A stretch of DNA of 64,000 nucleotides, taken from NCBI GenBank assembly GCA_963721805.1, contig CAVRJY010000002.1:5067-69066 (forward strand), in the 5' to 3' direction. Below are positions 1 to 64,000 of this stretch, in pieces; positions within the stretch are counted from its first letter, which is position 1, and every line of letters begins with the position of its first letter. Both the position numbers and the translations under genes were made by a program. Origin of the DNA: Nitrospirota bacterium. Lineage in GTDB: Bacteria > Nitrospirota > Thermodesulfovibrionia > Thermodesulfovibrionales > JdFR-86. The notes beneath the pieces are model-generated. The model had not been told where the DNA came from, did not search any database, and saw nothing but the letters and a program-made list of their open reading frames with translations.

Positions 1-1316
1 TAAGTGATAGATTCATATCTTTGACTACATCTATGAATGCACCCCAAGCCATGAGTAAAGATCGCTGAAAAATGGCATACCTTATAATATCAGCAACATT
101 AGCAGCTCTCTCATCGCTTACGTCTTCTTCAAATTTATTGTAAATAATACTTGCTTCCTTATGGTTCTTTTCATCGCCGATAGGATTAAAATTAAGTATC
201 TGGTCAATAGCTATACCATAGTCAGCACTTTTTGGGTCCTTAGATTCCTTATCCTTTAATTCCTCCAGTTTGGTATTGAATATATTAAAAGCCTTTTTGT
301 ATTCTTTTGTTTTAAAAAAGACATCAAGTAAACATGGCACCAAGTATTTATTAATCTGAATTTCAAGTAATTTCTTCTGTGATAATGAGAACCGATCCCA
401 TTCGACTGGTTTTATTCCTTCTTCATTATAAAGCAGCTCATCTGGTAACTCTGAAAGATTTAGTATGTACTTCATCCTGTGTTTATCTTTTAAAACACTT
501 TCTGACAATGCTTTGTCCAAGACACCAATGCTCGACAGCGAATAATCTCTTTGAATAACAGTGGATTCCTTATCCTTTTTTGTATTCCACTCAATAACGG
601 CAAGCGCTCTATCCCCTAGGCCCTCGGTGTTCATGAGTTGATCGCAGAAATTCCTACAAGTTAAGTGGCTTAAATTTTTATCAGATAATAAAATATAAAA
701 ATGCCCGCCAACACGTTCGACAGTTTTATTAACATCAATAAACAAATGCCTAAATACATGTGGGACCGTAGGAAGAGATTTTAACTCAGATTCTTTTTCT
801 TTTGTAGAGTTTGGTGCAAAAAGTATGCAAACAGGCACTACAAGGTCTTTAATTACTGAGGGTTTGTTTTCATATATGTCTATTAATGCTTTGAGCCTGT
901 GTTGACCATCTATAATTACAAGTTTTGTTCCATACTTTTGATTGCCTTTAGCCATCCTAACTTCAGAAGCTGCAATCAGTGCCCTCTGTTTGTTCTCAAT
1001 CCTTTTCGCTGGCTAAATTTAAATCATACGCATCAGCACTTTGACTAGCTAGATAAGTTAATTTGAAGTGGCCTTTCCACTCGCGAACGACTAAGCCTTC
1101 AGCTGGCATAACGGTATCTCGTTCATCAGAATAATAATCTTGCATTTTATTCCCTATAACGGGGATAATTGCTGCAAGTAATGGAGGAAAAAATACGGTT
1201 GTGCGTTTTCTTTCAGGCTCAGTAACTTTTTCTGGGTTTGGAGAAATATATGGTTCTATCTCAGTTTCAACTCGACGCTCATCAATATCCCCTTTGAATA
1301 AGCATTTCAAAATCAA
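1..1316 (-). pseudogene. DGQHR-domain (DndB/ParB-like) protein; C-terminus cut by window edge; apparent frameshift near 1000
   Basis: My reverse translation of 955->1 gives MAKGNQKYGTKLVIIDGQHRLKALIDIYENK..., which contains the DGQHR motif. This ORF is absent from the supplied track because it has no stop inside the window. The frame stays open upstream (..RIENKQRALIAASEVR) and abuts ORF 996..1316 in another frame. Confidence 0.55.
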
Positions 1317-2236
1317 CTTTATCTTGTCTTATATCTCGTGCAAAAGAAAGGTCAGATTTAAGCTCGTGCGCAGTAAATGATGTCATAACGAACTCAAGCG
1401 GGAAAGAGTCTTTAGTTAAAAAGCGTCCGAAACTTCCATTTTTTTCAAAGTCATACTCCTTAGCTTCTTTTACCTTTCTTAACCCACTCTCCATCAGTCC
1501 TCCTAATACGTGTTGTTTATCTGAAACAGGCTTCGATAATGCCTGCAAATATTTCTCGAGTAATTTTAACACAACTTCATTGCTCTCACCTACCTTGAAA
1601 GGGATACAAGTAAAAACAAGGTCATCCCAATCAATTTCCGTCTTTTTAAGTCTACATCCAAACAAGCCCTCATCGGTCTCGTTTTCATAATTGGACATAT
1701 GTTGCAAGTATCTGTCATAAAGTGTTTGTTTTTTTGTAATCCCGACATAAATTGGCTGAGCAAAAAGGCTAATTCCTTCAATTAAGCGAAGAAGACTCAA
1801 GAAATTGTCGTGGGGTATGGCTGCGATTTTCGTCAATGAGTTCATATTGAGGCACTTTTGATGCTATGACTTTATATTTGTCTTTTAGGTGGTTCCCTTT
1901 ATCTATGCTACTCAGCTCGCCATTAAGGTCGGCACCTGCGATGAACTCAAATACTTTTCTAAGGCGACTAGCAAAAACTGTTTTTGCCATATCTAATTTC
2001 TCATCACTAAAAGTTGTTCGTCCAAGAAGCCCAAGTTTTTGAGGATTTATGAGGTTCAGATAAAAGGCATAAAGTCCTTGTGTTTTTGGGATGTCCTCTC
2101 TAGTAGAAGACCACGTATGACTTAATCTCCATGAATTAATATATATAACTAAGTGATTTAAAGCTACTCCGCCCAAACAATTAAGACTTCCACTCCAATT
2201 ATTGACACTTCCAAATGCTATATGATAGACTTCCAT
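1282..2236 (-). pseudogene. Hypothetical protein in two overlapping ORF pieces (1778..2236 and 1282..1845); probable frameshift near 1850; possibly fused to the DGQHR ORF
   Basis: The two ORFs overlap by 68 nt, and there is no RBS before the internal ATG at 1845. The segment PIYVGITKKQTLYDRYLQH is weakly reminiscent of a GIY-YIG core. A 35-nt overlap with the ORF 996..1316 start occurs at a GGGG run. Confidence 0.35.
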
Positions 2237-2252
2237 CGTATGGAGGATTGAA

Positions 2253-3347
2253 ATGCAAACTTACGAATAGTTTTTACGGCACTAAAAGGAAAACAAGCTG
2301 GACGAGACTACTTCGTGGTCATGTGTCCCCTTAAGCTAGTCCCAAAGATTTTGCTCTTTCAGGAGGAGGAACTGCCTCCCGAGCTCCGAGCACAGCGAGT
2401 GCTGAACAAAGCCCGTGTACCAGAAATAGCTAACTACGTTACTTCAAATAGAACTAATTATATTTTCTCTTCGATTACGGCATCAATTGACGCAAAAGTT
2501 ATTTTTGACAACCTTAAACTTGCTGACGAAACACTGGAAGATATTGGCAAGCTAAGGGTTCCAATGGATGCTAGGATTCTGGTTAACGATGGGCAACATA
2601 GACGTGCTGCCATAGAAGAAGCATTGAAGGAACATCCTGATTTAGGTGACGAGACAATATCTGTTGTTTTTTTTATAGATGTTGGACTGAAGAAAAGCCA
2701 GCAGATGTTCGCTGACCTCAATAAACATGCTATCAGGCCCACTAGATCCATAGGTATACTTTATGACCATCGTGACCCACTTTCAATGTTCAGCAAAAGA
2801 TATCGTTGATAAGGTAGCAATGTTCAGAAACTTAACTGAAATGGAAAAAACAACGATTTCTAACCGATCCACCAAGTTGTTCACTTTAAGCGGTATATAT
2901 CAAGGAACACTTAGTCTCCTTGGAAAAACAAATAAATCTAATTCAATAACTGATGAGGAATGGTCCTTGGCTATCGAATATTGGACTCATGTTGCTGAGA
3001 CTTTTAGTGACTGGAAACTTGCTGCCAAAAAAGCCGTAAGCACCTTCGAACTCAGGAGAGACTACATACATTCACACGCGCTTGCCCTTCATGCAATTGG
3101 TAGACTTGGATTTAGTCTTTTATCCACGCCTAACAAGGACTACAAGAAAGAACTGAAGAAGTTAGGCAAAATTGATTGGGCGAGAAAGAATCAAGCTTTG
3201 TGGGAAGGGCGAGCAATGATTGGGGGTAAAATCAGTAAATCCCATATATGCGTCATGCTGACAACTAATCTTCTTAAAAATAAGTTTGGATTAGAATTAA
3301 ATCCTGATGAAAGAGAAGCAGAGGAAATCTTTTTGAAAAATGCTTAA
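2253..3347 (+). pseudogene. dndB: DndB (DNA phosphorothioation regulator, DGQHR family) with at least 2 frameshifts (~2268, ~2790)
   Basis: Characteristic segments: FTALKGKQAGRDYFVVMCPLKLVPKI..RAQRVLNKARVPEIANYV..VNDGQHRRAAI..YDHRDPLS, then (other frame) AKDIVDKVAMFRNLTEMEKTTISNRSTKLFTLSGIY. The ATG at 2253 (MQTYE) is in a third frame. Confidence 0.8.
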
Positions 3348-4738
3348 GCAATCGAAAGATAGATTTCACTGAGATAATTGAACACATAAAGAAGGTTTAT
3401 ATAACCTATAATCGTCCCCTAATTATTGGCTTTTCAGGGGGGAAAGATTCTACTTTAACCCTTCAACTAGTTTGGGAAGCGATAGAGCAACTTGATAGGA
3501 CTCAGCTTAAGCAACACATATATGTCATAACTACAGACACCTTAGTTGAAACGCCCTATATCCAGGCGTTTATCCTTGAGAATATCGCAAACATTAACAA
3601 GAAGGCAAAGGAGCGTGATCTCCCAATAACAGCCCAGATACTTTTGCCAGATTTAGGGGATAGCTTCTGGGTTAATCTTATTGGGAAAGGGTATCCTGCA
3701 CCTTCACGAATGTTCAGATGGTGCACTGAAAGGCTAAAGATTGAGCCAGTTGATCGGTTTATTAGGGAGCATGTCGATAAATGGGGAGAGGCTACTGTAG
3801 TCATTGGGGCACGAAGAGGTCGAGTTCCTCAAGAAGTCAGGTGCTTAGCAATAAAGCACGTGATCCTTTAGGACTATCAAAACATATATCACTACCAGCT
3901 GCCTATGTATATACTCCCATCGAACATTTATCTAACGATGACGTTTGGCAATATCTTACAGCCGAGGACAATATTTGGGGGATGGATAACAAAATAATTT
4001 CTCGACTATATCAAAGTGCTGCTGGTGGTGAATGCCCAATGGTTCTTGATACGTCAACGCCATGGTGTGGGAAATAGTAGGTTTGGCTGCTGGTCATGTA
4101 CTGTTGTTCAAAAAGACCTCTCAATGGAGGATCTCATCGATATGGGCGAGAAATGGATGCAACCTCTCCTTAGCTTTAGAAACTTACTTTCAAGCACCCA
4201 AGACCCTGCAATTAAACACAAATTCAGGAGTCATAAAAGACGTGATGGTCGTATCGCGTTAGTGCGAGACAAATCAAAATTATCATATGGGCCCTATAAA
4301 TTTGAATGGAGGAAAGAGTTCCTTAAGGAGCTTCTTCGGGCACAGAACTGATAAGAGCTAACGGTCCAGATCCATCAGCTGTACTTATAACCCGAGAAGA
4401 GTTAGATCATATTCGAAATATATGGAAAGAGGAGGATTATGACTGGGAAGATTCCGTCCCTAGTATATATAAAGAAATAACAGGTAAAGATCTCTATTTT
4501 GAGAAAGATGATGGAGTCAATCTGACCGTCGAGGGATCTAGAGCTTCTCACGGAAATATGTGAGAGTCATCACGTACCAATTGGTCTTGTAGCAAAGCTT
4601 ATAGATCAAGAGCGCAAAATGCAAGGTATTAGCAGGCGTGTTGGTGTATTAAACAATATAGATAAAATATTTTCTGAGGACTGGGAATCTGAAGAAGAAG
4701 CTATAGTTGCACTTGAGGCTCAAAATGCTACTGAATAA
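3340..4738 (+). pseudogene. dndC: DndC (PAPS-reductase-like ATP pyrophosphatase) broken by about 5 frameshifts (~3358, ~3818, ~4072, ~4345, ~4538)
   Basis: My translation across frames gives LIIGFSGGKDSTLTLQLVW, FRWCTERLKIEP, ECPMVLDTSTP, NSRFGCWSCTVVQKD, LITREELDHIRNIW and HHVPIGLVAKLIDQERK. The supplied track shows only the pieces 3644..3871, 3781..4077 and 4016..4351. Confidence 0.8.
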
Positions 4739-6723
4739 GATAATTGTCAACAACCTCGGAGTTTTTTCTGGAAGGCACGTAATTGATCTTACTCCAAGGG
4801 TTTATAAGGAGAAAGTGCGTCCTATAATTCTGTTTGGTGGAATGAACGGATCAGGTAAAACAACGATCTTTGATGCCATTAAATTATGCTTCTATGGGGC
4901 TGAAGCATTTGAGTCAACAAAGGATGCTGTTTACAAGAAATATCTTAAGGAGAAGATCAACTCATCTAACAACTCCTTAATTAAAGCTGCTAACGCTTCG
5001 ATTGCCATTGAGTTCGAGCACTCGTCATTCGGAGAGAAAAATACCTATTGTATTGAGCGGTACTGGGAGAAGCAGAAAGAGACTATTAATGAATATCTTA
5101 ATATCAAGAAAAATGGATCTCCAATTGATGAAATTGATAAAACTAATTGGCAGACATTCATAAAAGAATTGATCCCCGTTGGACTCTCACAACTATTTTT
5201 CTTTGATGGTGAAAAGATTCAGAAAATCATGAATGATGAAGATAACTCTGAGTTAAAGAAATCGATAATGACCCTGCTTGGATTAGACCTAATTGAAAGA
5301 TTGCAGTCTGACCTTAAAATATATAAAAGAGAGTTACACAAGAAAAGCACTGATTCTGGTCTAGTTGCTGAAATAGAGTCAGTGGAGCTCGAAATGAAAC
5401 AAGTTACGCGTGAATTACATAAACACAAAGAAGCTCTTGTAACATATCAAGGTGAAGCAGATGATGTTGAAGAACGAATTAAAGCTTGTGAAAATAGGAT
5501 AAACGAACAAGGTGGCGGATATTTCGAGCGGAAAGATGACATATCAAATCAAAAGAATGAGAAAGAAAGAGAACTTGAGACTCTGACTGATGAGATAAGG
5601 AAAATAGCGTCTGGGTTACTACCTCTTGCTATTGTCGGAAAGCTGGCCAGTAAGCTCCGGAATCAGCTAATTGCTGAAGAGGAGCACCAAACGATAAAGA
5701 ATGCCCATAATATTCTCATGTGTAAACTTGGGTCTAATCAAGATGCATTCAATCGATTAAGAGGAGCAACCGTATCAAATAGCATCGAATTCCAGAAGTC
5801 TCTTGTAGAACTAATTGATCAAATTCTCTCAACTACCGAAGAGGCAGTCGAAGTCAATGAAATCCACAATTTATCGATAAATCAAATCAACCAAATCCGT
5901 AGCGATATCGCCTATGCTACAACAGAATTACCAGCACATCTAATTAAAATAACTAAACATTATGAGGCTACGTACAGAGAACTACAGGATATTCATTCTA
6001 AACTCGCTGGAGTTCCATCAAATGATTTAATGCAGCCGCTATACGAAAAGCTTGCCTTATTAAATAAAGAACTTGGTGGCTTTGTTGTGTTAATTAAGCA
6101 GGAGAATGAAACTATAGCAACACTTGAATTTAAACTTATAGAGCTTGACCGGAAAACGAATAAGATTCATGATAAAATATTATCAAACAAATCAAAACAA
6201 ACAAAATTGGGCCTCATTGAAAAAACAAATGCGGTCTTTGCTGCTTACTACAAGAAGCTTAGCAAAAGTAAAATAATGAAGCTTCAATCTGAGTTCTTTA
6301 ATATCTTTCTATCTTTACACAGAAAAGAAGATCTCATAAGCAAGATTGAAATAAACCCAGATACGTTTGATATATATATCTATGATAAATATGGATCCAA
6401 AATTAATAAGAATAGACTGTCATCGGGAGAACTTGAGATATATGCTATTTCAATGGTTTGGGCTTTAGCTAGAAATATCCGGTCAAAATCTCCCTTTTGC
6501 AGTAGATACTCCTCTAGCAAGACTTGACTCAAAGCATAGGGATAATCTTATAAAACAGTTTTTCCCCAATGCTTCTCATCAGATGCTTATATTTTCCACG
6601 GATACAGAAGTCGACAAAAAGTACTTTGAGTTATTAGAACCTTTTGTAGCAAAAGCATATAGATTCGAGTACTCTGACGTCGATAAACAATCTAAAATAT
6701 CACAAGGTTACTTTTGGGAGTGA
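4725..6723 (+). pseudogene. dndD: DndD (SMC/ABC-like ATPase) with one frameshift near 6472
   Basis: MLLNKIIVNNLGVFSG..FGGMNGSGKTTIFDAIKLCFYG (Walker A), long coiled-coil middle, LSSGELEIYAISMVWALA. The tail EISGQNLPFAVDTPLARLDSKHRDNLIKQFFPNASHQMLIFSTDTEV reads only in another frame, down to the TGA at 6721-6723. Confidence 0.8.
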
Positions 6724-6725
6724 TT

Positions 6726-7121
6726 ATGAACTTTAAGCGCATTAAACTATCAGAAAACTCAACAAAGAGACTACAGCTTTTTAAAGCTAGAACAGGTTTA
6801 ACTCCAAACGTTGCGTGTAGGATTGCCTTGGGATTGTCTCTCTCTCAGAATAATCCTCCACCCCTCGAACTTTATACCGAGGAATCAGGCCAAGAAATAA
6901 ACAAGTATACTTTGTTTGGTGAACATGAACAGATATTAATCGCTTTATTCTCTCAGTGGTGTCATGAAAACAACATTGATGACAATAAGTCTTATAGCTA
7001 TTTAATTGCCCATATCAATTATGGGGTTGAGTTACTGGTTAATCGGGTAAAAAGTCTTGCTGATATTTCCAATTTGGTATCCGGCTTATCGGAGAATTGT
7101 ATTCGCATTATTAACCATTAA
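6726..7121 (+). CDS. dndE: DndE
   Basis: MNFKRIKLSENSTKRLQLFKARTGLTPNVACRIALGLSLS is a typical DndE N-terminus. The gene sits immediately after dndD and is the only dnd gene that reads intact. Confidence 0.75.
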   Translation: MNFKRIKLSENSTKRLQLFKARTGLTPNVACRIALGLSLSQNNPPPLELYTEESGQEINKYTLFGEHEQILIALFSQWCHENNIDDNKSYSYLIAHINYGVELLVNRVKSLADISNLVSGLSENCIRIINH

Positions 7122-7172
7122 CTTTGTTTATAGTTTTTTGCCCTCCATCCCACGGATGCGGTAAAATTCCGT

Positions 7173-8142
7173 ATGCCATCCTCACCCAAGAAGAAACCTA
7201 AGAAGTATATCCCGCTCCAATGGGTCGTTGAATCCATCATGGATGAGCCAAGCTATATCCAGACGGTCGATGTTCGGATGCCAGGCCTGTTATCTCCATG
7301 GGCGATTAATGCTGCTGCTTACCTCTGGTGAAGAACCTTGGAATGGCTTATTGATTGCGACCGATCATGAGTCCCATGCCAGCATCAAGAAAGACTTCAT
7401 TACCGTTGTCCAGCACACCGTCCTGAAGAAATGGTTATATCTGCCGGAAGCGACTGAGGACTTTGAAACTGTGGCTTCGGAAATCGTTGAAACGATCAGG
7501 ATGAATGACCAAAGGTTCGGGGTGGAGCCGAAGGTAAAGAAGAAACGGAGCGAAGCCATGACTGAACCTCTCATCCAATATCGTAAAGCTACCTCTGCTG
7601 ACTTCGAGGGTATTCTCCGCCTCCAGCACCAAAATCTTATAACTTCACTCCAAGAGGAAGATTTATCCCAGGGGTTTTTATCTATGAAGTTCACGAGGGA
7701 GCAACTGCATACGGTTAGCAGTGAGCTTGGTATTTTTATTGCCCTTCATGACAAGGAAGTCATTGGATACCTGATGGCTGAATCAATTGAATTTGCGATT
7801 GGGTCACCCTTGATAGCTCATCTGCTCAAACGACTGAATAAAATCTTATCTGACGATGTTCCATGTTGTATGTTTGTTTATGGCCCTGTCTGTATCGACA
7901 AGCAATACCGGGGAACAGGAGTACTGGATGGAATGTTCAACTTAATGCTCCAGACATTGAAGGGGCAATATGAGGTAGGCATAGCATTTGTATCAGCACT
8001 GAATGCTCGGTCGTTCAAGGCTCATCATGATAAACTCGGGATGAAATTGGTTGATGAGTTTGAGTTCAATGGGCAACAGTTTAGGACCTTGATGTTTCGG
8101 CTAGATGAAATCGCAGGTGAGGGAGTTTCAGACGGACTTTGA
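7173..8142 (+). pseudogene. TfoX-N-like domain fused to a GNAT acetyltransferase; likely frameshift near 7265
   Basis: The ATG at 7173 gives MPSSPKKKPKKYIPLQWVVESIMDEPSYIQT. The next frame continues RSMFGCQACYLHGRLMLLLTSGEEPWNGLLIATDHESH. The C-terminus has the GNAT motif QYRGTGVLDGMF. Confidence 0.5.
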
Positions 8143-8364
8143 TACCCGGACAATCGTGGATGAGGCTGATTGAAGGCTTAAGGGCTATCTGAGGACGGTA
8201 CAGAGCCCGGATATTGTGGTTTGTCTGACAGATAGCACTCTCATTTCAAAGGGTTAGAGCATGGCAATTGTAGTACACAAAGAATATAATAGGCTCATCA
8301 GTGATTTCCAAACCGAGAAGTCTGCTCTGGCAGCTCAACAATCAACCCAAAGGAGTACACCATC

Positions 8365-8547
8365 ATGGCAATGAACGTAGAGATAAAAGGCGACAAACTC
8401 GTTATCGAAATTGATCTGGAGAAACCAACGCCATCAGCATCTGGTAAGACTCTTGTTGTTGCCAGCTCGCGTGGGAATACCGTGACCACTGCCAAAGTGG
8501 ATGGGAAGCCAATCATAATTGGGTTGAATGCTTATATTAAGCCCTAG
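8365..8547 (+). CDS. Small hypothetical protein (60 aa)
   Basis: A good RBS (AAAGGAG) lies 9 nt upstream of the ATG. The ORF is compact, with no recognisable motif. Confidence 0.45.
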   Translation: MAMNVEIKGDKLVIEIDLEKPTPSASGKTLVVASSRGNTVTTAKVDGKPIIIGLNAYIKP

Positions 8548-8563
8548 ATAACGATAATAGAGT

Positions 8564-8839
8564 ATGGACAATCAGCCAGATATTGATGAAGTCCTTGGGA
8601 TAACACGATGTGTCCAGTGCGGACATCGGCTGGATCACGAGATTGAATGTCCTTTTTGTTCTATTGTTCAGCAATCCAAGGGCATGGATGCCTTGCCCAA
8701 GTGGATCTTGATTACAGCATGTTTCCTGACTTCTCCACTCAGCATCTGGTTTATTCTCAGGAACAAACAGTTGAATTCCATGGAAAAGGCCCTGACCGTT
8801 TCAGGATGCCTCCTGTGGGCTTGGTTATACTGGCGATGA
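8564..8839 (+). CDS. Zinc-ribbon membrane protein (91 aa)
   Basis: CVQCGHRLDHEIECPFCS is a CxxC..CxxC motif. It is followed by two hydrophobic segments. Confidence 0.45.
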   Translation: MDNQPDIDEVLGITRCVQCGHRLDHEIECPFCSIVQQSKGMDALPKWILITACFLTSPLSIWFILRNKQLNSMEKALTVSGCLLWAWLYWR

Positions 8840-8910
8840 CATTATAGGTATTGACCACTGCCAATCGGATTAGATGTTTGGACTCCTCCGAAATAGAAGG
8901 CATATAGAGA

Positions 8911-9510
8911 TTAATCTCCTAACATTAATTTGAGCCGTTTTTTGGGATTGTCGAATCTCACGTTTTTTGCATCGAAATATTCGGGTTTGAAATCACCGTC
9001 AGCCCATTCAATATATTCCTGATAGTGTTCATTCTCAGGATCCATTATTGCTTCAATGAATTCTTCGTATCCCCAAATTCCGCCACAATCTTCAGGAGGA
9101 CATGCTCTCTCACCTCCGATACAGATAGGATATTTAACCTTAGGTTCCCTTGGCATAATCTTTTCCAGAACTATCGAGTGATTCCAGTTGTCGCCAAAGT
9201 CGTAAATATAATTTGCCCGTTTATGCTTATCGTTGAAGTATTCAACTATTTTATGCTCCCAGCCGGGTAGAACTTCTCTATCATCCCATTCCTCAGCAGG
9301 TATCCCGATCTCCTCTTTCTTTCGTGATTTTGGATTTATAATCTCGAAATTATGAAGATGAGAATCCGTCCATCCCATGCTATTTTGTATCGCTACGTGC
9401 AGGTCCCAGAACGTATAATCTTCAGGAACGATTATTCGACGCCAGATAGGGGGTTTGCTTCCAGTGAGGGTTATCTTGAACTGAAACACATTTTCATATT
9501 TCTTGGGCAT
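8911..9510 (-). CDS. Plasmid pRiA4b ORF-3-like family protein
   Basis: FQFKITLTGSKPPIWRRIIVPEDYTFWDLHVAIQNSMGWTDSHLHNFEI is the family signature. I prefer the MPKKYENV start at 9510 because an AGGAGG lies 8 nt upstream. Confidence 0.7.
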   Translation of the reverse strand: MPKKYENVFQFKITLTGSKPPIWRRIIVPEDYTFWDLHVAIQNSMGWTDSHLHNFEIINPKSRKKEEIGIPAEEWDDREVLPGWEHKIVEYFNDKHKRANYIYDFGDNWNHSIVLEKIMPREPKVKYPICIGGERACPPEDCGGIWGYEEFIEAIMDPENEHYQEYIEWADGDFKPEYFDAKNVRFDNPKKRLKLMLGD

Positions 9511-9578
9511 CCCGGCACCCCTCCTGATTTTGTCTGAATATAGCATATGATCTTATGGATGCTCAAGATATTTTCTAT

Positions 9579-9628
9579 ATGACCGCTTCATCGCATATGT
9601 GCTCCAAGGCTTGGGATAGAGAGAAAAT
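9579..9628 (+). repeat. Direct repeat copy 1 (ATGACCGCTTCAtCGC..TGtGCTCCA..GGGAT..)
   Basis: By-eye alignment to 9937-9985. The two copies bracket ~300 bp that contain a strong hairpin: GAGGGACG..CGTCCCTC followed by a T-run, ~9772-9836. Confidence 0.5.
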
Positions 9629-9936
9629 TGAATGTGATTACGACTAAATTTTCAGTCGCTGTCCTTCACAAAGGTTTCATTATTCCTTCATTTGGTCTTC
9701 AAAGTATTTTGGTAAACTTTTTATATAGGATCACCGCTAGATATTATTAAAACAGGCATCATCTCCAACTCCCTTTTGAGGGACGTATTCCAGGGAACCC
9801 CTCCCCCTGCAATGCGTCCCTCAACCTTTTTTAACCGGACGCGATAGCTGTTCATTTTTGGACGACCTTTCTTGGTGTTCGTTAGGTTTTGATTTTTGAT
9901 TCGATTAGGAGTTTAAATGCTGAATGGATAGATCCA

Positions 9937-9985
9937 ATGACCGCTTCAACGCTATGGGCTCCACGGGGATGGAAGGGGGGAAAAG
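9937..9985 (+). repeat. Direct repeat copy 2
   Basis: ATGACCGCTTCAACGCTATGGGCTCCACGGGGATGGAAGGGGGGAAAAG aligns with 9579-9628. Confidence 0.5.
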
Positions 9986-10651
9986 CTACACGTAAATGAT
10001 GACCTCGAAATTACTAAATACGAATAATTCCTTTGGATTAATCTTAGTGAATTGAGCGATATACGGTTCTGCTCTTAGACGTAGGAAATCAGCAAATGTA
10101 TTGGCTAAATAAACACTACGCTGTTTAAGGTGGGATACCCTTATAAGGTTTTGAGTTTCACTTTTTGTGCTATCTGGATGCTCTATGAGCTTATCTGCTT
10201 GGTCATGAAGCATATTGGCCCGGACCCAGAGCTTGCGGAAATCATTATCAAGCGTCCCGAGTACTACCTCAGACTTGTTGATGTATTTTTTAAGATCTTT
10301 TTCGGGGTTTTTATTGCGGTTTACAAATCCAAAGGAAAATTGCTGTGTGGCTATAGTGCTTGTAAGATAGGCGAAATCAAGTTCTGGAATGTCATCTTCT
10401 ATGCGACTAATTTCAGCAGAGACAAAATCATCCTCTGTGTTTCCTAATGCGAGAATTGGTTTCTGATAGCCATTATAGAATTCTAGCCCTTTATTTATCA
10501 TGTGAAACAGATGATCACATTCTAAGTTTGCGTTATCCTTGTGTCTGCTTATGAGCGGTAATAAAGCTTGAATCCTATCGTGACAAGTTTTGCATACCTC
10601 ATATGTGATCGTGCCTGTTACCATTTGAGTGTTTCCGTTTTCGTTCGACAT
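9986..10651 (-). CDS. Hypothetical protein (221 aa)
   Basis: Long ORF with a TAGGAGA RBS. I recognise no motif. Confidence 0.5.
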   Translation of the reverse strand: MSNENGNTQMVTGTITYEVCKTCHDRIQALLPLISRHKDNANLECDHLFHMINKGLEFYNGYQKPILALGNTEDDFVSAEISRIEDDIPELDFAYLTSTIATQQFSFGFVNRNKNPEKDLKKYINKSEVVLGTLDNDFRKLWVRANMLHDQADKLIEHPDSTKSETQNLIRVSHLKQRSVYLANTFADFLRLRAEPYIAQFTKINPKELFVFSNFEVIIYV

Positions 10652-10868
10652 TACTTGTGATTCTCCTAAATTCGATATTTATGGTTATAGCTCTAAGTGC
10701 TATTCCGTTTTTCACTGCGTTCCCTGCTTCGGTCTTCTGTTGAATATCATCCAGACATTATCGATATTTCCTTTTTTGCTGGTTCTGGTGGTTGCTTGCT
10801 TTTGACATGCTATCAATCTCTACTTATATGTACCCTGTAGGTCAATTTATAATTTATTTCTGTCAGCT

Positions 10869-11060
10869 CTACTGTTCTAATGGGTTATCTTCAACGAATT
10901 TTAGCAATACTATTCTGGCGATTGAAGAGGCGGTTTCTACTACATCGGGATTACGTTTATTCAGATCAGCTGCCAACTTTCTGAAAAAATGAACTGAAGT
11001 TTTAGGGATTGAGGTCTTAAATGGTACTAACGATGATTGAGATTCTGATTCTTCTGACAT
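10869..11060 (-). CDS. Small ribbon-helix-helix-like protein (63 aa)
   Basis: An AAGGAGG RBS precedes the start. The pattern is beta strand (FKTSIPKTS) followed by two helices (VHFFRKLAADL, SSIARIVLLKFVED). Confidence 0.4.
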   Translation of the reverse strand: MSEESESQSSLVPFKTSIPKTSVHFFRKLAADLNKRNPDVVETASSIARIVLLKFVEDNPLEQ

Positions 11061-11269
11061 TGTGATGTTCCTCCTTGGGGTGATTATTCAAGCTGATCCT
11101 AAAAAGCTTGGTCGTATATTTGTTCATGCGTCCGAGGGGAAGCGTCTCACTTTGTGCATATCTCACGGTCGAACGCTGTTGCTAGGGATCTGGCTTTTAT
11201 ACTTTGTTCGGGAGTGCTCGATTTTAAAATAATCTGATGCGGGATTCCATCAGCACAGATAGCCATTAA

Positions 11270-11464
11270 TCAAATATCGATGCGACATGCGCCCTGACCA
11301 GTATTACCTGTAAGATGCTCAATAATTATCTCCCGGCATAGTTCTGCTGCTGAAGTTACTTTCGTGGTGTCCTCCATGTTCTTCTTTGCTGCGAGTTGAC
11401 GAAGCTGTGAGCGATAAGTCTCAGGTAAGCTGATCATCATGGCCACTTGTTTACATTGCTTCAT
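11270..11464 (-). CDS. Ribbon-helix-helix (CopG-like) protein (64 aa)
   Basis: A GAAGGAGG RBS precedes the start. MMISLPETYRSQLRQLAAKKN..SAAELCREIIIEHL fits an RHH fold. A hairpin plus T-run lies downstream (~11240-11265, minus strand). Confidence 0.5.
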   Translation of the reverse strand: MKQCKQVAMMISLPETYRSQLRQLAAKKNMEDTTKVTSAAELCREIIIEHLTGNTGQGACRIDI

Positions 11465-11567
11465 TGTTGATGTCCTCCTTCATGGATATGTGGTATATAG
11501 TATTTGTTCGATGGTCAGACAAAAATAATCTGTTTTTGTGCAAATAGCTTTTGGCAGTCTCGGATCC

Positions 11568-11859
11568 GGTTAGAACCCCATGTGAAAAGGTTAGAAGTAA
11601 ACTCGCCTGAAATTGCTTAAAATCAGCCGTTATTCGACAAAGGTTAGAAAGTTAGAAGGTTAGAAGTTAGACGCACATATATACCATATATAGAGAATAA
11701 TATACGGAGTACGGCTAAAGACAAAACACTTCAACATCACTTAAAGAATATATATATTACTTCTAACCTTCTAACTTTCTAACTACTAGCCTTATCTTCT
11801 TGTTTTTATTGCATTATTATGGTTAGAACTCGGTTAGAACTCGCTTGACCATTCTAACC
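11568..11859. repeat. Putative replication origin: GGTTAGAA iterons in both orientations around an AT-rich core
   Basis: GGTTAGAA occurs at 11568, 11589, 11642, 11658, 11821 and 11832, with AGTTAGAA at 11650. Inverted copies TTCTAAC(C/T) occur at 11761, 11769, 11777 and 11852. An AT-rich spacer spans 11673-11760. The whole region lies directly downstream of the 3' end (11908) of the PrimPol-helicase gene, between it and the RHH genes. Confidence 0.6.
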
Positions 11860-11907
11860 ACAGCGAGGTCTGAGCCCAATTACCCAGACCTCGTATAGCG
11901 GCACTTT

Positions 11908-14900
11908 TTAGAACTCGATATCACCCAAACTCTCAATACGCTTTTCCCCATCGTCAGTAGGATTAATGCGACTGAGATCAACGTGGACATTATATCTTGA
12001 GGGAGTTTCAACACGTTCCTTCTCATAAAGAAGGACTTCAGTTATCGCAGACAATTTAATCGCATAGCAGTAAATGGATTCGCTCATGATCTTTACAGAT
12101 TTACCATTGCCCTTTTTATTTTTAACCAGCCAACCACGATCCTCAAAAGTTCTAATCATTGATTCACCGTCGAATCCGTCGTCTTTAAGGATTCTCATGA
12201 AAACCGATTTCGTGAATGCAATATATCCCTCATCCCATTTTCCAGACCATCCGCTATGAGGGACAACTGGACTGTTATTCCCATAAGAGCTTGCAGCATG
12301 TTTACCCCAAAATGTGGTCTGATTAGAAACCGCCCAGCTATATAGAGCTTCAAGAGCTTTAACCGTCATATCGCGTTTTTCATTATTGATAGATTTATCC
12401 CATATGACATCAACCAGACGATCCTTATCAATAAACCGAAGCTCTGGGATAGCTTCATGTATCAGAGAGATGGCCATGCTCAAGAGGGTAATGTATTCCG
12501 ACAACCTGATAGCTACTGGATCATCACCTGCACGGGCACTGAAGATATTTTGTTCCTGACGATAGAGATCAACCCATTTTGACCAGTTTTGCTTATTCGC
12601 CATTATATATTCGATCCACCTGTAACCGACATGACCATAGTTCTGCATGAGGAGCTGTTTGATTTGATTGACCTTGGTTGCCGTGATGTTATTTGTAGCA
12701 CTAAATGGCGATCCCCATAGAGACAGGACCCGACCACGTTGCCCACCATCTTGCGTGACATTTACAATCGGACTCTCACCGTTGGTTAAGAGCACTGTTC
12801 TCCAGGAGCCTCTATTTCCTAATCCTTTAATGCTTCCTCTGCCTTTGCCAACACCGCTACAGATTAAATAGATAACCCTGCTAAGTAGGGTATTTCCAGC
12901 GTCTCGGGCATTTCCTGTTCCTGCGAGTTTCGTATCATCCATATACATTGGCAAATCATTCAGTAAGGATGCAGTTCTTTCGACGTTAACTCTGGTGGTC
13001 TCCCATGACCGTACAAGTGAGCTAGATGAGCGATTATCTGGATTCCCCCAAGTCGAAGCTCCAAGGGCAAGAGTCGTGGTCTTACCAGTCGATGTTGTAT
13101 TGCAATAATCAACGATGAAGTTCTGTACTTCAAGGATTTTAAGTAGCGGGGGTAATAGGGAAAAGTATATAGATGAAACAGCAACAGGATAATCAGATGC
13201 CAACTTCACAGCTTTTAGCCATTGGTTGAAGTCACCCTTAGTCTTAAATCCCTTAGCAATCTGATCATTACCTTGGTCATCGGCGCTGAAGGAAACTTGT
13301 CCAGTTGAACTCGAATCAGAATAATATCGATCACCACATAGGAATCCATCTGAATCACCCTGCCAGCCGAGAAATGAGCTGACCTTTGCTTCCGGTATGA
13401 CCTTATAGTTCACATTGTCATAAGCGGCCAGGTATTCAACCACAGATTTTGCATTGATACTGTTTATTGGTAGCCCATGGCCTGAAAGCTCCACAATCTT
13501 TTTTGTATCAGCTATTTTATGCTTTTCGAGTATTTGATCACTTGGTTTGCCGTCTCTTATCCAGCAGAGCTTAATGGATTCCATTCCTGAGTTAACGTCC
13601 GTGTACCTCTCGGTTAGAAACACGGGGATAGGGAGAATCTCAGCCTCATACCATTGCTCTTCTTTCTTGTCCCAAAGAACCTTTGATATGACACCCTTAC
13701 CAGATATCGACCATCCAGCAGGAATGACCGCAGATGCATCCACAGGGGCCTTAGGGACGATATTCTGTACAGCTTGACCAATACCTAGGGTGCGATCAAT
13801 TCGATGAAATAGACCCGCTGGAGATTTAACCTTACAGGATTCCAGACACTTAAACCCTTTCTCCTTAATGTGCTTGCATGTATGCGGTTTTGTGTCTTGA
13901 AGTGAATGCCGGATTTTCCTGTCCGTTTCAGCCTTATTGTAGTTCGGATGTCCCTTTGAGAATTCATGACAGAGTTCTTCTCCATTGGGGGATAGACATG
14001 CAATATTAGAAACCATAGCGTACCAGAGAGGTTCAGAGAGACTGGCCTGATTTTCATATGCATGTTTAAGGAAGGCACATTTCATAAGCTCGTCAATAGT
14101 TACATTATCGGTTCGAAAAGATTTTATAGTTTCTGTCCTGACAACAATTGGAGATGTCACAGGCTTTTCTTCGTTTGCAGATAATCCCCATTCATTTATC
14201 ACTCGGTCAAGATCAGCTTCAGTGGCGTACTTTATAGTAGACAGAATCTCAACTTGATCAGCATACGCTGTTTTGAATCCACTGTCAGGATCGAGAATAA
14301 CCGTGTGATCTCCTTGCATTGCTATCCCTTGAAATGGAAGAGCTATCAGATTTCCTATGCTATCTGGATCGCTGTGCTTGTCTTGAGTTGGGAAGAATTT
14401 ATCAAATGATGAGTTTATGACATCATCACCTATGACCTGAGCTTCCTTCAATAATGCCATGACCACAGTCCGAGCTTTCATTGCAGGAACTGGATCCTTA
14501 AAGAAGATATAGACGTGATACCCTTTGCCAGATTTTGATCTCAACACATAACAGTCAAGATCTTGCTCATATGCCGCATAATAATACTTCTCGACATCTA
14601 AAAGAGGATTTACGGGATAGTCTTCTTTTTCATGGTCGTCAAAATCGGCAGCAATGAAATGACAGGTATTATCCTTCAGTAATGGATATACCCCATGAAT
14701 CTTTTTCCCGGCGATATGATCCTCAAGATGCTTATCAGAAAATGGAATATACGCTGTTACCTTGCAAGCACTACAAGATCCGCTCTTCATACTCATGGGG
14801 CAGACATCTTTTTTCCAGATATTCGCACATAACGGATAGTACGGTTTTCCAAATCTCTGAGCTATCACATCAGTTCGCCCTTTGAAAACTTCTTTGACCA

Positions 14901-14925
14901 ACGGCAGTAAATCACTTTTTTCCAT
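11908..14925 (-). CDS. Replication protein: archaeo-eukaryotic PrimPol domain + PriCT-like + DUF927/SF3-helicase-like ATPase (1005 aa, intact)
   Basis: FIAADFDDH (DxD) and SGKGYHVYIFF (primase-polymerase motifs); CAFLKHAYENQASLSEPLWYAMVSNIA (PriCT-like); Walker A CNTTSTGKTTT. Confidence 0.75.
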   Translation of the reverse strand: MEKSDLLPLVKEVFKGRTDVIAQRFGKPYYPLCANIWKKDVCPMSMKSGSCSACKVTAYIPFSDKHLEDHIAGKKIHGVYPLLKDNTCHFIAADFDDHEKEDYPVNPLLDVEKYYYAAYEQDLDCYVLRSKSGKGYHVYIFFKDPVPAMKARTVVMALLKEAQVIGDDVINSSFDKFFPTQDKHSDPDSIGNLIALPFQGIAMQGDHTVILDPDSGFKTAYADQVEILSTIKYATEADLDRVINEWGLSANEEKPVTSPIVVRTETIKSFRTDNVTIDELMKCAFLKHAYENQASLSEPLWYAMVSNIACLSPNGEELCHEFSKGHPNYNKAETDRKIRHSLQDTKPHTCKHIKEKGFKCLESCKVKSPAGLFHRIDRTLGIGQAVQNIVPKAPVDASAVIPAGWSISGKGVISKVLWDKKEEQWYEAEILPIPVFLTERYTDVNSGMESIKLCWIRDGKPSDQILEKHKIADTKKIVELSGHGLPINSINAKSVVEYLAAYDNVNYKVIPEAKVSSFLGWQGDSDGFLCGDRYYSDSSSTGQVSFSADDQGNDQIAKGFKTKGDFNQWLKAVKLASDYPVAVSSIYFSLLPPLLKILEVQNFIVDYCNTTSTGKTTTLALGASTWGNPDNRSSSSLVRSWETTRVNVERTASLLNDLPMYMDDTKLAGTGNARDAGNTLLSRVIYLICSGVGKGRGSIKGLGNRGSWRTVLLTNGESPIVNVTQDGGQRGRVLSLWGSPFSATNNITATKVNQIKQLLMQNYGHVGYRWIEYIMANKQNWSKWVDLYRQEQNIFSARAGDDPVAIRLSEYITLLSMAISLIHEAIPELRFIDKDRLVDVIWDKSINNEKRDMTVKALEALYSWAVSNQTTFWGKHAASSYGNNSPVVPHSGWSGKWDEGYIAFTKSVFMRILKDDGFDGESMIRTFEDRGWLVKNKKGNGKSVKIMSESIYCYAIKLSAITEVLLYEKERVETPSRYNVHVDLSRINPTDDGEKRIESLGDIEF

Positions 14926-15055
14926 AATTTAATCGTTCCTTTAATAATTCCATAATTTGTTCAATACGACAAAGCCGCATTTTTAGTTTGTTACATCTTT
15001 CAATCAGAGAGAGGCCAATTAGTGGCATGTAGACTATGACCCTATATCTCTATGT

Positions 15056-15288
15056 TCCCTGAGTAGTCAGATTTATTTTTTCTGGTCGGAATAGTGCTTA
15101 TACGTCGTTAAACGCTATTTCCAATGGCAAGCATAGCTACTGGAGATCGGGCTAGGAGGTTATTTGTCAGAAAAGTCCTGAGTAGAACATAGGATTTTTG
15201 GATAATGGTTTGGCGCTCAGAATTATTTTTCTTGGTCGCGATCACTGGGAAAAGCGATTATACGTCATTAAACGCTTAATCCAACTGG
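15056..15288 (+). repeat. Two imperfect direct repeats upstream of the PrimPol gene (15056-15126 and 15176-15288)
   Basis: Shared blocks are CCTGAGTAG, CAGA(T/A)TTATTTTT(T)CT(T)GGTCG and TTATACGTC(G/A)TTAAACGCT..TCCAA. The second copy carries internal insertions. Confidence 0.5.
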
Positions 15289-15406
15289 AGAGACAACCAT
15301 TGGAACGGATCCCAGACAGTAATTTGCCTAAAAAAAGCTGGGGAAAAACGCAGGATCCTGCGTATTTTTGTTCTATAAGCGCGTCTCCCTTGCCGTATTT
15401 TGCACC

Positions 15407-15943
15407 TTATTCGGCTATCCGATTTTCGGGGGCCACCTTTTTAAGATAGTAATAGGTCATTATTTTATTAATATCCGGCAGACAGCGAGATTTAAAACCA
15501 TTCTTCTCATAAAATCTCATGGCTAAGTTATCTTCATGAACCGTTGTCTGGAGGACAATTTTATCAATGCCCAATTCCCTGCATTTTTGCTCCATTTTAT
15601 CGAGTAAGTTCTGCCCTATTCCCATTGATCTGTATTGTTCTTCTACATATAAATGTCTAATATGACAAAAAGAATATTGGGTTTTGATCCCAGCCACCAG
15701 AACTCCGATTATATGCGCATTATGCAAAGATAGGATCGCAATTCCTTCATCATACTCTTTCGTCAAAATAAGCTTTTCTCGATCTTTTGTTAACGGAATA
15801 AAGTTCTTATCATATTTTATGACATGATTGTTCAATTTATCTATAAATGGATAAATAGCATCCATGTATTCAACAGGGTTTACAATCAAATAACTCACTG
15901 GTTGCGAAATCAATTGCTTCTGATGCTTCTCTGATGGTTTCAT
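15407..15943 (-). CDS. GNAT family N-acetyltransferase
   Basis: LYVEEQYRSMGIGQNLLDKMEQKCRELG..AMRFYEKNGF. I prefer the start at MKPSEKH (15943), which has a GGAGA RBS. Confidence 0.75.
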   Translation of the reverse strand: MKPSEKHQKQLISQPVSYLIVNPVEYMDAIYPFIDKLNNHVIKYDKNFIPLTKDREKLILTKEYDEGIAILSLHNAHIIGVLVAGIKTQYSFCHIRHLYVEEQYRSMGIGQNLLDKMEQKCRELGIDKIVLQTTVHEDNLAMRFYEKNGFKSRCLPDINKIMTYYYLKKVAPENRIAE

Positions 15944-16053
15944 CTGATCTTCTCCATTAATGCTGTTGGAAATCCACTCAACTATCACATGGCACGGAGA
16001 TAGGGCGGATGGCGAAGGAGGGAGCCCACCACCATCCACCCCCAGGAAGAAGA

Positions 16054-16605
16054 CTATTTGTCGCTAGTTGCGTTAGAGTGCGAAGCCTTTCCATCTCCAT
16101 GCATCTTGCACTCCTGATGTCCAATGAACTCTTTCTTGAGCATCTCCTTGAGTTTCTTCCTCTGCTCGGGCGTCAGCTTCAATTTGATTTCTTCACGAGC
16201 TTTAATGAAGGAAAGCTTAATATCAGTCTTCAAGGATTCGATCTGCTTAAGTTTTGCCTCGACCGCACCCATGTCGACAGTGTCTTTGCGCATGATCTCT
16301 CTCAGTTCGATCTGAGCTATGCGCTCGTCGGCCCTTTTCCTTATAAGTTCCTTCATAACGTTGGACCTGATATCTCCTATCTCCGCCCTCTGAGTGTCGT
16401 TGAGGTCGAGGGCCATTATATTCCTCCACATGTGACGCTTTCGCATGTGATGCCTTTCACCCTGCCATTCATCCTGCATCGTTGCCTTCGAGCAGGATGC
16501 ACAATGCTTCATTCCGCCTTCATCGGCGCTTGCGGTCTGAGTGAAATACGCCCCACCAAACATCATTGTCGCGACAAGCAGACTTATGCTTAGGCGTTTA
16601 ATCAT
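16054..16605 (-). CDS. Periplasmic CpxP/Spy-like protein
   Basis: Signal peptide MIKRLSISLLVATMMFGGAYFTQTASA, an LTPEQRKKL motif and a helical, charged repeat character. An AAGAGGAGA RBS precedes the ATG at 16605. Confidence 0.6.
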   Translation of the reverse strand: MIKRLSISLLVATMMFGGAYFTQTASADEGGMKHCASCSKATMQDEWQGERHHMRKRHMWRNIMALDLNDTQRAEIGDIRSNVMKELIRKRADERIAQIELREIMRKDTVDMGAVEAKLKQIESLKTDIKLSFIKAREEIKLKLTPEQRKKLKEMLKKEFIGHQECKMHGDGKASHSNATSDK

Positions 16606-16832
16606 CTTCGTTCTCCTCTTTCTGTTAACTGCGTTATTGTAATGAGCGATCTTATAGATTAAGATTAGCAGACGAATATGGCCCAATCGTGGAAGAAACA
16701 AGGAAGAAATGTGGAACAAATAAGGAAGTTCATGAAATGCTCAAGAAACGCTACGCTAAAGCCATTTTTATGCCGATAAGACGATTGGAGCATAAGCTTC
16801 GGACGGAGAAAAAGTGTTAAGGAGGATACACT

Positions 16833-17594
16833 ATGTCAACAGGAGTTTCAGGAGGAGTGAACGGGGGAAATAACCCATGGCAGACGATGAAGAGTGACAT
16901 GCAGACCGTAATGCAGGCACTGAGTTCATCTCAGAACAATCAGACTTCGAATTCCAGTACAAGCGGTGGCGACACGGTCACCATCTCGGCAGATGGACTT
17001 CAGAAGGCGCTCGCATCGCTTCAGACGGATATCTCGAACATGCCTGGCATGTCTTCTTCTCAGGGTGCCTCAACCAACGGCAGCTCAAGCAACAACCCCA
17101 TGCAGAAACTGAGCAGCGATATCACGACCCTTCAGACCGCGATGCAGTCTGGCGACCAGAGCCAGATTCAGAGCGCAGAGACGACAGTGTCTAACGACAT
17201 GTCGGGTATGACGAAGGGGCATGGCCATCACCACCACGGCGGCGGCAAGGGATCTCAGGGCGCTGACGGAAACAGTGTCTCGCTCAGCTCTCTGGTTGAC
17301 GCCATCAACTCTGCGAGCGGCAAGCAGTCCTCTGATTCCACATCATCGAGTAGCTCGTCTTCAAGCGCCTCTAACAGCACGACATACGACGTTAAGGACA
17401 CGAACAAAGACGGTACTGTTTCGACAGCCGAGGAACTCGCTTACGACCTTAAGAACGGAACCGGGAGCCTATCTGCCAGCGATGTGGCCAATGTTATCAT
17501 CAAAACTATAGAGCAGGATGCGCAGCAGGCTAGCAGCACTCAGTCCACGAACTCAGGTTCCACCGGGGTTGCGGCTACAGGTGTTTCCGCCTGA
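16833..17594 (+). CDS. Ser/Thr/Gln-rich low-complexity protein with a His tract and an EF-hand-like loop
   Basis: AAGGAGG RBS. Repeated LQ..L.S.QTD/..TLQTAMQSGD segments, a GHGHHHHGGG tract, and DVKDTNKDGTVSTAEELAYDL, which matches the DxNxDGxVSxxE calcium-loop pattern. Confidence 0.55.
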   Translation: MSTGVSGGVNGGNNPWQTMKSDMQTVMQALSSSQNNQTSNSSTSGGDTVTISADGLQKALASLQTDISNMPGMSSSQGASTNGSSSNNPMQKLSSDITTLQTAMQSGDQSQIQSAETTVSNDMSGMTKGHGHHHHGGGKGSQGADGNSVSLSSLVDAINSASGKQSSDSTSSSSSSSSASNSTTYDVKDTNKDGTVSTAEELAYDLKNGTGSLSASDVANVIIKTIEQDAQQASSTQSTNSGSTGVAATGVSA

Positions 17595-17864
17595 TCGTAG
17601 CATTGCAGCCAGAGTACATAGCTGACCGCTATAAGATCCGCAAGCGAGGATGACGAGGGAGTGTAAAAGCCCTCGTCGTTCCTGCGTGCAATGTCTCAGC
17701 ATGTGTTAATCGGGCCATCGTATCGTCCTTAATGTCCGATTAGGCCCCTATGTGGGTCATTATTGCATGCTGATTAACTAGGGTTTTAAGTTCTCTTAAG
17801 GTTTAAGCTGAACCCTCCGATATGTTCATCAATGCCGACGAACACATATGACAGGAGGATGTAT

Positions 17865-18245
17865 ATGCAGGACACACTGTCTGTTGAAATGACGAACGAT
17901 GAGATTGAATCTTTGAGTGAAGACGATAGAGTTTATACAGTCGGACTGCTGCTTGACGGTGCAATAAACTTCGTACAGAGGTCTCGGGCCGAACTAAGTA
18001 TTGGTAATATTAATGGTAAGGTCAAGTACATTGACAAGGCTACCTCAATAATTAAATACCTCTCAGATGTCATCATCATGGAGGGTGGTATCGTTTCCTC
18101 AGAGAATCTCAAGAATCTTTGTTCATTCGTTATGGATAAGCTCTTTGACGCAAACGTGAATAACAACGAAATAGCATATGACGATGTTGAGCGTATTCTG
18201 TTCGTCCTCAGGAACACATGGTACGAAATGGTGGAGGCTCAGTAA
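17865..18245 (+). CDS. FliS-like export chaperone family protein
   Basis: LLLDGAINFVQRS..KVKYIDKATSIIKYLSDVI..NLCSFVMDKLFDANVNNN..VERILFVLRNTW follows the FliS helix pattern. A GGAGG lies 6 nt before the ATG at 17865. Confidence 0.5.
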   Translation: MQDTLSVEMTNDEIESLSEDDRVYTVGLLLDGAINFVQRSRAELSIGNINGKVKYIDKATSIIKYLSDVIIMEGGIVSSENLKNLCSFVMDKLFDANVNNNEIAYDDVERILFVLRNTWYEMVEAQ

Positions 18246-18479
18246 CTTTTTACGGTCCCTATTCCCAAGAAATCAAAATGAAAGGGGGCTGATCAGGCCT
18301 TTTTTATTTAATAAAGCACCGATTACCCTGCCGAAATTCATGTCTTTATGCCCTCGCCACAAGAAATATGCTTGATATTCAATAGGATAGGTACGGATAG
18401 GCTGTCCATCCCGTGGCCCAGAAAAAAATTACAAACAAAGGTGCTCCCAACAAAAAGGAAAAAGGAGCATTAGAAGACC

Positions 18480-19817
18480 ATGCGAGCAGTGAGATTAGAG
18501 AATTCATTAGTAGTGCCAGTATCTGAAGCCTTGACAGTATCCCAACCAGAGAGGGACAATACAAATATATCGGTCTGGGGGTTTTCATTGATAAACATAA
18601 GAGCAAAGGGCAAGTGTCCTATCTGTAATAAGGCGTTCAAGGCGGACAAGAAATTTGGCTTTTTCTGTCCAGAGCATATGACTACGCCACAACGCTTCCA
18701 GATTGATTTCAGATATAAGAGTGAAAGGATACGAAGAGAAACCACGTTCGATGGGCGTCCCTTAAAATCTTTTGCTGAAGCATATGCATTGCTAAAGCAA
18801 GCTGAGAATGAAATCGCAGCACATAGGTTTGATCCTTCAAGGTGGTCCAGTAAGGAACGTTTTGAGTTTCGATTTGACAACCTTATTATGCGCTGGTATC
18901 AGGAGAAGGAAATCCTTATGAAGCAAGGGAAACTTGCTCCATCATATGTCCCAAAATTGATGACTTACATAAAACATTATTTCATGCCCGAGTTTGCATT
19001 GAAAGATGCTCGTGAAATAACCTCGGTAGATATCAAGGGATTTTACCTTACCCTTCCTGCAAAGGGATTGAAGGGGATACTTTCATTGAAATACCAAAAG
19101 AATGTTATGAATGCCCTTGAGGGTTTCTTTAACTGGCTACATGATCTTGATGTTATTGTTCAAATGCCTAAGTTCCAAAGGATTGAAGTGCCAGAACACG
19201 AGCCTATATTGATATCATCTCAGGAGCAAGCAATGATCATGGCCTATATACCTGCGGAGCATAAACCGATCTTTGCATTCCTATTTAATCAGGGGTGCAG
19301 ACCATCTGAAGTTAGAGCATTAAAGTGGATTGACATTGATCTCGTTAATGATCTGGTTACAATCAGAAGAACGTTCTCAGCTCATACATTGGTAAACCAC
19401 ACAAAAACCAAGAAGATTCGCCCAAATTATCTGTTCCCTGAAACGAAGGCACATCTCCCTGTACTTCCCGGACCAATTGAGTGGTGCAAAGACAGGTTTG
19501 TTTTTACGCACGGTAAAACCATGATAAGACCATATTCTGATAATCTAATCCATAAGATATATAACACAGCACTAGACGCACTTGAGCAAGCAACTGGAAT
19601 CAAAATAGACTCGCCACTTTATGAGGCAACGAAGTATAGTTTTGGGACGAACATGGTTAACGATTTTGATGTCCCAACTGATGTGGTTCAGGTGCATTAT
19701 GGACATACGTCTAAGGCTATGACACAGCGGTATGCGAAGCTAAATGCAGCTGCTGCACTGAAGAAGGCGGTCACCAAACGGTCACCAACCCCTCTGGACA
19801 CCGCTGCAAACGACTGA
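18480..19817 (+). CDS. Tyrosine recombinase / phage-type integrase with N-terminal Cys-rich segment
   Basis: C-terminal catalytic region ..GCRPSEVRALKW.. and VVQVHYGHTSKAMTQRYAKL (H-x-x-R..Y). CPICNKAF..FFCPEH lies near the N-terminus. The exact start is uncertain. Confidence 0.85.
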   Translation: MRAVRLENSLVVPVSEALTVSQPERDNTNISVWGFSLINIRAKGKCPICNKAFKADKKFGFFCPEHMTTPQRFQIDFRYKSERIRRETTFDGRPLKSFAEAYALLKQAENEIAAHRFDPSRWSSKERFEFRFDNLIMRWYQEKEILMKQGKLAPSYVPKLMTYIKHYFMPEFALKDAREITSVDIKGFYLTLPAKGLKGILSLKYQKNVMNALEGFFNWLHDLDVIVQMPKFQRIEVPEHEPILISSQEQAMIMAYIPAEHKPIFAFLFNQGCRPSEVRALKWIDIDLVNDLVTIRRTFSAHTLVNHTKTKKIRPNYLFPETKAHLPVLPGPIEWCKDRFVFTHGKTMIRPYSDNLIHKIYNTALDALEQATGIKIDSPLYEATKYSFGTNMVNDFDVPTDVVQVHYGHTSKAMTQRYAKLNAAAALKKAVTKRSPTPLDTAAND

Positions 19818-19832
19818 TAAATAAGGATTATT

Positions 19833-19868
19833 CAGTCGGCTCCGTGGGTTCGAATCCCACCTCCTCCG
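19833..19868 (+). other. tRNA 3'-end fragment (T-arm GTGGG-TTCGAAT-CCCAC + acceptor CTCCTCC + G); putative att core
   Basis: The T-loop and stem are seen directly. No complementary 5' acceptor (GGAGGAG), D arm or anticodon arm exists upstream, so this is not a complete tRNA. The tRNA identity is not determinable. Confidence 0.6.
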
Positions 19869-20106
19869 TATCACTTTATTGTTATTATTCGATAGGTTAA
19901 CCCTAAAAACACCCCCAAAATGTCGATCCGGTTTCGATCCGGTATGTTGGTTATATATGCTTAATAATTAGCCCTGTAAAGGTGATGAGAGCAAATCGGT
20001 TAAAGGGCTACAAGGGGTACCTTGACGCATACGGTTACTATGAAGATACACACCTCTAATGCCGAGCCCGAGCCTTCCACATGGAGCCCTAAACACTATC
20101 CCCGTA

Positions 20107-20173
20107 TTTTACGAAGATTTTACACCATTGCTTCCTGTTTTGACACCTATTTTACGTTATTTCGTGATAGGAT
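20107..20173 (+). promoter_or_regulatory. kdp-like promoter module A (tandem TTTTAC-type repeats + TG-n-TAGGAT) upstream of the porin
   Basis: TTTTAC at 20107 and 20118 (11-bp spacing), TTTTGAC at 20138, TTTTAC at 20150, then TTTCGTGATAGGAT. The module is collinear with module B at 21569-21623. Confidence 0.45.
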
Positions 20174-20196
20174 TTTAACAGGAGGCGAGAACTGAA

Positions 20197-20310
20197 ATGG
20201 ACATCGTCTTATTTGTCGCAACGCTGGGGTGTTTAGCACTCGTTTCGCATGGCCGAAGGGTCATGGCTCTAAGAGAGACAAAACAATCAATCAGGAGGAC
20301 ACGTAGATGA
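20197..20310 (+). CDS. Leader/small hydrophobic peptide (37 aa), paralog of the peptide upstream of kdpF
   Basis: MDIVLFVATLGCLALVSHGRRVMALRETKQSIRRTRR. The first ~16 codons are homologous to 21647-21727. Its TGA overlaps the porin ATG (AGATGA). A GGAGG lies 12 nt upstream in both copies. Confidence 0.35.
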   Translation: MDIVLFVATLGCLALVSHGRRVMALRETKQSIRRTRR

Positions 20311-21095
20311 CGAAGAGGTTGACGAGTTTGTTTTTAAGCATGCTGCTGGTTCTGGCTGCTGCTGGTGTTGCGTTGGCTGACGAGGCGGCCCCGGCAGCCG
20401 CCCCGGCGATACCCACATCCGCAACGGCATCGGTAAGCTACATGAGCGAGTACGTATGGAGGGGTCTCGTCCAGACCAACGCTGCGGGGGTCATCCAGCC
20501 CTCGATAGACTTCAACTACGGCGGGTTCAACGCCAACCTCTGGTCGAGCTACAACCTCGGCCACAGTGTCCAGCAGATGACCGAGACGGACCTCACGCTG
20601 AAGTACACGTACTCGATCAAGGACCTCAGCCTGAGCGCGGGCTATATCTACTATGGCACGCAACCCCTCAACGACGAGGAGGCGTTCGTCTCGGCCTCTT
20701 ACGCGACGATCCTGAACCCTAGCATCACCTACTATCAGGATCTCCGCCTCGGCCACGGCGGCGGCTTCGCGGTGCTCGCCCTGAACCAGACGAGCCCGGA
20801 ACTCTGGCACGGGATCACTGTGGGCGGCGGGCTCTCGGCCGGGTATGACTACAATGATTTCGCGATGGGACTTACGAAGGACGGCAAGAAGTATGCTGGC
20901 TTCTACAACGGTGAGCTCACGACCTTCATAAACTTTCCTGTGACGAAGGCCATCTCGATAAAGCCCTCACTGACGTACGATTTCCCTCTTACCAAGGATG
21001 CCAGCTATATAATGAAGACCGACTCGCAGGCGACTGCCCACAACGACCACAACTCGGTCCTATGGGGCGGCGTGACCGTTGCGGTGGCGTTCTAA
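20307..21095 (+). CDS. TorF-family (Gcw_chp) outer-membrane beta-barrel porin
   Basis: Signal peptide ..LVLAAAGVALA. SYMSEYVWRGLVQT..IQPSIDFNYGGFNANLWSSY is typical of the family. The C-terminal residue is aromatic (..VAVAF). A paralog lies at 39425-40207. Confidence 0.7.
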   Translation: MTKRLTSLFLSMLLVLAAAGVALADEAAPAAAPAIPTSATASVSYMSEYVWRGLVQTNAAGVIQPSIDFNYGGFNANLWSSYNLGHSVQQMTETDLTLKYTYSIKDLSLSAGYIYYGTQPLNDEEAFVSASYATILNPSITYYQDLRLGHGGGFAVLALNQTSPELWHGITVGGGLSAGYDYNDFAMGLTKDGKKYAGFYNGELTTFINFPVTKAISIKPSLTYDFPLTKDASYIMKTDSQATAHNDHNSVLWGGVTVAVAF

Positions 21096-21219
21096 TACAT
21101 AGGCTTCTTCTTGACTCCCCCCGCCCGGCTACCTACGACCGGAGCGGGGGGAGCCTCTCCTGGTTGAGGCGAAACAGAGAGCGTGGGGCGCTGCATTACC
21201 TAACCATGAGGAGCGCATT

Positions 21220-21429
21220 ATGACACTGACAGATAAAATCAAAGAAGTCGAAAAGGCTGAAATAATTCAAGCTCTCAAGGAATGCGATGGGTGCCGGGCA
21301 AAAACAGCACGGCAACTCGGTATCACAGAAAGAATGGTCGGATACAAAATAAAGAAATATGGGATTCAAATAAAACACGAGATATCCGTGGTCATATGTG
21401 ATCAACAAGGAGAACCCAAAGAGCACTGA
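21220..21429 (+). CDS. Stand-alone Fis-type (HTH_8) DNA-binding protein, low GC
   Basis: KAEIIQALKECDGCRAKTARQLGITERMVGYKIKKYGI resembles the C-terminal HTH of sigma-54 activators or Fis. By eye it is ~40% GC in a ~60% GC context. Confidence 0.65.
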   Translation: MTLTDKIKEVEKAEIIQALKECDGCRAKTARQLGITERMVGYKIKKYGIQIKHEISVVICDQQGEPKEH

Positions 21430-21457
21430 AAAGGGCGAATAAAGGCTTCTTCCCCTC

Positions 21458-21497
21458 CCCCCCCGGCAACGATCCCCGACGTTTCGTTGCCGGGGGG
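21458..21497 (+). terminator. GC-rich hairpin CCCCCGGCAACG..CGTTGCCGGGGG
   Basis: Inverted repeat seen directly. A homologous hairpin follows the second porin at 40229-40264. The T-run is weak. Confidence 0.45.
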
Positions 21498-21568
21498 TCT
21501 CCTATTGCAAGAGGACATCTATGCACAGAATTAGGCTGTTGTAAATAACATCAAAAACATACGAAACA

Positions 21569-21623
21569 TTTACACCTTGGAGGCTCATTTATGCAGTACT
21601 TTTACACTGTTTCGTGATAGGCT
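21569..21623 (+). promoter_or_regulatory. kdp promoter module B (putative KdpE half-site repeats + extended -10-like TG-n-TAGGCT)
   Basis: TTTACACC (21569), TTTATGC (21588), TTTTACA (21600), TTTCGTGATAGGCT. The order and spacing match module A. Confidence 0.5.
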
Positions 21624-21646
21624 TGAATATGGAGGTGGACAACGAC

Positions 21647-21727
21647 ATGGACATCGTATTTGTAGGGGCAACACTGGGGTGCTTCGCACTCACGGGCTTG
21701 ATGGTCAGGCTCTTCGGAAAGCTGTAA
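21647..21727 (+). CDS. 26-aa hydrophobic peptide upstream of kdpF
   Basis: MDIVFVGATLGCFALTGLMVRLFGKL. A GGAGG lies 12 nt upstream. A paralogous copy lies at 20197. Confidence 0.4.
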   Translation: MDIVFVGATLGCFALTGLMVRLFGKL

Positions 21728-21741
21728 GAGGAGGACAAGGC

Positions 21742-21834
21742 ATGGACATTCTGTATTGGATTGGCGGGGTGATTTCCACGGGGCTTCTGGTGTATCTGTT
21801 CGTGGCGCTTCTGAAGCCGGAGATATTCTCATGA
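21742..21834 (+). CDS. kdpF: KdpF, small subunit of the K+-transporting ATPase
   Basis: MDILYWIGGVISTGLLVYLFVALLKPEIFS has a typical KdpF length and the ..YL..ALL.PE.F ending. A GAGGAGG RBS precedes it. Confidence 0.8.
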   Translation: MDILYWIGGVISTGLLVYLFVALLKPEIFS

Positions 21835-21893
21835 CAACGAACCTGATGTTCTATCTGCTTATAGCGTTGCTAAAGCCGGGGATATTCTCATGA
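21831..21893 (+). CDS. Truncated KdpF-like mini-ORF (20 aa) between kdpF and kdpA
   Basis: In [20 protein letters not shown], the start mimics kdpA (MTTNMM) and the tail mimics kdpF (LLVYLFVALLKPEIFS). ATGA start/stop overlaps occur on both sides. Confidence 0.4.
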   Translation: MTTNLMFYLLIALLKPGIFS

Positions 21894-23701
21894 CAACAAA
21901 CATGATGATACAGATGGCAATTTACGTGGCCGTGCTCGTGGCGTTCGTCAAGCCGCTCGGGGCCTATATGGCCAAGGTATACATGGGTGAACCCTTCGCG
22001 CTGGGTCGGGTGCTTGGTCCGGTGGAGCGGCTTATATACAAAGTATGTCTCGTTAAATCCGATGAGGAGATGACGTGGCAGCGCTATGCCGCATCGCTTC
22101 TGTGGTTCAGCCTGTTTGGGGTGCTCGCGGTCTATCTCATCCAGCGCATGCAGTCCTTCCTGCCGCTTAACCCGGCGGCAATGGCGGCTGTATCGCCTGA
22201 CTCATCGTTTAACACCGCGATCAGCTTCGTGACCAACACGAACTGGCAGGGCTATGGCGGAGAGAGCACAATGAGCTATCTCACACAGATGGCGGCGCTA
22301 GGCGTCCAGAACTTCCTCTCGGCCGCATCGGCTATGGCCGTGATGGTGGCGCTCATCCGTGGTATCACGCGCCACACCTCGAAGACTATAGGAAACTTCT
22401 GGGTAGACCTTACGCGCTCGACTGTCTACATACTGCTTCCGCTCTCGATAATCTTCGCGCTGGTGCTGGTATCACAGGGCGTCGTCCAGAATTTCAGCGA
22501 TTATAAGAAGGTCCAGATGGTCGAGACCGTGACGTACGATAACCCCAAGAATGACGATCAGGGCAATCCTATAAAGGATGCCTCCGGTAACCCGGTGACA
22601 GAGAAAGCGACCCTCAAGGAGCAGACTATCCCGATGGGGCCTGCCGCATCCCAGATAGCCATAAAACAGTTGGGAACGAACGGTGGCGGTTATTTCAATG
22701 TGAACTCCGCGCACCCGTTTGAGAACCCGACCGCTTTATCCAATTTCCTTGAGATGCTCGCGATACTGCTTATAGGCGCGGCCCTGTGTTATACGTTTGG
22801 CCGCATGGTGAATGACAAACGGCAGGGTTGGGCGCTATTGGCCGCGATGCTCATTATATTCATCCCGCTCCTGCTGTTTACGGGCTATATCGAGCAGCAG
22901 GGCAACCCGCAGTTCTCCTCTATCGCAAGCATCGACCAGTCGGCCAATGCCATGCAGTCCGGCGGCAACATGGAGGGCAAGGAGGTGCGCTTCGGCATAG
23001 CCTCCTCGGCCACATGGGCCGTCGCGACCACGTCCGCGTCCAACGGCTCGGTAAACTCAATGCATGACTCCTATACGCCGCTTGGCGGGCTGGTGCCGAT
23101 GTTCCTAATGCAGCTTGGCGAGGTCGTATTCGGCGGCCTGGGCTGCGGTCTGTATGGGATGCTGATGTTCGTCCTGTTGACCGTATTTATCGCGGGCCTG
23201 ATGGTCGGGCGAACACCCGAATATCTCGGCAAGAAGATCGAGTCCTTTGAGATGAAGATGGCCTCGCTGACTATACTGATACCTGCCGCGCTGACACTGG
23301 TGGGAACGGCGATAGCCTCTATAGCCGAGGCTGGTGTGGCCGGGGTCGCCAATCCGGGGCCGCACGGTTTTTCAGAGATACTATATGCATTCAGCTCGGC
23401 CACTGGCAATAACGGGAGCGCATTTGCGGGCCTCAGCGCGAATACGGTGTTCTATAACTCGATCCTCGGGTTCGTGATGTTCATGTCCAGGTTCGGGGTC
23501 ATTATCCCGGTGCTAGGGATAGCAGGCTCGCTGGCCGCCAAGAAGTACGTCCCGGCAAGCTCCGGCACGCTGCCCACCCACACGCCGCTGTTCGTGACGT
23601 TCCTGGTGGCCGTGATAATAATTATCGGTGCCCTGACGTTCCTGCCTTCACTGGCGCTGGGGCCGATAGCCGAGCAGATGCTCGCAGGGATAGGGAGGTA
23701 A
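21890..23701 (+). CDS. kdpA: K+-transporting ATPase subunit A
   Basis: 603 aa polytopic protein. NWQGYGGE and [18 protein letters not shown] are selectivity-filter-like KdpA motifs. It sits in operon position. Confidence 0.95.
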
Positions 23702-23706
23702 CCGAG

Positions 23707-25782
23707 ATGAGAAGAAAAGAGAAGAAATCGCGTCCGATATTCGACCCCGCCATAATGCGCAGGGCGATTATAGAGTCGTTTATTAAGCTGAACCCGCGCT
23801 ATCAGATCAAGAAACCGGTGATGTTCGTGGTCGAGATCGGGAGTGTCCTGACTACTGGACTCTTCGTCCGGTCGCTGTTGTCGCCTGGGGCGGAATCCCC
23901 GACCTTCATATTGCTGGTATCGCTGTGGCTGTGGTTCACTGTGCTGTTTGCGAACTTTGCCGAGTCCATGGCCGAGGGTCGGGGCAAGGCGCAGGCCGAA
24001 ACGCTGCGAGGCTCGCGCAAGGCCATCAACGCCAAGGTGATGAAGACTCCGGACCCCAAGGGGAAGGTCACACTCGTGCCATCTTCGAACCTTAAGAGGG
24101 GCGACATAGTGCTCATCGAGACGGGTGATGTCGTGCCCGGCGACGGCGAGGTAATCGTGGGCGTTGCCTCTGTCAACGAGAGCGCTATAACGGGCGAGAG
24201 TGCCCCGGTCATCCGTGAAAGCGGCGGGGACAGAAGCGCCGTAACCGGCGGTACGATAGTCCTGTCGGACTGGCTTGTCGTCAGGATCACGGCCAATCCC
24301 GGCGAGGCATTCATAGACCGCATGATCGCGATGGTCGAGGGCGCGAAGCGCCAGAAGACCCCCAACGAGATAGCGCTCGACATCCTGCTTGCAGGGCTTA
24401 CAATCGTCTTCCTGCTTGCTACCGTCACGCTCCTGCCGTATTCGCTCTTCAGTGTGCATGCGGCAGGACAGGGGAGCCCGGTGACGATTACCACGCTCGC
24501 CGCGCTGCTCGTATGCCTGATCCCGACCACCATAGGCGGGCTGCTCTCCTCTATCGGCATAGCCGGTATGGATCGCATGATCCAGGCAAACGTTATAGCG
24601 ATGTCAGGCCGCGCGGTCGAGGCTGCCGGAGATGTAGACGTGCTGCTTCTGGATAAGACCGGCACTATCACGTTCGGCAACCGGCAGGCCACCGCGTTCA
24701 TACCAGCCATGGGCATCGATGAAAAGACACTGGCCGACGCAGCACAACTTTCGTCACTTGCGGATGAGACCCCCGAGGGCCGGAGCATAGTCGTGCTCGC
24801 GAAAGAGAAGTTCAATATACGTGAGCGCGATATCATCGCTCTTAACGCCAAACTCGTGCCGTTTTCGGCGCAGACCCGGATGAGCGGCGTGGACCTTGGC
24901 AACCGTGAAATCCGCAAGGGCGCGGCGGACGCCATCGAGCTGTATGTCAAGATGCAGGGCGGCGCATTTCCTGCTGAGGTTCAGGCCGCAGTGGATAAAA
25001 TAGCAAAAGAGGGCGCAACTCCATTAGTCGTGGCCGATGGCAAGCGAGTGCTCGGTACTATACGGCTCAACGATATCGTAAAGGGCGGCATTAAGGAGAG
25101 GTTCGCCGAACTCCGCCGCATGGGTATCAGGACCGTGATGATAACGGGCGACAACCCGCTTACCGCCGCTGCCATCGCTGCCGAGGCCGGGGTGGATGAC
25201 TTCCTTGCGCAGGCCACACCCGAGGCCAAGCTTAAGCTCATACGCGATCATCAGGCCGGTGGCCGCCTCGTGGCCATGACCGGTGACGGCACCAACGATG
25301 CCCCAGCGCTAGCTCAAGCCGACGTCGCTGTGGCGATGAACACCGGCACCCAAGCCGCAAAAGAGGCCGGAAACATGGTTGATCTGGACTCGAACCCGAC
25401 CAAGCTGATCGAGATAGTCGAGATCGGAAAACAGCTCCTGATGACGCGCGGGACGCTCACCACGTTCAGCATCTCAAATGACGTGGCCAAGTATTTCGCG
25501 ATACTCCCGGCGGCGTTCATTGCAACGTATCCGGCGTTAGGCAAGCTCAACATAATGCACCTGGCCACGCCTCAAAGCGCGATACTCTCGGCGGTCATCT
25601 TTAACGCCCTGATCATCGTATGCCTTATACCGTTGTCGCTTAAGGGCGTGAAGTACCGCGCAGTCGAGGCGGGCGCGCTGCTTAGGAACAATATCCTCAT
25701 CTACGGCGTTGGCGGTCTGATCGTCCCGTTCATCGGGATCAAGGCCATTGACATGATAATCGGCGCTCTGCACATAGTCTAA
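23707..25782 (+). CDS. kdpB: K+-transporting P-type ATPase subunit B
   Basis: DKTGTIT phosphorylation motif, [17 protein letters not shown] and ITGDNPLTA. Confidence 0.95.
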
Positions 25783-25795
25783 AGGAGGCATACAG

Positions 25796-26359
25796 ATGGC
25801 TCGTACGATATTAACCGCACTGATTACATTGACGGTCTTCACTGTTCTGACCGGCATAATATACCCGCTTGCGGTGACCGGGATAGCGCAGGTCGCCTTT
25901 CCGGCGCAGGCAAACGGGAGCATGATCGTAAAGGACAACGTCACGGTGGGCTCTGCCCTCATAGGGCAGCCCTTCAGCGACCCGAAGAATTTCTGGAGCC
26001 GTCCTTCGGCTACGGGACCTCAGCCATACAACGCCGGGTCGTCTTCGGGCTCGAACCTCGGGCAGTCGAACCCCGCACTCATCGACGCGGTAAAGGGTAG
26101 GGTTGCGGTTCTTAATGCCGCAGCTCCGGGTGTACCGATCCCCGTGGATCTCGTAACCGCCTCGGCAAGCGGGCTCGATCCGCACATCAGCCCTGCGGCT
26201 GCCGAGTACCAGATAGGGCGTGTCGCAAAAGCGCGTGGCATCGATGAGGCCAAGCTCAGGGAGCTGATCCAGCAAAATACGGATGGACGGTTCATCGGGC
26301 TGCTTGGCGAGCCGGGGGTCAACGTTCTCAAGCTCAACCTCGCTCTGGACGGGCGATAA
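25796..26359 (+). CDS. kdpC: K+-transporting ATPase subunit C
   Basis: 187 aa with an N-terminal TM segment. SGSNLG..NPALI and [15 protein letters not shown] are KdpC signatures. Confidence 0.9.
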
Positions 26360-26367
26360 GAGGAGAA

Positions 26368-26751
26368 ATGAATAGCAAGCTGTTTGGTGTGATGATGTTT
26401 TTACTGGTGCTTGGTTTTACAGTTGTTACGGCAATTGGGACCTCATACCAGCCGCGCATCTATCACCACCTCGACATGTCCTCGCCCCTGAAGAAAGGGG
26501 ATACGGTGTTTCTGTTTTACGGTGGCACGAATGACGCAAGCGAGCTCATGCGTATTGGCGACATACTGCCAGTTTACCGCACTGACAAGACTTGTCAGTC
26601 TAAAGAGACGGGCAGGATTAAGGTAACGTCCTATGTCGGCGACTATTACTTAAAAGCCGAAGTCACGGAAGGCGAGATTATTGCGGGAGATATTGCGCGT
26701 AAAGGGAAGGCGTCGTGCATCGTGATCCCAGTGGACATATGCAGCCAGTGA
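26368..26751 (+). CDS. Membrane-anchored hypothetical protein in the kdp operon (127 aa)
   Basis: Strong RBS (AAGAGGAGA). An N-terminal TM helix (FGVMMFLLVLGFTVVTAI) follows. The gene starts 8 nt after kdpC. Confidence 0.55.
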   Translation: MNSKLFGVMMFLLVLGFTVVTAIGTSYQPRIYHHLDMSSPLKKGDTVFLFYGGTNDASELMRIGDILPVYRTDKTCQSKETGRIKVTSYVGDYYLKAEVTEGEIIAGDIARKGKASCIVIPVDICSQ

Positions 26752-26856
26752 AGACGGGGTTACTGTTAGGCAAAGCCAATGGAACGACGTCGTAGACCAG
26801 ACGAGCAGCTGGCTAAGATAGGGCGATGAGGATCGCGCAATAGAAAGCGAAGAGTC

Positions 26857-27561
26857 ATGACCGACGACAAGGGTCTGATACTGCTGATTGAGGATGAGCT
26901 CCAGATGCGCCGGTTTCTGAGGATCACGCTTCAGGGCGAGGGCTACAGGCTTATCGAGGCCGCAACCGGAGCGGACGGCCTCCGCGAGGCTGCGATCAAG
27001 AACCCCTCGATAGTGTTGCTAGACCTTGGGCTGCCGGACATCGACGGCATCGAGGTTGCAAGGAAGCTCCGCGAGTGGAGTACCGTGCCGGTCATAGTAA
27101 TTTCAGCACGTGGTCAGGAGGACGACAAGGTAAAGGCCCTCGATGCAGGTGCAAACGATTACCTTACTAAGCCTTTCGGGGTCGGTGAGCTGATGGCGAG
27201 AATACGGGTGGCCCTGCGGGGCGCGCTGACGGCCCCCGAGGAGTCGGTTTTCAACGTGGGAGGCCTGACGGTGGATCTCGCCAACCACCGAGTCACCGTC
27301 GATGGGGTCGATATGCACCTCACCCCGAAGGAATTCAAGCTGCTTTCGGTGCTTGTGCGGCAAACGGGCAAGCTCGTCACGCACGGCCAGCTCATGAGGG
27401 AGGTCTGGGGACCGGATTATATGAACCAGACCCATTATTTGAGGATATACATGGCGCAGCTACGACACAAGATTGAGCCTGATCCGGCGCGGCCTCGCTA
27501 CTTCATCAACGAATCGGGCGTGGGCTACAAATTGTGCGAGGGGTCCAATGTTAAGCCTTAA
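26857..27561 (+). CDS. kdpE: OmpR-family response regulator, KdpE-like
   Basis: Receiver domain (LLIEDE..VLLDLGLPDIDG..KPF) plus a winged-helix output (LTPKEFKLLSVL..GYKL), in the kdp operon context. Confidence 0.8.
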   Translation: MTDDKGLILLIEDELQMRRFLRITLQGEGYRLIEAATGADGLREAAIKNPSIVLLDLGLPDIDGIEVARKLREWSTVPVIVISARGQEDDKVKALDAGANDYLTKPFGVGELMARIRVALRGALTAPEESVFNVGGLTVDLANHRVTVDGVDMHLTPKEFKLLSVLVRQTGKLVTHGQLMREVWGPDYMNQTHYLRIYMAQLRHKIEPDPARPRYFINESGVGYKLCEGSNVKP

Positions 27562-27785
27562 TTTGAGGTACAGTAAATAGGCGCGGGGATATAGTGCCAA
27601 TCAAAGGCGATGATAGGCCAGTGATTAGAAGGCTTGTGGTGTCCATTCTGAACCCTCGGCTATCCTAGAGACGGTGGCGCAGCAATCCTCGCTTACCGTC
27701 TCAGACGGCACTGTAATATTCGCTGAGGCTGAACTTCCGGCATACAATAACCGTAAACCTTCCCTTCTTTCTGCATCGCAAATGC

Positions 27786-27814
27786 TTGGCCTCGATATTG
27801 GAGGGTGTTATAAT
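27786..27814 (+). promoter_or_regulatory. Sigma-70-like promoter (TTGGCC - 17 nt - TATAAT) ~230 nt upstream of the antiporter gene
   Basis: The hexamers and spacing were counted directly in the sequence. Confidence 0.45.
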
Positions 27815-28047
27815 TTATCGATGAAGATGCATAGAGCGCTAAGGACCGGACCCTACCTTACGTTTTTAGCGACAGCAGTGATAGCTTTTACAGTCGATGT
27901 TCTCATGCCAGTCGCAGTAGGGCACCACGCATGGCATATATCCGGCATGTTACGCAAAAACCATGAAAGAAGGCGATGGAGAACCACCCAAGCCTCAGTG
28001 AATAACGGCAAGCTCCGCCTAACACAATATCGATTGCTAGGACGGAA

Positions 28048-29274
28048 ATGGAACTATTCAATATCATAGCTATTCTCATCACGCTCTCAGCCGTATTCGG
28101 CTATGTGAACCATCGCTTTTTCAAGTTGCCGTCCACTATAGGCATGATGCTGATCGCGATCATCATGTCGCTTACGCTTTTCCTGTTGGGACAGTTGGGT
28201 ATGGAAAGGCACTGGATGACGCTTATGAGGAGCATCGACTTCAACAAGACACTGATGGTAGGGATGCTCGGGTTTCTCCTGTTTGCCGGGGCCTTGCACG
28301 TAGAACTCAACGAACTACTCAAGAAGAAGTGGGAGGTTGGCGTCTATGCTACCGTAGGGGTCGTCATCTCGACCTTTATGGTCGGCACGTGCATGTATTA
28401 CCTCCTCGGATGGCTCGGGCTGGAGCTGAGGTATATCCATTGCCTCCTGTTCGGCGCGCTAATCTCGCCCACCGACCCTATTGCCGTCATCGGAATGCTG
28501 AGGCTGGCTGGAGCGCCCAAGGGCCTTGAGGTCCAGATCGCCGGGGAATCGCTGCTTAACGATGGCATCGGCGTAGTGGTATTCCTTGTGCTGGCCGGAA
28601 TAGCCTCGGGCGAATATGCGCCATCGCCTAACACGGTCCTCATGCTCTTTGGCAGGGAGACGCTCGGGGGGGCGCTGCTGGGCCTGTTAATGGGATGGGT
28701 AGCATACCGCCTGCTAAAAAGCATAGACAACTATGAGGTCGAGATACTCATATCTCTGTCGTTGGTTATGGGAGGTTACACACTGGCCGCATCGCTGCAC
28801 ACGTCGGGGCCGATAGCGATGGTCGTAGGCGGGGTGCTGATCGGCAGCCACGGACGCAGGCATGCGATGTCGGAGAAGACTCGCAGCCATCTCGACATGT
28901 TCTGGGAGCTGGTGGATGGAACCCTCAATTCGGTGCTTTTCGTATTGATAGGGCTTCAGCTGCTGTCAGTTACTTTTACGGCGCATACGCTCATGGCCGG
29001 GATCATCGCCGTGCCCGTGACGCTCTTCTCCAGGTGCGTCTCGATAGGCATTCCGCTACGACTGCTCACAATAAGGAAGCGTTTCGATTGGGAGGCGCTC
29101 AGGATCATGACCTGGGGCGGCCTCCGGGGCGGCATAGCTGTGGCGCTCGCTCTCTCGCTGCCAAACGGCCAGGAACGTGACATAATCATAACCATGACAT
29201 ATATCGTCGTGATATTTTCGGTCCTCGTCCAAGGGCTGACATTCAAATATGTCGCTACCCCACGCGCGCAGTAA
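28048..29274 (+). CDS. CPA1-family Na+/H+ (cation/proton) antiporter, NhaP-type
   Basis: 408 aa polytopic protein. LFGALISPTDPIAV and GESLLNDGIGVVVF are CPA1 hallmarks. Confidence 0.85.
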   Translation: MELFNIIAILITLSAVFGYVNHRFFKLPSTIGMMLIAIIMSLTLFLLGQLGMERHWMTLMRSIDFNKTLMVGMLGFLLFAGALHVELNELLKKKWEVGVYATVGVVISTFMVGTCMYYLLGWLGLELRYIHCLLFGALISPTDPIAVIGMLRLAGAPKGLEVQIAGESLLNDGIGVVVFLVLAGIASGEYAPSPNTVLMLFGRETLGGALLGLLMGWVAYRLLKSIDNYEVEILISLSLVMGGYTLAASLHTSGPIAMVVGGVLIGSHGRRHAMSEKTRSHLDMFWELVDGTLNSVLFVLIGLQLLSVTFTAHTLMAGIIAVPVTLFSRCVSIGIPLRLLTIRKRFDWEALRIMTWGGLRGGIAVALALSLPNGQERDIIITMTYIVVIFSVLVQGLTFKYVATPRAQ

Positions 29275-29457
29275 CCCTCTCTAACCCGCCTACTGGAATC
29301 GCGTGTAAGCCCCAATCTTCTCTCAGCCATATAAATTGGCACTCCAGCCGGTGACAAAGGCTATGACCCGGAGCCTTCTTGCTTGTCCTCGCCCTTGATG
29401 GGCACGATTTTACCGCGTCTATTCACTATGCCCATGAAACGGACAATTAGATATTCT

Positions 29458-30726
29458 TCAAACGCTCCACTTACAAATTTTATCCTCTACTATTTTCTTC
29501 TTGGTCGCATATCGTTCTCTAGATACGCGCACAATCTTTTCAGCGTTCATTTCGGTGCCTGATAGGTCTTCAGGCGGCAAGGTGCAGGCAGAAAACGCAT
29601 CCCTTGCAACACCATCAATCATGAGGCGCAGGTAAATATGATATTGGGGTAGGTTGCAGAAATGATCGGCCTCGAATGTGTGTCCTAACTCTTCCTCCAA
29701 GATGGCAGCGTCTCTTGCTCCGACACGGAATGATATGATCGTCCCGCAATTTCCGAATATTGCGTTTCGTACCTTCTCGTCGATCTGTTCGATGTACTGA
29801 TTTGCTAGAATCAAATTCAGACGGTACTTTCTTGCCTCAGATAGGATGTTAGCAAATGACTCTGTCGCAAAGTTTTGGAATTCATCGACGTACAGATAGA
29901 AATCTCTTCTGTCCTTTTCAGTCGTATCCACCCTGGTCATTGCTGCAAGCTGTATCTTTGTAACCAGAAGCGCTCCGAGAAGTGCTGAATTATCCTCTCC
30001 GATTCTCCCCTTGCTTAAATTCACAATCAAGATTTTCTGGTTATCCATTACCTCGCGGACATCAAAAGAAGACTTGCTTTGACCGAGGATATTTCTCATG
30101 ATTGAACTTGAAAGGAATTGCCCGACCTTGTTTTGGATCGGTGCGATTGCCTCGCCTCTTAGCTTCTCTGGGTAGCCCGCGAACTCCTTTGTCCAGAAAT
30201 TGCGCACTACGGGGTCATCGATGTCCTTAGTCTGCTGCTTTCGGTATCCTTCATCGGCAAGAATTCTCAGAACCCCCAGAAGGGTTGAGTTGGGTATTCC
30301 AATAGGGTCAGAATCGCGTTTCTGAGTATGTGTTCAAGCCGTGGTCCCCAGCTATCGACCCAAATCTTCTTAAACACGCCGACTAAGCCCGAAGCGGTAA
30401 GATGCCGGGTAGCGGGGTTCTTGTCTATCATTACATTGAAGGCTATCGGGTATTCCTGATCTACTGGGTTGAAGTAGATGACATCGTTGATTCGATTTGA
30501 GGGAATGGCTTTCAGTAGCCGCTCGGCGGAATCACCGTGCGGGTCTATGAAGGCCACCCCGTTACCATTTCTGATATCTTGTATGGCAAGATGCTCCAGA
30601 AGGTTTGTTTTGCCCATTCCTGTTTTCCCGATAATGTACATGTGGCGTCTGCGATCATCTCTTTTGATACCAAATATTTCTCTCGTTTCGGAAATTTGTT
30701 TTTGCGAAAAATGTGATTTCTGACAT
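29458..30726 (-). pseudogene. Type IV coupling-protein-like / TraD-VirD4-type ATPase with about 2 frameshifts (~30290, ~30675)
   Basis: My cross-frame translation gives MSEITFFAKTNFRNE / EIFGIKRDDRRRHMYIIGKTGMGKTNLLEHL..FIDPHGD / LRILADEGYRK..FYLYVDEFQNFATESFANILSEARKYRLNLILANQY. Confidence 0.65.
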
Positions 30727-30780
30727 ATGTGTTTTTCTTACGGTTTAAAAAGCCCTTTGTTAGGGCCTTCATTGGCCTTG

Positions 30781-30815
30781 AAAAAAGCCCCCTCCTTCTT
30801 TGAAGACGAGGGGGC
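30781..30815 (-). terminator. Rho-independent terminator after the primase-like gene
   Basis: On the minus strand, GCCCCCTC-(13 nt)-GAGGGGGC is followed by TTTTTT. Confidence 0.6.
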
Positions 30816-30915
30816 AAGGGTAAAGAGCTATTTGTTTTGTGTGAAAGACTCGCTTCTCTCAGTATCCTGAAGTACATCTGAAGATTCTTCAGGGCCTGGA
30901 AAGGCGATTTCTTCC

Positions 30916-31628
30916 TCATGATCTCTTAAGGCGGATTGAGATCATCAGGAACTTGTTCATGAGCTTGAAGTGCTCCTGTGACAGATAGGGCAGTCCGAAA
31001 TTACAGACTGCCTGGTGCCCGGAGTCCCATAGCTTGAGGCAGTCGAACATGTCGGTCGTAAAGTAGACCTCCTTGTCGGGCTCAATGCGGTCGTAATACA
31101 GGAGATAGAGTTCGGGGTTAAAGGAATGGTGGAAAACGTGTTTTCCGTCCTTTATCCTTATCCCGTAGTATGCTATCTTCTTTTCGTTCGTCCGTGACGG
31201 TAAAGGAGATGGTGCCGGACAGCATGGTTTTCCCCTTGGGCTTTCCCAACGCCGAACATCTGCAGGTTTCCTGGGATATGCCCATGTTGCTTAAGGTTCT
31301 TGTCGAACTCCAGCTCGTAGGTCAGCGTGAGCTGCTTGGTTATCTTTCCACCGGTGAAGCATGCCTTTTCTTCGAGCAGTTTCTTGGCCGTGTCCCAGTC
31401 ACATTGCGAAATCGCCATGACCAGTGAGATGATGTGGCCGCTTCCTTTGCACTCAGGGCAGTACCAGAGGTTCTTTTTCTCTCCGTAGGCCTTTATGACG
31501 GCCTGTTTCCCGCACTTGTGGCATGGATACCTAATATAGGCTCCATGCTGGCTACCGTCAATCTGAAGAAGCTTGAGGGCCTTGCTCGTATCAACGGCGC
31601 AAAGCGTGTTAGCGTAATTCATGCACAA
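30916..31628 (-). pseudogene. CHC2 zinc-finger / Toprim-like primase-family protein with about 2 frameshifts at homopolymer runs (~31233, ~31180)
   Basis: YPCHKCGKQ..WYCPECKGSGHIISLV is a zinc finger. The tail reads, in other frames, KGKTMLSGTISFTVTDERKE and KIAYYGIRIKDGKHVFHHSFNPELYLLYYDRIEPDKEVYFTTDMFDCLKLW. Confidence 0.5.
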
Positions 31629-31763
31629 CCTCCTTATATGGGTGACTTTTAGGGGTGGATTTGTAGCAAAAAGACATGTTATTATCCAGTAGACAGCTTG
31701 TATCCAACAGACAAACGCTTTTAAATCAAGGAGTTAAGGATAGAGAGAGTTAGGCCGTTTTAT

Positions 31764-31807
31764 TCGTAATCAGCAGGTCGTGGGTTCGACTCCCATTCCC
31801 GGCTCCA
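31764..31807 (+). other. tRNA 3' half (from anticodon loop; anticodon CGT = Thr if read conventionally) ending in CCA; putative att remnant
   Basis: The fragment reads TTCGTAA loop, TCAGC, AGGTC, GTGGG-TTCGACT-CCCAT, TCCCGGC-T-CCA. There is no matching 5' acceptor (GCCGGGA) or D arm upstream. Confidence 0.55.
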
Positions 31808-31818
31808 GTAATACCAAA

Positions 31819-31847
31819 GGGTTGCGAGAAATCGCAGCCCTTTTTTT
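31819..31847 (+). terminator. Rho-independent terminator following the tRNA fragment
   Basis: GGGTTGCGA-gaaa-TCGCAGCCC followed by TTTTTTT. Confidence 0.7.
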
Positions 31848-31942
31848 GTTGTTTCTTAAGCCGTTACGGTTGACAGGGCTCTGAGAAAATGGGAGGATGA
31901 GGCATATGGCCGTGCGCAAATCCGCAGCAGGGGGTAAGACAG

Positions 31943-32560
31943 ATGGGCAATCCGATTGACGTCGCGGTGTTCGTCGGGAGCCTGAGGGCTGAGGCATTCA
32001 GCCGCAGGCTCGCAAACGCCCTGGCCGCGCTGGCGCCGCCAGAGCTCAGGCTCGGCATCGTCGAGATCGGCCAGATCCCGTTTTACAACCAGGACCTCGA
32101 GGCCACGCCGCCCGCGCAATGGACCGCCCTGCGCCAGCGTATCAGGGCCGCCGACGCGGTGCTCTTCGTGACGCCCGAGTATAACCGCTCGGTCCCGGCC
32201 GCGCTTAAAAACGCCATCGACGTCGCATCCCGCCCCTACGGCCAGTCCGCATGGGACGGCAAGCCCGGAGCGGTCGCAAGCGTATCGCCCGGCGCTATAG
32301 GGGGGTTCGGGGCGAACCACCACCTCAGGCAGTCGCTCGTCTTCCTGAACGTCCCGGCGATGCAGCAGCCCGAACTCTACCTGGGCGGCGCTGCCGAGCT
32401 TATCGACCCCTCCGGCACGATCACCAGGGAGGCGACGCGTGCGTTTCTGGCCAGGTTCATGCAGGCCTTCGCCGCGTGGATCGTGGCGAACCGGCGCACG
32501 GGCGAGGGGATATTTCTGCTGGATAAGGTTGCCGGAAAAAATGTATCCTCAATGACATGA
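31943..32560 (+). CDS. NADPH-dependent FMN reductase family protein
   Basis: IDVAVFVGSLR..VLFVTPEYNRSVPAALKNAIDVASRP. Confidence 0.8.
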   Translation: MGNPIDVAVFVGSLRAEAFSRRLANALAALAPPELRLGIVEIGQIPFYNQDLEATPPAQWTALRQRIRAADAVLFVTPEYNRSVPAALKNAIDVASRPYGQSAWDGKPGAVASVSPGAIGGFGANHHLRQSLVFLNVPAMQQPELYLGGAAELIDPSGTITREATRAFLARFMQAFAAWIVANRRTGEGIFLLDKVAGKNVSSMT

Positions 32561-32617
32561 CGTGATCCACGTTTGCAGATGTTCCGGTATTTTTGCCGGT
32601 GCGGGGAGAGACACGCG

Positions 32618-33553
32618 ATGTCAGACAGCCAGGTGATCTATATGATCGGGTTTTCGCTGATAATACAGCTGGCGACCATCACATGCGCGCTGCAGCTTAT
32701 CGCCGTGACCGGGTGGAAGAAGGCCTGGATACTGCTCTCGCTGGGCATCACGACGATGGGCATAAGGCGCGCTATGACCTTCGCCGAGCTGCTCGCGGGC
32801 GAACCCGTGCAGCCTCACCAGCTCAGCTACGAGATATTCGGGCTTGGAGGCTCGGCCCTCATGCTCCTTGGAGTCATACTGATAAAGCCCATCTTCCTTT
32901 CGCTGAAAAACGTCGAGAAGTTGCAGGCCGAGGCGATCAGGGACAAGGACATGCTCATGAAGGAGACGTACCACAGGGTCAAGAACAACCTCTCGGTGAT
33001 CCAGAGCCTGATGTCGCTGCAGCTCAAGGACATCAAGGACGAGAACTACAAGGCGTATTTCGTGGACATACAAAACAGGGTCAAGAGCATGAGCATGATC
33101 CACGAGAGGCTCCAGCGCTCCGGGGACCTGAAGAACATCGACGCCGGAGAGTACCTGCGCAGCCTCTCAAGCACGCTCTTCCACGGCTACAGGACGAACC
33201 CCAATATAAGGATCAGCCACGAGATCGAGGACGCCAGCATGGACGTCGATACCCTGATACCGCTGGGGCTGATCTTAAACGAGCTCGTCTCAAACGCGAT
33301 GAAGTACGCCTTCCCGGCAGGCAGGGAGGGGGAGGTCAGGGTCTCGTTTTCGAAGCCCGGCGAGCAGGAATACCTGCTGGTGGTCAAAGACGACGGGGCC
33401 GGCCTGCCGCCGGACTTCGATATCAGGCAGGCAGGCTCGCTGGGGATGAGGATCGTCAAGTCCCTGGCCCGGCAGCTGAACGCCGAGCTTTCCATATCCG
33501 GCGAAAACGGGGCCGAGTTCAGGCTCCTCGTCAGGGGCCGCCCCCACCCCTGA
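32618..33553 (+). CDS. Membrane sensor histidine kinase (HisKA_2/HWE-type)
   Basis: N-terminal TM segments, H-box ETYHRVKNNLSVIQSLMSLQ, and an ATPase region NELVSNAMKYAF..DDGAGLP..GSLGMRIV. I prefer the MSDSQV start. Confidence 0.8.
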   Translation: MSDSQVIYMIGFSLIIQLATITCALQLIAVTGWKKAWILLSLGITTMGIRRAMTFAELLAGEPVQPHQLSYEIFGLGGSALMLLGVILIKPIFLSLKNVEKLQAEAIRDKDMLMKETYHRVKNNLSVIQSLMSLQLKDIKDENYKAYFVDIQNRVKSMSMIHERLQRSGDLKNIDAGEYLRSLSSTLFHGYRTNPNIRISHEIEDASMDVDTLIPLGLILNELVSNAMKYAFPAGREGEVRVSFSKPGEQEYLLVVKDDGAGLPPDFDIRQAGSLGMRIVKSLARQLNAELSISGENGAEFRLLVRGRPHP

Positions 33554-33728
33554 GCGCGCTGCTGCCCGGCCCTCTGCGCCGCGCGGCAGCCTTTCTCCCT
33601 TACAGGCCCGCCAGATTAGAAGAAAACAGTTTCGAAACTCCTTGACAAACCCGCAGCAATCATATATCATAATATTAATATGACTGACCCCCGCAAGGGG
33701 GCAATACGGCTTAAAAGGAGAAGGCATA

Positions 33729-34148
33729 ATGATACGGGCCAAGTACGTGATGTGCAAGAGGACCGCGGTCTCGATAGACACGATGGGCCGCGAGGTGGTA
33801 CACAAGATGATGGCCAGCGGCTGCCCCGGCATACCGGTGGTCGACGAGCGCTCTGAGGTCATAGGGATCGTGAGCATGTGCAACATCCTCAAGGCCGCCA
33901 GGGAAAACGGCTCTGAGCTCGACCGGATCTCGGCCGGGCAGGTGATGTCGCGGATGCCCGTCACCGCGGACGCCGAGGCCTCGCTCGACGAGCTCTCGCG
34001 CCTGATGATCGAGCACAACTACCCGGTCATCCCCATAGTGAGGGGCAAAAAGCTGATCGGCATCGTAAGCGCGCGAGAGATCATCGACACCTACATGGAG
34101 CCGCACCTCTTCAGCTCCTTCGAGGAGAAGGTGGCCGTCCCGGCCTAA
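33729..34148 (+). CDS. CBS-pair domain protein
   Basis: Two CBS repeats: ..GIPVVDERSEVIGIVS.. and ..YPVIPIVRGKKLIGIVSAREI. Confidence 0.8.
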   Translation: MIRAKYVMCKRTAVSIDTMGREVVHKMMASGCPGIPVVDERSEVIGIVSMCNILKAARENGSELDRISAGQVMSRMPVTADAEASLDELSRLMIEHNYPVIPIVRGKKLIGIVSAREIIDTYMEPHLFSSFEEKVAVPA

Positions 34149-34169
34149 GCGGCAGAGATCCGTGCGGAG

Positions 34170-36428
34170 CTAGCGGCCCCCGGCGCGCTTAAACGCATCG
34201 GCCAGCGAGGTACGCGGCTTATCCGGCTTCGGCGCGGGCTTGCGGCCGGCCGGGGCTTCCTCCTTATCAGGCCGGAGCTTTGCGGCCTCGGGGTCCTTCT
34301 TTAGGGACAGCGATATGCGCCTGCGGCCTATGTCGACCTCCAGGACGAGGGCATCGACCCGCTGGCCGACCTTCACCGCCTGCGCCGGGTCCTTTACGTA
34401 CCGGTCCGAGAGCTGGCTTATATGCACCAGGCCGTCCTGGTGCACGCCAATGTCCACGAACGCGCCGAAGTTCGTGATGTTCGTCACCACGCCCGCAAGC
34501 CGCATGCCGGGCTCGAGGTCCTTCAGCTCCGAGACGCCCTCCTTAAACGAGAAGCCCTCGAACGCCGCCCTCGGGTCGCGGCCGGGCTTTGCGAGTTCCT
34601 CCATGATGTCTTGAAGCGTCGGCAGGCCGACCGTATCCGTGATATATGCCGTCAAGTCGATCTTCAGCCGCATCTCGGGCCGCTCGATCAGCTCGCCCAC
34701 GCTCACGCCCAAATCCGTGGCCATTGCCTCGACGATCTGGTAGCTCTCTGGGTGCACCGCGCTTGCGTCGAGCGGGTTTTCGGCCCCGGCAACCCTCAAA
34801 AAACCCGCGGCCTGCTCGAACGCCTTGGGCCCGAGGCGGGGCACCTCCTTAAGTGCGGCGCGCCGCTTAAACGGGCCGTGCTCCTCGCGGTGCCGAACGA
34901 TGTTCTGTGCGAGGGATGGGCCGAGGCCGGAGACATAGCTCAGGAGCTGGGCGCTCGCGGTATTGACCTCGACGCCGACCGCGTTTACGCAGCTTACGAC
35001 CACGTCGTCGAGGCCCTGCCTGAGCATGCCCTGGTCCACGTCGTGCTGATACTGCCCGACCCCTATCGACTTGGGGTCTATCTTTACCAGCTCAGCGAGC
35101 GGGTCCATCACCCTGCGGCCTATCGAGACCGATCCGCGCACCGTTATGTCAGCATCCGGGAACTCCGCCCTCGCGGCCTCGCTCGCGGAGTATATCGACG
35201 CGCCGCTCTCGTTTACCGAGACTATCTGGATATCCCCGCGTAGCCCTATCCCGCGTATGAACGCCTCGGTCTCGCGGCCCGCCGTGCCGTTGCCTATGGC
35301 TATGGCCTCGATCTCATATTTCTCGCAGAGCCCGAGTATCGTGTTTTTCGCCTTTGCCAAAGCCGCATCCGAGCCGAGCAGGAAGACAGTTTCATAATGC
35401 TTGAGGCCGCCCTGAGCGTCGAGGCATACGACCTTGCAGCCGGTGCGGAATCCGGGGTCTATCGCGAGCACGTTTTTCTGGCCCAGAGGAGGGGCGAGCA
35501 GGAGCTGCCGCAGGTTTTCCTTGAACACCCGGATAGCCTCGTCGTCCGCGCGTTTTTTGAGGGCGAGCCTGAGTTCCGCCTCCATCGAAAACGAGAGCAG
35601 CCGCTTGTAGCCGTCCTCGACCGCGAGGCGCACCTGCCCGGAGTCCGCGCCTGAGCCGCGTACGAACATCGCGGTCAATATAGAGACAGCCCCCTCATCG
35701 GGCGGGGTAGCGCGCATGATCAGGCACTCCTCGCGCTCGCCGCGCCTGATCGCAAGGACCCTATGAGATGGCGCTGAGCGGGCCGGCTCCTCCCAATCGA
35801 AATAGTCGCGGTACTTGGCCCCGGCAGCCTCCCTGTCCTTCGCGACGCGCGAGCGGATCGTCGCGTGCGCGGCATAATAGGCGCGGAGGCGCTCCCTCGC
35901 GGCCTTGTCCTCGCTCACCCACTCCGCGATGATGTCGCGCGCCCCGGCCAGGGCGTCCCCGGCCGAGTTGATTTCCTTCCCGGGGTCGATGAACGCGGCC
36001 GCCTCGGACACTGGATCGAGGCCGGTCTGGTTGAATATCGCCTGGGCCAGGGGCTCCAGCCCGCGTTCGCGCGCCACCATAGCGCGCGTCCTGCGCTTGG
36101 GCCTGTAGGGCAGGTATACGTCTTCGAGTTCGGCCATCGTACTGGCAGCGGTGACAGCGGTTTTGAGCCCGTCAGTGAGCAGGCCGCGTTCCTCGAGGCT
36201 CTTTAAAATAGCGATACGGCGCTTGTCGAGTTCGTGCAGCTCGGCCATGCGGTCTCTGATCGAGGTTATCGCGACCTCGTCGAGCAGCCCGGTGGCCTCC
36301 TTGCGATAGCGCGCTATGAAGGGCACCGTCGCGCCTTCGTCGAGGAGCGAGGATGCGGCCAGGACCTGTGCCGGTCTGATGCCGAGTTCGGCGGCCACGC
36401 GGCCGATGTGTTCCGTGGTTCGTTCCAT
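34170..36428 (-). CDS. tex: Tex-like transcription accessory protein (S1 RNA-binding)
   Basis: 752 aa. N-terminus ..LLDEGATVPFIARYRKEATG, a YqgF-like core, HhH, and a C-terminal S1 domain (GVVTNITNFGAFVDIGVHQDGLVHISQL). Confidence 0.9.
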   Translation of the reverse strand: MERTTEHIGRVAAELGIRPAQVLAASSLLDEGATVPFIARYRKEATGLLDEVAITSIRDRMAELHELDKRRIAILKSLEERGLLTDGLKTAVTAASTMAELEDVYLPYRPKRRTRAMVARERGLEPLAQAIFNQTGLDPVSEAAAFIDPGKEINSAGDALAGARDIIAEWVSEDKAARERLRAYYAAHATIRSRVAKDREAAGAKYRDYFDWEEPARSAPSHRVLAIRRGEREECLIMRATPPDEGAVSILTAMFVRGSGADSGQVRLAVEDGYKRLLSFSMEAELRLALKKRADDEAIRVFKENLRQLLLAPPLGQKNVLAIDPGFRTGCKVVCLDAQGGLKHYETVFLLGSDAALAKAKNTILGLCEKYEIEAIAIGNGTAGRETEAFIRGIGLRGDIQIVSVNESGASIYSASEAARAEFPDADITVRGSVSIGRRVMDPLAELVKIDPKSIGVGQYQHDVDQGMLRQGLDDVVVSCVNAVGVEVNTASAQLLSYVSGLGPSLAQNIVRHREEHGPFKRRAALKEVPRLGPKAFEQAAGFLRVAGAENPLDASAVHPESYQIVEAMATDLGVSVGELIERPEMRLKIDLTAYITDTVGLPTLQDIMEELAKPGRDPRAAFEGFSFKEGVSELKDLEPGMRLAGVVTNITNFGAFVDIGVHQDGLVHISQLSDRYVKDPAQAVKVGQRVDALVLEVDIGRRRISLSLKKDPEAAKLRPDKEEAPAGRKPAPKPDKPRTSLADAFKRAGGR

Positions 36429-36529
36429 TTATATTGCAGGCTCCTTGGGGATCGATTCGAAGATACTTATTATAACACCCGCGCGGGGCACTGACGGCTC
36501 TTAAGCCGGGTGAACTGACAGGCGCGCCC

Positions 36530-38011
36530 TCAGCCCTCGGCCGCGATGACGCGGTCGCGGCCCTGGCGCTTGGCCTCATAGAGGGCCTGGTCGGCGCGCT
36601 TGATCAGGTCCTTGCCGCTTTCGTTCTCGCGGTAGTCGGCCACACCGGCGCTGACGGTGATCGTGATCTCGCGGCCTTCGTGCGTCGTGACCGTCAGCTT
36701 TACGGCGTTTCGGAGCTTGTCGCCGACCTGTATGGCAAAGTTTTTGGGGCATTTCCTCAGCAGCACGAAGAACTCCTCCCCGCCCCAGCGGAATACCGAG
36801 TCAGAGGAGCGCACCCCGGCCTGCAATATCTTCGCGGTCCTCTCAAGGACCGCATCGCCGGCCTGGTGGCCGTAGGTGTCGTTTATCTCCTTGAAATGGT
36901 CGAGGTCCATGCTCAACAGCGCAAAGGGAGTCCCGTCGCGCCCGGCCTCGGCCACGGCCGCCTCGAACATCACGTCGAAGGCCTGCCGGTTATAAAGGCC
37001 GGTAAGCTTGTCCGTGCTGGCCATCTTCTCTACGCGCTCCTGGTACGAATGGATCGTCATCCGCGTCAGCCGCACGACGACGAAGCTGATAATTCCGCAC
37101 ACGAGCAGGTTTATCAGGAACGTCGTCCATATCCGCTTTTTGGCCTCGCGTTCGTTCTGCTCGACGAGCAGGTACCAGCCGAACTCGGGGATGTAGCGGG
37201 AGTTTAGGTGTATCGTCTCGCCGTGGCGGCGGAACTGGAGCGAATTTTCGTTGGACGCGAAGACCTTGTCCGCGATCGGGCCGAGGCCCTCCATCTGGTG
37301 GATATTCGTTACCTCTCCGGGGAACTTGATGCCGTGGAACTGGACCTGGCCCTTGCTGTCGACGAAGAATATGCTGCGGCCGAACTGGCTCTGGTAGACC
37401 TCGATCTTCTTGTTGACGGACTCGACCGTCAGGCCCACGCCCGTAACTCCGATGAAATTGCCCTTATCGTCGACGACCGGGTAGTTGATGAAGATAGTCA
37501 TGGTGCCGTCGTTGGCTGGGTCGCGGTCGACGTTTATCTCGTATTCGGCCTTGCTCTGCCTGGCGCGGAAGTACCAGGCGTCGCCGGGGTCGTCCTCGCT
37601 GACCTTCTTGATGACGCCCTTCGCGTGGTAGTAGAGGCGGGTCCTGTCAGAGACGAAGAAGCTCGTGACCATGCGGTATTTCTTCTGGATCATGCCCAGG
37701 TAGCGTGTGATCTCTTTGGGGTCCTTCTCGCCGCGTAGCACCCAGTCGTGCAGGAATGTGTCGGATGCCATGAGCGAGGAGACGAAGGTCGGGCGCACCA
37801 GGTCGCGCTGGATCTCGGAATAGACGTTGTCGCTCGTCAGCGGGAGCTCGTTTTGCCGGATCTCCTGGCGGAGCGAGGAGAGAGAGACGAAGTACCCTGC
37901 AAGGCTCGTGATGAGGAGCCCCACTATGGTGACCGAGCTTACCGCCACCGCCAGTTTGCCTTTGCGCGAAGACATGCCAGCTATTCTAAGCCACAGGGCT
38001 CCGGCAGTCAA
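36530..38011 (-). CDS. Diguanylate cyclase with periplasmic Cache-like sensor
   Basis: GGDEF domain with RWGGEEFFVLL. A TM-flanked extracytoplasmic domain is present. The start may be the MSSRKGK at 37975. Confidence 0.85.
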   Translation of the reverse strand: MTAGALWLRIAGMSSRKGKLAVAVSSVTIVGLLITSLAGYFVSLSSLRQEIRQNELPLTSDNVYSEIQRDLVRPTFVSSLMASDTFLHDWVLRGEKDPKEITRYLGMIQKKYRMVTSFFVSDRTRLYYHAKGVIKKVSEDDPGDAWYFRARQSKAEYEINVDRDPANDGTMTIFINYPVVDDKGNFIGVTGVGLTVESVNKKIEVYQSQFGRSIFFVDSKGQVQFHGIKFPGEVTNIHQMEGLGPIADKVFASNENSLQFRRHGETIHLNSRYIPEFGWYLLVEQNEREAKKRIWTTFLINLLVCGIISFVVVRLTRMTIHSYQERVEKMASTDKLTGLYNRQAFDVMFEAAVAEAGRDGTPFALLSMDLDHFKEINDTYGHQAGDAVLERTAKILQAGVRSSDSVFRWGGEEFFVLLRKCPKNFAIQVGDKLRNAVKLTVTTHEGREITITVSAGVADYRENESGKDLIKRADQALYEAKRQGRDRVIAAEG

Positions 38012-38188
38012 CCTTGCGGGCCATCCCGGCCTTATATGGATGTGCCGTCCGCCCGCCTTTTATTCACAATTAGTTCACAAATAATTCAGGACAACTTCAA
38101 AATCTAGGAGTACAATTACCTTAGAAGTGCATAGATGTCATTTCGGGACATCATTTTTTAACATGCGACGCAATCGGAGGATCAGGAC

Positions 38189-38704
38189 ATGCGAAAGACT
38201 ATTCTCATCGCAGTTGCAGCACTGGCATTGATGCTCTCGGCCCCCGCGGCATGGGCGGCCGACGGCCACGACGGCCGAGACGGCGGCGACGGGATGCGCG
38301 GCTCGCGGTCAGGCGGCGCTGTTCAAACCCAGAGATGGGGCGGCGGCCAACGCGGCGGACACTGGGGCGGCGGCGAACACTGGGGCGGCCATGACAGGGA
38401 CTGGCATGGTGGCGGTGGCGGCGTCTGGATCGGCCCTGGCTGGGACCCGTTCTGGGGCCCATGGTGGTGGGGCGGGGGATATTACCCCTATCCTTCATAT
38501 CCGTACTACCCGTACGCTCAGCCGCCTGTAGTGGTTCAGCCCGAAGAGTCTCCGATGTATCAGGAGCCCACGCAGGAGCCCAACCAGCAGTCTTACTGGT
38601 ATCACTGTGACAACCCGGAGGGATACTATCCCTACATAAAAGATTGCCCGGGCGGGTGGCAGAGGGTCGTGCCCACGCCGCCTCCGGCAGGAGGGGGACA
38701 ATAA
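38189..38704 (+). CDS. Secreted Gly/Trp/Pro/Tyr-rich protein
   Basis: Signal peptide ..LMLSAPAAWA, a GGxW/GH repeat region, and C-terminal YWYHCDNPEGYYPYIKDCPGGWQRVVP. Confidence 0.6.
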   Translation: MRKTILIAVAALALMLSAPAAWAADGHDGRDGGDGMRGSRSGGAVQTQRWGGGQRGGHWGGGEHWGGHDRDWHGGGGGVWIGPGWDPFWGPWWWGGGYYPYPSYPYYPYAQPPVVVQPEESPMYQEPTQEPNQQSYWYHCDNPEGYYPYIKDCPGGWQRVVPTPPPAGGGQ

Positions 38705-38707
38705 CCC

Positions 38708-39193
38708 ATGAAACGTGCGATAGTCGTATCAGCCATGATAGTGTTCGTGCTGGCCGGTTGCGTGAGCGTTCCGATCGGCCCGAGGGTGATGGTCCTGCCC
38801 GCGCCAGGGAAACCCTTTGACGTCTTTGTCTCTGAGGAGAACACGTGCAGGGCATGGGCCTCGAGGCAGATTGGCCAGAGCACCCAGGAGACGGTCAACC
38901 AGAATGTAGCCGCCGGAGCGGTTGTGGGCACGGTAGTAGGCGCGGGCGTGGGCGCGGCCCTTGGTTCGGTTAGCGGCCATGCGGGCCAGGGCGCCGCGAT
39001 AGGTGCCGGGACCGGTGCGCTGTTCGGCACCGCGCAGGGGGCCGAGAACGCGAGGTACTACGGCGAGGAGGCCCAGAGGCGCTATGACATAGCATACATA
39101 CAGTGCATGTATTCCTATGGCAACCAGGTGCCCGGACGGCGCGGCAGCAGCAACTACCAGAGCGTCCCGCCTCCGCCTCCGCCTTCGAGGTAG
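38708..39193 (+). CDS. Glycine-zipper lipoprotein
   Basis: Lipobox VLAGC. The glycine zipper is AAGAVVGTVVGAGVGAALGSVSGHAGQGAAIGAGTGALFG. Confidence 0.7.
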   Translation: MKRAIVVSAMIVFVLAGCVSVPIGPRVMVLPAPGKPFDVFVSEENTCRAWASRQIGQSTQETVNQNVAAGAVVGTVVGAGVGAALGSVSGHAGQGAAIGAGTGALFGTAQGAENARYYGEEAQRRYDIAYIQCMYSYGNQVPGRRGSSNYQSVPPPPPPSR

Positions 39194-39217
39194 CTCGCAG
39201 CATTAGACGATAAGAGA

Positions 39218-39246
39218 GCACCCCGCCGAGGCGGGGTGCTTTTTTT
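39218..39246 (+). terminator. Rho-independent terminator
   Basis: GCACCCCGC-cgag-GCGGGGTGC followed by TTTTTTT. Confidence 0.75.
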
Positions 39247-39424
39247 GTCCGCAATCCAGCCGATTGAAACATCATTGTCGCAAGTCCCCATTTTTGTATC
39301 ATCACGCAAATTATTATTCCCTGCTAATTCAAGAGGTTGCCTGCTGGCATGGAACTTGTATTTCCGTCCTCGACTGGCTGGACGGCCATGAGGGCGGCTA
39401 AATAATTTACTGGAGGACACGGTG

Positions 39425-40207
39425 ATGAAGAGAAGGTTTACGAGTTTGGTATTGGGGTTGCTGCTGGTTCTGGGGGCAACCGGCGTGGCTTTGGCTGATG
39501 AGGCCCCGGCCGCGGCCCCTTCCATACCCACATCCGCTACGGCGTCGGTAAGCTACCTAAGCCAGTATGTCTGGCGCGGCCTCGTCCTGAGCGACGGGTG
39601 GGTGATACAGCCCTCGATAGACTTCAACTACGGCGGGTTTAATGCCAATCTGTGGATGAACTACGACAGGAACCCGGACATCCAGCAGACGAACGAGACT
39701 GACCTGACTCTTAAATACACATACTCGGTCAAGGACCTGAGCCTGAGCGCGGGCTATATCTACTATGGCGTCGTGGGCGCAAACACCGAAGAGGCGTTCG
39801 CCACACTCTCGTACGCGACGATCTTAAACCCGTCGATCACCTACTACCAGGACCTCCGTCTCGGCGATGGCGGCGGCTTCGCGGTGCTCGCGGTGAGCCA
39901 GACGAGCCCTGAGCTCTGGCACGGGATCACGGCCGGAGGCGGCGCATCTGTGGGGTATGACTGCAACGATGCGGTGATGGGATTTAAGAAGGACGGCAAG
40001 AAGTACAGCGGATTCTACAACGGCGAGCTCTCGACCTTCGTCAACATACCCGTGACGAAGGCTATCTCGATCAGGCCGTCGCTGGCGTACGACTTCCCGC
40101 TTACGAAGGACGCGGCATACATAATGAAGTCCTCGTCCATGGCCTTCGCGGGTAACGCTCATAACTCCGTGCTCTGGGGCGGAGTGACGGTAGCGCTGGC
40201 ATTCTAA
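39425..40207 (+). CDS. TorF-family outer-membrane porin, paralog of 20307-21095
   Basis: Collinear with the first porin over its whole length (SYLSQYVWRGLVLS..IQPSIDFNYGGFNANLWMNY...GGVTVALAF). A GGAGG lies 8 nt before the ATG. Confidence 0.7.
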   Translation: MKRRFTSLVLGLLLVLGATGVALADEAPAAAPSIPTSATASVSYLSQYVWRGLVLSDGWVIQPSIDFNYGGFNANLWMNYDRNPDIQQTNETDLTLKYTYSVKDLSLSAGYIYYGVVGANTEEAFATLSYATILNPSITYYQDLRLGDGGGFAVLAVSQTSPELWHGITAGGGASVGYDCNDAVMGFKKDGKKYSGFYNGELSTFVNIPVTKAISIRPSLAYDFPLTKDAAYIMKSSSMAFAGNAHNSVLWGGVTVALAF

Positions 40208-40228
40208 GGAAGGCATCCCTCCCCCCCT

Positions 40229-40264
40229 CCGGCAACGGTCCCCGGCGTGCCGTTGCCGGGGGGA
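40229..40264 (+). terminator. Hairpin CCGGCAACGG..CCGTTGCCGG(GGGG), homologous to 21458-21497
   Basis: Inverted repeat seen directly, preceded by the same C-rich tract. Confidence 0.45.
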
Positions 40265-40317
40265 ACTCCTTTGGCCCGGCGTGTGTGGATTTCAGCATTT
40301 TGTAGAGCGAAGCAGGC

Positions 40318-41139
40318 ATGAGCGACATAGAGAAAGGCATGAACCCCAAAGACAGACTGATAACGAGCCGCAACCGGGAGCTGGAGGCCGTGCTGGAGGT
40401 CAGCCGGGTCCTGACGGGCTCGTTCGACCTGCAGGAGAACCTGACGGCGGCGATGGAGACGCTGGGGATAATGCTCGATCTGGAGCGCGGGTGCGTGTTC
40501 CTCAGAGACGGGGAGACGGACGAGCTTCGGATAATTGCGGCGCACGGGCTTACGCGGGATGAGATCTCGCGCGGCATATACAAGGCGGGCGAGGGGATCG
40601 TGGGCTCGGTGATCGAGAGCGGGCAGCCGATGTTCATCCCTGACATCGGGGCCGAGCCGAAGTTTTTAAACCGCACCGGGTCGAGGCCGACGAAGAAGGG
40701 CATCTCGTTCATCTGCGTGCCTATCATGCTCAAGGGCGCGGCGATGGGCGTGCTGAGCGTAGACCGGATATACTCCGATGAGCGCGGCGGGCTGGACGAC
40801 GACCTCCGCGTGCTGGGGATAGTCTCATGGTTCATAGCGCAGTTCGTCGCGTTTGAGGGCTACGCCCGGCAGGGCAGCATATCGCTTATGAAACCTCGCT
40901 GGGAGCATGCATTGGCCAATCCCGGATCTTCGGGAGCGGGCTCGCTCAGAGATGAGGTGATCAACCTCGAGCGCGAGCGGATGATTCGGGCGCTTACCGA
41001 AAACTCCTTCGTGCAGCACCGCGCAGCGACGGCCCTCGGCATCACGCCGCGGCAGTTCGGCTACAGGCTCAGGAAGTACGGCATCGACCCCGACGCCCTC
41101 AAATACGCGACCAGGATCCATACCGACCAGGGCGTCTAA
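40318..41139 (+). CDS. GAF domain + Fis-type HTH regulator lacking the sigma-54 AAA+ module
   Basis: A GAF-like N-terminal half (..RGCVFLRDGETDELRIIAAHGL..GEGIVGSVIESGQPMFIPDI..FICVPIMLKGAAMGVLSVDR) and a C-terminal HTH (RAATALGITPRQFGYRLRKYGI). Only ~50 aa lie between them. Confidence 0.7.
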   Translation: MSDIEKGMNPKDRLITSRNRELEAVLEVSRVLTGSFDLQENLTAAMETLGIMLDLERGCVFLRDGETDELRIIAAHGLTRDEISRGIYKAGEGIVGSVIESGQPMFIPDIGAEPKFLNRTGSRPTKKGISFICVPIMLKGAAMGVLSVDRIYSDERGGLDDDLRVLGIVSWFIAQFVAFEGYARQGSISLMKPRWEHALANPGSSGAGSLRDEVINLERERMIRALTENSFVQHRAATALGITPRQFGYRLRKYGIDPDALKYATRIHTDQGV

Positions 41140-41295
41140 CAAAACCTTTACAACCCTACCATTATGTCCTACAATTTCGTATGATGTTGCGGATTGGTAA
41201 CCTCACGCCTCGCCTGAACTCCCTGATATATCGGCAAATATGTATTTGGCACGAAAAGTGGATATCAATTTGGTAACCAGCATCAATAATGTTAG

Positions 41296-41652
<357 letters not shown>

Positions 41653-41656
41653 GGCC

Positions 41657-43045
41657 ATGAGACTCCACAGGGTATTCGCTGCACTGGTATTGATGCTGAT
41701 GCTCGGCATGATGGGCTCTGCTGTAGCCTTCGCGGATGAGGGGGGCGCGGCCCCTCTCACTACGGCCCAGTCCGCTGTTGTAGCCGCAGTACCCGCCGCC
41801 CCGGCCCCGGCGGCCCCGAAGGTCGACAGCGGCGATACCGCATGGATGCTGGCCGCGACCGCGCTGGTCATGTTTATGACCCCCGGCCTCGCGCTCTTCT
41901 ACGGCGGCATGGTGCGGCGCAAAAACGTGCTCGGCACGATGATGCACAGCTTCATCATACTTTGCATGGTGAGCATCGCGTGGATAGTGTACGTATACAG
42001 CATGGCCTTCGGCCCGTCGATTCACGGCTTCGTCGGCAACCTCGACTGGCTGGGGCTTCGGGGCGTCGGAGCGGCGCCGAGCGACAAGTACGGCTCGACC
42101 ATACCGCACATCCTATTTATGATGTATCAGGGCATGTTCGCGATCATCACGCCGGCGCTCATCACCGGCGCGTTCGCGGAGCGCATGAAGTTCAAGGCCC
42201 TCGTGCTGTTTTCGATCCTCTGGCTGACGGTCGTGTACGCGCCCGTATGCCACTGGGTCTGGAACGTCGACGGCTGGCTCGCCAAGAAGGGCGCGCTTGA
42301 CTTTGCGGGCGGCACGGTCGTGCATATAAACTCGGCCATCGCGGGCCTGGTCGGCGCGTTCATGCTCGGCAAGAGGAAGGGCTATCAGGTGGAGGCGATG
42401 CCTCCGCACAACCTGACGCTCACCTTCATAGGCGGCGCGATACTCTGGTTTGGGTGGTTCGGGTTCAATGCCGGAAGCGCGCTTGGCGCTAACGGCCTGG
42501 CCGGATTTGCGTTCGTCAACACCAACACCGGTGCGGCCGCGGCCGCACTGGGCTGGTCGCTCGCGGAGTGGATGCACCACGGCAAGGCCACCGTGCTCGG
42601 CGCTGTGTCGGGCTGCGTGGCCGGGCTGGTTGCGATCACGCCGGCGGCGGGTTTCGTGACCCCGATGGCAGCTATCGCAATCGGCATCGGCGGCGGGGTG
42701 CTCTGCTATCTGGCCGTAAGCGTCAGGCCCAAGCTCGGTTATGACGATTCGCTCGACGTCTTCAGCGTGCACGGCATAGGCGGCATATGGGGCGCGCTCG
42801 CCACCGGACTGTTCGCGACCAAGCTCATCAACCCTGCCGGAGGCGACGGCCTGTTCTACGGCAACCCCGGTCAGCTCGGCGTGCAGGCGACCGCCGTAGT
42901 CGCGACGCTGGTATACTCCGGCGTGGTGAGCTTCATACTCTACAAGGTAGTTGACCTGCTCGTCGGACTGAAGGTCTCGGTGGATGACGAACGCAAGGGG
43001 CTGGATCTGTCCCAGCACGGGGAAGAGGGCTACCAGGGGTTCTGA
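41657..43045 (+). CDS. amtB: Ammonium transporter (Amt family) with signal peptide
   Basis: DTAWMLAATALVMFMTPGLALFYGGM, DFAGGTVVHINSA and FGWFGFNAGSA. Confidence 0.9.
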   Translation: MRLHRVFAALVLMLMLGMMGSAVAFADEGGAAPLTTAQSAVVAAVPAAPAPAAPKVDSGDTAWMLAATALVMFMTPGLALFYGGMVRRKNVLGTMMHSFIILCMVSIAWIVYVYSMAFGPSIHGFVGNLDWLGLRGVGAAPSDKYGSTIPHILFMMYQGMFAIITPALITGAFAERMKFKALVLFSILWLTVVYAPVCHWVWNVDGWLAKKGALDFAGGTVVHINSAIAGLVGAFMLGKRKGYQVEAMPPHNLTLTFIGGAILWFGWFGFNAGSALGANGLAGFAFVNTNTGAAAAALGWSLAEWMHHGKATVLGAVSGCVAGLVAITPAAGFVTPMAAIAIGIGGGVLCYLAVSVRPKLGYDDSLDVFSVHGIGGIWGALATGLFATKLINPAGGDGLFYGNPGQLGVQATAVVATLVYSGVVSFILYKVVDLLVGLKVSVDDERKGLDLSQHGEEGYQGF

Positions 43046-43068
43046 GAGATTTTTATCCGTATACACGC

Positions 43069-43107
43069 GGGGGTGGAGCGACGTGCTCCATCCCCGCTTA
43101 CTTTTTT
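43069..43107 (+). terminator. amtB terminator hairpin + T-run
   Basis: GGGGGTGGAGC-gacg-TGCTCCATCCCC, then ..CTTTTTT. The T-run merges into the first bases of the cassette arm. Confidence 0.55.
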
Positions 43108-43285
43108 CAAAGCGCGCCAAATCGCTTGATACGTCGTTGGGCTTCAAAGACTCGCCCTCTATGTACGCCCAAGTACACCATCGGGCGGTCTTCTCGCCCT
43201 GCCTTGTCTGAAGACGATTTGGGCGCGCTTTCGGGGGTTAATAGCTGCTACGCAGATGGACCCCCGCGCCCCCGTGGTCAACGGC
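43106..43285 (+). repeat. E1 left arm (hairpin 1 ~43109-43240, hairpin 2 ~43241-43270, terminal GGTCAACGGC 43276-43285)
   Basis: AAAGCGCGCCAAATCG pairs with CGATTTGGGCGCGCTTT. The apex is TGTAC-gcccaa-GTACA. Then comes CGGGGG-(23 nt)-CCCCCG. Confidence 0.7.
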
Positions 43286-43325
43286 ATGATTAGAGATATT
43301 GCATTTGCTTATGATAGGTGTGCTA

Positions 43326-44348
43326 TCAATTAGTTAGTTTTGAGCTAATCCCACTTAAATACTCAAGCGCGCTGTCTTCATCGTATATTACCTTTGTCCC
43401 ATATATTTCATGAAGGGCTAATGGTTTATCGCATATCCAATGTGCAAGGCTTGTTTCAGTTAGAAAGGCATCACAATAGGGTAAAGCCCATTGAGCATGA
43501 GAAATATCTGTCAGGTCGTTTGGCTTAAATCGCTGGCTTTTGTTATATCTAAATAACGCATGGATACTTGCGCCAATATGAATCCAAGGCAATTCCTTGT
43601 TAATCTTCTTTTGATCGAAGGCAGCGTAAATGAATAGTCGCGTTTGTTTAACTAACTCAGTTCGAACTGTTTCATCCCATGAAGGTGCATGGCCTGTATT
43701 CTTAGCATCAAGAAATTCCCAGACCCCATCGATGTCGTCTTTGAGAACATCCAAGCTTCCTGTAATCTCTAGCATGAATACTTCGTGAAATGTTTTCCAA
43801 TCTTGGTTTTCATCCTTTCCGTGATTCAGTCTTGCTATTAAATCTTCTGAATTTTTAGTGTGAAATTCTCCAGAAATATCCTCAGTTTTTCTCCATACAT
43901 ACTTTGCCGGGGTATATGGTTGATTGCCTTTAACTTTACTCTCACTATTACGAATAAACAAGATGAGTTCTTGTCCAGCAATACTCAGCGGTGATAAGAA
44001 AGTTATCTGTTGGCTTAGTTCGTCCATCACTTTTGCGATCTGAAGCTTTCCTTGCTCATTACCGTAATTAATTAAATCTTTATGCACATGGGGGCTAAGA
44101 GGACAAATTGCAATATTTGAGCGGACGAGCATTTTCAATATATTGAAGATGTCTACTTGCCTAGGAGATGCCTTGCCAATTGAAGCATTGCTCATATTAA
44201 TCCAATAGTTGGTATCAAGGTAAATCCTATGCTTCTTGAGCATTTCTTCTCCAAGTTCGATTTTTGATTGCTCATAAAGTTCTTCATTATGCATAGAAAC
44301 TATTTTAAACCTTTGTGCAGAATTATTCTCTTGAAACCATGCGGACAC
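43326..44348 (-). CDS. E1 cargo: hypothetical protein (322-340 aa), AT-rich
   Basis: Long ORF. The start is ambiguous (GTG at 44348 or ATG at 44294). YLDTNYWI near the N-terminus and PYCDAFLTETS near the C-terminus are loosely PIN-like. No firm family assignment. Confidence 0.55.
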   Translation of the reverse strand: MSAWFQENNSAQRFKIVSMHNEELYEQSKIELGEEMLKKHRIYLDTNYWINMSNASIGKASPRQVDIFNILKMLVRSNIAICPLSPHVHKDLINYGNEQGKLQIAKVMDELSQQITFLSPLSIAGQELILFIRNSESKVKGNQPYTPAKYVWRKTEDISGEFHTKNSEDLIARLNHGKDENQDWKTFHEVFMLEITGSLDVLKDDIDGVWEFLDAKNTGHAPSWDETVRTELVKQTRLFIYAAFDQKKINKELPWIHIGASIHALFRYNKSQRFKPNDLTDISHAQWALPYCDAFLTETSLAHWICDKPLALHEIYGTKVIYDEDSALEYLSGISSKLTN

Positions 44349-44440
44349 TCATGAGCAATAAAGCAATTCCATCTTGTGTCCGAAGCTGGCACACAATCAC
44401 AAGATACGCCCCCATACCACAACACCCCGGAACTGGTCAA

Positions 44441-44470
44441 TGGGAACTGGTTCCTAGGAACCAGTTCCCA
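44441..44470. promoter_or_regulatory. 30-bp perfect palindrome TGGGAACTGGTTCCTAGGAACCAGTTCCCA with flanking half-sites, upstream of the E1 cargo gene
   Basis: I verified that the reverse complement is identical. Extra half-sites GGAACTGGT (44429-44437) and GGAAGCGGTTCCC (44471-44483) flank it. It lies ~95-120 nt upstream of the cargo start on the minus strand. Confidence 0.55.
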
Positions 44471-44570
44471 GGAAGCGGTTCCCATGGACGCGTTCCGCCT
44501 TTTCGTTCTATCATCGCGCATGAAGTATATAGCAGATATATTAACGGGACGGAAAACCGGGCGGCCACAT

Positions 44571-44711
44571 GAAAAACGTTTCTGAACGCATGAACACAGG
44601 GGTAGCTAAAAAGCGATGAAATCCGCGAGGTTGAGATGCGTTTTGTTTTTTCATTTGAACGCCCTAAAAAAATACGCGCGGCCGCGCGCGATAACTATGT
44701 ATATAACTAAG
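44571..44711. other. Conserved internal module of the cassettes (E1 copy)
   Basis: Shares these blocks with 61359-61498: GAAAACGTTTCTGAACGCATGAACA, CGATGAAATCCGC, TTCATTTGAACGC, an A-run plus GC palindrome, and TATGTATATAACTAAG. Confidence 0.6.
44666..44690 (-). terminator. Minus-strand intrinsic terminator inside the E1 module
   Basis: The minus strand reads CGCGCGCGGCCGCGCG followed by TATTTTTTT. Confidence 0.55.
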
Positions 44712-44885
44712 CCGTTGACCTTGTGGGGCGCGGGGGGCGTCCTTCATCCGTGCCCCCCGAAAGCGCGCCCAAATCGTCTTCAGACAAGGCAGGGCGAGAA
44801 GACCGCCCGATGGTGTACTGTGACGTACATGGAGGGCGAGTCTTTGATGCCCAACGACGTATCAAGCGATTTGGCGCGCTTTGAA
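44711..44885 (-). repeat. E1 right arm (inverted copy of left arm)
   Basis: The reverse complement aligns with 43106-43285. The stems are conserved, but the apex loop (gtcaca versus gcccaa) and the hairpin-2 loop differ. Confidence 0.7.
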
Positions 44886-44898
44886 GAAGGATAGTTTG

Positions 44899-46248
44899 CT
44901 AAACCAAAAGGTAGTATCTCACCCAGACGTACAGGGTAGATACCCCGACCGTCAGTATCATGATCGGCATGCCTATGGACATGAAGCGCAGGAACGACAC
45001 CTTCCGCCCTGCGCGTTCCGCCATCTCCAGCACTATCACGTTTGCGGACGCGCCGATAGCCGTCCCGTTTCCGCCGAGGCAGGCCCCAAGCGCGAGCGAC
45101 CACCATACGGGCATCAGTTCGTGGTGCTGCAGGAGCTGGACCCCGCTCAAGTTCGGCCAGAGCTGCCTGCCTATGTCCACTATGAGCGGGTTCATCGTCG
45201 CCACATAAGGGATGTTGTCGATGAACGCCGAGGCGAAGGCCGAAAACCACATCACGACCATCGAGGTCGCGAGCATCCGGCCGTGCGTGATGTCCAGGAC
45301 CCTTATGGCGAGCCAGTTTATGAGCCCGACCTTCACGACCGCGCCTACGATGATGAAAAGCCCGATGAAGAAAAATATCGTCGGCCACTCGACCTCGGCG
45401 AATACCGCGTGCAGGTTCTCGGGCCGCGACAGGAGCAGGAGCGCCCCGGCCCCCGCAAGCGCAACGGTCGCGGGCTGCAGGTGCAGTGTCCCGTGCAGGA
45501 CGAAGCCGACCAGCACGACCGCGAGCACGCACAGGGACTTGGTGAGCATCACCGGATCGGTAATCGCCTCGCGCTCGTCCATCGCCATCACGCGCGCCTT
45601 GAGCGCGTCCGTGGCCCGCAGCTTCCGGCCCCAGATCAGCCTTATCGCGCCGAGATAGCTGATCATTACCAGCGCTATCGCGGGCGTGAGGTGAATGATG
45701 AAGTCCATGAAGTCCAGATGCGCCTTAGACGCGATCATTATGTTCGGCGGGTCGCCGATGAGCGTGGCGGTGCCGCCTATGTTCGAGGCCAGCGCGCACG
45801 AGATCAGAAACGGCACGGGGTCGAGCTCCAGCGCGTCGGCGATGAGCATGGTCACCGGCCCGATCAGGAGCACGGTGGTCACGTTGTCGAGGACGGCGCT
45901 CAGTATGGCGGTGACTATCGAGAACGCGGCCAGTATGCGGAATGGCTCGCCCCGGCCCCACTTCGCGCTCTTTATCGCGATGTACTCAAACAGCCCGGTC
46001 GGCCGCGTCAGGTTCACGATGATCATCATCGAGATCAGCAGGCATATGACGTTCCAGTCCACGCCGAGCTCCTCGGTGTGGAACGCGTCGTGCTGGTCGA
46101 GCACGCGCAGCACGAGCAGCACCGCCGCGCCGAGTATCGCGACCGTGGTCTTGTGGAGCTTCTCAGAGACGATCAGCGCATAGGCGAGCGCGAACACCCC
46201 GGCCGCGATCCAGAACTGCGCGCTGAACGCGGGATCGACCGGGATCAT
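44899..46248 (-). CDS. ArsB/NhaD-superfamily (CitMHS-like) anion/ion permease
   Basis: 449 aa polytopic protein. I recognise the family from the overall pattern (..FALAYALIVSEKLHKTTVAILGAAVLLV.. ..GGTATLIGDPPNIMI..). Confidence 0.7.
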   Translation of the reverse strand: MIPVDPAFSAQFWIAAGVFALAYALIVSEKLHKTTVAILGAAVLLVLRVLDQHDAFHTEELGVDWNVICLLISMMIIVNLTRPTGLFEYIAIKSAKWGRGEPFRILAAFSIVTAILSAVLDNVTTVLLIGPVTMLIADALELDPVPFLISCALASNIGGTATLIGDPPNIMIASKAHLDFMDFIIHLTPAIALVMISYLGAIRLIWGRKLRATDALKARVMAMDEREAITDPVMLTKSLCVLAVVLVGFVLHGTLHLQPATVALAGAGALLLLSRPENLHAVFAEVEWPTIFFFIGLFIIVGAVVKVGLINWLAIRVLDITHGRMLATSMVVMWFSAFASAFIDNIPYVATMNPLIVDIGRQLWPNLSGVQLLQHHELMPVWWSLALGACLGGNGTAIGASANVIVLEMAERAGRKVSFLRFMSIGMPIMILTVGVSTLYVWVRYYLLV

Positions 46249-46395
46249 CTCGATTCACCATTGCCGAGGCGGCCGCTCGGCTTAACCATCAAGTTCCTGG
46301 CCCTCATGGGCACCCCTCTCTCCCCTCAAAGAAACGCCCCGCATCGTCACGGGGCGTTCCCTGAGGGGTTAGTTAATATCCGGGCGTCGCGGCGA

Positions 46396-46734
<339 letters not shown>

Positions 46735-46747
46735 TTATCCGGTCCTC

Positions 46748-48389
46748 CTATCTGTGTGTGTGGCGCGTCTGGAAGTCAGGGTATGCGGTGACGCCCACCT
46801 CGGCCTGGTCCAGACCTTCGATTTCGACCTCTTCAGGGACCCTGAGCTTGATGAACTTGTCGAGGACCTTGAAGAAGACGTATGAGATCGCAAATACGTA
46901 TACGAAGTTCGTCAGCGTGCCTATGCACTGGGCCGCGAACTGCGAGGCGTCACCATAGAACAGGCCCTTGACCGTGCCGGCCACGCCGTTGAAGCCGTCG
47001 CCGTAGGTGCCGTCCGCGAAGAGGCCCAGGGAGAGCACGCCCCATGCGCCGTTTACGCCGTGCACTGAAAACGCGCCTACCGGATCGTCGACTTTGAGCG
47101 TGCGCTCGACGAAGAACACCGAGATGATGACGAGTATGCCCGCTATCGCGCCGATCAGCACCGCCGAGGGCGCGGTGACGAAAGCGCACGGAGCGGTGAT
47201 CGCGACGAGCCCGGCCAGCATGCCGTTGCACATCATGCTGATGTCAGGCTTGCCGTAGCGAGCCCACATGAAGATCATCGAGGAGAACGCGCCGGCGGCC
47301 GAGGCGAGCATCGTGTTGGTCGCGATGACGCCGATGCGGAGGTCGCCGCCCGCGAGCGTCGAGCCCGCATTGAAACCGAACCAGCCGAAGGCCAGTATGA
47401 ACGTGCCGACGACGGCCATCGGGATGTGGTGGCCGGGGATCGCGAAGATCTTGCCGTCCTTATACTTGCCGATCCTGGGGCCGAGCACTATCGCGCCGGC
47501 GAGGGCCGCGACGCCGCCGGTCATGTGCACGACGGACGATCCGGCGAAGTCCACGTGGCCGTGGCCGAGGCCGAAGTTCGTGCCGAGCTGCGGAGAGGAA
47601 CCCGCCGCCCCATACCCAGTTGGCGAAGAGCGGGTAGATAACCGCTCCGACGAATATGCCGTATATGATGAAGCTCTTGAAGCTCCAGCGCTCGGCCATC
47701 GAGCCGGTCGGGATCGTCGCTGTCGTGTCCATGAAGACCATCTGGAACAGGAAGAGCGCGAAGACCGAGGCGTCATACGTCACGCCCGAGAGGAAAAATC
47801 CCCTCATCCCGAACAGGCCCATGTCGTGGCCGAACAGGTGAAGCGTGAACTCGTGGTTGAGTACGCCTGCGCCACCGAGCGAGGCCACGCCGCCCACGCC
47901 TCCCATCTGGAGCGCGAAGCCGCATATCCAGTAGCCGAGCATGCCCAAGCCGTACACCATGAAGTTCATGGCCATCGTGTGGCCCGCGTTCTTGGCCTGC
48001 GTGAAACCGGCCTCGACCATCGCGAAGCCTGCCTGCATGAACATGACCAGGAACCCGGCGACCAGCGTCCAGACCATGTTGATAGCTATCCTGTTGTGGC
48101 CGATGACGTCCGCGAGCTTCGTGGCCAGGGGCTCGGCCTTCGAGAGCGCCGCCATGTCCTCCTTGCTCGGGGCGCCGGAGGTCGCGCCTATCACGTCCGC
48201 GGCGCCGCCTGTGTTCGCGCCCGAGGGATCAGGCTTCGGCTCTTCAGCGGCAGCCGCAGGAGCCGCCGGAGCGGTCGTGGCCGTGGCGTTGACTGCCGCA
48301 GGCGCAACTGCGGCTTCGTCGGCATACGCCAGATATGCCGAGCCCGCTATCATTACAATCATCATCAGTGCCATCAACAACCGCTTCAT
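46748..48389 (-). pseudogene. Second ammonium transporter, split by one frameshift near 47600
   Basis: The N-terminal piece (47460..48389) ends ..PLFANWVWGGGFLS. The continuation QLGTNFGLGHGHVDFAGSSVVHMTGG.. is in the frame of 46748..47776. Confidence 0.75.
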
Positions 48390-48627
48390 TTCGGTTCACC
48401 TCTTTTTCTTAAATGTTTATTTCCCATCGGCCGGGATAATAATATCGCCGGCCTGCCCCCGCCGCTGATTCGAGATATCGACATGACTATTGCCAGAAGC
48501 ATGCCAGCGGCTATCGGCTTGATTTATAAAGGAACTGCAAAGGGAACAAAGATGAGACGAGATGCCGATGTTGTAGGGCGCTTACGTTTTTGTCGAGGGT
48601 TGCGTCGTGGATGCGGTTGAAGATGGC

Positions 48628-49197
48628 TTACTTAGTGACAGGTACTATCCCGTATTCGCGAAGGGCCGCGCTGACCTCATTGACAGGAAGCCCGATCACG
48701 TTATCGAGCGGGCCGTCGATGGACTTGACGAACGCGGCGGCACCGCCCTGGATCGCATACGCGCCTGCCTTGCCAATCGGCTCGCCGGTGACGACATACG
48801 CGGCTATCTCGGCCTCGTTAAGCGGCCGGAAACGTACTTTTGTCGCGACCGCTCCGGATGCCATCTTATCGCCTTCGAGCACCGCGTAGCCGGTGATCAC
48901 CTCGTGCTCAGCCCCGCCAAGCATTTCAAGCATTCGCGTAGCGTCGGCATCGTCGCGCGGCTTGCCGAGCACGCTCGCGCCGATCACGACTATCGTATCA
49001 GCGGCGAGCACGACCGCATCAGGCATGTGCATGGCTCGGGCCTTGCCCTCCGCGATCACGCGCGCAAGCTCAACGGGATCAAGTGTGAGGGTCATGTCTT
49101 CAACATAGGGACTCTCGATCACAGAGAACTCGTATCCGGCATCGGCGAGCAGCTTGCGCCTGCGCGGGGATGCCGAGGCGAGTACGAGCCTAGACAT
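48628..49197 (-). CDS. maf: Maf-like nucleoside triphosphate pyrophosphatase
   Basis: LVLASASPRRRKLL..DTIVV..GKP..AGAYAIQG. Confidence 0.85.
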   Translation of the reverse strand: MSRLVLASASPRRRKLLADAGYEFSVIESPYVEDMTLTLDPVELARVIAEGKARAMHMPDAVVLAADTIVVIGASVLGKPRDDADATRMLEMLGGAEHEVITGYAVLEGDKMASGAVATKVRFRPLNEAEIAAYVVTGEPIGKAGAYAIQGGAAAFVKSIDGPLDNVIGLPVNEVSAALREYGIVPVTK

Positions 49198-50356
49198 ATT
49201 CCGCTGCCGCGTGGCCCGAGGCCCATGCCCAGTGCAGGTTATACCCGCCGAGGTCCCCCGTGACGTCGAGCACCTCGCCTATGAAGTAGAGCCCCTTCAC
49301 CCCCGAGGCCTCGAAGGTCTTCGACGATATCGCTGTGGTGCGCACGCCGCCTTTCGTCACCTCCGCCTTGTCCCAGCCCTCTGTACCGGCCGGGATTATC
49401 TCCCACCTGCCGAGCCTCTCGGCGATCATGCGCAACTCGCGCTCCGGGATCTCGCGCATCGGACGCGATCCTCCGGCCAGCCGCGCCAGCAGCTCGGCCA
49501 GGCGCTGCGGCATATGGCGGCCAAGCAGGGTCTTGAGTTCCATCTTCTCGGCGCGGCCATCCATCAGCACCTCAAGCGCATCAGGCATAAACTCGATATG
49601 AAGAGGCCTGCCGTCCGTCCAGTGCAGCGAGGCCCGAAGCCCGGCCGGGCCCGAGAGCCCGCGGTGAGTTATAAGGAGTTCGTCGCTGAGCTCGTGGCCG
49701 TCAGGGCAGAGGATCGTGACGTGGTGCGAGATGCCGGAGAGCTGCCCCCATACCGCGCGTTCGTCCTTGCTGAGCACGAACGGCACGAGCGCCGGGCGCG
49801 GCTGCACGACATCGAGCCCGAAGCTGCGGGCGAGGTCGAGGCCGAGCGCGGAGGCGCCGAGCTTTTCGTACGATAGCCCGCCAGTAGCTATCACCAGCGA
49901 CTTGCACTCGATGATCCCGTGCACCTCCGTGAACACCCTGAAGCGCGCGCCCTTCTTATCCGCGCCCGCGACCTTCGCGCCGAACCGGAAGCCCGCCCCG
50001 GCAGCCGTCGCATCCTCATGGAGCATCGCCGCGACCTGTGCGGCCGATCCGAGGCAGAACAGCCTTCCCTGCTCGCGCTCCTCCCATTCGATACCGTGGC
50101 GGTCCAGGAGCGCGGTGAAGTCGCGCGGAGTGAACCGCGCGAGCGCTGATTTCACGAAGTGCGGATTTTCAGAGACGTAGTGCCCGGGGGTCATATCGAG
50201 GTTGCTGAAGTTGCACCTGCCGCCGCCGGTGGCCATGATCTTCACTCCGGGCCGGGGGTTATGGTCGAGGACGAGCACGTCCCGGCCGCGAGACGCCGCG
50301 CCTGCCGCACAGATCAGCCCGGCCGCACCGGCCCCTATGATCACGACATCGTTCAT
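49190..50356 (-). CDS. HI0933/BaiN-like NAD(P)/FAD-dependent flavoprotein
   Basis: VVIIGAGAAGL..KIMATGGGRCNFSN..GGYNLHWAWASG. Confidence 0.8.
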   Translation of the reverse strand: MNDVVIIGAGAAGLICAAGAASRGRDVLVLDHNPRPGVKIMATGGGRCNFSNLDMTPGHYVSENPHFVKSALARFTPRDFTALLDRHGIEWEEREQGRLFCLGSAAQVAAMLHEDATAAGAGFRFGAKVAGADKKGARFRVFTEVHGIIECKSLVIATGGLSYEKLGASALGLDLARSFGLDVVQPRPALVPFVLSKDERAVWGQLSGISHHVTILCPDGHELSDELLITHRGLSGPAGLRASLHWTDGRPLHIEFMPDALEVLMDGRAEKMELKTLLGRHMPQRLAELLARLAGGSRPMREIPERELRMIAERLGRWEIIPAGTEGWDKAEVTKGGVRTTAISSKTFEASGVKGLYFIGEVLDVTGDLGGYNLHWAWASGHAAAEYV

Positions 50357-50460
50357 GATCTATATTCTACTTCAGCAGCCGTCCCGGCCGCATCCGCGCA
50401 GCGGAAACCCTTGACATGGAACGATGGGCTGCATATTATAGTTGCAGGTTAGGGTATGAA

Positions 50461-51669
50461 ATGGCGGACAACCTAAGGAGGCGGAGGATGGCTGGCATAG
50501 AGGAAGCGAGGAAAAGGCTGAACGTCCCCGCGGGCAACAGGCTGATCCTCTGCCTCGACGGCGGAGGGATACGAGGGATAATGACCCTGCAGCTCCTAAA
50601 GGCGCTCGAGGCCAGCGCAGGGGTATCGTGCCTCGAACTGTTCGATATGGTCGCCGGGACATCGACCGGCGGCATAATAGCGGGGCTGCTGGCCGCCGGC
50701 AAGACGATTGATGAGATCGGGGCCCTGTATGAGCAACTAGTAAAACAGGTATTCACTAAGAAAAGCGTCATAGCGAACCGCTTTGCAAACCCTCCCGAAT
50801 ACACCAAGAAATACTACCGCAAAAAGCTCAAGCAGACCACTGGCGATATCACGATTGCCGAGGCATGCAAGAAACAGAAGATCGACCTGATGCTGACATC
50901 CAAGGACGTGGCCGCGGGCGAGGAGACATTCTTCTCGTTCTTCCATGAGGACAGCACCGGGGCGAACACCTATGGCGAGGTGCTGCTTCGGGCCGCGATG
51001 GAGGCTACGATGTCAGCGCCGACGTACTTCACCCCTTTGGAGAGGTTCGTCGACGGCGGCGTCACGACATATAACAACCCCTCGCTCGCGGCCGTGATCG
51101 AGGCTGTGAAGTACGGCACGCCGGGCAAGTATTCGAGCGGCGCCCTTACGGTATTCAGCTTCGGCACCGGCTGCAGGCCGCAGTTTGTAAGCCCGGCGAA
51201 CGTCCCCGACCCTGACGGCCCGGACGCCGCGTTCTGGCTCCAGTGGCTGATGACCGAGGCCGGTGACGACGCCTCGGACATGCAGGGCTTCCTCTTCCGC
51301 TCCGGCTTCATAGCAGGGCTCGATTACCGCCGTTTTCAGATCTCGCTCGATGAAAAAGCCATCGGGCAGCTCCCGGACTGCGATATCTCAGGCATCCCGG
51401 AGGTGAACGCGGACCGCCTCAAAGACCTCCCGGACGAGGTACTGAAGGGCATCGCGCTCGATGACGTCGGCCGCTTTCCACTGATGAAGGTGATCGGCCG
51501 GCAGATGGCGGAATTCATAAGCGATAAGGAAAACCAGCCGGACGGCCCCTTCACGCGTGGGCTGGTCGACGATGACGGGCGGGACCTGCTCGTAACGCGG
51601 ATTGGAGATAAGGATGCTATTTTAAGGAACATGAGCGACCCGGCATGGCTCGACAGCCGTCCGGATTGA
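50461..51669 (+). CDS. Patatin-like phospholipase
   Basis: LCLDGGGIRG (oxyanion hole), AGTSTGG (GxSxG) and FVDGGVTTYNNP (catalytic DGG). The start could also be 50416. Confidence 0.8.
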   Translation: MADNLRRRRMAGIEEARKRLNVPAGNRLILCLDGGGIRGIMTLQLLKALEASAGVSCLELFDMVAGTSTGGIIAGLLAAGKTIDEIGALYEQLVKQVFTKKSVIANRFANPPEYTKKYYRKKLKQTTGDITIAEACKKQKIDLMLTSKDVAAGEETFFSFFHEDSTGANTYGEVLLRAAMEATMSAPTYFTPLERFVDGGVTTYNNPSLAAVIEAVKYGTPGKYSSGALTVFSFGTGCRPQFVSPANVPDPDGPDAAFWLQWLMTEAGDDASDMQGFLFRSGFIAGLDYRRFQISLDEKAIGQLPDCDISGIPEVNADRLKDLPDEVLKGIALDDVGRFPLMKVIGRQMAEFISDKENQPDGPFTRGLVDDDGRDLLVTRIGDKDAILRNMSDPAWLDSRPD

Positions 51670-51696
51670 TGTTTGAGGCTATCGCGCTGAGGATAT

Positions 51697-51722
51697 AAAA
51701 CAGGGCGGCCCGTGAGGGCCGC
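51697..51722. repeat. Hairpin AAAACA-GGGCGGCCC-gtga-GGGCCGC (copy 1 of a duplicated terminator-like element)
   Basis: Similar to 52841-52876. It overlaps the stop codon of the 51722..52756 gene. Confidence 0.5.
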
Positions 51723-52756
51723 TATTGATGCTGAGCGCGCGAGATCATCTGCTTGATGGCCTTCTTTGCGTTAATTTCAAGTATTTCAATCTCAGGGTGC
51801 ATATTAGCGAAAACCCTGAAGACCTCGTCAGCAAAGGGCTGCCCGATAGTGTCTATACCCTCGAAATTCAATACGACCACCTTGAAACGTTCGAATCGCG
51901 CCAAAAGTCGTTTGGCCTGTGAGCGCGATATCAATTGCTCATCTCCGTATCTGGCAAGGCGCACAGGTACGACAGTCTTTGAGAAGGTGAACTCCTCGTC
52001 GCTCGTAAACTTATTGAAAACGCCCTGTGTGGTACGGGTCGTGCCGTTATTGAGCTCCATATAAACCCCTGTGCCCATTACATCATCATCGTGGTTCAGT
52101 GCCCAGTATTTGTCGCTGGCTGCTCGGTGAGAAAATGACATGTCGTGTGAGTAAATAACAAAATAGTCAAACATATTGGAGGTAAAAAAAATTCCTTCAC
52201 CGGAGTGTCTAGTCGGGTCGGTCGTAAGTTTTCCTTTAGAGAGTTCCAGAATCGCATGGTGTTCGTCTTCAAGGTTTAGTTTGCGGACGAGTTTCCTGAA
52301 TATGCCTTCTCCGTCATCCATGATATTAACCTTGGTGCTTGCAGTCGTCATCTTGATAGTTACTATGATAACTTTGCCGCCGGAATGATCGATAGCGTTA
52401 TTGAGCATCTCAGTGAACCCATACTGGAGAATATCCATGACGTTATTGGGAAGCCCCTGCTCATGAAGTTTTGGTGCTATATCATTTCTCCATACCACGT
52501 CCTCCTGAAGCTTTCCGTCTAGCTTGTAGGATGTTTTTAACTCAAAGATCGGTGCAGGCTTATATATGCGACTGCGTCTCTCGCCTTCGGCGATAAGCTT
52601 TTTATCGGCCACAAGCGATTGCAGGTGCTTGCCAACGGCCTGACGTGAGATGCCGAAATGCTCCGCTGAATATGAGGCGATGTCATTTTTGTGGGCGCTT
52701 ACGTGAGACAGGATAAACCGCCTGACATCCTCACTCTTTGTGCGCTTGACCGCCAT
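51722..52756 (-). CDS. wHTH + GHKL (HATPase_c-like) ATPase + C-terminal STAS-like (DUF4325-type) domain protein; low GC
   Basis: The N-terminal HTH is ISRQAVGKHLQSLV. EMLNNAIDHSGG and DDGEGIF are ATPase N- and G1-box-like motifs. The C-terminus VVVLNFEGIDTIGQPFADEVFRVF resembles DUF4325. Confidence 0.55.
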   Translation of the reverse strand: MAVKRTKSEDVRRFILSHVSAHKNDIASYSAEHFGISRQAVGKHLQSLVADKKLIAEGERRSRIYKPAPIFELKTSYKLDGKLQEDVVWRNDIAPKLHEQGLPNNVMDILQYGFTEMLNNAIDHSGGKVIIVTIKMTTASTKVNIMDDGEGIFRKLVRKLNLEDEHHAILELSKGKLTTDPTRHSGEGIFFTSNMFDYFVIYSHDMSFSHRAASDKYWALNHDDDVMGTGVYMELNNGTTRTTQGVFNKFTSDEEFTFSKTVVPVRLARYGDEQLISRSQAKRLLARFERFKVVVLNFEGIDTIGQPFADEVFRVFANMHPEIEILEINAKKAIKQMISRAQHQ

Positions 52757-52840
52757 TATTCGGCCATCTCCTGATTGACAATATCCATAGCTTATTTTAG
52801 CAACTTATATGGTATATTTGTCAATGTTAAATGGTAAGTA

Positions 52841-52876
52841 AAAAACATGGGGCGGCCCCTGCGGGCCGCCCCATGT
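52841..52876 (-). terminator. fhs terminator; copy 2 of the duplicated hairpin
   Basis: CATGGGGCGGCCC-ctgc-GGGCCGCCCCATG, followed on the minus strand by TTTTT. Confidence 0.7.
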
Positions 52877-52928
52877 GGAAAATCGACTCCTTATACCCCG
52901 ACAAATCCAGAGGATTTGGGGGGAGTGT

Positions 52929-54692
52929 TTAGAATAATCCCTTGACCTTGCCGGTCTCGGTATCGACGTCCACCCTGCGGTAGGCTGGGTCTGAGCTCGT
53001 GCCGGGCATGAGCTTTATCGTGCCCGCGACCGGGACGACGAAACCCGCGCCCTTGTAAGTGAGGATGTCGCGGATCTGGAGCCTCCAGCCCTTCGGCACG
53101 CCTTTTAAGCTCGGGTTGTCGGTCAGGGAGAGGTGGGTCTTGACCATGCAGGTGCCGAGCTTCGCGAGCTCCGGGTCGGCCTCCATCTTTTTTGCCTTGG
53201 CCTCGGCCTCGGCCGTGTAGTCCACGCCGTCAGCGCCGTAGACCTCGGTAGCGATCAGCTCGATGCGCTTTCTAAGCGGGGTCTCGATCTCGTAGAGGAA
53301 CTTGAAGTCGTTAGGCTCGTTGCACGCGTCGACGACCGCGTCGGCGAGCTCGAGCGCGCCCTCTCCGCCGTACTGCCAGTGCTTGCTAAGCGCGACGCGC
53401 GCCCCCGCGGCCTCGGCGATCCTCCGCACGGCCTTGATCTCGTTGTCCGTGTCGCTGTAGAAGGCGTTGATGCAGACGACCGGGTTGATCCCGGCCTTCT
53501 TGATGGTGTTGACGTGGTGGATGAGGTTCGCGCATCCGGCCTCGACCCAGCCGACGTTCTCGCCGGTGTACTCCGACGGCATCGGCTTTCCGGGCACAGG
53601 GATCGGCGCGCCGCCGTGGCACTTAAGCGCGCGTATCGTCGCGACGAGCACGGCCGCGTGCGGTTTTAATCCGGAATAGCGGCACTTCAGGTTCCAGAAC
53701 TTCTCGAATCCGATGTCGGCCGCGAAGCCGCTCTCGGTGACGTTGTAGTCCGCGAGCTTCAGGCCGATGCGGTCAGCGATGATCGAGCTCTGCCCGATCG
53801 CGATATTCGCGAAAGGCCCGGCGTGCACGAGCACGGGCTGGCCCTCGATCGTCTGGATGAGGTTCGGGTTTAGGGCCTCGACCATCCATGCGGTCATCGC
53901 GCCCGCGACGTCGAGGTCCTCGGTCGTGATCGGCGCGCCGCTCTTGCTGTATGCCACGACCATCCTGCCCATGCGCTCGCGCATGTCCTTGAGGTCCTTC
54001 GCCACGGCCAGTATCGCCATGATCTCGGACGATACCGCTATCGCGAAGCCGGACTGCATCATGAAGCCGTCCATCTTGGTGCCCATGCCGATTACGATGT
54101 TGCGCAGCGACTGGGCGCAGAAGTCGATGATCCACTTCATCTCGACGTTGCGCGGGTCGATGTCGAGCCTCTTGAGTTTTCTCTTGGCAAGCTGCTCGTC
54201 GTTATAGTTGGCCTCGTGCTGCATGCGGGAGGTAAGGGCGACCATCGCGAGGTTGTGCGCGTTGATGATCGCGTTCATGTCGCCCGTGAGGCCGAGCGAG
54301 AACGGCGTAAGCGGGATGCACTGGCTCAGGCCGCCGCCCGCTGCCGAGCCCTTGATGTTCATCGTCGGGCCGCCGGAGGGCTGGCGGATAGCGGCTATTA
54401 CGCTCTTGCCTCGCTTGCCGAGGCCCTGCGTCAGGCCGATCGTGGTCGTGGACTTGCCCTCGCCAAGGGGCGTGGGGGTGATCGCGGTGACGTCGATGTA
54501 CTTGCCGTCGGGCCTGCCCGCGGTGCGCTTCAGCACGGCCTTGAAATCGATCTTGCCGATGTGGTGGCCGTGGGGCAGGAGCTCCTGCTTCTCGAGGCCG
54601 AGTTTCTCGGCAATCTCGTATATGCTCTTCATGTTCTTCTCGGCGTCTTCTGCTATCTGCCAGTCTGCGTTCTTCGTCGGATCAAGCGCCAT
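52929..54692 (-). CDS. fhs: Formate-tetrahydrofolate ligase
   Basis: 587 aa with ..[16 protein letters not shown]... I recognise the conserved pattern along the full length. Confidence 0.95.
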
Positions 54693-54788
54693 CTCTCTCT
54701 AGTCCTCCCTGTATGGTATAGTGCATGTCATCTCGCGCAATCATCTATAGTGCAATTAGGCGGCCCCCAAGCGGAGGCCGCCTTCATA

Positions 54789-56627
54789 TCATTCCCTGTC
54801 TATGGATGCGAACTTGCAGGCGTCGAAGCACGCACCGCACTTTATGCACTTGTCCTGGTCGATCTCGTGCGGCTTTTTCTTCTCGCCGGAGACCGCTCCC
54901 GAGGGGCATGCGCGCTTGCACGCGCCGCATCCGGTGCAGGTCTTGGGTATGACCAGGTACTTAAGCAGCGGCTTGCAGACCTTGGCCGGGCACCGGCCCT
55001 GGATGTGCGCCTCGTACTCGTCGCGGAAATAGCGTATCGTGCTAAGTATCGGGTTGGGCGCGCCCTGCCCCAAGCCGCAGAGCGAGGAGTCGATGACCGT
55101 CCTGCCGAGGTCCTCGAGCGTCTCGATGTCGCCGGGCTTGCCGTGGCCGGTCGTGATGCGCTCCATGATCTCAAGGAGGCGCTTCGTCCCGATGCGGCAC
55201 GGGACGCACTTGCCGCACGACTCCTCCTGCGTGAAGTGCAGGAAGTACTTGGCGATGCTCACCATGCAGTCGTCCTCGTCCAGTACGATCATCCCGCCGG
55301 AGCCCACGAACGAGCCGATCTTCTTCAGCGACTCAAAATCCACCGGCGTGTCGATCAGCGAGTAGGGGATGCAGCCTCCGGATGGCCCTCCGGTCTGTAC
55401 GGCTTTGAGCTGCTTGTCGCCCTCGATCCCGCCGCCCACGTTATAGATGATCTCGCGTAGCGGCATGCCCATCGGGACCTCGATCAGCCCGGTGTTGCGC
55501 ACCTTGCCGGTCAGGGCGAAGGCCTTAGTGCCGGTCGACTGCTCGGTGCCATAGGACTTAAACCAGTCCGCGCCCTTGACTATGATGTACGGGACGTTGG
55601 CGAACGTCTCGACGTTGTTTAAGACCGAGGGCTTGTTCCAGAGGCCCTTGTATACGGAGTTCGGCGGGGTCTGGCGGGGCATCCCGCGCTTGCCCTCGAT
55701 AGAGCGCATAAGGGCGGTGGACTCTCCGCATACGAACGCCCCGGCGCCCTGGTAGAGGTCGATCTCGAGCGAGTAGCCGGTGCCGAGGATGTTCTTGCCC
55801 AGCAGGTTGCGCTCCTTGGCCTCGCGGATAGCGATGTTCAGGCGCTCTACGGCTATGGGGTATTCGGCCCGGACGTATATGTAGCCCTGGTCAGCGCCTA
55901 TGGCGTAGCCGCCGATTATCATGCCCTCGATGACGGAGTGGGGGTTGCCCTCCAGTATCGCGCGGTCCATGAACGCGCCGGGGTCGCCCTCGTCCGCGTT
56001 GCAGATGATGTAGTGCTGGTCGGACTGCGCCTTGCGGCAGCTGTCCCACTTGCGCCCTGTAGGGAAGCCCGCGCCGCCGCGGCCGCGAAGGCCGGACTGC
56101 GTGATCACGTCGATGACCGCCTCCTGGCTCATCGGGGAGCGGACGAACTGCGCGGTTCCGCAGGAGCACTCGGAACTCTCGGCGGCCGTTTTATCTGCGG
56201 AAGGGGCGGGAGCGAGGACCTTCCTTAGCGCCGCGTACCCCCCGGCGCTGATGTATGACTCTATGCTCTCGGGGTCCACGACGCCCACGTCCGCAAGCAC
56301 GATCTTGGCCTGGCCCTTGTGGAACTTGTGGTATTCCTCCGGCACGAGCCACTCGGCCACCGGAGTGCCGCCCGCGACGTGCTCGGCCACGATGCGCTCG
56401 ACCATATCGGGCTTGACGTACTGATAGGTGAATGAGCCGTTATCGGCTATCACCTCGACCAGGCAGTCGCGCGAGCAGAGGCCCTTGCAGCCGACCTGGT
56501 GCATCGAGCAGTGCTGCTTGATCGTGGCGGTCACGTTTGCGGCCGCGAGGGAGCCCTCGAACGCCTTTATGACGTCAGCGCCGCCGGTGGCTATGCCTCC
56601 GGGGCCCATGCAGATGCGGATTTCCAT
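54789..56627 (-). CDS. NuoF-like NAD(H)-binding FMN/Fe-S subunit with extra ferredoxin domains (hydrogenase / formate dehydrogenase type)
   Basis: GRGGAGFPTGRKW, ESCGKCVPCRIGT and C-terminal 2x[4Fe-4S] motifs (CTGCGACKRACP, CIKCGACFDACK). Confidence 0.85.
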   Translation of the reverse strand: MEIRICMGPGGIATGGADVIKAFEGSLAAANVTATIKQHCSMHQVGCKGLCSRDCLVEVIADNGSFTYQYVKPDMVERIVAEHVAGGTPVAEWLVPEEYHKFHKGQAKIVLADVGVVDPESIESYISAGGYAALRKVLAPAPSADKTAAESSECSCGTAQFVRSPMSQEAVIDVITQSGLRGRGGAGFPTGRKWDSCRKAQSDQHYIICNADEGDPGAFMDRAILEGNPHSVIEGMIIGGYAIGADQGYIYVRAEYPIAVERLNIAIREAKERNLLGKNILGTGYSLEIDLYQGAGAFVCGESTALMRSIEGKRGMPRQTPPNSVYKGLWNKPSVLNNVETFANVPYIIVKGADWFKSYGTEQSTGTKAFALTGKVRNTGLIEVPMGMPLREIIYNVGGGIEGDKQLKAVQTGGPSGGCIPYSLIDTPVDFESLKKIGSFVGSGGMIVLDEDDCMVSIAKYFLHFTQEESCGKCVPCRIGTKRLLEIMERITTGHGKPGDIETLEDLGRTVIDSSLCGLGQGAPNPILSTIRYFRDEYEAHIQGRCPAKVCKPLLKYLVIPKTCTGCGACKRACPSGAVSGEKKKPHEIDQDKCIKCGACFDACKFASIDRE

Positions 56628-56631
56628 ATTC

Positions 56632-57129
56632 CTATAGTCCTTTCAGGTGCCTGATTTCCTTGACAACCGCATCGGGCTTCGCGGTACCATGGACCTTCTT
56701 GTTGATCAGCACGGCGGGGGCCATCGAGCAGGTGCCGAGGCAGGCGACTCGCTCTAAGGTGAACTCCATGTCCTCGGTCGTCCGGCCGCCGTCCTCGAGC
56801 CCGAGCTCGGCCTCGGCCTTGGCGTAGATCTTCTCGGAGCCCTTGACGTGGCACGCGGTGCCGCAGCATACGGTGATCACATTGCGGCCCTTCGGCTCGT
56901 GGTAGAACAGCGAGTAGAACGTCGCCACGCCGTAGAACTTGCTGCGCGGGACGTTCAGGCGGTCGGCGATCCAGTTGACCGCCTCCTCCGGCACGTAGCC
57001 GAAGATCTCCTGCATCTCCTGAAGGACAGGGATCGTGTTGCCCGGCATAGCCCGGTATTTTTCGTAGACGCCCGAGAGTTTTTCGATCGCGCCCGGAGCC
57101 GACAAGACGGAAGTCGCAGTATCGCCCAT
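56632..57129 (-). CDS. NuoE-like [2Fe-2S] subunit
   Basis: VCCGTACHVKGS..ACLGTCSMAPAVLI. Confidence 0.85.
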   Translation of the reverse strand: MGDTATSVLSAPGAIEKLSGVYEKYRAMPGNTIPVLQEMQEIFGYVPEEAVNWIADRLNVPRSKFYGVATFYSLFYHEPKGRNVITVCCGTACHVKGSEKIYAKAEAELGLEDGGRTTEDMEFTLERVACLGTCSMAPAVLINKKVHGTAKPDAVVKEIRHLKGL

Positions 57130-57240
57130 GAGTTAGTCTCCCTTTGGAAAGCCGGATTAGATATTGTATATGATGAATACGCTATTTTCAACGAAAAGCC
57201 CTAATTAAGGCTATTTAAATTATTTATTTATTAATTGCTA

Positions 57241-57567
57241 TCAGCGCATCTGAAGCGGCCTGCGCTCCGGCACGTACGCGTGCCTGAGCACGCCGGAGTT
57301 CCATTCCCGGCTTACGTACAGGCCGCAGTAGCAGCTCCCGAACTCAGCGACGTCAGGCTCGCGGTAGACGCACGGGCATATGATGTCGCGGTCGGCCTCG
57401 CGGTCGTTCTTCGCCAGGCGGCACGGGCATGAGCGGTAGCCGTAGCGTGCCTCGTTTTTAAGCAGCCCCTCCATGAGCTGAAGGACATGCCCCTCGTCCG
57501 CGTTAAGCTCGAAGCCCTGTTGAGCCGCGAACTTGCGAAGCGTCTCCATCAGGCGTTCGGGCGTCAT
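57241..57567 (-). CDS. Ferredoxin:thioredoxin-reductase catalytic-subunit-like protein
   Basis: The CPC..CPC..CYC cysteine pattern (SCPCRLAKN..IICPCVYREPDVAEFGSCYCGLY). Confidence 0.7.
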   Translation of the reverse strand: MTPERLMETLRKFAAQQGFELNADEGHVLQLMEGLLKNEARYGYRSCPCRLAKNDREADRDIICPCVYREPDVAEFGSCYCGLYVSREWNSGVLRHAYVPERRPLQMR

Positions 57568-57818
57568 TTCCCTGTACAGGCCTCGCGGATCTTCTCCTCG
57601 TCATAGCCAACGATCACCTGATCGCCGACGATCATCGTCGGGAAGGTCATCGCGGGGTTGTATTTCTTGACCTCGTTTGAGGCTGACCATTGCGAGGAGC
57701 CCTCCAGCGTGTCGACCTCGGTGCAGTCGTAGGCCACGCCGAGGGAGTCCAGCAGGGCCTTCGTCTTGCGGCAGGCCGGGCAGGTGCTCAGGGCATAGAG
57801 CTTAACGTTAGTCTGCAT
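57564..57818 (-). CDS. Glutaredoxin/NrdH-like small redox protein
   Basis: 84 aa with a CPAC active site (LYALSTCPACRKTKALL). It overlaps the FTR-like gene by 4 nt. Confidence 0.7.
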   Translation of the reverse strand: MQTNVKLYALSTCPACRKTKALLDSLGVAYDCTEVDTLEGSSQWSASNEVKKYNPAMTFPTMIVGDQVIVGYDEEKIREACTGK

Positions 57819-57875
57819 GCGGGCTCCTTTCGTATAGTTATATTATAACAGGCCGGAGTGCGGCGTTTGTTATAA

Positions 57876-58751
57876 TTGGGGATAAGGCAAGGGGAGGGCG
57901 CATTGACGCCAAATCTTACGATAGGCGAGGTCAAGATAACGTGGCTGCACGGCGGGGTATTCGAGCTCGACGGCGGGACGATGTTCGGCCCGGTGCCGCG
58001 CGTGCTCTGGGAAAAACGCTTCGCCTACCACGGGGACAACTACATAAGCCTGCTTAACCACCCGATGCTCGTGCGCGCCCCATGGGGTACAGCGATAATC
58101 GACACCGGCCTGGGCAACAAGCTCACCGAGAAGCAAAAAAAGATATTCCGCGTGACCGAGGACTGGCGGCTGCTGGAATCGCTCGCGGAGCAGGGCGTCA
58201 GCCGCGATCAGATAGACTTCGTGGTGCTCACCCACCTCGATTACGACCACGCCGGGGGCGTGGTGATGCATAACCAAGAAGGCGTGGCGGAGCTCACGTT
58301 CCCGCGCGCGCAGCACATTGTGCAGCGTGCGGAGTGGGAGGATGCGATATCGCCTAATAAGCGCGCCGCGCACTCCTACTGGAAGCGGAACTTTGATGGG
58401 CTGGTAGCGGGTGAGAACCTCTTGCTCGCTGAAGGCCCGCACGAGGTGATGGAGGGGTTGGCCGTGTTCCCGACCGGGGGCCACACGCGCGGGCATCAGG
58501 CCGTGGTCATATCCTCCGGCGGGCAGAAGGCGGTGCACCTGGCCGACCTGCTGCCCACGCACGCGCACTTTAACCCGCTCTGGGTTACGTCATACGACAA
58601 CTTCCCTCTCGATGCGGTCGAGCGCAAGGAGCAGTTCGAAAAACTCTTCGTCTCTCAGGGCGCGTGGTTTCTCTTCTACCACGACCCGTTCATGGCCGCG
58701 TGCCGCTTCGACCCCAGGGGCGAGGTCATCGAGAAACTTGACTGGCGCTGA
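57876..58751 (+). CDS. MBL-fold metallo-hydrolase
   Basis: [11 protein letters not shown] (HxHxDH-type motif variant) and ..GGHTRGH... Confidence 0.75.
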
Positions 58752-60226
58752 TGCCTAAGAAAGCCGTCATCGTCGGCGCGGGCCCGGCCGGGCTCACCGC
58801 CGCGTATGAACTGCTCACCAGGACCGATATCGTCCCGACGGTGCTTGAGGCCTCCGAAGACATCGGCGGCATCTCGAAGACCGTCCATTACAAGGGCAAC
58901 CGCATCGACATCGGAGGGCACCGCTTCTTCTCGAAGTCCGAGCGAGTCATGCGCTGGTGGGCCGACGTATTCCCGATAGAGGCCGCGCCGGAGCCGGACC
59001 CCAAGCACACCGACAAGGTCATGCTGCGGCGAGACCGCCTCTCGCGGATATTCTTCCTCGGGAAGTTCTTCCCGTACCCGATCCGGCTGACTCTGGACGT
59101 GATGCGCAAGCTGGGCGCGCTTCGTGCATTTAAGATATGCCTGAGCTACCTCATGGTCCGCCTCAGGCCGATCAGGCCCGAGCGGTCGCTCGAGGACTTC
59201 TTCATCAACCGCTTCGGACGCGAGCTGTACCTCACGTTTTTTAAGGGCTACACCGAGAAGGTCTGGGGCGCGCCGTGCGCCGAGATCTCGCCCGAGTGGG
59301 GCGCTCAGAGGATCAAGGGCCTCTCGGTAGGGCGGGCGGTCAGCCACGCGATAAGGCAGTCGCTTGGGGGTGGGCAGCCGGCCGTTGAGACGAGCCTGAT
59401 CGAGAATTTTTTGTACCCCAAGCTCGGGCCGGGCCAGCTCTGGGAGGAGGTCGCGGCGCGGGTGCAGCAGCGCGGGGGCAAGGTGATAACGGGCGCGGAG
59501 GTGGTGGGCGTCGAGACCTCGGGCAGGCGCGTGACTGCTGTCACGGCCAAAGACCGGCAGACGGGCGGGCTTCAGCGCCATGAGGCGGACTGGTTCTTCT
59601 CGACCATGCCGGTGCGCGAACTTGTCGCGGCGATGGGCGAGGCGGTGCCGCAAGATGTGAGGGACGCGGCTGCGGGCCTGCAATACCGCGATTTCATGAC
59701 CGTGGGGCTGCTGCTTAAAAAGCTCAAGACTCCGGTGCCGGACAACTGGATATACGTCCAGGAGCGCGGGGTCAGGATCGGGAGGCTACAGGTCTTCAAT
59801 AACTGGAGCCCGTGGCTCGTAGCCGACCCGGAAGGCACGGTATGGCTGGGGCTTGAGTACTTCTGCACCGAGGGGGACGGGATGTGGTCGATGCCTGACG
59901 ACGAGTTCGCGCGGTTCGCGATAGGCGAGCTTGCCTCGATCGGGCTGATCGATCCAGCCGACGTCCTCGACCATAAGGTGCTTCGCGTGCCCAAGGCATA
60001 TCCGGCATACATCGGCGGGTACGATAGATTCGGCGTGGTCAGGCGATACCTCGACGGACTCGAAAACCTCTTCCTGATCGGCCGAAACGGGATGCACCGG
60101 TATAACAATATGGACCACTCGATGCTGACCGCGATGGCCGCGGTCGAAAACATCATCGCTGGGCGCACTGACAAGACCAATATATGGGCGATCAACGCTG
60201 AGGACGACTATCACGAGGGTTCATGA
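58751..60226 (+). CDS. NAD(P)/FAD-dependent oxidoreductase (amine-oxidase / UDP-galactopyranose-mutase-like fold)
   Basis: [16 protein letters not shown] dinucleotide-binding motif; 491 aa. Its stop TGA (60224-60226) lies in the first bases of cassette E2. Confidence 0.75.
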
Positions 60227-60395
60227 AAGCGCTCCAAATCGCTTGATACTGCGTCACGCCTCGCAGCCCGATCCTCAACGTATGTCCATATACGCCTCCG
60301 GTCGGTCTGCTCGCCGCTCCTTGTCTGAAGACGATTTGGGCGCGCTTTCGGGGGAGAGAATAACGTAGCCCCCCGCGCCCCACGAGGTCAACGGC
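60224..60395 (+). repeat. E2 left arm
   Basis: Shares AAAGCGC(T)CCAAATCGCTTGATAC and CCTTGTCTGAAGACGATTTGGGCGCGCTTTCGGGGG..CCCCCGCGCCCC..GGTCAACGGC with the E1 arms. The apex is CGTAT-gtccat-ATACG. Confidence 0.65.
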
Positions 60396-60458
60396 TTATA
60401 TTAAGAGCATCATGACCGTTGCCCCTGCCGCACATGGAATGGAAGGGAATTCAGTCGA

Positions 60459-61019
60459 TTAATCCTCAGCTCTCCATGCGATAAGGTCTAAGTGTATTCG
60501 ATGATTAAAACTGTATTCATTTTTTGCCATATCTGTTGCAACTGACTGATAATTATCGTTTGTTACCTTATTTATTGCAGTTATCGTAGTCCATTTAGTG
60601 TTCTTATTATGGGAATCTAATTTTTTACCAACATAGCTATCTAAAGGGACTTCAAGGAACGGCATTAAATGGCTCAACTGATATTTTTCATATATGAATC
60701 GATTATAACAAGCGTTGCGCATAAATATATTTAAACATTTTCGCGCTATACCCCAAAGCGCAGTCTTTTCCTTAGAGTGATCTATGATTAAATATAATTT
60801 GTCAACCAAATTCTTTGTATGCTCGTCTATTATGTTTGAGTAATCCGCTTCATTCATAATCAACCTGAATTGATTGAAATCCATTCCGCCCAGATATTCT
60901 CTAACGCATTTACCAGTCCCCGTTGGATATCCCCTTACTGTACTAACCCCTATGGAAACGTTTGCGAGATGTTTCGTTAATGCCTTATAAAAATCAAATA
61001 CATTGGCCTTATCATTCAT
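60459..61019 (-). CDS. E2 cargo: hypothetical protein (186 aa), AT-rich
   Basis: A GGAGG RBS lies 8 nt before the ATG. I recognise no motif. Confidence 0.55.
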   Translation of the reverse strand: MNDKANVFDFYKALTKHLANVSIGVSTVRGYPTGTGKCVREYLGGMDFNQFRLIMNEADYSNIIDEHTKNLVDKLYLIIDHSKEKTALWGIARKCLNIFMRNACYNRFIYEKYQLSHLMPFLEVPLDSYVGKKLDSHNKNTKWTTITAINKVTNDNYQSVATDMAKNEYSFNHRIHLDLIAWRAED

Positions 61020-61358
61020 GTTTCATAGCCTCCACTCTGTGATTTAATATGAAACAATAAAACTGAGAGAGTTAAATGGCACCAGCCAGTTCTCATCCCG
61101 ATGTGCATCATGCTCCAAAGATACCACAACCGCTCGGAGTATACCAAACATTTTTCCGAGGGCTGCCGACGTTCATTAACCATAGTTAATCGAAAGTTAG
61201 TAGAAAACGCACGGGCATCAATTTTTCCTATCAACTTAGGTTTATATATAAACCGTAGGATATCGCTTTTTTCATTTCTTTGTGATTTAATACGGGATGA
61301 TGCTTAGATGGGTATTTTTGAGGTCGCGGAAAGCGAAGTTGGACGCCGATGGAGCGGT

Positions 61359-61498
61359 GGAAAACGTTTCTGAACGCATGAACATGGGAGTGGTCAAATT
61401 ATCGATGAAATCCGCTGGCTTGGACTGTTTTTTCTCTGTTCATTTGAACGCTCAAAAAAAATGCGCGTACGCGCGCGGTAAGTATGTATATAACTAAG
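61359..61498. other. Conserved internal module of the cassettes (E2 copy)
   Basis: Aligns block-wise with 44571-44711. It includes a minus-strand terminator (GC palindrome 61463-61477 plus T-run, 61454-61477). Confidence 0.6.
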
Positions 61499-61521
61499 GT
61501 GACGAGCGCAGGTCTAATTAA

Positions 61522-61696
61522 GCCGTTGACCACGAGGCGCGGAGGCAGCGGCTGGGCCGCGCACTTCGCAAAGCGCGATAAATCGCGTCAGGCTAGGAAC
61601 GGCGAGGAAAACGTCCGCAAGTGTACTGAGACGTACTCTGGAGGACGGATTTCCGAAGCCGTGACAACGTATCACGCGACTTTAGCGCGCTTTCAA
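61522..61696 (-). repeat. E2 right arm
   Basis: Read inward, it has AAAGCGCGCTAAAGTCGCG..CGCGATTTATCGCGCTTT, apex GTAC-gtctca-GTAC, GCGCGG..CCGCGC and GGTCAACGGC. Confidence 0.6.
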
Positions 61697-61743
61697 GAGG
61701 GCAAAGTTTGCAGCAGCTTTAGCCAAGAAGGTATAATGCGTTG

Positions 61744-62871
61744 ATGAAGAAAGCGCTGATAACGGGCATCACCGGCCAGGACGGTTCCTATCTGGCCGAG
61801 CTGCTTCTGGAGAAGGACTACGAAGTCCACGGCATGGTCCGCCGCTCCAGCATGTTCAACCGCGGCCGCATCGACCACATATACGTCGACCCGCACGCTA
61901 AGGGCGCGCACCTCTTCCTGCACTACAGCGACCTCGCGGACGCCGGCAACATCACGAGCCTGATCTACAACGTCGCGCCTGACGAGATATACCACCTCGG
62001 CGCGCAGAGCCACGTCCGCGTGAGCTTCGACGTCCCTGAGTACACGGGCGACGTGACCGGTCTCGGGACCACGCGCATACTCGACGCGATGCACAGGAGC
62101 GGCTCGAAGGCGCGGTTCTATCAGGCCTCGTCAAGCGAGATGTTCGGCGCCACACAGCCACCTCAGAACGAGAGTTCGCCGTTTTATCCGCGCAGCCCCT
62201 ATGCGGCCGCGAAGGTCTACGCCTACTGGATGACCGTCAACTACCGCGAGGCCTACGGGATGTATGCCTGTAACGGGATACTGTTTAACCACGAGAGCCC
62301 GCGCCGGGGCGAGAACTTCATCACGCGCAAGATCACGCTCTCGCTCGCGAACATACTGGCCGGCCGCGCGGAGAAGCTCTACCTCGGCAACCTCGAGGCC
62401 CGGCGCGACTGGGGCTTCGCCCCGGAGTACGTCGAGTGCCAGTGGCGCATCCTGCAGCAGGACCGCCCGGCGGATTACGTTATCGGCACAGGCGAGAGCC
62501 ACTCGGTCCGCGAGTTCCTGCTCGAGGCATTCGAGTACGCGGGGATAGGGCTTGAGCTTAAGGGCACGGGCGCGGGCATCAAGGGCGTCATAAGCTCGGT
62601 GCGCGGCGACTGCCCGCTCAAGCCCGGACACGTCGTGCTCGAGATAGACCCGAAGTTCTTCCGCCCGACCGAGGTCGACTACCTGCTTGCGGACATAACG
62701 CGTTCGCGCGAGGTTTTAGGATGGGAGCCGAAGGTCACGTTTAAGGAACTCGTGCGGATCATGGTGGACGCGGACCTCATCGGCCACGGGCTCGCTGCCC
62801 CCGGCGACGGCCAGCGCGTACTGAAGGAAAAGGGCCTCACCTGGTTTAAGGCCGACTCGACCTCCCGCTGA
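61744..62871 (+). CDS. gmd: GDP-mannose 4,6-dehydratase
   Basis: [58 protein letters not shown]. The promoter-like TTGCAG-18-TATAAT at ~61709-61738 lies just outside E2. Confidence 0.95.
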
Positions 62872-62898
62872 CAGGCGCGGCCTGCCTCTCTTCTCTGA

Positions 62899-63993
62899 CT
62901 ATCTGCCGAGTGGTATATGGATATGAAACGCGGTGCCCTTGCCGGGGTCGCTCTCCAGCGTGATATACCCCCGGTTGCGCTTGATGATGCGGTAGGTCAT
63001 CGCGAGGCCGAGCCCCGTGCCCTCGCCCGGCGGCTTGGTTGTGTAGAACGGCTGGTAGACGTGCTCCATCGCATCCTGCGGGATGCCGCAGCCGGTGTCC
63101 GCGACGGTCACTATCGCATAGCGGCCGGGCGCGATGAACTCGTTCGGCGCGGATGGGCGCTCCGGGATGTCCGCTGCACGGGTCGTGATCGTGAGGCGGC
63201 CCCCGTCGGGCATCGCGTCGCGGGCGTTTATGATCAGGTTTATCAGCGCCTGCTCGATCTGTCCGGCAGAGCCCTCGACGTGAGGCAGGGATTGGTCGAG
63301 GTCGAGCCTGACCTCTATCGAGCTTGGTATGAGCCGGGAGGCCATCTGCATCGTCTCGCCCACGACCGCGTTGAGATCAACCGGCAGGCCCTCGACGTAC
63401 TCCGAGCGCGCGAAGTCCAGAAGCTGCCCCACGGCCTCGGCGGCCTTGTCCGACGAGCGCTCGATGATGCGCGCATACTGCACGATCTCGGGGGTGGCGG
63501 CGGCGTGGGTGCTGATGAGTTCGGAGTACGAGCTGATGGAGGTTAGCACGTTTTTGAAGTAGTGCGTGATGCCGCCGGCGAGCATGCCGATGGCCTCCAT
63601 CTTCTGGGAGTGCATGAGCTGCTTTTCGTGCTCGACCTTCGAGGTCTCGTCCGTGACGACCATGAGCACCACGCTCGGGCTCGCATCGGCGCGCTCGCGT
63701 ATGGGGTAGGCCTTGACGCCGAGCGTCCGCCTGCCGGTGTCGAGCGTGTGCGAGGCGGCCTCGCCCAGATTTAGCGCGGCCAGCACTGGGCACTTGCCCG
63801 GCTCATCGGAGCATGGGGCATCGCGCCCCATCAGCGCCCTGTGGCAGGCCATCCCGGCGATCGCGGCCTGGCCGATGCCGCTTAAGCGCGCGAAGGCGCG
63901 GTTGGCGTGCAGGATGCGGCGCTGGGGGCTTACCAGCGCGACCCCCTCCTCGACCTCGTCGAGCAGTGCACCTATGACGCTGTCCATCGGCAT
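62899..63993 (-). CDS. PAS-domain sensor histidine kinase
   Basis: An N-terminal PAS-like region, a phosphoacceptor region (..GGITHYFKNVLTSI..) and ATPase motifs (NLIINARDAM, DTGCGIP, GTGLGLAM). The start is close to the window edge, so the N-terminus is uncertain. Confidence 0.8.
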   Translation of the reverse strand: MPMDSVIGALLDEVEEGVALVSPQRRILHANRAFARLSGIGQAAIAGMACHRALMGRDAPCSDEPGKCPVLAALNLGEAASHTLDTGRRTLGVKAYPIRERADASPSVVLMVVTDETSKVEHEKQLMHSQKMEAIGMLAGGITHYFKNVLTSISSYSELISTHAAATPEIVQYARIIERSSDKAAEAVGQLLDFARSEYVEGLPVDLNAVVGETMQMASRLIPSSIEVRLDLDQSLPHVEGSAGQIEQALINLIINARDAMPDGGRLTITTRAADIPERPSAPNEFIAPGRYAIVTVADTGCGIPQDAMEHVYQPFYTTKPPGEGTGLGLAMTYRIIKRNRGYITLESDPGKGTAFHIHIPLGR

Positions 63994-64000
63994 TATCTAC

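Follow-up and report, generated by a model that had tools for sequence, protein, structure and literature searches.

What kind of element is a single AT-rich gene that sits between long inverted repeats and has no transposase or recombinase beside it? The question is raised by E1, a segment of 1.8 kb lying between amtB and a permease gene in the 64,000-nucleotide stretch of DNA analysed here (the window). We propose, at a probability of roughly 0.6, that E1 is a non-autonomous cargo cassette mobilised in trans, which offers a place where defence-type genes can be exchanged and belongs to a lineage-restricted, multi-copy family of an uncultivated bacterium and its relatives.

An inverted-repeat search placed the arms of E1 at 43103-43237 and 44754-44888, where 135 nt are 96% complementary. 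When indels are allowed the arms reach to about 43285 and 44711 (86.7% over 188 nt, E = 4e-58), far beyond chance, and the repeated end unit of E1 is a sequence of ~180 bp present in two inverted copies. The left arm abuts the T-run of the amtB intrinsic terminator, a plus-strand GC stem and T-run of host sequence at 43067-43107 (stem at 43067-43097 by terminator scan), an arrangement also seen at a corresponding locus in a relative (L007). On the other side, 10 nt separate the right end from the stop codon of the permease gene (44899-44901). The GC content of the interior is 38-44%, against ~60% in the flanks. A first-pass annotation of the sequence had described inverted arms, this setting between terminator T-run and permease stop, an AT-rich interior with one open reading frame and a 30-bp perfect palindrome, a module common to a second element ~15 kb away, and the absence of a transposase, integrase or recombinase from the interior and of a direct repeat flanking the ends; each of these points was confirmed, the gap to the permease stop being the 10 nt measured here. 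Three further features had been overlooked: each arm is a long hairpin, the module is one-sided, and the cargos of E1 and of the second element both point away from it.

Each arm forms an imperfect hairpin of ~125 nt in which terminal blocks (AAAGCGCGCCAAATCG) are conserved and inverted, while the spacer between them is paired through compensatory changes. The left arm begins with hairpin 1 (43103-43239, identified by inverted repeat, fold and covariance model), which comprises a pyrimidine run, the block AAAGCGCGCCAAATCG, the paired spacer and the inverted block CGATTTGGGCGCGCTTT; its fold z-score is about -5 on both strands, and it matches the covariance model with 167 bits. It is followed by hairpin 2 (43232-43266), a G5/C5 stem in the consensus fold with a variable loop that is common to the orthologous arm of L007 (95% identity), and by an inner box at 43273-43295 (GGTCAACGGC...), found by alignment and motif mapping. 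The box GGTCAACGGC is kept in six of the seven full arms aligned, one of them with a single substitution, and ends early, after GGT, in the relative's left arm. The right arm mirrors this order, with its inner box (GCCGTTGACC) and a hairpin 2 with a G6/C6 stem at 44711-44759 (alignments, consensus fold, motif map), then hairpin 1 and a purine-run flank (GAAGAAGG) at 44752-44891, again by inverted repeat, fold and covariance model. In every arm the stem is closed at its base by AAAGCGCGCC / GGGCGCGCTTT, the arm terminus includes a REP-like mini-palindrome (AAGCG-N9-CGCTT), and the outer flanks, a pyrimidine run and a purine run, prolong the inverted symmetry. This architecture is REPIN- or MITE-like.

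We found that 94.9% of the cells of the arm helix are paired, compared with 31-45% in slid controls, with 10 compensatory pairs, and that none of 500 shuffles attained the pairing of the arm. In DNA palindromes, templated correction within a strand can also produce compensatory changes when structure is not under selection. A strand-specific RNA hairpin is unsupported, as the core helix contains 8 G.U and 7 A.C mismatches and fold energies are alike on both strands; this symmetry fits a DNA-level palindrome better. We also rejected arms and module as coding sequence, as stops are placed differently in each copy, and a short open reading frame past the terminator is not conserved. A shared outward promoter in the flanks of E1 and the second element was dropped, the likeness being marginal and confined to ~17 nt (flank similarity beyond the arm: P = 0.006 for E1 against r8_R, P above 0.02 for E1 against the second element). 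The right arm of E1 is 96% identical to the right arms of L007 and of a third locus, L011; across loci and genomes, right arms at 96% are thus more conserved than the flanking host genes, at 76-88%.

The interior is asymmetric, as a conserved non-coding platform adjoins the right arm only. Three elements whose cargos all differ become homologous abruptly at CCCCCATACCACA, which opens a segment (44396-44500) where four tandem palindromes of GGAAC-NN-GTTCC type follow the platform edge, including the 30-bp perfect one at 44441-44470. By inspection of the sequence, the minus strand here carries TTGACC-N18-TATGGG, with TG just 5' of the second hexamer, directed to the cargo; we infer from this motif alone that it may be promoter-like, and a consensus promoter scan did not call it. 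A variable linker (44501-44570, 52-81% identity between elements) leads to the conserved one-sided module on the minus strand (44571-44711), delimited by alignment of four to five elements. Its invariant blocks are AAAACGTTTCTGAACGCATGAAC (44573-44595), TTCATTTGAACGC (44650-44662) and GTATATAACTAAGCC. A terminator scan detected an intrinsic terminator on the minus strand of the module (stem 44675-44690, U-run 44666-44674) which faces transcription coming from the right arm, and its stem is kept in five of five modules. In the alignment of four to five elements the blocks were invariant and covariation was zero, and an RNA structure in the module was rejected; no conserved open reading frame was found. 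Four of five cargos are oriented away from the module; that of L007 is encoded on the other strand, and this makes the idea that the platform drives the cargo less likely.

The AT-rich cargo segment of E1, on the minus strand at 43296-44395, is delimited by composition and by its replacement in L007. It encodes a protein of 322 amino acids from ATG (43326-44294, minus strand), or 340 from a GTG at 44348, with 73 homologs, all hypothetical. A 5' truncation was rejected: the protein has its full N-terminus, and what is missing is an internal stretch of ~35 amino acids. The AlphaFold2 model has a pLDDT of 91 and returned weak HARP, VapC and PIN matches only; residues D27, D91, E109 and D263 are invariant in the family, and we tentatively assign this orphan family to PIN-like nucleases. 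Its homologs adjoin genes for MmeI/Eco57I-type restriction-modification, ParE and DUF559. What points to a possible defence role is the neighbourhoods of these distant homologs together with the weak fold hints.

The second element, E2 (60217-61711), lies ~15 kb from E1 and has both the arms and the internal module in common with it, 44570-44899 matching 61358-61711. Similarity and the covariance model identify its left arm (60217-60402) as a divergent subtype, ~78% identical to that of E1, and the oxidase gene upstream (58751-60226) takes its TGA stop from the first bases of this arm. The cargo is an orphan open reading frame of 186 amino acids on the minus strand (60459-61019), in a cargo segment that extends to ~61171; its single-sequence AlphaFold2 model was unusable (pLDDT 38). 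Platform and right arm together occupy 61172-61711, again by similarity and covariance model, and consist of a 'region X' with the palindromes TTAACCATAGTTAA and GGTTTATATATAAACC, the module with its minus-strand terminator (61358-61500) and the arm itself (61510-61707), downstream of which lies gmd (61741/61744-62871). The closest Gmd homologs with a named source are ~70% identical and scattered over several phyla, whereas the homologs P0095 and P0096 reach 86-87%. The covariance model found no arms at other AT-rich islands in the window or around unrelated homologs of the cargo. An AT-rich patch at 51.7-52.8 kb was rejected as a third element, as it holds a conserved gene of 344 codons and ordinary terminators, and its two AAAGCG cores fall inside genes.

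In the sister genome ERZ25039558 we compared E1 with L007 and E2 with L008. Flanks, arms and platform are 76-96% conserved, and the cargo is unrelated at both loci. The platform of L007 has the same orientation as that of E1 and only the cargo has changed, in both sequence and strand, which indicates replacement rather than inversion. The boundaries of the exchanged segment fall at GGT|CAAC in E1/L007 and just after AAAGCGC in E2/L008, with no common motif that would define a mechanism of exchange. The left cargo junction is ragged, differing in every element, whereas the platform-side edge is sharp in three. L008 contains two tandem cassettes with direct 25-nt stubs between them. At the third locus (ATPase|scpB, L011), platform and right arm are as in E1 and the cargo encodes a TIR domain; this locus also has half-arms that start at the apex, and one hairpin nested in the apex of another. 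At a fourth locus, L012, a single arm stands by itself, ending in a short 'stub' and lacking any cargo. Across the family, cargos include the TIR-domain gene and RelB with a truncated toxin.

The framework is therefore repeated, as the first-pass annotation had suggested checking by a search for further copies and solo arms: at least three loci share it, solo and nested arms occur, and at least 15 further arm sites were seen as pseudo-ORFs in related assemblies. About 14 full, half or nested arm copies could be read as DNA in the window and four loci. A platform of ~300 bp accompanies the right arm at three loci and at the site of P0218, a third platform type occurs in six further copies, and platform orientation is the same in the window, L007 and L011. 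A profile of the arm pseudo-peptide gave 14 matches, and then 18 genuine ones among 1.84e9 representatives; the outer flank differs in each, and two lie elsewhere on the source contig. An identical arrangement in relatives with no other copies anywhere, which according to the first-pass annotation would have meant no signal of mobility, is thus not what we observed: the relative's arrangement differs, and copies occur elsewhere.

We found no transposase or recombinase in or beside any element (open reading frames and Pfam; E1, E2 and the elements of relatives) and could link none to the arms; the 64 kb of the source and ~41 kb of a relative that were read encode neither a RAYT nor an IS transposase. 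The sole integrase in the window (18480-19817) lies in a separate island 24 kb away. No target-site duplication, including one of 8 bp (IS66-like) or TA, was detected at the ends of E1, E2 or L012, and no empty site was found; as a result, neither the precise ends of the elements nor transposition is established. The arm block AAAGCGCKCYAAAN{0,1}TCGCKTGATAC had no matches in GTDB representative genomes and JGI metagenomes, and GATTTGGGCGCGCTTTCGG had none in IMG/VR. A 20-mer from the module had a single match, in a Clostridiales contig, which was attributed to chance, as only 21 nt agree and the flanks are dissimilar. A back-translated arm profile did not match viral contigs, and a BLAST search with platform and right arm returned no match among plasmids and phages. 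Rfam yielded no family at the gathering threshold for the window in full, and over E1 a cut-off relaxed to E = 5 brought up noise alone. A match to a catalogued family, raised earlier as a way in which E1 could prove to be an ordinary derivative, was thus absent from Rfam, plasmids and phages.

Other explanations account for parts of these observations. There may be no composite unit at all: the arms would be self-proliferating repeats of REPIN or ERIC type, and acquired genes would gather at fragile or recombinogenic palindromes that may be targets as well. REP/BIME loops are targets of IS1397. Passive repeats of this kind would account for the solo arm without cargo, the half-arms and the hairpin nested in another's apex, the ragged inner junctions, the symmetric mismatches (8 G.U, 7 A.C), and the failure to find either a transposase or a target-site duplication. 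The ~300-bp platform, however, goes with the right arm at three loci and the site of P0218, with a third type in six copies, so that the repeated unit is asymmetric and much larger than a bare hairpin; moreover, cargo always lies exactly between the inverted arm pair and the platform, and the other AT-rich islands of the window have no arms. We consider this explanation rather unlikely. Of comparable but slightly lower standing, and in our view unlikely, is an analogue of the integron, in which a dedicated recombinase would read the arms or the platform edge and move single-gene cassettes to a position beside a promoter or operator. The hairpin base AAAGCGC/GCGCTTT is not the attC core RYYYAAC/GTTRRRY, the arms are inverted rather than direct, and the only integrase in the window is not adjacent and belongs to a separate island. 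The hairpins are nevertheless long, imperfect and of attC-like size, with conserved bulges; the cargos are AT-rich single genes of defence or toxin-antitoxin type; three elements have a sharp boundary between platform and cargo; a promoter-like motif is aimed at the cargo and insulated by an upstream terminator; and L008 has tandem cassettes separated by direct 25-nt stubs. Against these, the left arm remains orthologous despite the change of cargo, which implies a cassette with no site of its own, and the ragged left junctions argue against precise two-site recombination.

Long, near-identical inverted repeats would suffice as substrates for inversion, and an interior of 1.5 kb that flips through RecA or an invertase, toggling the cargo or neighbouring genes, would explain why the cargo of L007 is in the opposite orientation; but the L007 platform is unflipped while its cargo differs in both sequence and strand, no invertase is adjacent, and a common architecture with unrelated cargo at several loci would be left unexplained. 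Such a switch is very improbable. The source is a contig from a metagenome-assembled genome, and one Logan contig breaks both at the arm and at the palindrome, as might be expected of a fold-back chimera produced in assembly. An artefact is effectively refuted, however, by the presence of the architecture in at least four assemblies that are independent and come from different assemblers (NCBI MAG, ENA contig_*, k141_*, Logan), and the arms are diverged rather than identical.

We return to the trans-mobilised cargo cassette as the preferred reading. An enzyme acting in trans, putatively a transposase or a HUH/RAYT-like protein that recognises hairpins and has its gene elsewhere, would have brought the framework to its various intergenic locations, which lie at gene 3' ends. 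After that the framework would be a portable slot in which recombination replaces one passenger by another; the exchange would be fixed at the sharp edge of the platform and, at the opposite end, fall imprecisely within the inner left arm. The inward terminator would block read-through from the neighbouring host gene, and the palindrome array, the edge of which abuts the cargo at a fixed point, is operator-like.

A bolder interpretation, which we hold to be improbable, is that the arms are sites of a dedicated hairpin-binding enzyme (RAYT, HUH-like or a new recombinase), and that these are REPIN-ended, insulated, integron-like cassettes, independent of an integrase, that move single anti-phage or conflict genes between fixed chromosomal slots. 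A 'REPIN that incorporates beneficial DNA' has been anticipated (PMC3116915), and such a cassette would be one. If the preferred reading of a trans-mobilised cargo cassette holds, a portable, transcriptionally insulated, hairpin-ended slot would let this lineage hold and swap single defence-type genes at ordinary intergenic sites with neither an integron integrase nor a resident transposase, and would add a route of immune-repertoire turnover beside defence islands, integron cassettes and prophage or satellite hot spots. Repeats of REPIN or MITE type, usually seen as cargo-less selfish or regulatory DNA, would then serve as cassette ends. The arm model also provides a means to spot unannotated accessory or defence genes in metagenome-assembled genomes of this group.

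Comparison with known systems places E1 among several of them. Integron cassettes resemble it in their AT-rich, single-ORF cargo enriched in toxin-antitoxin and defence genes, in hairpin sites of ~60-130 nt and in a platform insertion point beside a promoter. E1 differs from them in that its stem base has no RYYYAAC ... GTTRRRY core, its arms are inverted copies and not direct ones, neither IntI nor any other integrase is adjacent, and the hairpin stays in place when the cargo changes. On inspection, a TGTATA-centred stretch at 44690-44712 was found to be one-sided, with half-sites direct rather than inverted, unlike a pdif site; and an invertible segment is not indicated, with no adjacent recombinase and a single platform orientation in the window, L007 and L011. 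In MITE-flanked composites, such as integron mobilisation units and those of Acinetobacter class 1 integrons, two miniature non-autonomous repeats bracket cargo in the manner of a composite transposon; the repeats are direct or inverted, with target duplications and known IS relatives, and the cargo is that of plasmid resistance integrons. E1, in contrast, is chromosomal and holds a single defence-type gene and a resident platform. In the minimal mobile elements of Neisseria, different genes lie between conserved flanks in each strain and are exchanged by recombination (PMC1797815). Different genes likewise occupy the same conserved-flank site in E1 and L007 and in E2 and L008, but the Neisseria flanks are host genes, whereas here they are a portable repeat and platform present at several loci.

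ERIC sequences are imperfect palindromes of ~100-150 bp found in intergenic DNA at gene ends. Correia-type (CREE) repeats have the same size, form and location (PMC2649163). The E1 arms share this palindromic, MITE-like build, with no sequence relationship to either. REPINs have two conserved inverted terminal blocks, a less conserved spacer and a hairpin upheld by compensatory changes, and are extragenic and multi-copy, with singlet remnants and clusters (PMC3116915). The arms of E1 agree with them in being non-coding hairpins with conserved inverted blocks and a compensated spacer, dispersed in multiple extragenic copies with remnants; they differ in being longer (~125-180 nt) and in the additional hairpin, inner box and platform. 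Gene carriage is not known for REPINs.

A mobile insertion cassette, or MIC, is defined as a gene that lies between inverted repeats and is not accompanied by a transposase (PMC3913671). Like E1, MIC231 of Bacillus cereus, mic-qnrD and mic-qnrS2 hold a passenger gene together with its expression signals between bracketing inverted repeats, have no internal transposase and are presumed to be mobilised in trans. E1 has the inverted repeats and the passenger without a transposase, and lacks the target duplication. MIC ends are ~20-50 bp, copied from known IS termini and usually accompanied by that duplication, whereas the ends of E1 are hairpin units of ~180 bp for which no partner IS was found; and E1 differs further in its conserved, one-sided internal platform and in the exchange of cargo at a fixed site. 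The first-pass annotation had considered the layout to be like nothing known, a view we do not share, as the arms are organised as REPIN/ERIC/MITE-type repeats and the bracketed gene fits the definition of a MIC. Of the two identities it had offered, a recombination-site-bounded cassette is disfavoured by the lack of an enzyme and the ragged left junction, while a mobile cassette is upheld by a repeated, transposase-less framework with swapped cargo. E1 is a variant of known cargo-carrying miniature mobile elements rather than a wholly new kind.

We found that the segment between amtB and a CitMHS/ArsB-type permease gene (44899-46248, minus strand) has the layout described in the first-pass annotation: inverted arms, a single AT-rich gene, a palindrome and a block common to a second element. 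The arms of this cassette, E1 (43103-43237 and 44754-44888), are 96 % complementary over 135 nt by repeat search, and reach about 188 nt once indels are allowed (blastn, E = 4e-58). The amtB terminator has its stem at 43067-43097, and the left arm begins inside its T-run; the right arm ends 10 nt from the permease stop codon. The interior has a GC content of 38-44 %, versus about 60 % in the surrounding DNA; its sole ORF is the cargo gene (43326-44294 from the ATG, minus strand), and a 30-bp perfect palindrome lies at 44441-44470. The second element, E2 (60217-61711), lies between an oxidase gene and gmd and carries an AT-rich ORF of 186 aa, which shares the strand of the E1 cargo; in both elements the common block adjoins the right arm only. 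About 17 nt outside the right arms are also alike (44886-44903 in E1, AAGAAGG-ATAGTTTGC; 61697-61714 in E2, AAGAGGGCAAAGTTTGC), a marginal similarity (p from about 0.006 to above 0.02) which suggests that the element boundary may lie slightly beyond the right-arm hairpin. This outer stretch runs in E2 into a promoter-like TTTGCA-N19-TATAAT site ahead of gmd, and extends in E1 to the permease stop codon, on the opposite strand.

Beyond being half of a large inverted repeat, each arm also folds on itself into a long imperfect hairpin. For this hairpin 1 (AAAGCGCGCCAAATCG...CGATTTGGGCGCGCTTT) the folding energy lies between -52 and -66 kcal/mol whichever strand is taken; the z-score is about -5 in seven of the eight strands folded, the exception being the E2 left arm, whose plus strand gives -2.7. 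Inward of hairpin 1 are a short G5-6/C5-6 hairpin, variable in its loop, and beyond it a conserved box, CGCCCCAC(R)AGGTCAACGGCTTA. A REP-unit-like mini-palindrome, AAGCG-N9-CGCTT, lies within the conserved terminal block (43108-43130 and 44862-44885). For the covariance model we aligned 10 arm copies, among which standard pairs occupy 94.9 % of pair cells, versus 31-45 % with the partners slid, and compensatory double changes are found at 10 pairs; the observed values were reached in none of 500 shuffles. This covariation is not proof of selection on structure, because templated correction can co-evolve the arms of a palindrome. Non-Watson-Crick pairs are symmetric in the core helix (8 G.U versus 7 A.C), which fits a DNA-level palindrome better than a strand-specific RNA. 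No reading frame is open across the copies compared, and the arms are thus non-coding; a search of Rfam gave no match. In size and whole-length palindromy they resemble ERIC-type repeats, and their opening seven bases, (G/C)AAAGCG, look like the GTAAGCG with which IS66-family terminal repeats start. An 8-bp duplication is absent at the E1 arm termini.

The cargo is separated from the right arm by about 300 bp of conserved non-coding DNA, which we refer to as the platform. Inward of the right arm, five of five modules carry an intrinsic terminator on the minus strand (GC stem, variable loop, U-run), past which are the invariant blocks GCGTTCAAATGAA and GTTCATGCGTTCAGAAACGTTTT with three TGAAC(G/A)C motifs. 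Covariation is absent from these blocks across the aligned modules, which suggests that they are more like protein-recognition DNA than structural RNA. Elements of the E1 type then have four GGAAC-NN-GTTCC palindromes in an array; in E2-type elements the array is replaced by a different 'region X' having its own palindromes. At the array edge, the minus strand bears TTGACC-N18-TATGGG, with TG directly upstream of the second hexamer, facing the cargo; we regard this as promoter-like only, and a consensus scan gave no call. The platform terminator would block transcription arriving from the neighbouring gene, in the case of E1 the permease, which is without a terminator of its own. A third platform type accompanies the same arm in six arm-derived pseudo-ORFs (P0085, P0093 and P0214-P0217), whose common upstream region of about 250 nt (...TSEQNRQKRARTRAECITIP...) is unlike the E1 and E2 platforms.

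When GTDB genomes, JGI metagenomes and IMG/VR were scanned for exact blocks of the DNA, no real match emerged. Cluster look-ups identified a sister contig (ENA ERZ25039558, contig_19384) whose AmtB and Gmd share the 90 %-identity clusters of the window proteins. At its amtB-permease site (L007), amtB and the left arm align with those of E1, as do the array, module, right arm and permease (76-96 %), and the cargo is unrelated, a 283-aa ORF on the opposite strand. At its oxidase-gmd site (L008), region X, module and right arm are kept as in E2, the interior holds relB, a truncated toxin gene and two further ORFs, and two direct 25-nt 'stubs' (AAAGCGCGCGA...) stand in place of the left arm. Within 7533-7930 of this locus, relB (7612-7869) precedes a relE/yafQ-like toxin gene that one stub, AAAGCGCGCGACAATTCAGG, cuts after about 10 codons; the near-identical second stub, upstream of relB, provides the stop codon of the oxidase gene. 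With stubs on either side of the relB/toxin pair, the locus consists of two tandem cassettes with direct repeats between them.

Gene callers sometimes call spurious ORFs in the arms, and we therefore used arm translations as a profile against protein collections. This yielded 14 matches and then, exhaustively, 18 genuine ones among 1.84 billion representatives; the outer flank differs for every match, and two are elsewhere on the source contig and five on one 1.55-Mb contig. Two ENA contigs with such matches were examined as DNA. On one, a third site, between genes for a P-type ATPase and scpB (L011), has the E1-type array, module and right arm with a TIR-domain cargo (ThsB/ThcB4-like). Here a diverged complete hairpin (2813-2936) sits in the apical loop of another arm (2748-3001), and half-arms starting at the apex (4190-4257 and 4829-4898) form direct repeats of about 68 nt either side of the platform and right arm; judging from these copies, the hairpin apex appears to be a preferred point of breakage or insertion. 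On the other (L012) a solo arm is preceded by a stub, cargo and platform being absent. The covariance-model search found no additional arm in the window, at its other AT-rich islands or near unrelated cargo homologs.

The evidence best supports insertion cassettes that form a lineage-restricted family, carry cargo and are non-autonomous, with ends that are REPIN/MITE-like hairpins and a platform that is insulated and one-sided. One framework is found at three or more unrelated intergenic sites, with at least 15 more arm sites; the same site carries different cargo in sister genomes; and nested, half and solo arm copies are all seen. Identity among the right-arm hairpins is 96 % for E1, L007 and L011, the last being a different locus, against 76-88 % for adjacent host genes. 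The architecture recurs in four independent assemblies, which rules out an artefact of assembly. Independent hairpin repeats might instead merely mark a fragile hot spot, an explanation weakened by the asymmetric platform of about 300 bp that accompanies the right arm to several loci.

No transposase or recombinase was found inside or near any element examined, the only integrase in the window (18480-19817) being part of a separate island, AT-rich and also encoding an AEP primase and a DndB-like protein; nor did we find a target duplication at the element ends or an empty site defining the termini. These missing features count against simple transposition. A rival to the insertion-cassette reading is a true hairpin-site recombination platform served by a putative recombinase. 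The platform/cargo junction is sharp: three elements, each with a different cargo, begin to be homologous no more than about 2 nt from CCCCCATACCACA. At the left the junction is ragged, falling behind the complete arm in E1, behind ...GGT in L007 and immediately behind hairpin 1 in L011. Between E1 and L007, orthology of the left arm continues as far as the cargo (hairpin-2 loop 95 % identical), and the left crossover can therefore not have been ordinary homologous recombination within that arm. Cargo exchange looks as if it is anchored at the edge of the platform and is imprecise at the other side.

The E1 protein has 73 homologs, all 73 of them 'hypothetical'; in other bacteria they adjoin MmeI/Eco57I-type restriction-modification genes, ParE, DUF559 and transposases. 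A small overlapping upstream ORF is frequent among the homologs, and the E1 copy is without such a partner; in four homolog loci (L003-L006; about 4846-5001 in L003) an ORF of 51-82 aa overlaps the homolog start in a toxin-antitoxin-like pairing. The E1 gene has a complete 5' end and is missing about 35 internal residues of its homologs. An AF2 model from 38 sequences, although confident (pLDDT 91), has no significant match to solved or viral structures; the recurring weak matches are to the PIN-like nucleases HARP, VapC and PIN_53EXO, and the invariant residues D27 (in YLDTNYW), D91, E109 and D263 fit a PIN-type acidic site. We tentatively predict a PIN-like nuclease. The remaining cargos are the TIR protein, RelB with the truncated toxin, a GT51 transglycosylase-like protein and orphans. 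The set has a flavour of conflict or defence genes, and each cassette would be a slot in which a single defence-type gene can be exchanged.

Other foreign-looking DNA in the window is without bounding arms. The AT-rich integrated island at 1-20300 (33-45 % GC), to which the tyrosine integrase belongs, encodes a DndB-like protein (2763-3347), an AAA_23/SMC-like ATPase (4707-6527), PRiA4_ORF3 (8911-9546), an AEP-TOTE/DUF927/HTH_56 primase-helicase (11908-14925) and a GNAT protein (15407-16039), and probably represents an integrative or defence island distinct from the cassettes. An AT-rich 344-aa gene flanked by two GC-hairpin terminators (51722-52756, minus strand) is foreign-looking in composition yet conserved, its ortholog in the relative (L007, 19052-20086) being annotated as HATPase_c_2/DUF4325-like. 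A lower-GC patch (29458-31628) with minus-strand genes for a TraG/T4SS coupling-protein fragment (29458-30207) and a CHC2 zinc-finger protein (31173-31628) looks like a conjugative-element remnant. Downstream of a second glnK (46396-46734), a second amtB (46748-48389, minus strand) is split into two overlapping ORFs and is also in pieces in the relative (L007, 15385-17056), reflecting either a frameshift or pseudogene or a long-read assembly error.

On membership tests, the family fell outside integron attC cassettes, pdif modules and invertible switches. The first-pass annotation had proposed a possibly undescribed mobile or recombination-site-bounded cassette; a real, repeated element with cargo turnover is upheld, and the view that its layout has no known counterpart is not, since parts of it resemble the mobile insertion cassette, REPIN/MITE and the minimal mobile element. 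In descriptive terms the family matches the definition of mobile insertion cassettes (PMC3913671), target duplication excepted. REPINs, according to Bertels and Rainey, have a strongly conserved pair of inverted terminal blocks, a less conserved spacer that compensatory change maintains as a hairpin, and singlet remnants (PMC3116915); the arms of the E1 family likewise show terminal blocks, a compensated hairpin spacer and singlet remnants.

Follow-up and report, generated by a model that had tools for sequence, protein, structure and literature searches.

Matched changes on both sides of a terminal hairpin suggest that a bacterial cargo cassette is moved by an enzyme reading folded DNA

The 177 bases flagged at 43109-43285 are the left arm of a cassette, E1, a non-autonomous element that carries cargo and of which they form the left terminal inverted repeat. 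The long hairpin of this arm has been kept by compensatory substitutions, specific imperfections within it never change, and the matched changes on both of its sides suggest that the enzyme moving the cassette reads folded DNA. Coordinates are those of the window, the whole stretch of 64,000 nucleotides that was analysed.

Two cassettes bounded by inverted arms

Two single cassettes were found in the window, 15 kb apart and each bounded by inverted arms:

43109-44882, no strand assigned, cassette E1, whole element, 1774 bp (inverted repeat, composition profile, sequence)
60226-61693, no strand assigned, cassette E2, whole element, 1468 bp

Both are made up of two inverted arms of ~170 nt, a single cargo gene and a conserved right-end module that bears a terminator. 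E1 sits between the amt terminator on one side and the stop codon of a CitMHS transporter gene on the other, and has a GC content of ~0.40-0.50 compared to a background of 0.63 (composition profile). The oxidoreductase gene upstream of E2 uses the first A of the element to complete its TGA stop codon, and the annotated GDP-mannose dehydratase ORF starts (61741) 47 bp downstream of the right end of E2. The arms of E1 (43103-43237 and 44754-44888) are inverted repeats with 96% complementarity, and an arm of E1 (43109-43237) is 78% identical to an arm of E2 (60226-60354).

Together with three further cassettes from relatives (E3-E5, described below), these elements occupy short intergenic gaps at four independent loci, and all begin with AAAGCGC and finish with GCGCTTT. 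The flanks of the five elements contained no direct repeat that would mark a target-site duplication at any of the four loci, and are pyrimidine-rich (TTTTC, TCTCT, TTTCT, TCATG) with no fixed 4-5-nt motif. No transposase was found in E1 or E2 by ORF lists and family scans, and no recombinase gene lies inside or adjoins any of the elements; the sole tyrosine recombinase of the window (18480-19817) belongs to a separate low-GC island 23 kb away.

The arms fold into a conserved imperfect hairpin

An arm is built from an imperfect palindrome of 123 nt and, after it, a linker of ~50 nt that varies. The parts identified in the four arms of the window were:

43109-43231, plus strand, long imperfect hairpin of the E1 left arm, 123 nt (folds, covariation; 147.9 bits with covariance model R1)
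43232-43266, plus strand, second, GC-rich hairpin of the E1 left arm, CGGGGG...CCCCCG, with a nested small stem-loop (fold of the remainder, -12.9 kcal/mol)
43276-43285, plus strand, GGTCAACGGC, inner boundary motif of the E1 left arm, exact in all four window arms
44711-44882, minus strand, E1 right arm, with GCCGTTGACC (44711-44720), second hairpin and long hairpin 44760-44882 (149.2 bits)
60226-60395, plus strand, E2 left arm, with long hairpin 60226-60348 and apex CGTAT-GTCCAT-ATACG (120.7 bits)
61522-61693, minus strand, E2 right arm, with long hairpin 61570-61693 and apex GTAC-GTCTCA-GTAC (106.1 bits)

As single-stranded DNA the E1 left arm reached a minimum free energy of -45.5 kcal/mol compared to -28.6 ± 3.2 in shuffles (z = -5.25; 0 of 200 as good), and the E2 right arm, the most diverged in the window with 65-71% identity to E1-type arms, reached -40.7 compared to -30.1 ± 2.9 (z = -3.69; 0 of 200). 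All ten arms adopt the same fold, with the foot AAAGCGC/GCGCTTT. In the E1 left arm the basal stem is interrupted by an asymmetric loop or bulge and continues as TGATAC/GTCTGA with invariant G.G and T.C mismatches; above it stand a GGC/GCC helix, AAGAC-T-CGCCC/GGGCG-GTCTT and the apex TGTAC-GCCCAA-GTACA. The apex loop of the E1 right arm is GTCACA, and in the middle stem of the E2 left arm pairing has been rebuilt in a shifted register. Geometrically, the apex is a pair of 4-5-bp inverted half-sites on either side of a 6-bp asymmetric spacer, which differs between left and right arms and of which one version is common to the right arms of E1, E3 and E4. Polarity is uniform in all ten arms (covariance-model scores of 106-149 bits forward compared to 26-36 in reverse), and flip/flop of the rolling-hairpin kind was rejected on these scores.

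The sequences quoted in the initial annotation were all found where it had placed them, and the pairings it had drawn by hand (a basal stem with a bulged G, a middle stem, an apex with a 6-nt loop and a second hairpin) are present in the lowest-energy folds. It had also proposed folding both strands, and these gave equally good folds. Two of its statements hold for the window and narrow once relatives are included: a second hairpin, said to recur in every arm, occupies that position in 8 of the 10 arms overall, and the inner motif GGTCAACGGC, described as invariant and present in the window exactly four times, once per arm at the inner end, is likewise found in 8 of 10, being absent from E3-left and E4-left.

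Pairing and imperfections are both maintained

The ten arms were aligned with MAFFT without fitting to the structure. This alignment had 94.6% of its cells paired, compared to 31-45% when partners were slid by 1-3 columns, and both sides had changed in 8 pairs compared to 3.3 ± 1.2 in shuffles (0 of 500). An 11-copy set, consisting of the ten arms plus one diverged copy and aligned by fitting to the model, had 95.3% of cells paired and both sides changed in 18 pairs compared to 5.5 ± 1.6, with none of 500 shuffles reaching any of five measures; the sample is only 10-11 sequences from three related assemblies, and some of these counts reflect shared ancestry. The proposal that structure is conserved over sequence through compensatory changes is thus borne out above both the shuffled and the slid controls, as well as by the register shift in E2-left.

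The departures from pairing are conserved too. The G.G and T.C mismatches are invariant in all ten arms, and all ten also retain a 1x2 asymmetric internal loop, which in E1 takes the form of a one-base bulge. Beside the invariant mismatches, columns 20-108 form a pair that covaries from TA to GC. Invariant columns make up 58% of paired columns, 44% of internal unpaired positions and one in six of the apex loop, so that the earlier statement that loops drift describes the apex loop and fails for the internal unpaired positions. Because the imperfections are conserved, and not pairing alone, selection appears to act on the folded form. It is therefore highly improbable that the palindrome is kept mechanically, by intrastrand templated repair or gene conversion between its halves, with no selected function. 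Template switching can homogenise palindromes, and the sample is small and its sequences related, but such a process would erase imperfections, yet 10 of 10 arms keep the mismatches, the 1x2 loop and the internal loops, with fixed polarity, and E2-left retains its pairing via the shifted register.

The initial annotation had read the arms as folded single-stranded DNA or RNA, and of this the selection on a folded form stands. Since both strands fold equally well and non-Watson-Crick cells carry no strand bias (4 G.T compared to 6 A.C), single-stranded DNA and an extruded cruciform are inseparable here; a strand-specific fold revealed by excess G.T pairs was rejected on the same count. A role as RNA found no positive support. 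Terminating or insulating stem-loops that stabilise cargo mRNA, or a small structured RNA, would fit the covarying stems, the host genes that read straight into the arms of E1, E2 and E4, and the canonical terminator just inward of every right arm. This explanation is nevertheless quite improbable: G.U is not in excess over A.C and the strands fold equally well, Rfam 15 gave no match at the gathering threshold across the whole window, only three T stand after the long hairpin, which is therefore not an intrinsic terminator, and at every one of five different loci the limits of the folded unit are exactly those of the inserted mobile element, with the inverted symmetry at both ends left unexplained.

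The best-conserved blocks of the arm are its outer ~25 nt and their own inverted inner copy. This would be expected of an ordinary double-stranded TIR element (a MIC or MITE-flanked composite) served by a DDE transposase in trans, in which the enzyme would bind the terminal 20-25 bp and the palindrome would be that binding site present twice, inverted, in each arm (e.g., by descent from a MITE). Long TIRs, passenger genes, mosaic structure and the lack of an internal transposase are hallmarks of MICs and TIMEs (PMC4337579, PMC4133298), and a small MITE-like insertion with 12-bp TIRs is found in the same lineage. We nonetheless consider this origin unlikely, as target-site duplications are present at none of the four independent insertion loci, covariation reaches into the middle and apical stems, a long way from where a terminal binding site would be, the invariant mismatches and fixed polarity are left unexplained, and no DDE gene was seen in the DNA examined.

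A multi-copy family with exchangeable cargo

Six-frame translations of the arms were used as protein queries, leading to ORFs that run into arms and from these to the loci L211 and L212. The related metagenome contigs yielded the cassettes E3-E5 and one solo hairpin, which brings the family to at least five sequenced members. Judging by arm traces in translation, other contigs of the same assembly carry at least 11 additional copies of the arm, and related assemblies carry more still; 20 further representative ORFs translate arms, on contigs of 1.55 Mb, 656 kb, 353 kb and 97 kb of one assembly, and the copy number taken from ORF traces is ~10 cassettes per genome. At the amt/CitMHS site E1 and E3 share arms and location and differ in cargo, and a second site, upstream of an SLT gene, holds different elements in two genomes. 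The initial annotation had missed this larger picture, in which the arms end a multi-copy family of cargo cassettes and cargo is swapped at fixed sites.

The hairpin module also occurs alone, as a small insertion inside another cassette: the solo diverged hairpin (L212:2218-2339; 53 bits, E = 7e-9) is flanked by its own 12-bp inverted repeats. Truncated arms broken at the apex loop were found at L211:6042-6113 and in the proteins P0055 and P0077. The ~110 kb of lineage DNA, made up of 64 kb from the source genome and 47 kb from relatives, contained one truncated arm and one diverged nested hairpin, and no solo arm of the cassette type that was intact. A degenerate pattern with 21 specified bases, which fits every arm, had no exact match in GTDB species genomes, JGI metagenomes or IMG/VR, and a looser pattern, CCNCNNGGTCAACGGCNT, gave only single chance matches in viral contigs. 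A 20-mer of the right module had a single chance match, within a histidine-kinase gene, and was absent from viral contigs; plasmids and phages gave no match by blastn, and amt used as bait in GTDB species genomes returned no close relative (best 64-67% amino-acid identity) and no empty site.

The interior of the cassettes is as follows:

43326-44294, minus strand, E1 cargo gene, 322 aa from ATG or 340 aa from an upstream GTG
44429-44496, no strand assigned, palindromic GGAAC-NN-GTTCC array, 4-5 sites at 15-bp spacing (sequence reading, blastn module map)
44570-44710, minus strand, E1 right-end conserved module, with the 24-mer AAAACGTTTCTGAACGCATGAACA, repeated GAAC motifs and a minus-strand terminator
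60459-61019, minus strand, E2 cargo gene, 186 aa, without known domain
61358-61521, minus strand, E2 right-end module; minus-strand terminator at 61476-61463, then a T run

Across the cassettes the cargo is one or two accessory genes, either a zeta-toxin pair, as in E5, or proteins without known domain. The cargo proteins of E3 and E4 are 283 aa and 446 aa long. Family scans placed the E1 cargo protein in no Pfam or PADLOC family; it has an identical protein (P0001) and 47 homologues of 24-50% identity, which sit in unrelated contexts beside restriction-modification or toxin genes and without arms. The E2 cargo is nearly an orphan, with one homologue (30% identity) among 5.8 billion proteins. 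Since homologues of the E1 and E2 cargo sit without arms in unrelated contexts, the arms are not tied to a particular cargo. The GGAAC-NN-GTTCC array is common to E1, E3 and E4, absent from E2 and E5 and, from its sequence, probably a set of binding sites for a regulator. A canonical terminator just inward of every right arm was evident from the terminator scan and the five-element alignment, that of E1 having its stem at 44690-44675 followed by a T run. Two candidates for the role of the right module were rejected: a conserved small protein, as the frames of E1 and E2 differ and stop early, and a conserved RNA fold, as covariation in the five-element alignment does not extend beyond the terminator.

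Different cargo at the same sites, and modules flanked by inverted arms without duplication, are also what exchange between arms would leave if the arms were sites for a tyrosine or Xer-like recombinase with the apex GTAC-N6-GTAC as core, in the manner of pdif modules. The apex does have recombinase-core geometry, its spacer differs from left to right and is shared by the right arms of E1, E3 and E4, and three truncated arms break at the spacer. We regard this as improbable, because the boundaries of the cargo vary in position and are never at the apex, the outer and inner halves of the hairpin still covary where frequent crossover at the apex would erode this, the sequence is unlike dif or Xer sites, and the window's only tyrosine recombinase is the one in the separate island. 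General processing of palindromes would also give breaks at hairpin loops.

Relation to known mobile elements

The closest parallels are with REPINs and their RAYT enzymes. REPINs and REP hairpins flank the genes of RAYT (HUH Y1) transposases (PMC3337134), and RAYT genes are typically REPIN-flanked, giving the same hairpin-gene-hairpin layout as here. Both have imperfect hairpins of ~90-120 nt with conserved ends, both are non-autonomous and neither makes a target duplication; in addition, the variable interior of the arms still pairs within the long hairpin. In contrast to REPINs, which number hundreds per genome, the cassettes have ~10 copies, and the dispersed solo copies expected of REPINs, tens to hundreds in a genome, have no intact cassette-type counterpart in the lineage DNA. 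The arms also add a ~50-nt linker and flank varied cargo, whereas REPINs flank a RAYT gene, and none of these was seen in the ~110 kb. GTAG/CGTC tags of the REP type were rejected, being inconsistent at the hairpin foot.

With IS200/IS605 elements the arms share subterminal imperfect hairpins, read there as single-stranded DNA, and the lack of target duplication. The end hairpins of IS200/IS605 are, however, on the same strand and are not TIRs, whereas the arms are inverted over ~170 nt including non-palindromic parts; IS200/IS605 inserts beside a fixed tetra- or pentanucleotide, and the boundary of the cassettes falls exactly at the hairpin foot.

The initial annotation had compared the arms to integron attC sites, which is reasonable as regards the possible working of the arms. 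Arms and attC sites are imperfect hairpins of comparable size in which structure is better conserved than sequence; each has conserved unpaired bases from which polarity could arise, and each goes with small cassettes, mostly of a single gene and without known function, that replace one another at a fixed site. Membership of attC was rejected, since the foot in all ten arms is AAAGCGC/GCGCTTT and not the R'' (RYYYAAC) and R' (GTTRRRY) boxes, and the inverted pairing of arms and the lack of an adjoining integrase agree with this. The nearest look-alikes of the R boxes, GGTCAAC and GTTGACC, each with one mismatch, are outside the hairpin, in reverse order relative to the cargo and missing from two arms. 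Unlike integron cassettes, with one attC each and arranged in direct arrays, these are isolated and have two inverted arms; there is no intI or attI, and a terminator and an upstream module are part of every cassette.

MICs and the mosaic non-autonomous transposons bounded by TIMEs or MITEs are passenger units bounded by TIRs (PMC4337579, PMC5444012, PMC4133298). They resemble the cassettes in being TIR-bounded, mosaic, devoid of transposase and mobilised in trans, with passengers that include toxin-antitoxin genes. The TIRs of known MICs are ~20-50 bp, match a known IS or Tn3 and give target duplications, whereas here they are ~170 bp, the arm is itself a long covarying palindrome, there is no duplication and no parent IS is known.

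In pdif modules of Acinetobacter plasmids, accessory or toxin-antitoxin genes are bounded by inverted 28-bp XerC/XerD sites. Inverted bounding sites, this class of cargo, varied contexts and the lack of duplication are common to both, but the arms are six times longer than the 28-bp sites. The arm alignment contained no visible dif-like half-site, only the 4-5/6/4-5-bp apex geometry resembling a core. Plasmids with repeated Xer recombination sites are mentioned in one preprint (bioRxiv 10.1101/2022.12.17.520857). Lastly, the inverted terminal repeats of parvoviruses, which serve rolling-hairpin replication (PMC5714925), are likewise imperfect palindromes of ~120 nt followed by a unique stretch, with ends that are inverted copies of each other; they differ in that no Rep gene is present here.

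Proposed mode of movement

We hold, tentatively and as a plausible reading only, that the arms are the structured ends of non-autonomous mobile cassettes and are read in folded form by a trans-encoded enzyme in a REPIN/IS200-like manner. The hairpin would be the cis-acting site at which that enzyme recognises the end of the element, as single-stranded DNA or as an extruded cruciform, and the conserved mismatches would supply the polarity of the site. Going by the anatomy of the elements alone, the enzyme would most likely be one of single-strand chemistry (HUH/REPIN-RAYT/IS200-like) that leaves no duplication; the ~110 kb of lineage DNA contained no candidate enzyme. Turnover of cargo at a fixed site may proceed by homologous double crossover within the conserved arms and module (170-480 bp) after DNA uptake; this explains it most simply, and a dedicated cassette recombinase is then not needed.

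Several observations count against a folded-DNA model. IS200/IS605-type ends are not mutual inverted repeats, as these arms are; the ends have no fixed 4-5-nt target motif, the flanks being merely pyrimidine-rich; the G.T and A.C cells lack strand bias; and ~10 copies per genome is far fewer than for REPINs. The 10-11 arms are from three related assemblies, and the exact insertion boundaries, read from occupied sites, are provisional.

A more far-reaching version of the model, which we regard as doubtful, is that the elements are an undescribed class of stand-alone cassettes with inverted attC/REPIN-like ends, moved as single-stranded DNA or a cruciform by a dedicated trans-acting nuclease-ligase. 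This might be an HUH protein nicking a strand-specific TGATA that the two conserved mismatches expose. TGATAC is invariant, and CTTGATA is present in 7 of the 10 arms, on one strand only, exactly at the two mismatches and 17-23 nt inward of the element boundary; as a 7-mer match found post hoc, with ~8 chance matches expected in 64 kb, this is weak evidence. The nick motif of Rep_1/pC194 is CTTGATA (PMC10378824). The cassettes would then do the work of an integron in dispersed form and without arrays, with accessory and toxin genes being shuffled at fixed intergenic sites.

Implications

Recombination sites that consist of folded DNA are known from few systems (integron attC, IS200/IS605, REPIN ends, CTX phage attP and parvoviral repeats), all of which brought new enzymology to light and some of which also gave new tools. 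The cassette family unites ends of the folded type with transposon-like inverted symmetry and exchangeable single-gene cargo (zeta toxin, domainless proteins), and carries different cargo at the same chromosomal sites in related strains. Should the cassettes prove to be ordinary elements mobilised by a DDE enzyme, they would still offer an unusually clear bacterial TIR evolving under structural constraint. If the arms are read as folded DNA, they would represent a new route for the shuffling of accessory genes in uncultured bacteria, and the arm, at 123 nt and with two invariant mismatches, would be a compact, defined substrate with which to identify the enzyme.

Four related arms bound two low-GC cassettes

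The segment at 43109-43285 belongs to a set of four related arms in the window, each a cassette end of ~170 nt made up of a 123-nt long hairpin followed by a ~50-nt linker that carries a second hairpin and the 10-mer GGTCAACGGC. Repeat finding recovered 43103-43237 and 44754-44888 as an inverted pair (96% complementary) and 43109-43237 as a direct match to 60226-60354 (78%). The arms enclose two low-GC inserts, E1 and E2 (GC 0.34-0.50 against 0.63 for the chromosome), and each of the four arms ends on its inner side with one copy of GGTCAACGGC, which the window contains nowhere else. All sequences quoted in the initial annotation were found at these arms.

Exact-pattern scans of public genome, metagenome and viral collections returned no informative arm matches, and GTDB holds no close relative. 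A protein from the same cluster as the adjacent amt product led to a related metagenome contig, L129. Six-frame arm translations used as protein queries led, via ORFs extended into arms by gene callers, to two further loci, L211 and L212, and copies were placed with nhmmer and a covariance model.

Arm-bounded cassettes and solo copies
E1, window 43109-44882: low-GC insert; cargo 322 aa, homologues elsewhere at 24-50% identity
E2, window 60226-61693: low-GC insert; cargo 186 aa, near-orphan
E3, L129:11447-13083: cargo 283 aa, on the opposite strand
E4, L212:264-2697: cargo 446 aa
E5, L211:8072-10174: cargo a zeta-toxin-like protein (Pfam E = 4.7e-8) plus an upstream 104-aa ORF
L211:6042-6113: solo internally deleted arm, 3' of lptD
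L212:2218-2339: diverged solo hairpin, 122 nt, nested in E4; 53 bits, E = 7e-9 with R1, the covariance model of the long hairpin; fold z = -5.1

All five elements are ordered left arm, cargo, right module, right arm. Homologues of the E1 cargo adjoin restriction-modification or toxin genes and lack arms, and the cargo proteins of E1-E4 had no match to Pfam or PADLOC. The right module, a conserved segment adjoining the right arm on its inner side, contains repeated GAAC motifs, and an inward-directed terminator lies immediately inside the right arm in five of five elements; apart from this terminator, neither a conserved ORF nor a covarying RNA fold was found in the module. In E1, E3 and E4 the module also carries four or five GGAAC-NN-GTTCC palindromes at exactly 15 bp spacing (window 44429-44496; L129 ~12624-12690; L212 ~2099-2150), an array that, from its sequence, looks like a multi-dimer operator or centromere-like site. 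No recombinase gene was found within or near any of the five elements. Six protein records (P0059, P0064, P0068, P0069, P0071, P0073) are ORFs of 160-177 aa open through an E5-type right module and right arm, with the common motifs ...ACSD(K/E/N)...FIRTSEQ...(P/Q)TSE(Q/R)(K/N)(R/T)QKRARTRAEC...; they are probably gene-calling artefacts of conserved DNA, the alternative being a real small protein.

The solo arm on L211 consists of an outer half-hairpin including the apex loop fused directly to ...CCCGCACCCCGAGGTCAAAGGC, with neither cargo nor right arm. Comparable outer half-arms stand beside full arms in P0055 and P0077. The diverged hairpin on L212 is carried by a ~200-bp insertion within the E4 right module (L212:2197-2395) whose ends are perfect 12-bp inverted repeats (CTCTAAAAATAG/CTATTTTTAGAG), so the hairpin module also occurs on its own, as a small MITE-like unit. 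A full HMMER search across 1.84 billion representative proteins returned 20 additional arm-translating ORFs, on contigs of 1.55 Mb, 656 kb and 97 kb of one assembly and in other ENA assemblies, and a separate search found another on a 353-kb contig of that same assembly, which points to ~10 cassettes per genome in an uncultured lineage.

The long hairpin is conserved as a structure

Folded as single-stranded DNA, the left arm of E1 reached -45.5 kcal/mol (z = -5.25) and the right arm of E2 -40.7 kcal/mol (z = -3.69), with none of 200 shuffles as good in either case. The basal, middle and apical stems and the second hairpin drawn by eye in the initial annotation are all present in the lowest-energy folds, and the same 123-nt hairpin is formed by all ten collected arms on either strand. 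For the covariation test, the ten long hairpins were aligned with MAFFT, independently of any structure. Standard pairs filled 94.6% of pair cells compared to 31-45% with partners slid by 1-3 columns, and both sides had changed in 8 pairs compared to 3.3 +/- 1.2 in shuffled alignments (0/500 shuffles reached 8). With the diverged eleventh copy, in an alignment fitted to the model and hence biased toward structure, both-side changes rose to 18 pairs against 5.5 +/- 1.6 and all five measures exceeded every shuffle. The compensatory stem changes previously proposed for four arms thus hold against shuffled and slid controls over 10-11 copies. The middle stem of E2-left is preserved by a register shift, which column-wise counts record as broken. 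Invariant columns were most frequent among paired positions (58%), followed by internal unpaired positions (44%) and the apex loop (1/6).

Certain imperfections are equally conserved. All ten arms have an asymmetric internal loop ~8 bp from the hairpin foot and the block 5'-(C/T)(T/G)TGATAC opposite GTCTGA(A/C)G, in which a G.G and a T.C mismatch are invariant and the adjoining pair covaries from TA to GC. These asymmetries face the same way relative to the element interior in every arm, and R1 scored 106-149 bits forward compared to 26-36 bits in reverse orientation. Invariant mismatches with fixed polarity argue against passive palindrome homogenisation, and the single polarity argues against flip/flop inversion. 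Non-Watson-Crick cells showed no strand bias (G.T 4, A.C 6), so the data point to neither a folding strand nor an RNA form. The earlier interpretation is supported in part: stem pairing is kept through compensatory change, and the conserved imperfections point to selection on a folded form; a function of the arms as RNA has no positive support, and attC membership was rejected, its defining boxes and array context being absent.

The linker is more variable. The second hairpin occurs in most arms, with an AT-richer, weakly folding segment in its place in E4-right and E5-left. GGTCAACGGC, previously taken as an invariant end, holds for the four window arms and is missing from E3-left and E4-left, where cargo directly adjoins ...GTGGT or ...CAAGG.

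Insertion sites and cargo exchange

Every element starts with AAAGCGC and ends with GCGCTTT. None of four independent insertions has a flanking direct repeat, and all that the flanks have in common is pyrimidine richness 5' of each end. E2 and E4 begin within the stop codon of the preceding host gene: the initial A of the E2 arm completes a TGA (window 60224-60226), the initial AA of the E4 arm a TAA (L212:263-265); removal of the E4 arm restores TGA at the identical position. These insertions therefore lie exactly at gene ends and leave the proteins unaltered. The amt terminator with its T-run precedes E1 and E3, while E2 and E5 have their right arms just upstream of host genes, beside what look like promoter sequences. 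A MIC or MITE composite mobilised by a DDE transposase (PMC4337579, PMC4133298) would share the TIR-plus-passenger layout, but duplications are absent and covariation runs the full stem length.

The same amt/CitMHS gap holds E1 or E3. They match in their left arms (90% identity) and in 482 bp of right module plus arm; the cargo from ...GTGGT to CCATACCAC... is unrelated. A 351-nt inverted repeat in the window (41300-41650 and 46398-46748; 71% identity) corresponds to two convergent glnK-amt pairs, with the CitMHS gene and the site of the E1 insertion between them. At a second site, 5' of the SLT gene, the relative carries E5 and the source genome a different, E1-type arm with an extra outer half-arm. 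Right arms are 95-97% alike between elements, left and right arms within one element 85-96%, and the modules are mosaic. Because cargo boundaries vary, homologous double crossover in the arms would be a simpler explanation of the swapped cargo than a site-specific cassette recombinase. The same variability counts against a recombinase core at the apex GTAC-N6-GTAC, even though the spacer geometry agrees and three shortened arms break at the loop.

Other features of the window

Positions 1-20000 form a low-GC island (GC 0.33-0.46), separate from the cassettes, which also encodes a GNAT acetyltransferase and looks like an integrated element with defence or conflict-system genes.

Genes of the island
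2763-3347: DndB
4707-6527: SMC-like ATPase
8911-9546: PRiA4_ORF3
11908-14925: AEP-TOTE primase with DUF927
18480-19817: tyrosine integrase

Two paralogous ~260-aa genes 19.1 kb apart (20294-21095 and 39412-40207; blocks of 75-89% DNA identity) are each followed 3' by a similar C-rich terminator-like hairpin (21452-21497 and 40218-40263); the gene that was scanned is Gcw_chp-like. Just ahead of kdpA (21890-23701) there is a tandem 59-nt duplication (21788-21905; 80% identity), and a 92-nt repeat with ribosome-binding site and start codon recurs 1450 bp apart (20150-20241 and 21600-21691); both may represent duplicated small leader or KdpF-like ORFs. A lower-GC patch (29458-31700; 0.45-0.51) with a 249-aa TraG/TrwB-type coupling protein fragment is probably a conjugative element remnant. 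The low-GC gene at 51722-52756 (0.44-0.50; 344-aa protein) appears to be an older acquisition; at the corresponding place in the relative, within conserved gene order, stands a 344-aa HATPase_c_2/DUF4325 gene without arms.

Proposed mobilisation of the cassettes

A trans-acting enzyme would read the cassette ends in folded form and act by single-strand chemistry. This candidate mechanism is suggested by the precise ends at the hairpin foot, the lack of duplication, the whole-stem covariation, the invariant mismatches with fixed polarity and the free-standing hairpin copy; we infer the enzyme step, since no enzyme was found in ~110 kb of DNA from this lineage. Among known systems, the nearest parallels are REPINs that flank RAYT genes (PMC3337134) and the ends of IS200/IS605. 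TGATAC is invariant in the arms. Rep_1/pC194-type HUH initiators nick at CTTGATA (PMC10378824); this motif occurs in 7/10 arms, on a single strand, where its position coincides exactly with the two conserved mismatches, 17-23 nt inside the element boundary. As a possible HUH nick lead this post hoc 7-mer, with ~8 chance matches per 64 kb, carries low weight. That the cassettes represent a genuinely new folded-DNA mobilisation system is possible, if rather unlikely; the arm forms the structured end of non-autonomous cargo cassettes, a family that had not been described.

Follow-up and report, generated by a model that had tools for sequence, protein, structure and literature searches.

Whether the AT-rich DNA between an oxidoreductase gene and gmd is a single accidental palindrome or one copy of a modular cassette, in which a common scaffold holds different genes, is the question raised by this locus. 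The lineage DNA that was read comprises a 64-kb stretch (hereafter the window) and 21 kb of a related metagenomic genome, L010. The element, E2, spans positions 60224–61737 (~1.5 kb) of the window and lies between two long hairpin-forming inverted arms; its parts are listed in Table 1 together with those of a paralogous copy, E1. All E1 and E2 features reported in a preliminary description of this DNA were found where it had placed them, and the common plan that it proposed, consisting of arms, boxes, module and an AT-rich minus-strand cargo gene, was confirmed by alignment and profile search. The two elements have in common inverted arms of ~185 bp and a 143-nt non-coding module, which is upstream of unrelated AT-rich minus-strand genes. 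The GC content is 35–45% for cargo and leader, with the module likewise AT-rich, and 59–63% for arms and flanks.

Table 1. Coordinates (window numbering) of the parts of E2 and of the paralogous element E1.
Feature	Position	Strand	Remarks
TGA stop of FAD/NAD oxidoreductase gene (58751-60226)	60224-60226	+	overlaps first bases of left arm
Left arm hairpin HP1, imperfect palindrome of ~125 nt (GAAAGCGCTCCAAATCG...CGATTTGGGCGCGCTTTC)	60225-60349	.	fold, five-arm alignment, covariation
Left arm short GC hairpin HP2, stem G5-6 ... C5-6 with variable loop	60349-60375	.	ViennaRNA folds of five arm segments
Left inner box CGCGCCCCACGAGGTCAACGGCTTA, inner end of inverted repeat	60374-60398	.	
E2-specific region 3' of cargo gene	60399-60458	-	without similarity to E1 or L010
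Cargo gene, 186 aa, 35% GC	60459-61019	-	large uncharacterised all-helical family
72-aa ORF, TTG start, ATGA overlap with cargo start	61016-61234	-	probably not a gene
E2-specific leader	61020-61171	-	GGAGG 9 nt ahead of cargo ATG
Leader common to E2 and L010 element	61172-61351	-	84% identity, starts at CATTAACCATAGTTAATCG
Core non-coding module common to E1, E2 and L010	61352-61498	-	blocks GGAAAACGTTTCTGAACGCATGAAC, GTTCATTTGAACGC, TATGTATATAACTAAG
Terminator-like hairpin inside module	61463-61476		inward-facing, followed by T-run
Insert GTGACGAGCGCAGGTCTAATTAA, 23-24 bp, E2 only	61499-61521/2	.	gap between module and right box
Right inner box TAAGCCGTTGACCACGAGGCGCG	61519-61543	.	inverted copy of left box
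Right arm short GC hairpin HP2'	61542-61569	.	
Right arm hairpin HP1', strongly diverged sequence, still folds	61570-61694	.	~57% identical to other arms; fold and compensatory pairs
Right tail common to E1, E2 and L010 (AAGARGG.A.AGTTTGC...CCAARAAGGTAKWAT)	61695-61737	+	alignment
E1, paralogous copy	43103-44920	.	arms 43103-43298 and 44698-44893; degenerate tail to ~44920
E1 cargo	43326-44291/44348	-	
E1 module	44570-44711		

Each arm is built from three parts: a hairpin of 125 nt, a second, short GC hairpin and a box of 25 bp that ends in GGTCAACGGCTTA. The four arms of E1 and E2 were alignable over ~200 nt and reached E values of 1e-48 to 1e-63 in a profile search of the 64-kb window, which returned no arm or module copy beyond the two elements; furthermore, the box is invariant in all four arms, and the four copies of GGTCAACGGC in the window, compared with 0.14 expected, all mark the inner edges of the two elements. 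Neither a solo arm nor an uninterrupted empty palindrome was found in the 85 kb formed by the window and L010. Every arm yields a hairpin of ~125 nt with a DNA free energy of −25 to −34 kcal/mol (z −2.8 to −4.7), the values for E2 being −25.5 kcal/mol (z −2.8) for HP1 of the left arm and −33.7 kcal/mol (z −4.5) for HP1' of the right arm. As had been noted, the arms of E2 are much more diverged from each other than those of E1 (only ~57% identity versus 96% complementarity over 135 nt), and the hairpins are kept nonetheless. The five-arm alignment, with its consensus hairpin, revealed maintenance of HP1 through compensatory changes (six pairs with double changes versus 2.0 in shuffles) and of the HP2 stem, with loops that differ among the five arms. 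Sequence and alignments revealed no target-site duplication at the plausible boundaries of either element, and none of the Rfam 15 covariance models matched the window at gathering threshold or the two elements at E≤1.

The internal similarity of E1 and E2 that reaches significance is the module (143 nt, 80% identity), which scores ~1e-51 in the profile search, always lies next to the right box and contains TATGTATATAACTAAG, a sequence with exactly two occurrences in the window. The match between the two elements is long and specific, rather than confined to short terminator-like motifs. Two readings of the module itself were rejected: indels of 1–2 nt break the frame of a small protein between copies, and, as a structured RNA, it shows a terminator stem alone that is consistent across three sequences. 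The insert that separates the module of E2 from the right box is present, although one or two base pairs longer than the 22 bp given previously; it ends in TAAG, as does the sequence preceding it. No sigma-70 promoter for the cargo was called in a promoter scan. On the right-hand side, the sequence common to E1 and E2 runs ~45 nt past the hairpin, which places the end of the element ~45 bp further right than first described. A tail with TATAAT is present in all three copies and is degenerate in E1; in E2 the TATAAT (61732–61737) is separated by 6 nt from the gmd ATG (61744) and is preceded by a weak −35 element, TTGCAG, at a spacing of 18 nt. The tail is a putative gmd promoter, for which the scan made no call, the −35 element matching at only 3/6 positions. 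It also makes the element asymmetric, which could instead mean that E1 originated as a copy of the E2 locus and its adjoining flank.

The third copy was found in L010, in the same oxidoreductase–gmd gap, so that a further example does exist in a relative. L010 and the window are syntenic over at least 12 genes, with flanking genes 82–88% identical. Leader and module are retained in L010 (84% over 329 nt), having diverged from E2 about as far as the flanking genes, and so is a right arm; the left arm is decayed and has received a relB insertion. The L010 cargo, a GT51-like gene and an unknown gene, is unrelated to that of E2, and the two elements have the same orientation despite ~15% divergence. 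The cargo thus differs in 3/3 copies, with the scaffold at two loci of the window and at the orthologous gap of L010; this bears out the earlier proposal of a scaffold with exchangeable cargo and supports the view, drawn from sequence comparison, that the scaffold can persist while its cargo is exchanged. The breakpoints of shared sequence vary by pair (~61358 for E1/E2 and 61172 for E2/L010), and homologous or illegitimate recombination therefore fits better than one fixed crossover site. Furthermore, the right arm of L010 is 80% identical to the E1 arms and only 53–59% identical to the orthologous right arm of E2, a pattern that requires conversion or arm replacement.

The orthologous gap had been proposed as the place to look for an empty site and the native stop codon. 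The comparison yielded a stop codon in L010 (TAA, overlapping AAAGCGCGCG) that likewise abuts the arm, but no empty site; with the gap occupied in L010 too, the insertion is either older than the split or recurrent at this site. The overlap of the oxidoreductase TGA with the first bases of the arm was confirmed. The suggestion that insertion had redefined the C-terminus of the enzyme was not upheld: alignment with homologues, which all end 1–4 residues past an invariant YHE motif, as here, shows a native C-terminus, and any effect of the insertion would be limited to the stop codon and one or two final residues. Truncation at the C-terminus was also discarded as the cause of the shorter length of the protein relative to homologues, which was traced to two internal deletions.

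The cargo gene of E2 belongs to a family with the motif WG.ARK..N ... E.P.D and 776 cluster representatives at E≤1e-3; the protein has an AlphaFold model with a pLDDT of 95, no match in Pfam, PADLOC or NCBIfam and no significant match in a fold search. Viral homologues adjoin Mom and N6_N4 methylases, and the PIN-like family of the E1 cargo adjoins restriction-modification genes elsewhere; these neighbourhoods are evidence for a conflict-related role of both families. Homologues of the cargo elsewhere are found without the arms. The ORFs inside the element carry no transposase or recombinase domain, and the cargo proteins have no match to Y1_Tnp or any other Pfam family. Kinship with the GT51-like cargo of L010 through GxST and RK motifs was rejected (hhalign probability only 0.2%), as was assignment to the HhH-GPD glycosylases (hhalign probability 1.5%; Foldseek matches to hOGG1 and viral EndoIII not significant). 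A resemblance of GIARKxxN...VPLD in the E2 cargo to GVGRKTAN...AVDTH in Nth, which hhalign aligned, is retained as no more than a lead. The 72-aa ORF exists with its ATGA overlap, as described, but its interpretation as a coupled gene found no support: the ORF is not kept in L010, where the frame runs for 24 codons of different sequence, and the cargo carries its own GGAGG ribosome-binding site. The 5' third of the ORF sits in leader DNA conserved in L010, and no family match was obtained in Pfam, PADLOC or NCBIfam.

All three known copies come from one lineage. Exact searching with a module 21-mer that the window and L010 have in common gave no match in collections of genome, metagenome and viral contigs, indicating that those collections lack this lineage. 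A 20-mer of the arm gave six matches in genome contigs, all of them chance matches of 20–22 nt in coding sequence of unrelated phyla; an arm 21-mer in metagenome contigs and two further patterns in viral contigs gave none, and blastn of E2 against plasmids and phages was likewise negative. Exact look-ups of two PII proteins (for the E1-equivalent locus of L010), of the window cargo and of the oxidoreductase returned no record. The sole Logan contig with the E1 cargo is identical to window positions 43257–44439 and ends within the repeats. The window holds no transposase fitting the ends of the elements; its sole recombinase is the tyrosine integrase (18480–19817) of an unrelated 20-kb island, which reaches 35 bits with the integron integrase model TIGR02249, whose cutoff is 265.

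We tentatively interpret E2 as one copy of a lineage-restricted, non-autonomous gene carrier resembling mobile insertion cassettes, with cargo replaced by recombination in the scaffold, an interpretation that we consider plausible rather than probable. The scaffold would have inserted at least twice by means of an enzyme supplied in trans, and the interior genes would then have been replaced through recombination between the arms or leader of a resident copy and those of an incoming or paralogous copy, an exchange that would parallel the minimal-mobile-element sites of Neisseria. Transcription from the flanks may be kept away from the foreign gene by the hairpin arms and inward terminator, while expression signals for the cargo may come from the leader and a proximal promoter for the nearly leaderless gmd from the tail; these promoter, terminator and insulator roles of the scaffold parts are putative. 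A more far-reaching possibility, which we consider doubtful, is an undescribed prokaryotic cassette-exchange platform defined by arms, box and module, in which a recombinase encoded elsewhere in these genomes acts in trans on structured inverted hairpin sites and loads and unloads conflict-related genes at fixed chromosomal docks; if real, it would do the work of integrons with sites of another architecture.

The invariant box and the position of the cargo, which in each of the two window elements starts right after GGTCAACGGC(TTA), could also reflect site-specific exchange, with the arms or the box GGTCAACGGCTTA as sites at which a recombinase supplied in trans inserts and excises cargo precisely, in functional analogy to integron cassettes except that the sites are inverted; in addition, the arm hairpins recall folded attC sites, and the insert in E2 with its repeated TAAG end looks like a recombination scar. 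We nevertheless regard this as quite unlikely, given that the right-hand breakpoints are not fixed (61172 versus ~61358), the arms stand in inverted and not direct orientation and lack the attC core GTTRRRY, there is no intI (the sole integrase falling far below the cutoff), and each site holds a single cassette without arrays. Several insertion sequences and introns target hairpins or the centres of palindromes, and the arms might be the halves of a host palindromic MITE-like repeat, centred on the junction of GGTCAACGGCTTA and TAAGCCGTTGACC, into which an AT-rich unit of module, leader and cargo has landed. The host-like GC content of the arms (59–63%, versus 35–45% inside) and the constant position of the module next to the right box are in keeping with such a landing; however, the absence of an empty palindrome or solo arm from the 85 kb and of an integrase gene from the unit speaks against it, and E2 and L010 have leader and module in common but not cargo, so that cargo moves independently of the module. 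We therefore hold this account to be improbable.

The elements may alternatively be immobile relics of an old insertion, or of a segmental duplication including the gmd flank, with hairpins whose present role is structural, at the RNA or DNA level (for example in stabilising mRNA 3' ends or as insulators, comparable to ERIC or Correia repeats), and cargo arriving by ordinary horizontal transfer into a hotspot. The degenerate gmd-proximal tail of E1, the lack of target duplication, the conservation of the hairpin by compensatory change, the precise coincidence of arm start and stop codon in both the window and L010 and the decayed left arm of L010 with its relB insertion all agree with this history. 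It leaves unexplained, however, the conservation of the AT-rich module at both loci and the cargo boundary at the inner box in both copies, and the 96% identity of the E1 arms indicates a recent origin or ongoing conversion; on balance it appears unlikely. The same near-identity would favour homologous inversion, and long inverted repeats around a segment with its own leader and terminator could form an invertible switch, in which arm–arm recombination flips cargo and module and thereby switches expression. This is highly improbable, as the orientation is equal in E2 and L010 at ~15% divergence, the E2 arms (57%) are too diverged for homologous inversion, no invertase was found near the element and no outward dependence of expression is evident.

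Under the gene-carrier interpretation that we favour, a scaffold serving as a reusable dock would offer an uncultured lineage a compact way to hold and swap conflict-related genes, and the two uncharacterised protein families with high-confidence models become candidates for defence or DNA modification; with three copies in one lineage, the wider significance is unproven. The architecture itself differs from that of catalogued insertion sequences, MITEs and integrons: it combines two-hairpin ends of ~185 bp with a conserved leader and inward terminator and with a promoter-like tail that points outward.

Several known systems invite comparison. As in ERIC, Correia (CREE), REPIN and MITE repeats, HP1 is an imperfect palindrome of ~125 bp with inverted feet of 17–20 bp, placed in intergenic DNA by a stop codon or terminator, and the adjacent tail has a promoter-like −10 element, as CREE ends may have; unlike these repeats, however, no solo copies of the arms were seen, and the arms always form an inverted pair round a gene and conserved inner segments. 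In contrast to REPIN/RAYT systems, in which high-copy hairpin doublets of repetitive extragenic palindromes flank a RAYT (a Y1 HUH transposase), no RAYT or insertion-sequence partner was found, the only arms in the 85 kb being cassette-associated. Similar to integron attC cassettes, accessory genes that look promoterless lie between foldable imperfect palindromes and the cargo is modular, whereas the sites here are inverted, lack RYYYAAC/GTTRRRY cores (the inner box GCCGTTGACC departs from GTTRRRY, and AAAGCGCGCC is read at the arm feet), form no arrays and are accompanied by neither intI nor attI.

In minimal mobile elements, one pair of conserved genes encloses whole-gene cassettes that differ from genome to genome, defined by incorporation solely through homologous recombination of the flanks, with no associated mobility sequences (PMC3898611). 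The oxidoreductase–gmd pair (82–88% identity), which holds unrelated cassettes in the window and in L010, resembles such sites in Neisseria, but the cargo here sits in a dedicated repeated scaffold of arms and module, of which E1 is a further instance at an unrelated locus. Homologous exchange is what we infer here; the variable breakpoints fit recombination and are seen alongside this scaffold. The likeness to mobile insertion cassettes extends to one or more passenger genes between terminal inverted repeats, the absence of a transposase inside and the occurrence of more than one copy with different cargo. In contrast to the 20–50 bp insertion-sequence-type repeats of those cassettes, E1 and E2 have ends of ~185 bp with two hairpins and a box; they come without a target-site duplication or a known parental insertion sequence or transposase, and they differ further in having a non-coding module conserved in their interior and a right tail that makes them asymmetric.

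Direct reading of window positions 59600-62400 confirmed the cassette E2 at the place and in the order given by the preliminary description, between a FAD/NAD oxidoreductase gene and gmd. Within the window the inner-edge sequence GGTCAACGGC has four copies, all of them at inner edges of E2 or its paralogous copy E1 (0.14 in shuffles, none of which attained four), and the 16-mer TATGTATATAACTAAG has exactly two. E1 has the same layout and lies immediately past the amtB terminator between convergent genes, while E2 lies at a stop codon; a pair of inverted PII genes (71% identity) encloses amtB, E1 and a CitMHS/ArsB-type permease gene. The extent first given for E2 was too short on the right, where alignment revealed that ~45 nt beyond the hairpin (the tail) are also common to E1, E2 and L010, the fetched part of a related metagenome contig with a third copy. 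In E2 and L010 the tail carries a perfect TATAAT with a weak -35, whereas the E1 copy has an 8-nt deletion; the gmd -10 thus falls within sequence also found at the E1 right flank. The gmd start lies only 6 nt past the TATAAT in both genomes, so that gmd transcripts may have no leader, or next to none. The site was not called by the promoter scan and its promoter function is therefore putative; if real, a gmd with almost no leader would draw its proximal promoter from the element.

Features of E1, E2, the L010 copy and the rest of the window (window coordinates unless marked)
Feature	Coordinates	Strand	Details
Oxidoreductase gene	58751-60226
Its stop codon TGA	60224-60226	+
E2 left arm			starts at A of this stop codon
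GGTCAACGGC	60386-60395		E2 left inner edge
E2 cargo	60459-61019	minus	AT-rich ORF, 186 aa
TATGTATATAACTAAG	61483-61498		ends non-coding stretch that follows cargo ORF in window order
Additional 23-24 bp			E2, between TATGTATATAACTAAG and GCCGTTGACC
GCCGTTGACC	61522-61531		E2 right inner edge
E2 right arm, end	61694-61696		inverted
Tail TATAAT	61732-61737		E2
TATAAT to gmd start	61732-61746; L010 13920-13934
E1	43103-44893
E1 palindrome cluster	44429-44482		leader
CATTAACCATAGTTAATCG	61172-61190; L010 13375-13393
HP1			each arm; imperfect palindrome ~125 nt, AAAGCGCGCCAAATCG...CGATTTGGGCGCGCTTTC
HP2			each arm; short GC hairpin, G5-6/C5-6 stem, variable loop
Box			each arm; ~25 bp, CGCGCCCCACGAGGTCAACGGCTTA
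L010 gap, 1			oxidoreductase stop TAA overlapping AAAGCGCGCG
L010 gap, 2	L010 11455-11870		relB between 20-nt direct repeats of arm start, AAAGCGCGCGAGAAATTCGG / AAAGCGCGCGACAATTCAGG
L010 gap, 3			left arm, remnant only
L010 gap, 4		minus	two AT-rich genes: 232 aa (uncharacterised); 212 aa, GT51 transglycosylase domain (E 3e-30)
L010 gap, 5	L010 13375-13702		329-nt match to E2 leader and module (61172-61497)
L010 gap, 6			GCCTTTGACC and complete right arm
E2 cargo homologue	L017 5001-5582; L018 3887-4468		between murG and murC, one MAG; 41% identity
PII (glnB/glnK) genes	41300-41650; 46398-46748		351-nt inverted repeat
AT-rich island	1-20400		GC down to 0.30
DndB fragment	2763-3347		island
DndD-like AAA/SMC protein	4707-6527		island
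PRiA4_ORF3	8911-9546		island
AEP-primase/DUF927/Cch-HTH protein	11908-14925		island; 1005 aa
Tyrosine integrase	18480-19817		island
Inverted repeat	11643-11783		perfect, 25 nt, GTTAGAA-type short repeats
Low-GC segment	29458-31628		broken-up TraG/TrwB-type coupling-protein ORFs, CHC2 zinc-finger fragment

The four window arms align over ~200 nt and were retrieved by the arm profile at E values of 1e-48 to 1e-63 (modules, ~1e-51), with no other arm or module match within the 64-kb window; these long alignments and window-unique scores demonstrate that the scaffold proposed for E1 and E2 is shared beyond short GC-rich terminator motifs. As DNA, HP1 has folding energies between -25.5 and -33.7 kcal/mol (z between -2.8 and -4.7). 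In a comparison of five arms, 89% of the cells of its consensus structure were paired and six pairs had changed on both sides, exceeding both shuffled (2.0 ± 1.1; 1/500) and slid controls (1-3), indicating on this comparative evidence that the hairpin itself is constrained. Complementarity between the E1 arms is 96% over 135 nt, whereas the E2 arms share only ~57% identity and yet include the best fold of all (the right arm, E2R), in agreement with the earlier remark that they had diverged further while keeping their hairpins.

The nearest relative of the oxidoreductase (P0044, 84% amino-acid identity) is encoded on a 230-kb ENA metagenome contig, and L010 preserves the window's gene order across at least 12 genes. 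Its copy occupies the orthologous gap and encloses unrelated cargo, bearing out a common scaffold with differing contents; blastp among all four cargo proteins, two from L010 and one each from E1 and E2, detected no mutual relationship. The relB antitoxin gene (85 aa) in this gap has no intact toxin downstream. Leader (the DNA between module and cargo) and module are 84% identical between E2 and L010, about as diverged as the neighbouring oxidoreductase (82.5%), Lactamase_B (86%) and gmd (88%) genes; they thus look vertically inherited since the genomes split, with the adjoining genes exchanged in one lineage or both. Right arms at the orthologous site are far less alike than these flanks (53-59%) and the L010 arm is nearer to those of E1 (80% with E1R), so that within-genome conversion or arm replacement is needed.

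Inside the arms, significant E1-E2 similarity is confined to one 143-nt block (44570-44711 versus 61358-61498; 80% identity). The module, the non-coding block common to all three copies, comprises conserved blocks (GGAAAACGTTTCTGAACGCATGAAC, GTTCATTTGAACGC and TATGTATATAACTAAG) with variable spacers, recurrent GAAC/GTTC half-sites and, in both E1 and E2, a GC stem with a T-run after it, by sequence an intrinsic terminator in minus-strand (cargo-sense) orientation. Folding of the three-copy alignment supported the terminator stem alone, and Rfam returned no match for E1, E2 or the module. A conserved ORF in the module was ruled out by indels of 1-2 nt. Terminator sense and block layout give the order on the cargo strand as arm, box, terminator, conserved leader, variable leader, ribosome-binding site (in E2 GGAGG, 9 nt upstream of ATG) and cargo. 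GC content is 35% in the cargo, 37-45% in leader and module, 59-60% in the arms and 63-64% in flanking genes. The E1 leader contains an E1-specific cluster of GGAAC-N2-GTTCC palindromes, which together with the module half-sites suggests putative operator sites for a regulator.

On the cargo side, CATTAACCATAGTTAATCG marks the limit of E2-L010 homology; within it lie the palindrome TTAAC-N4-GTTAA and, on the minus strand, a conserved ATG (ATGGTTAATGAA) opening a short upstream ORF of differing length and sequence in the two copies. The 72-aa ORF formerly regarded as a possible coupled gene is not sustained, as it starts in the L010-conserved leader, is not itself conserved (in L010 the same ATG begins a frame of 24 codons with another sequence) and has no family match. 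Likewise, the suggestion that insertion redefined the oxidoreductase C-terminus is contradicted by all ten homologues compared, which end 1-4 residues past an invariant YHE. The 50-aa length difference from these homologues reflects two internal deletions common to this lineage; segments of ~31 and ~11 residues that most homologues have are missing from both the oxidoreductase and its closest relative. Judged from these alignments, the deletions are lineage-specific and unconnected with E2, and the insertion caused no truncation or meaningful redefinition; in both genomes contact with the arm is limited to the stop codon.

The E2 cargo matched nothing in Pfam, PADLOC or NCBIfam; its family comprises 776 cluster representatives (E≤1e-3) with invariant G90, R93, K94, N97, E123, P125, D127 and Q158. 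The AlphaFold model is all-helical (pLDDT 95), with no significant match in PDB or BFVD; a motif resembling the helix-hairpin-helix region and catalytic Asp of endonuclease III is a lead that profile comparison does not support (probability 1.5%). The murG-murC homologue lies in the dcw (cell-division/cell-wall) cluster with overlapping start and stop codons; others lie in a variable region, beside Mom and an N6_N4 methylase on one viral contig, and beside a HARE-HTH protein and a ParB-methylase on another. The GT51 peptidoglycan-glycosyltransferase-like protein at the orthologous L010 site is devoid of a transpeptidase (PBP) domain, and with the murG-murC homologue it may mark a cell-wall link, or coincidence. 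The E1 cargo has ~40 homologues (45-50% identity), adjoined by type IIG or Mrr-type restriction-modification genes, without arms, in all three contexts examined; its model (pLDDT 89) shows weak PIN-like nuclease likeness (probability 0.8, E 0.1), and its RIYLDTNYW motif is typical of the first PIN strand. From neighbourhoods and weak fold hints, the cargo looks conflict-related or DNA-related.

Elsewhere in the window, where no tRNA gene was found, the AT-rich island is probably an integrative element with a Dnd-type defence system; the inverted repeat just downstream of its primase gene is a possible origin or iteron region. The low-GC segment looks like a decayed conjugative-element remnant.

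We tentatively interpret E2 as a carrier that is non-autonomous, ends in structured repeats and has its own module for expression and insulation, a reading we hold to be quite possible though short of probable. A trans-acting enzyme would have inserted the carrier on two or more occasions, and recombination within the scaffold would afterwards have replaced the cargo. A true site-specific cassette system is improbable: the right-hand breakpoints differ (61172 versus ~61358), which speaks for recombination of the homologous or illegitimate kind rather than at a single crossover site. It is similarly doubtful that a MITE-like palindromic repeat served as landing pad for module-cargo units; neither a solo arm nor an empty palindrome was found in the 85 kb read. 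An immobile relic, its hairpins kept for RNA or DNA structure, has a small but appreciable chance, and neither E1 nor E2 is flanked by a target-site duplication; an invertible switch is very improbable. A module 21-mer common to the window and L010 had no match in the genome, metagenome or viral collections, which thus do not contain this lineage, so that its absence says little about spread inside the lineage; arm-pattern searches of the collections gave chance matches or none, and plasmid and phage BLAST gave no match.

Taken as a carrier, E2 follows the same logic of cargo replacement as minimal mobile elements (PMC3898611), differing in that its scaffold is portable. E1 and E2 depart from integrons in site orientation, core sequence, integrase and arrays, and from REPIN/RAYT systems in transposase and copy number, while E2 resembles mobile insertion cassettes in having repeats without a transposase but differs in target duplication. 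E2 is genuine and its anatomy unusual; it is most suitably placed, as a new variety, among transposase-less passenger-gene cassettes and hotspot exchange, and is so far confined to one uncultured lineage.
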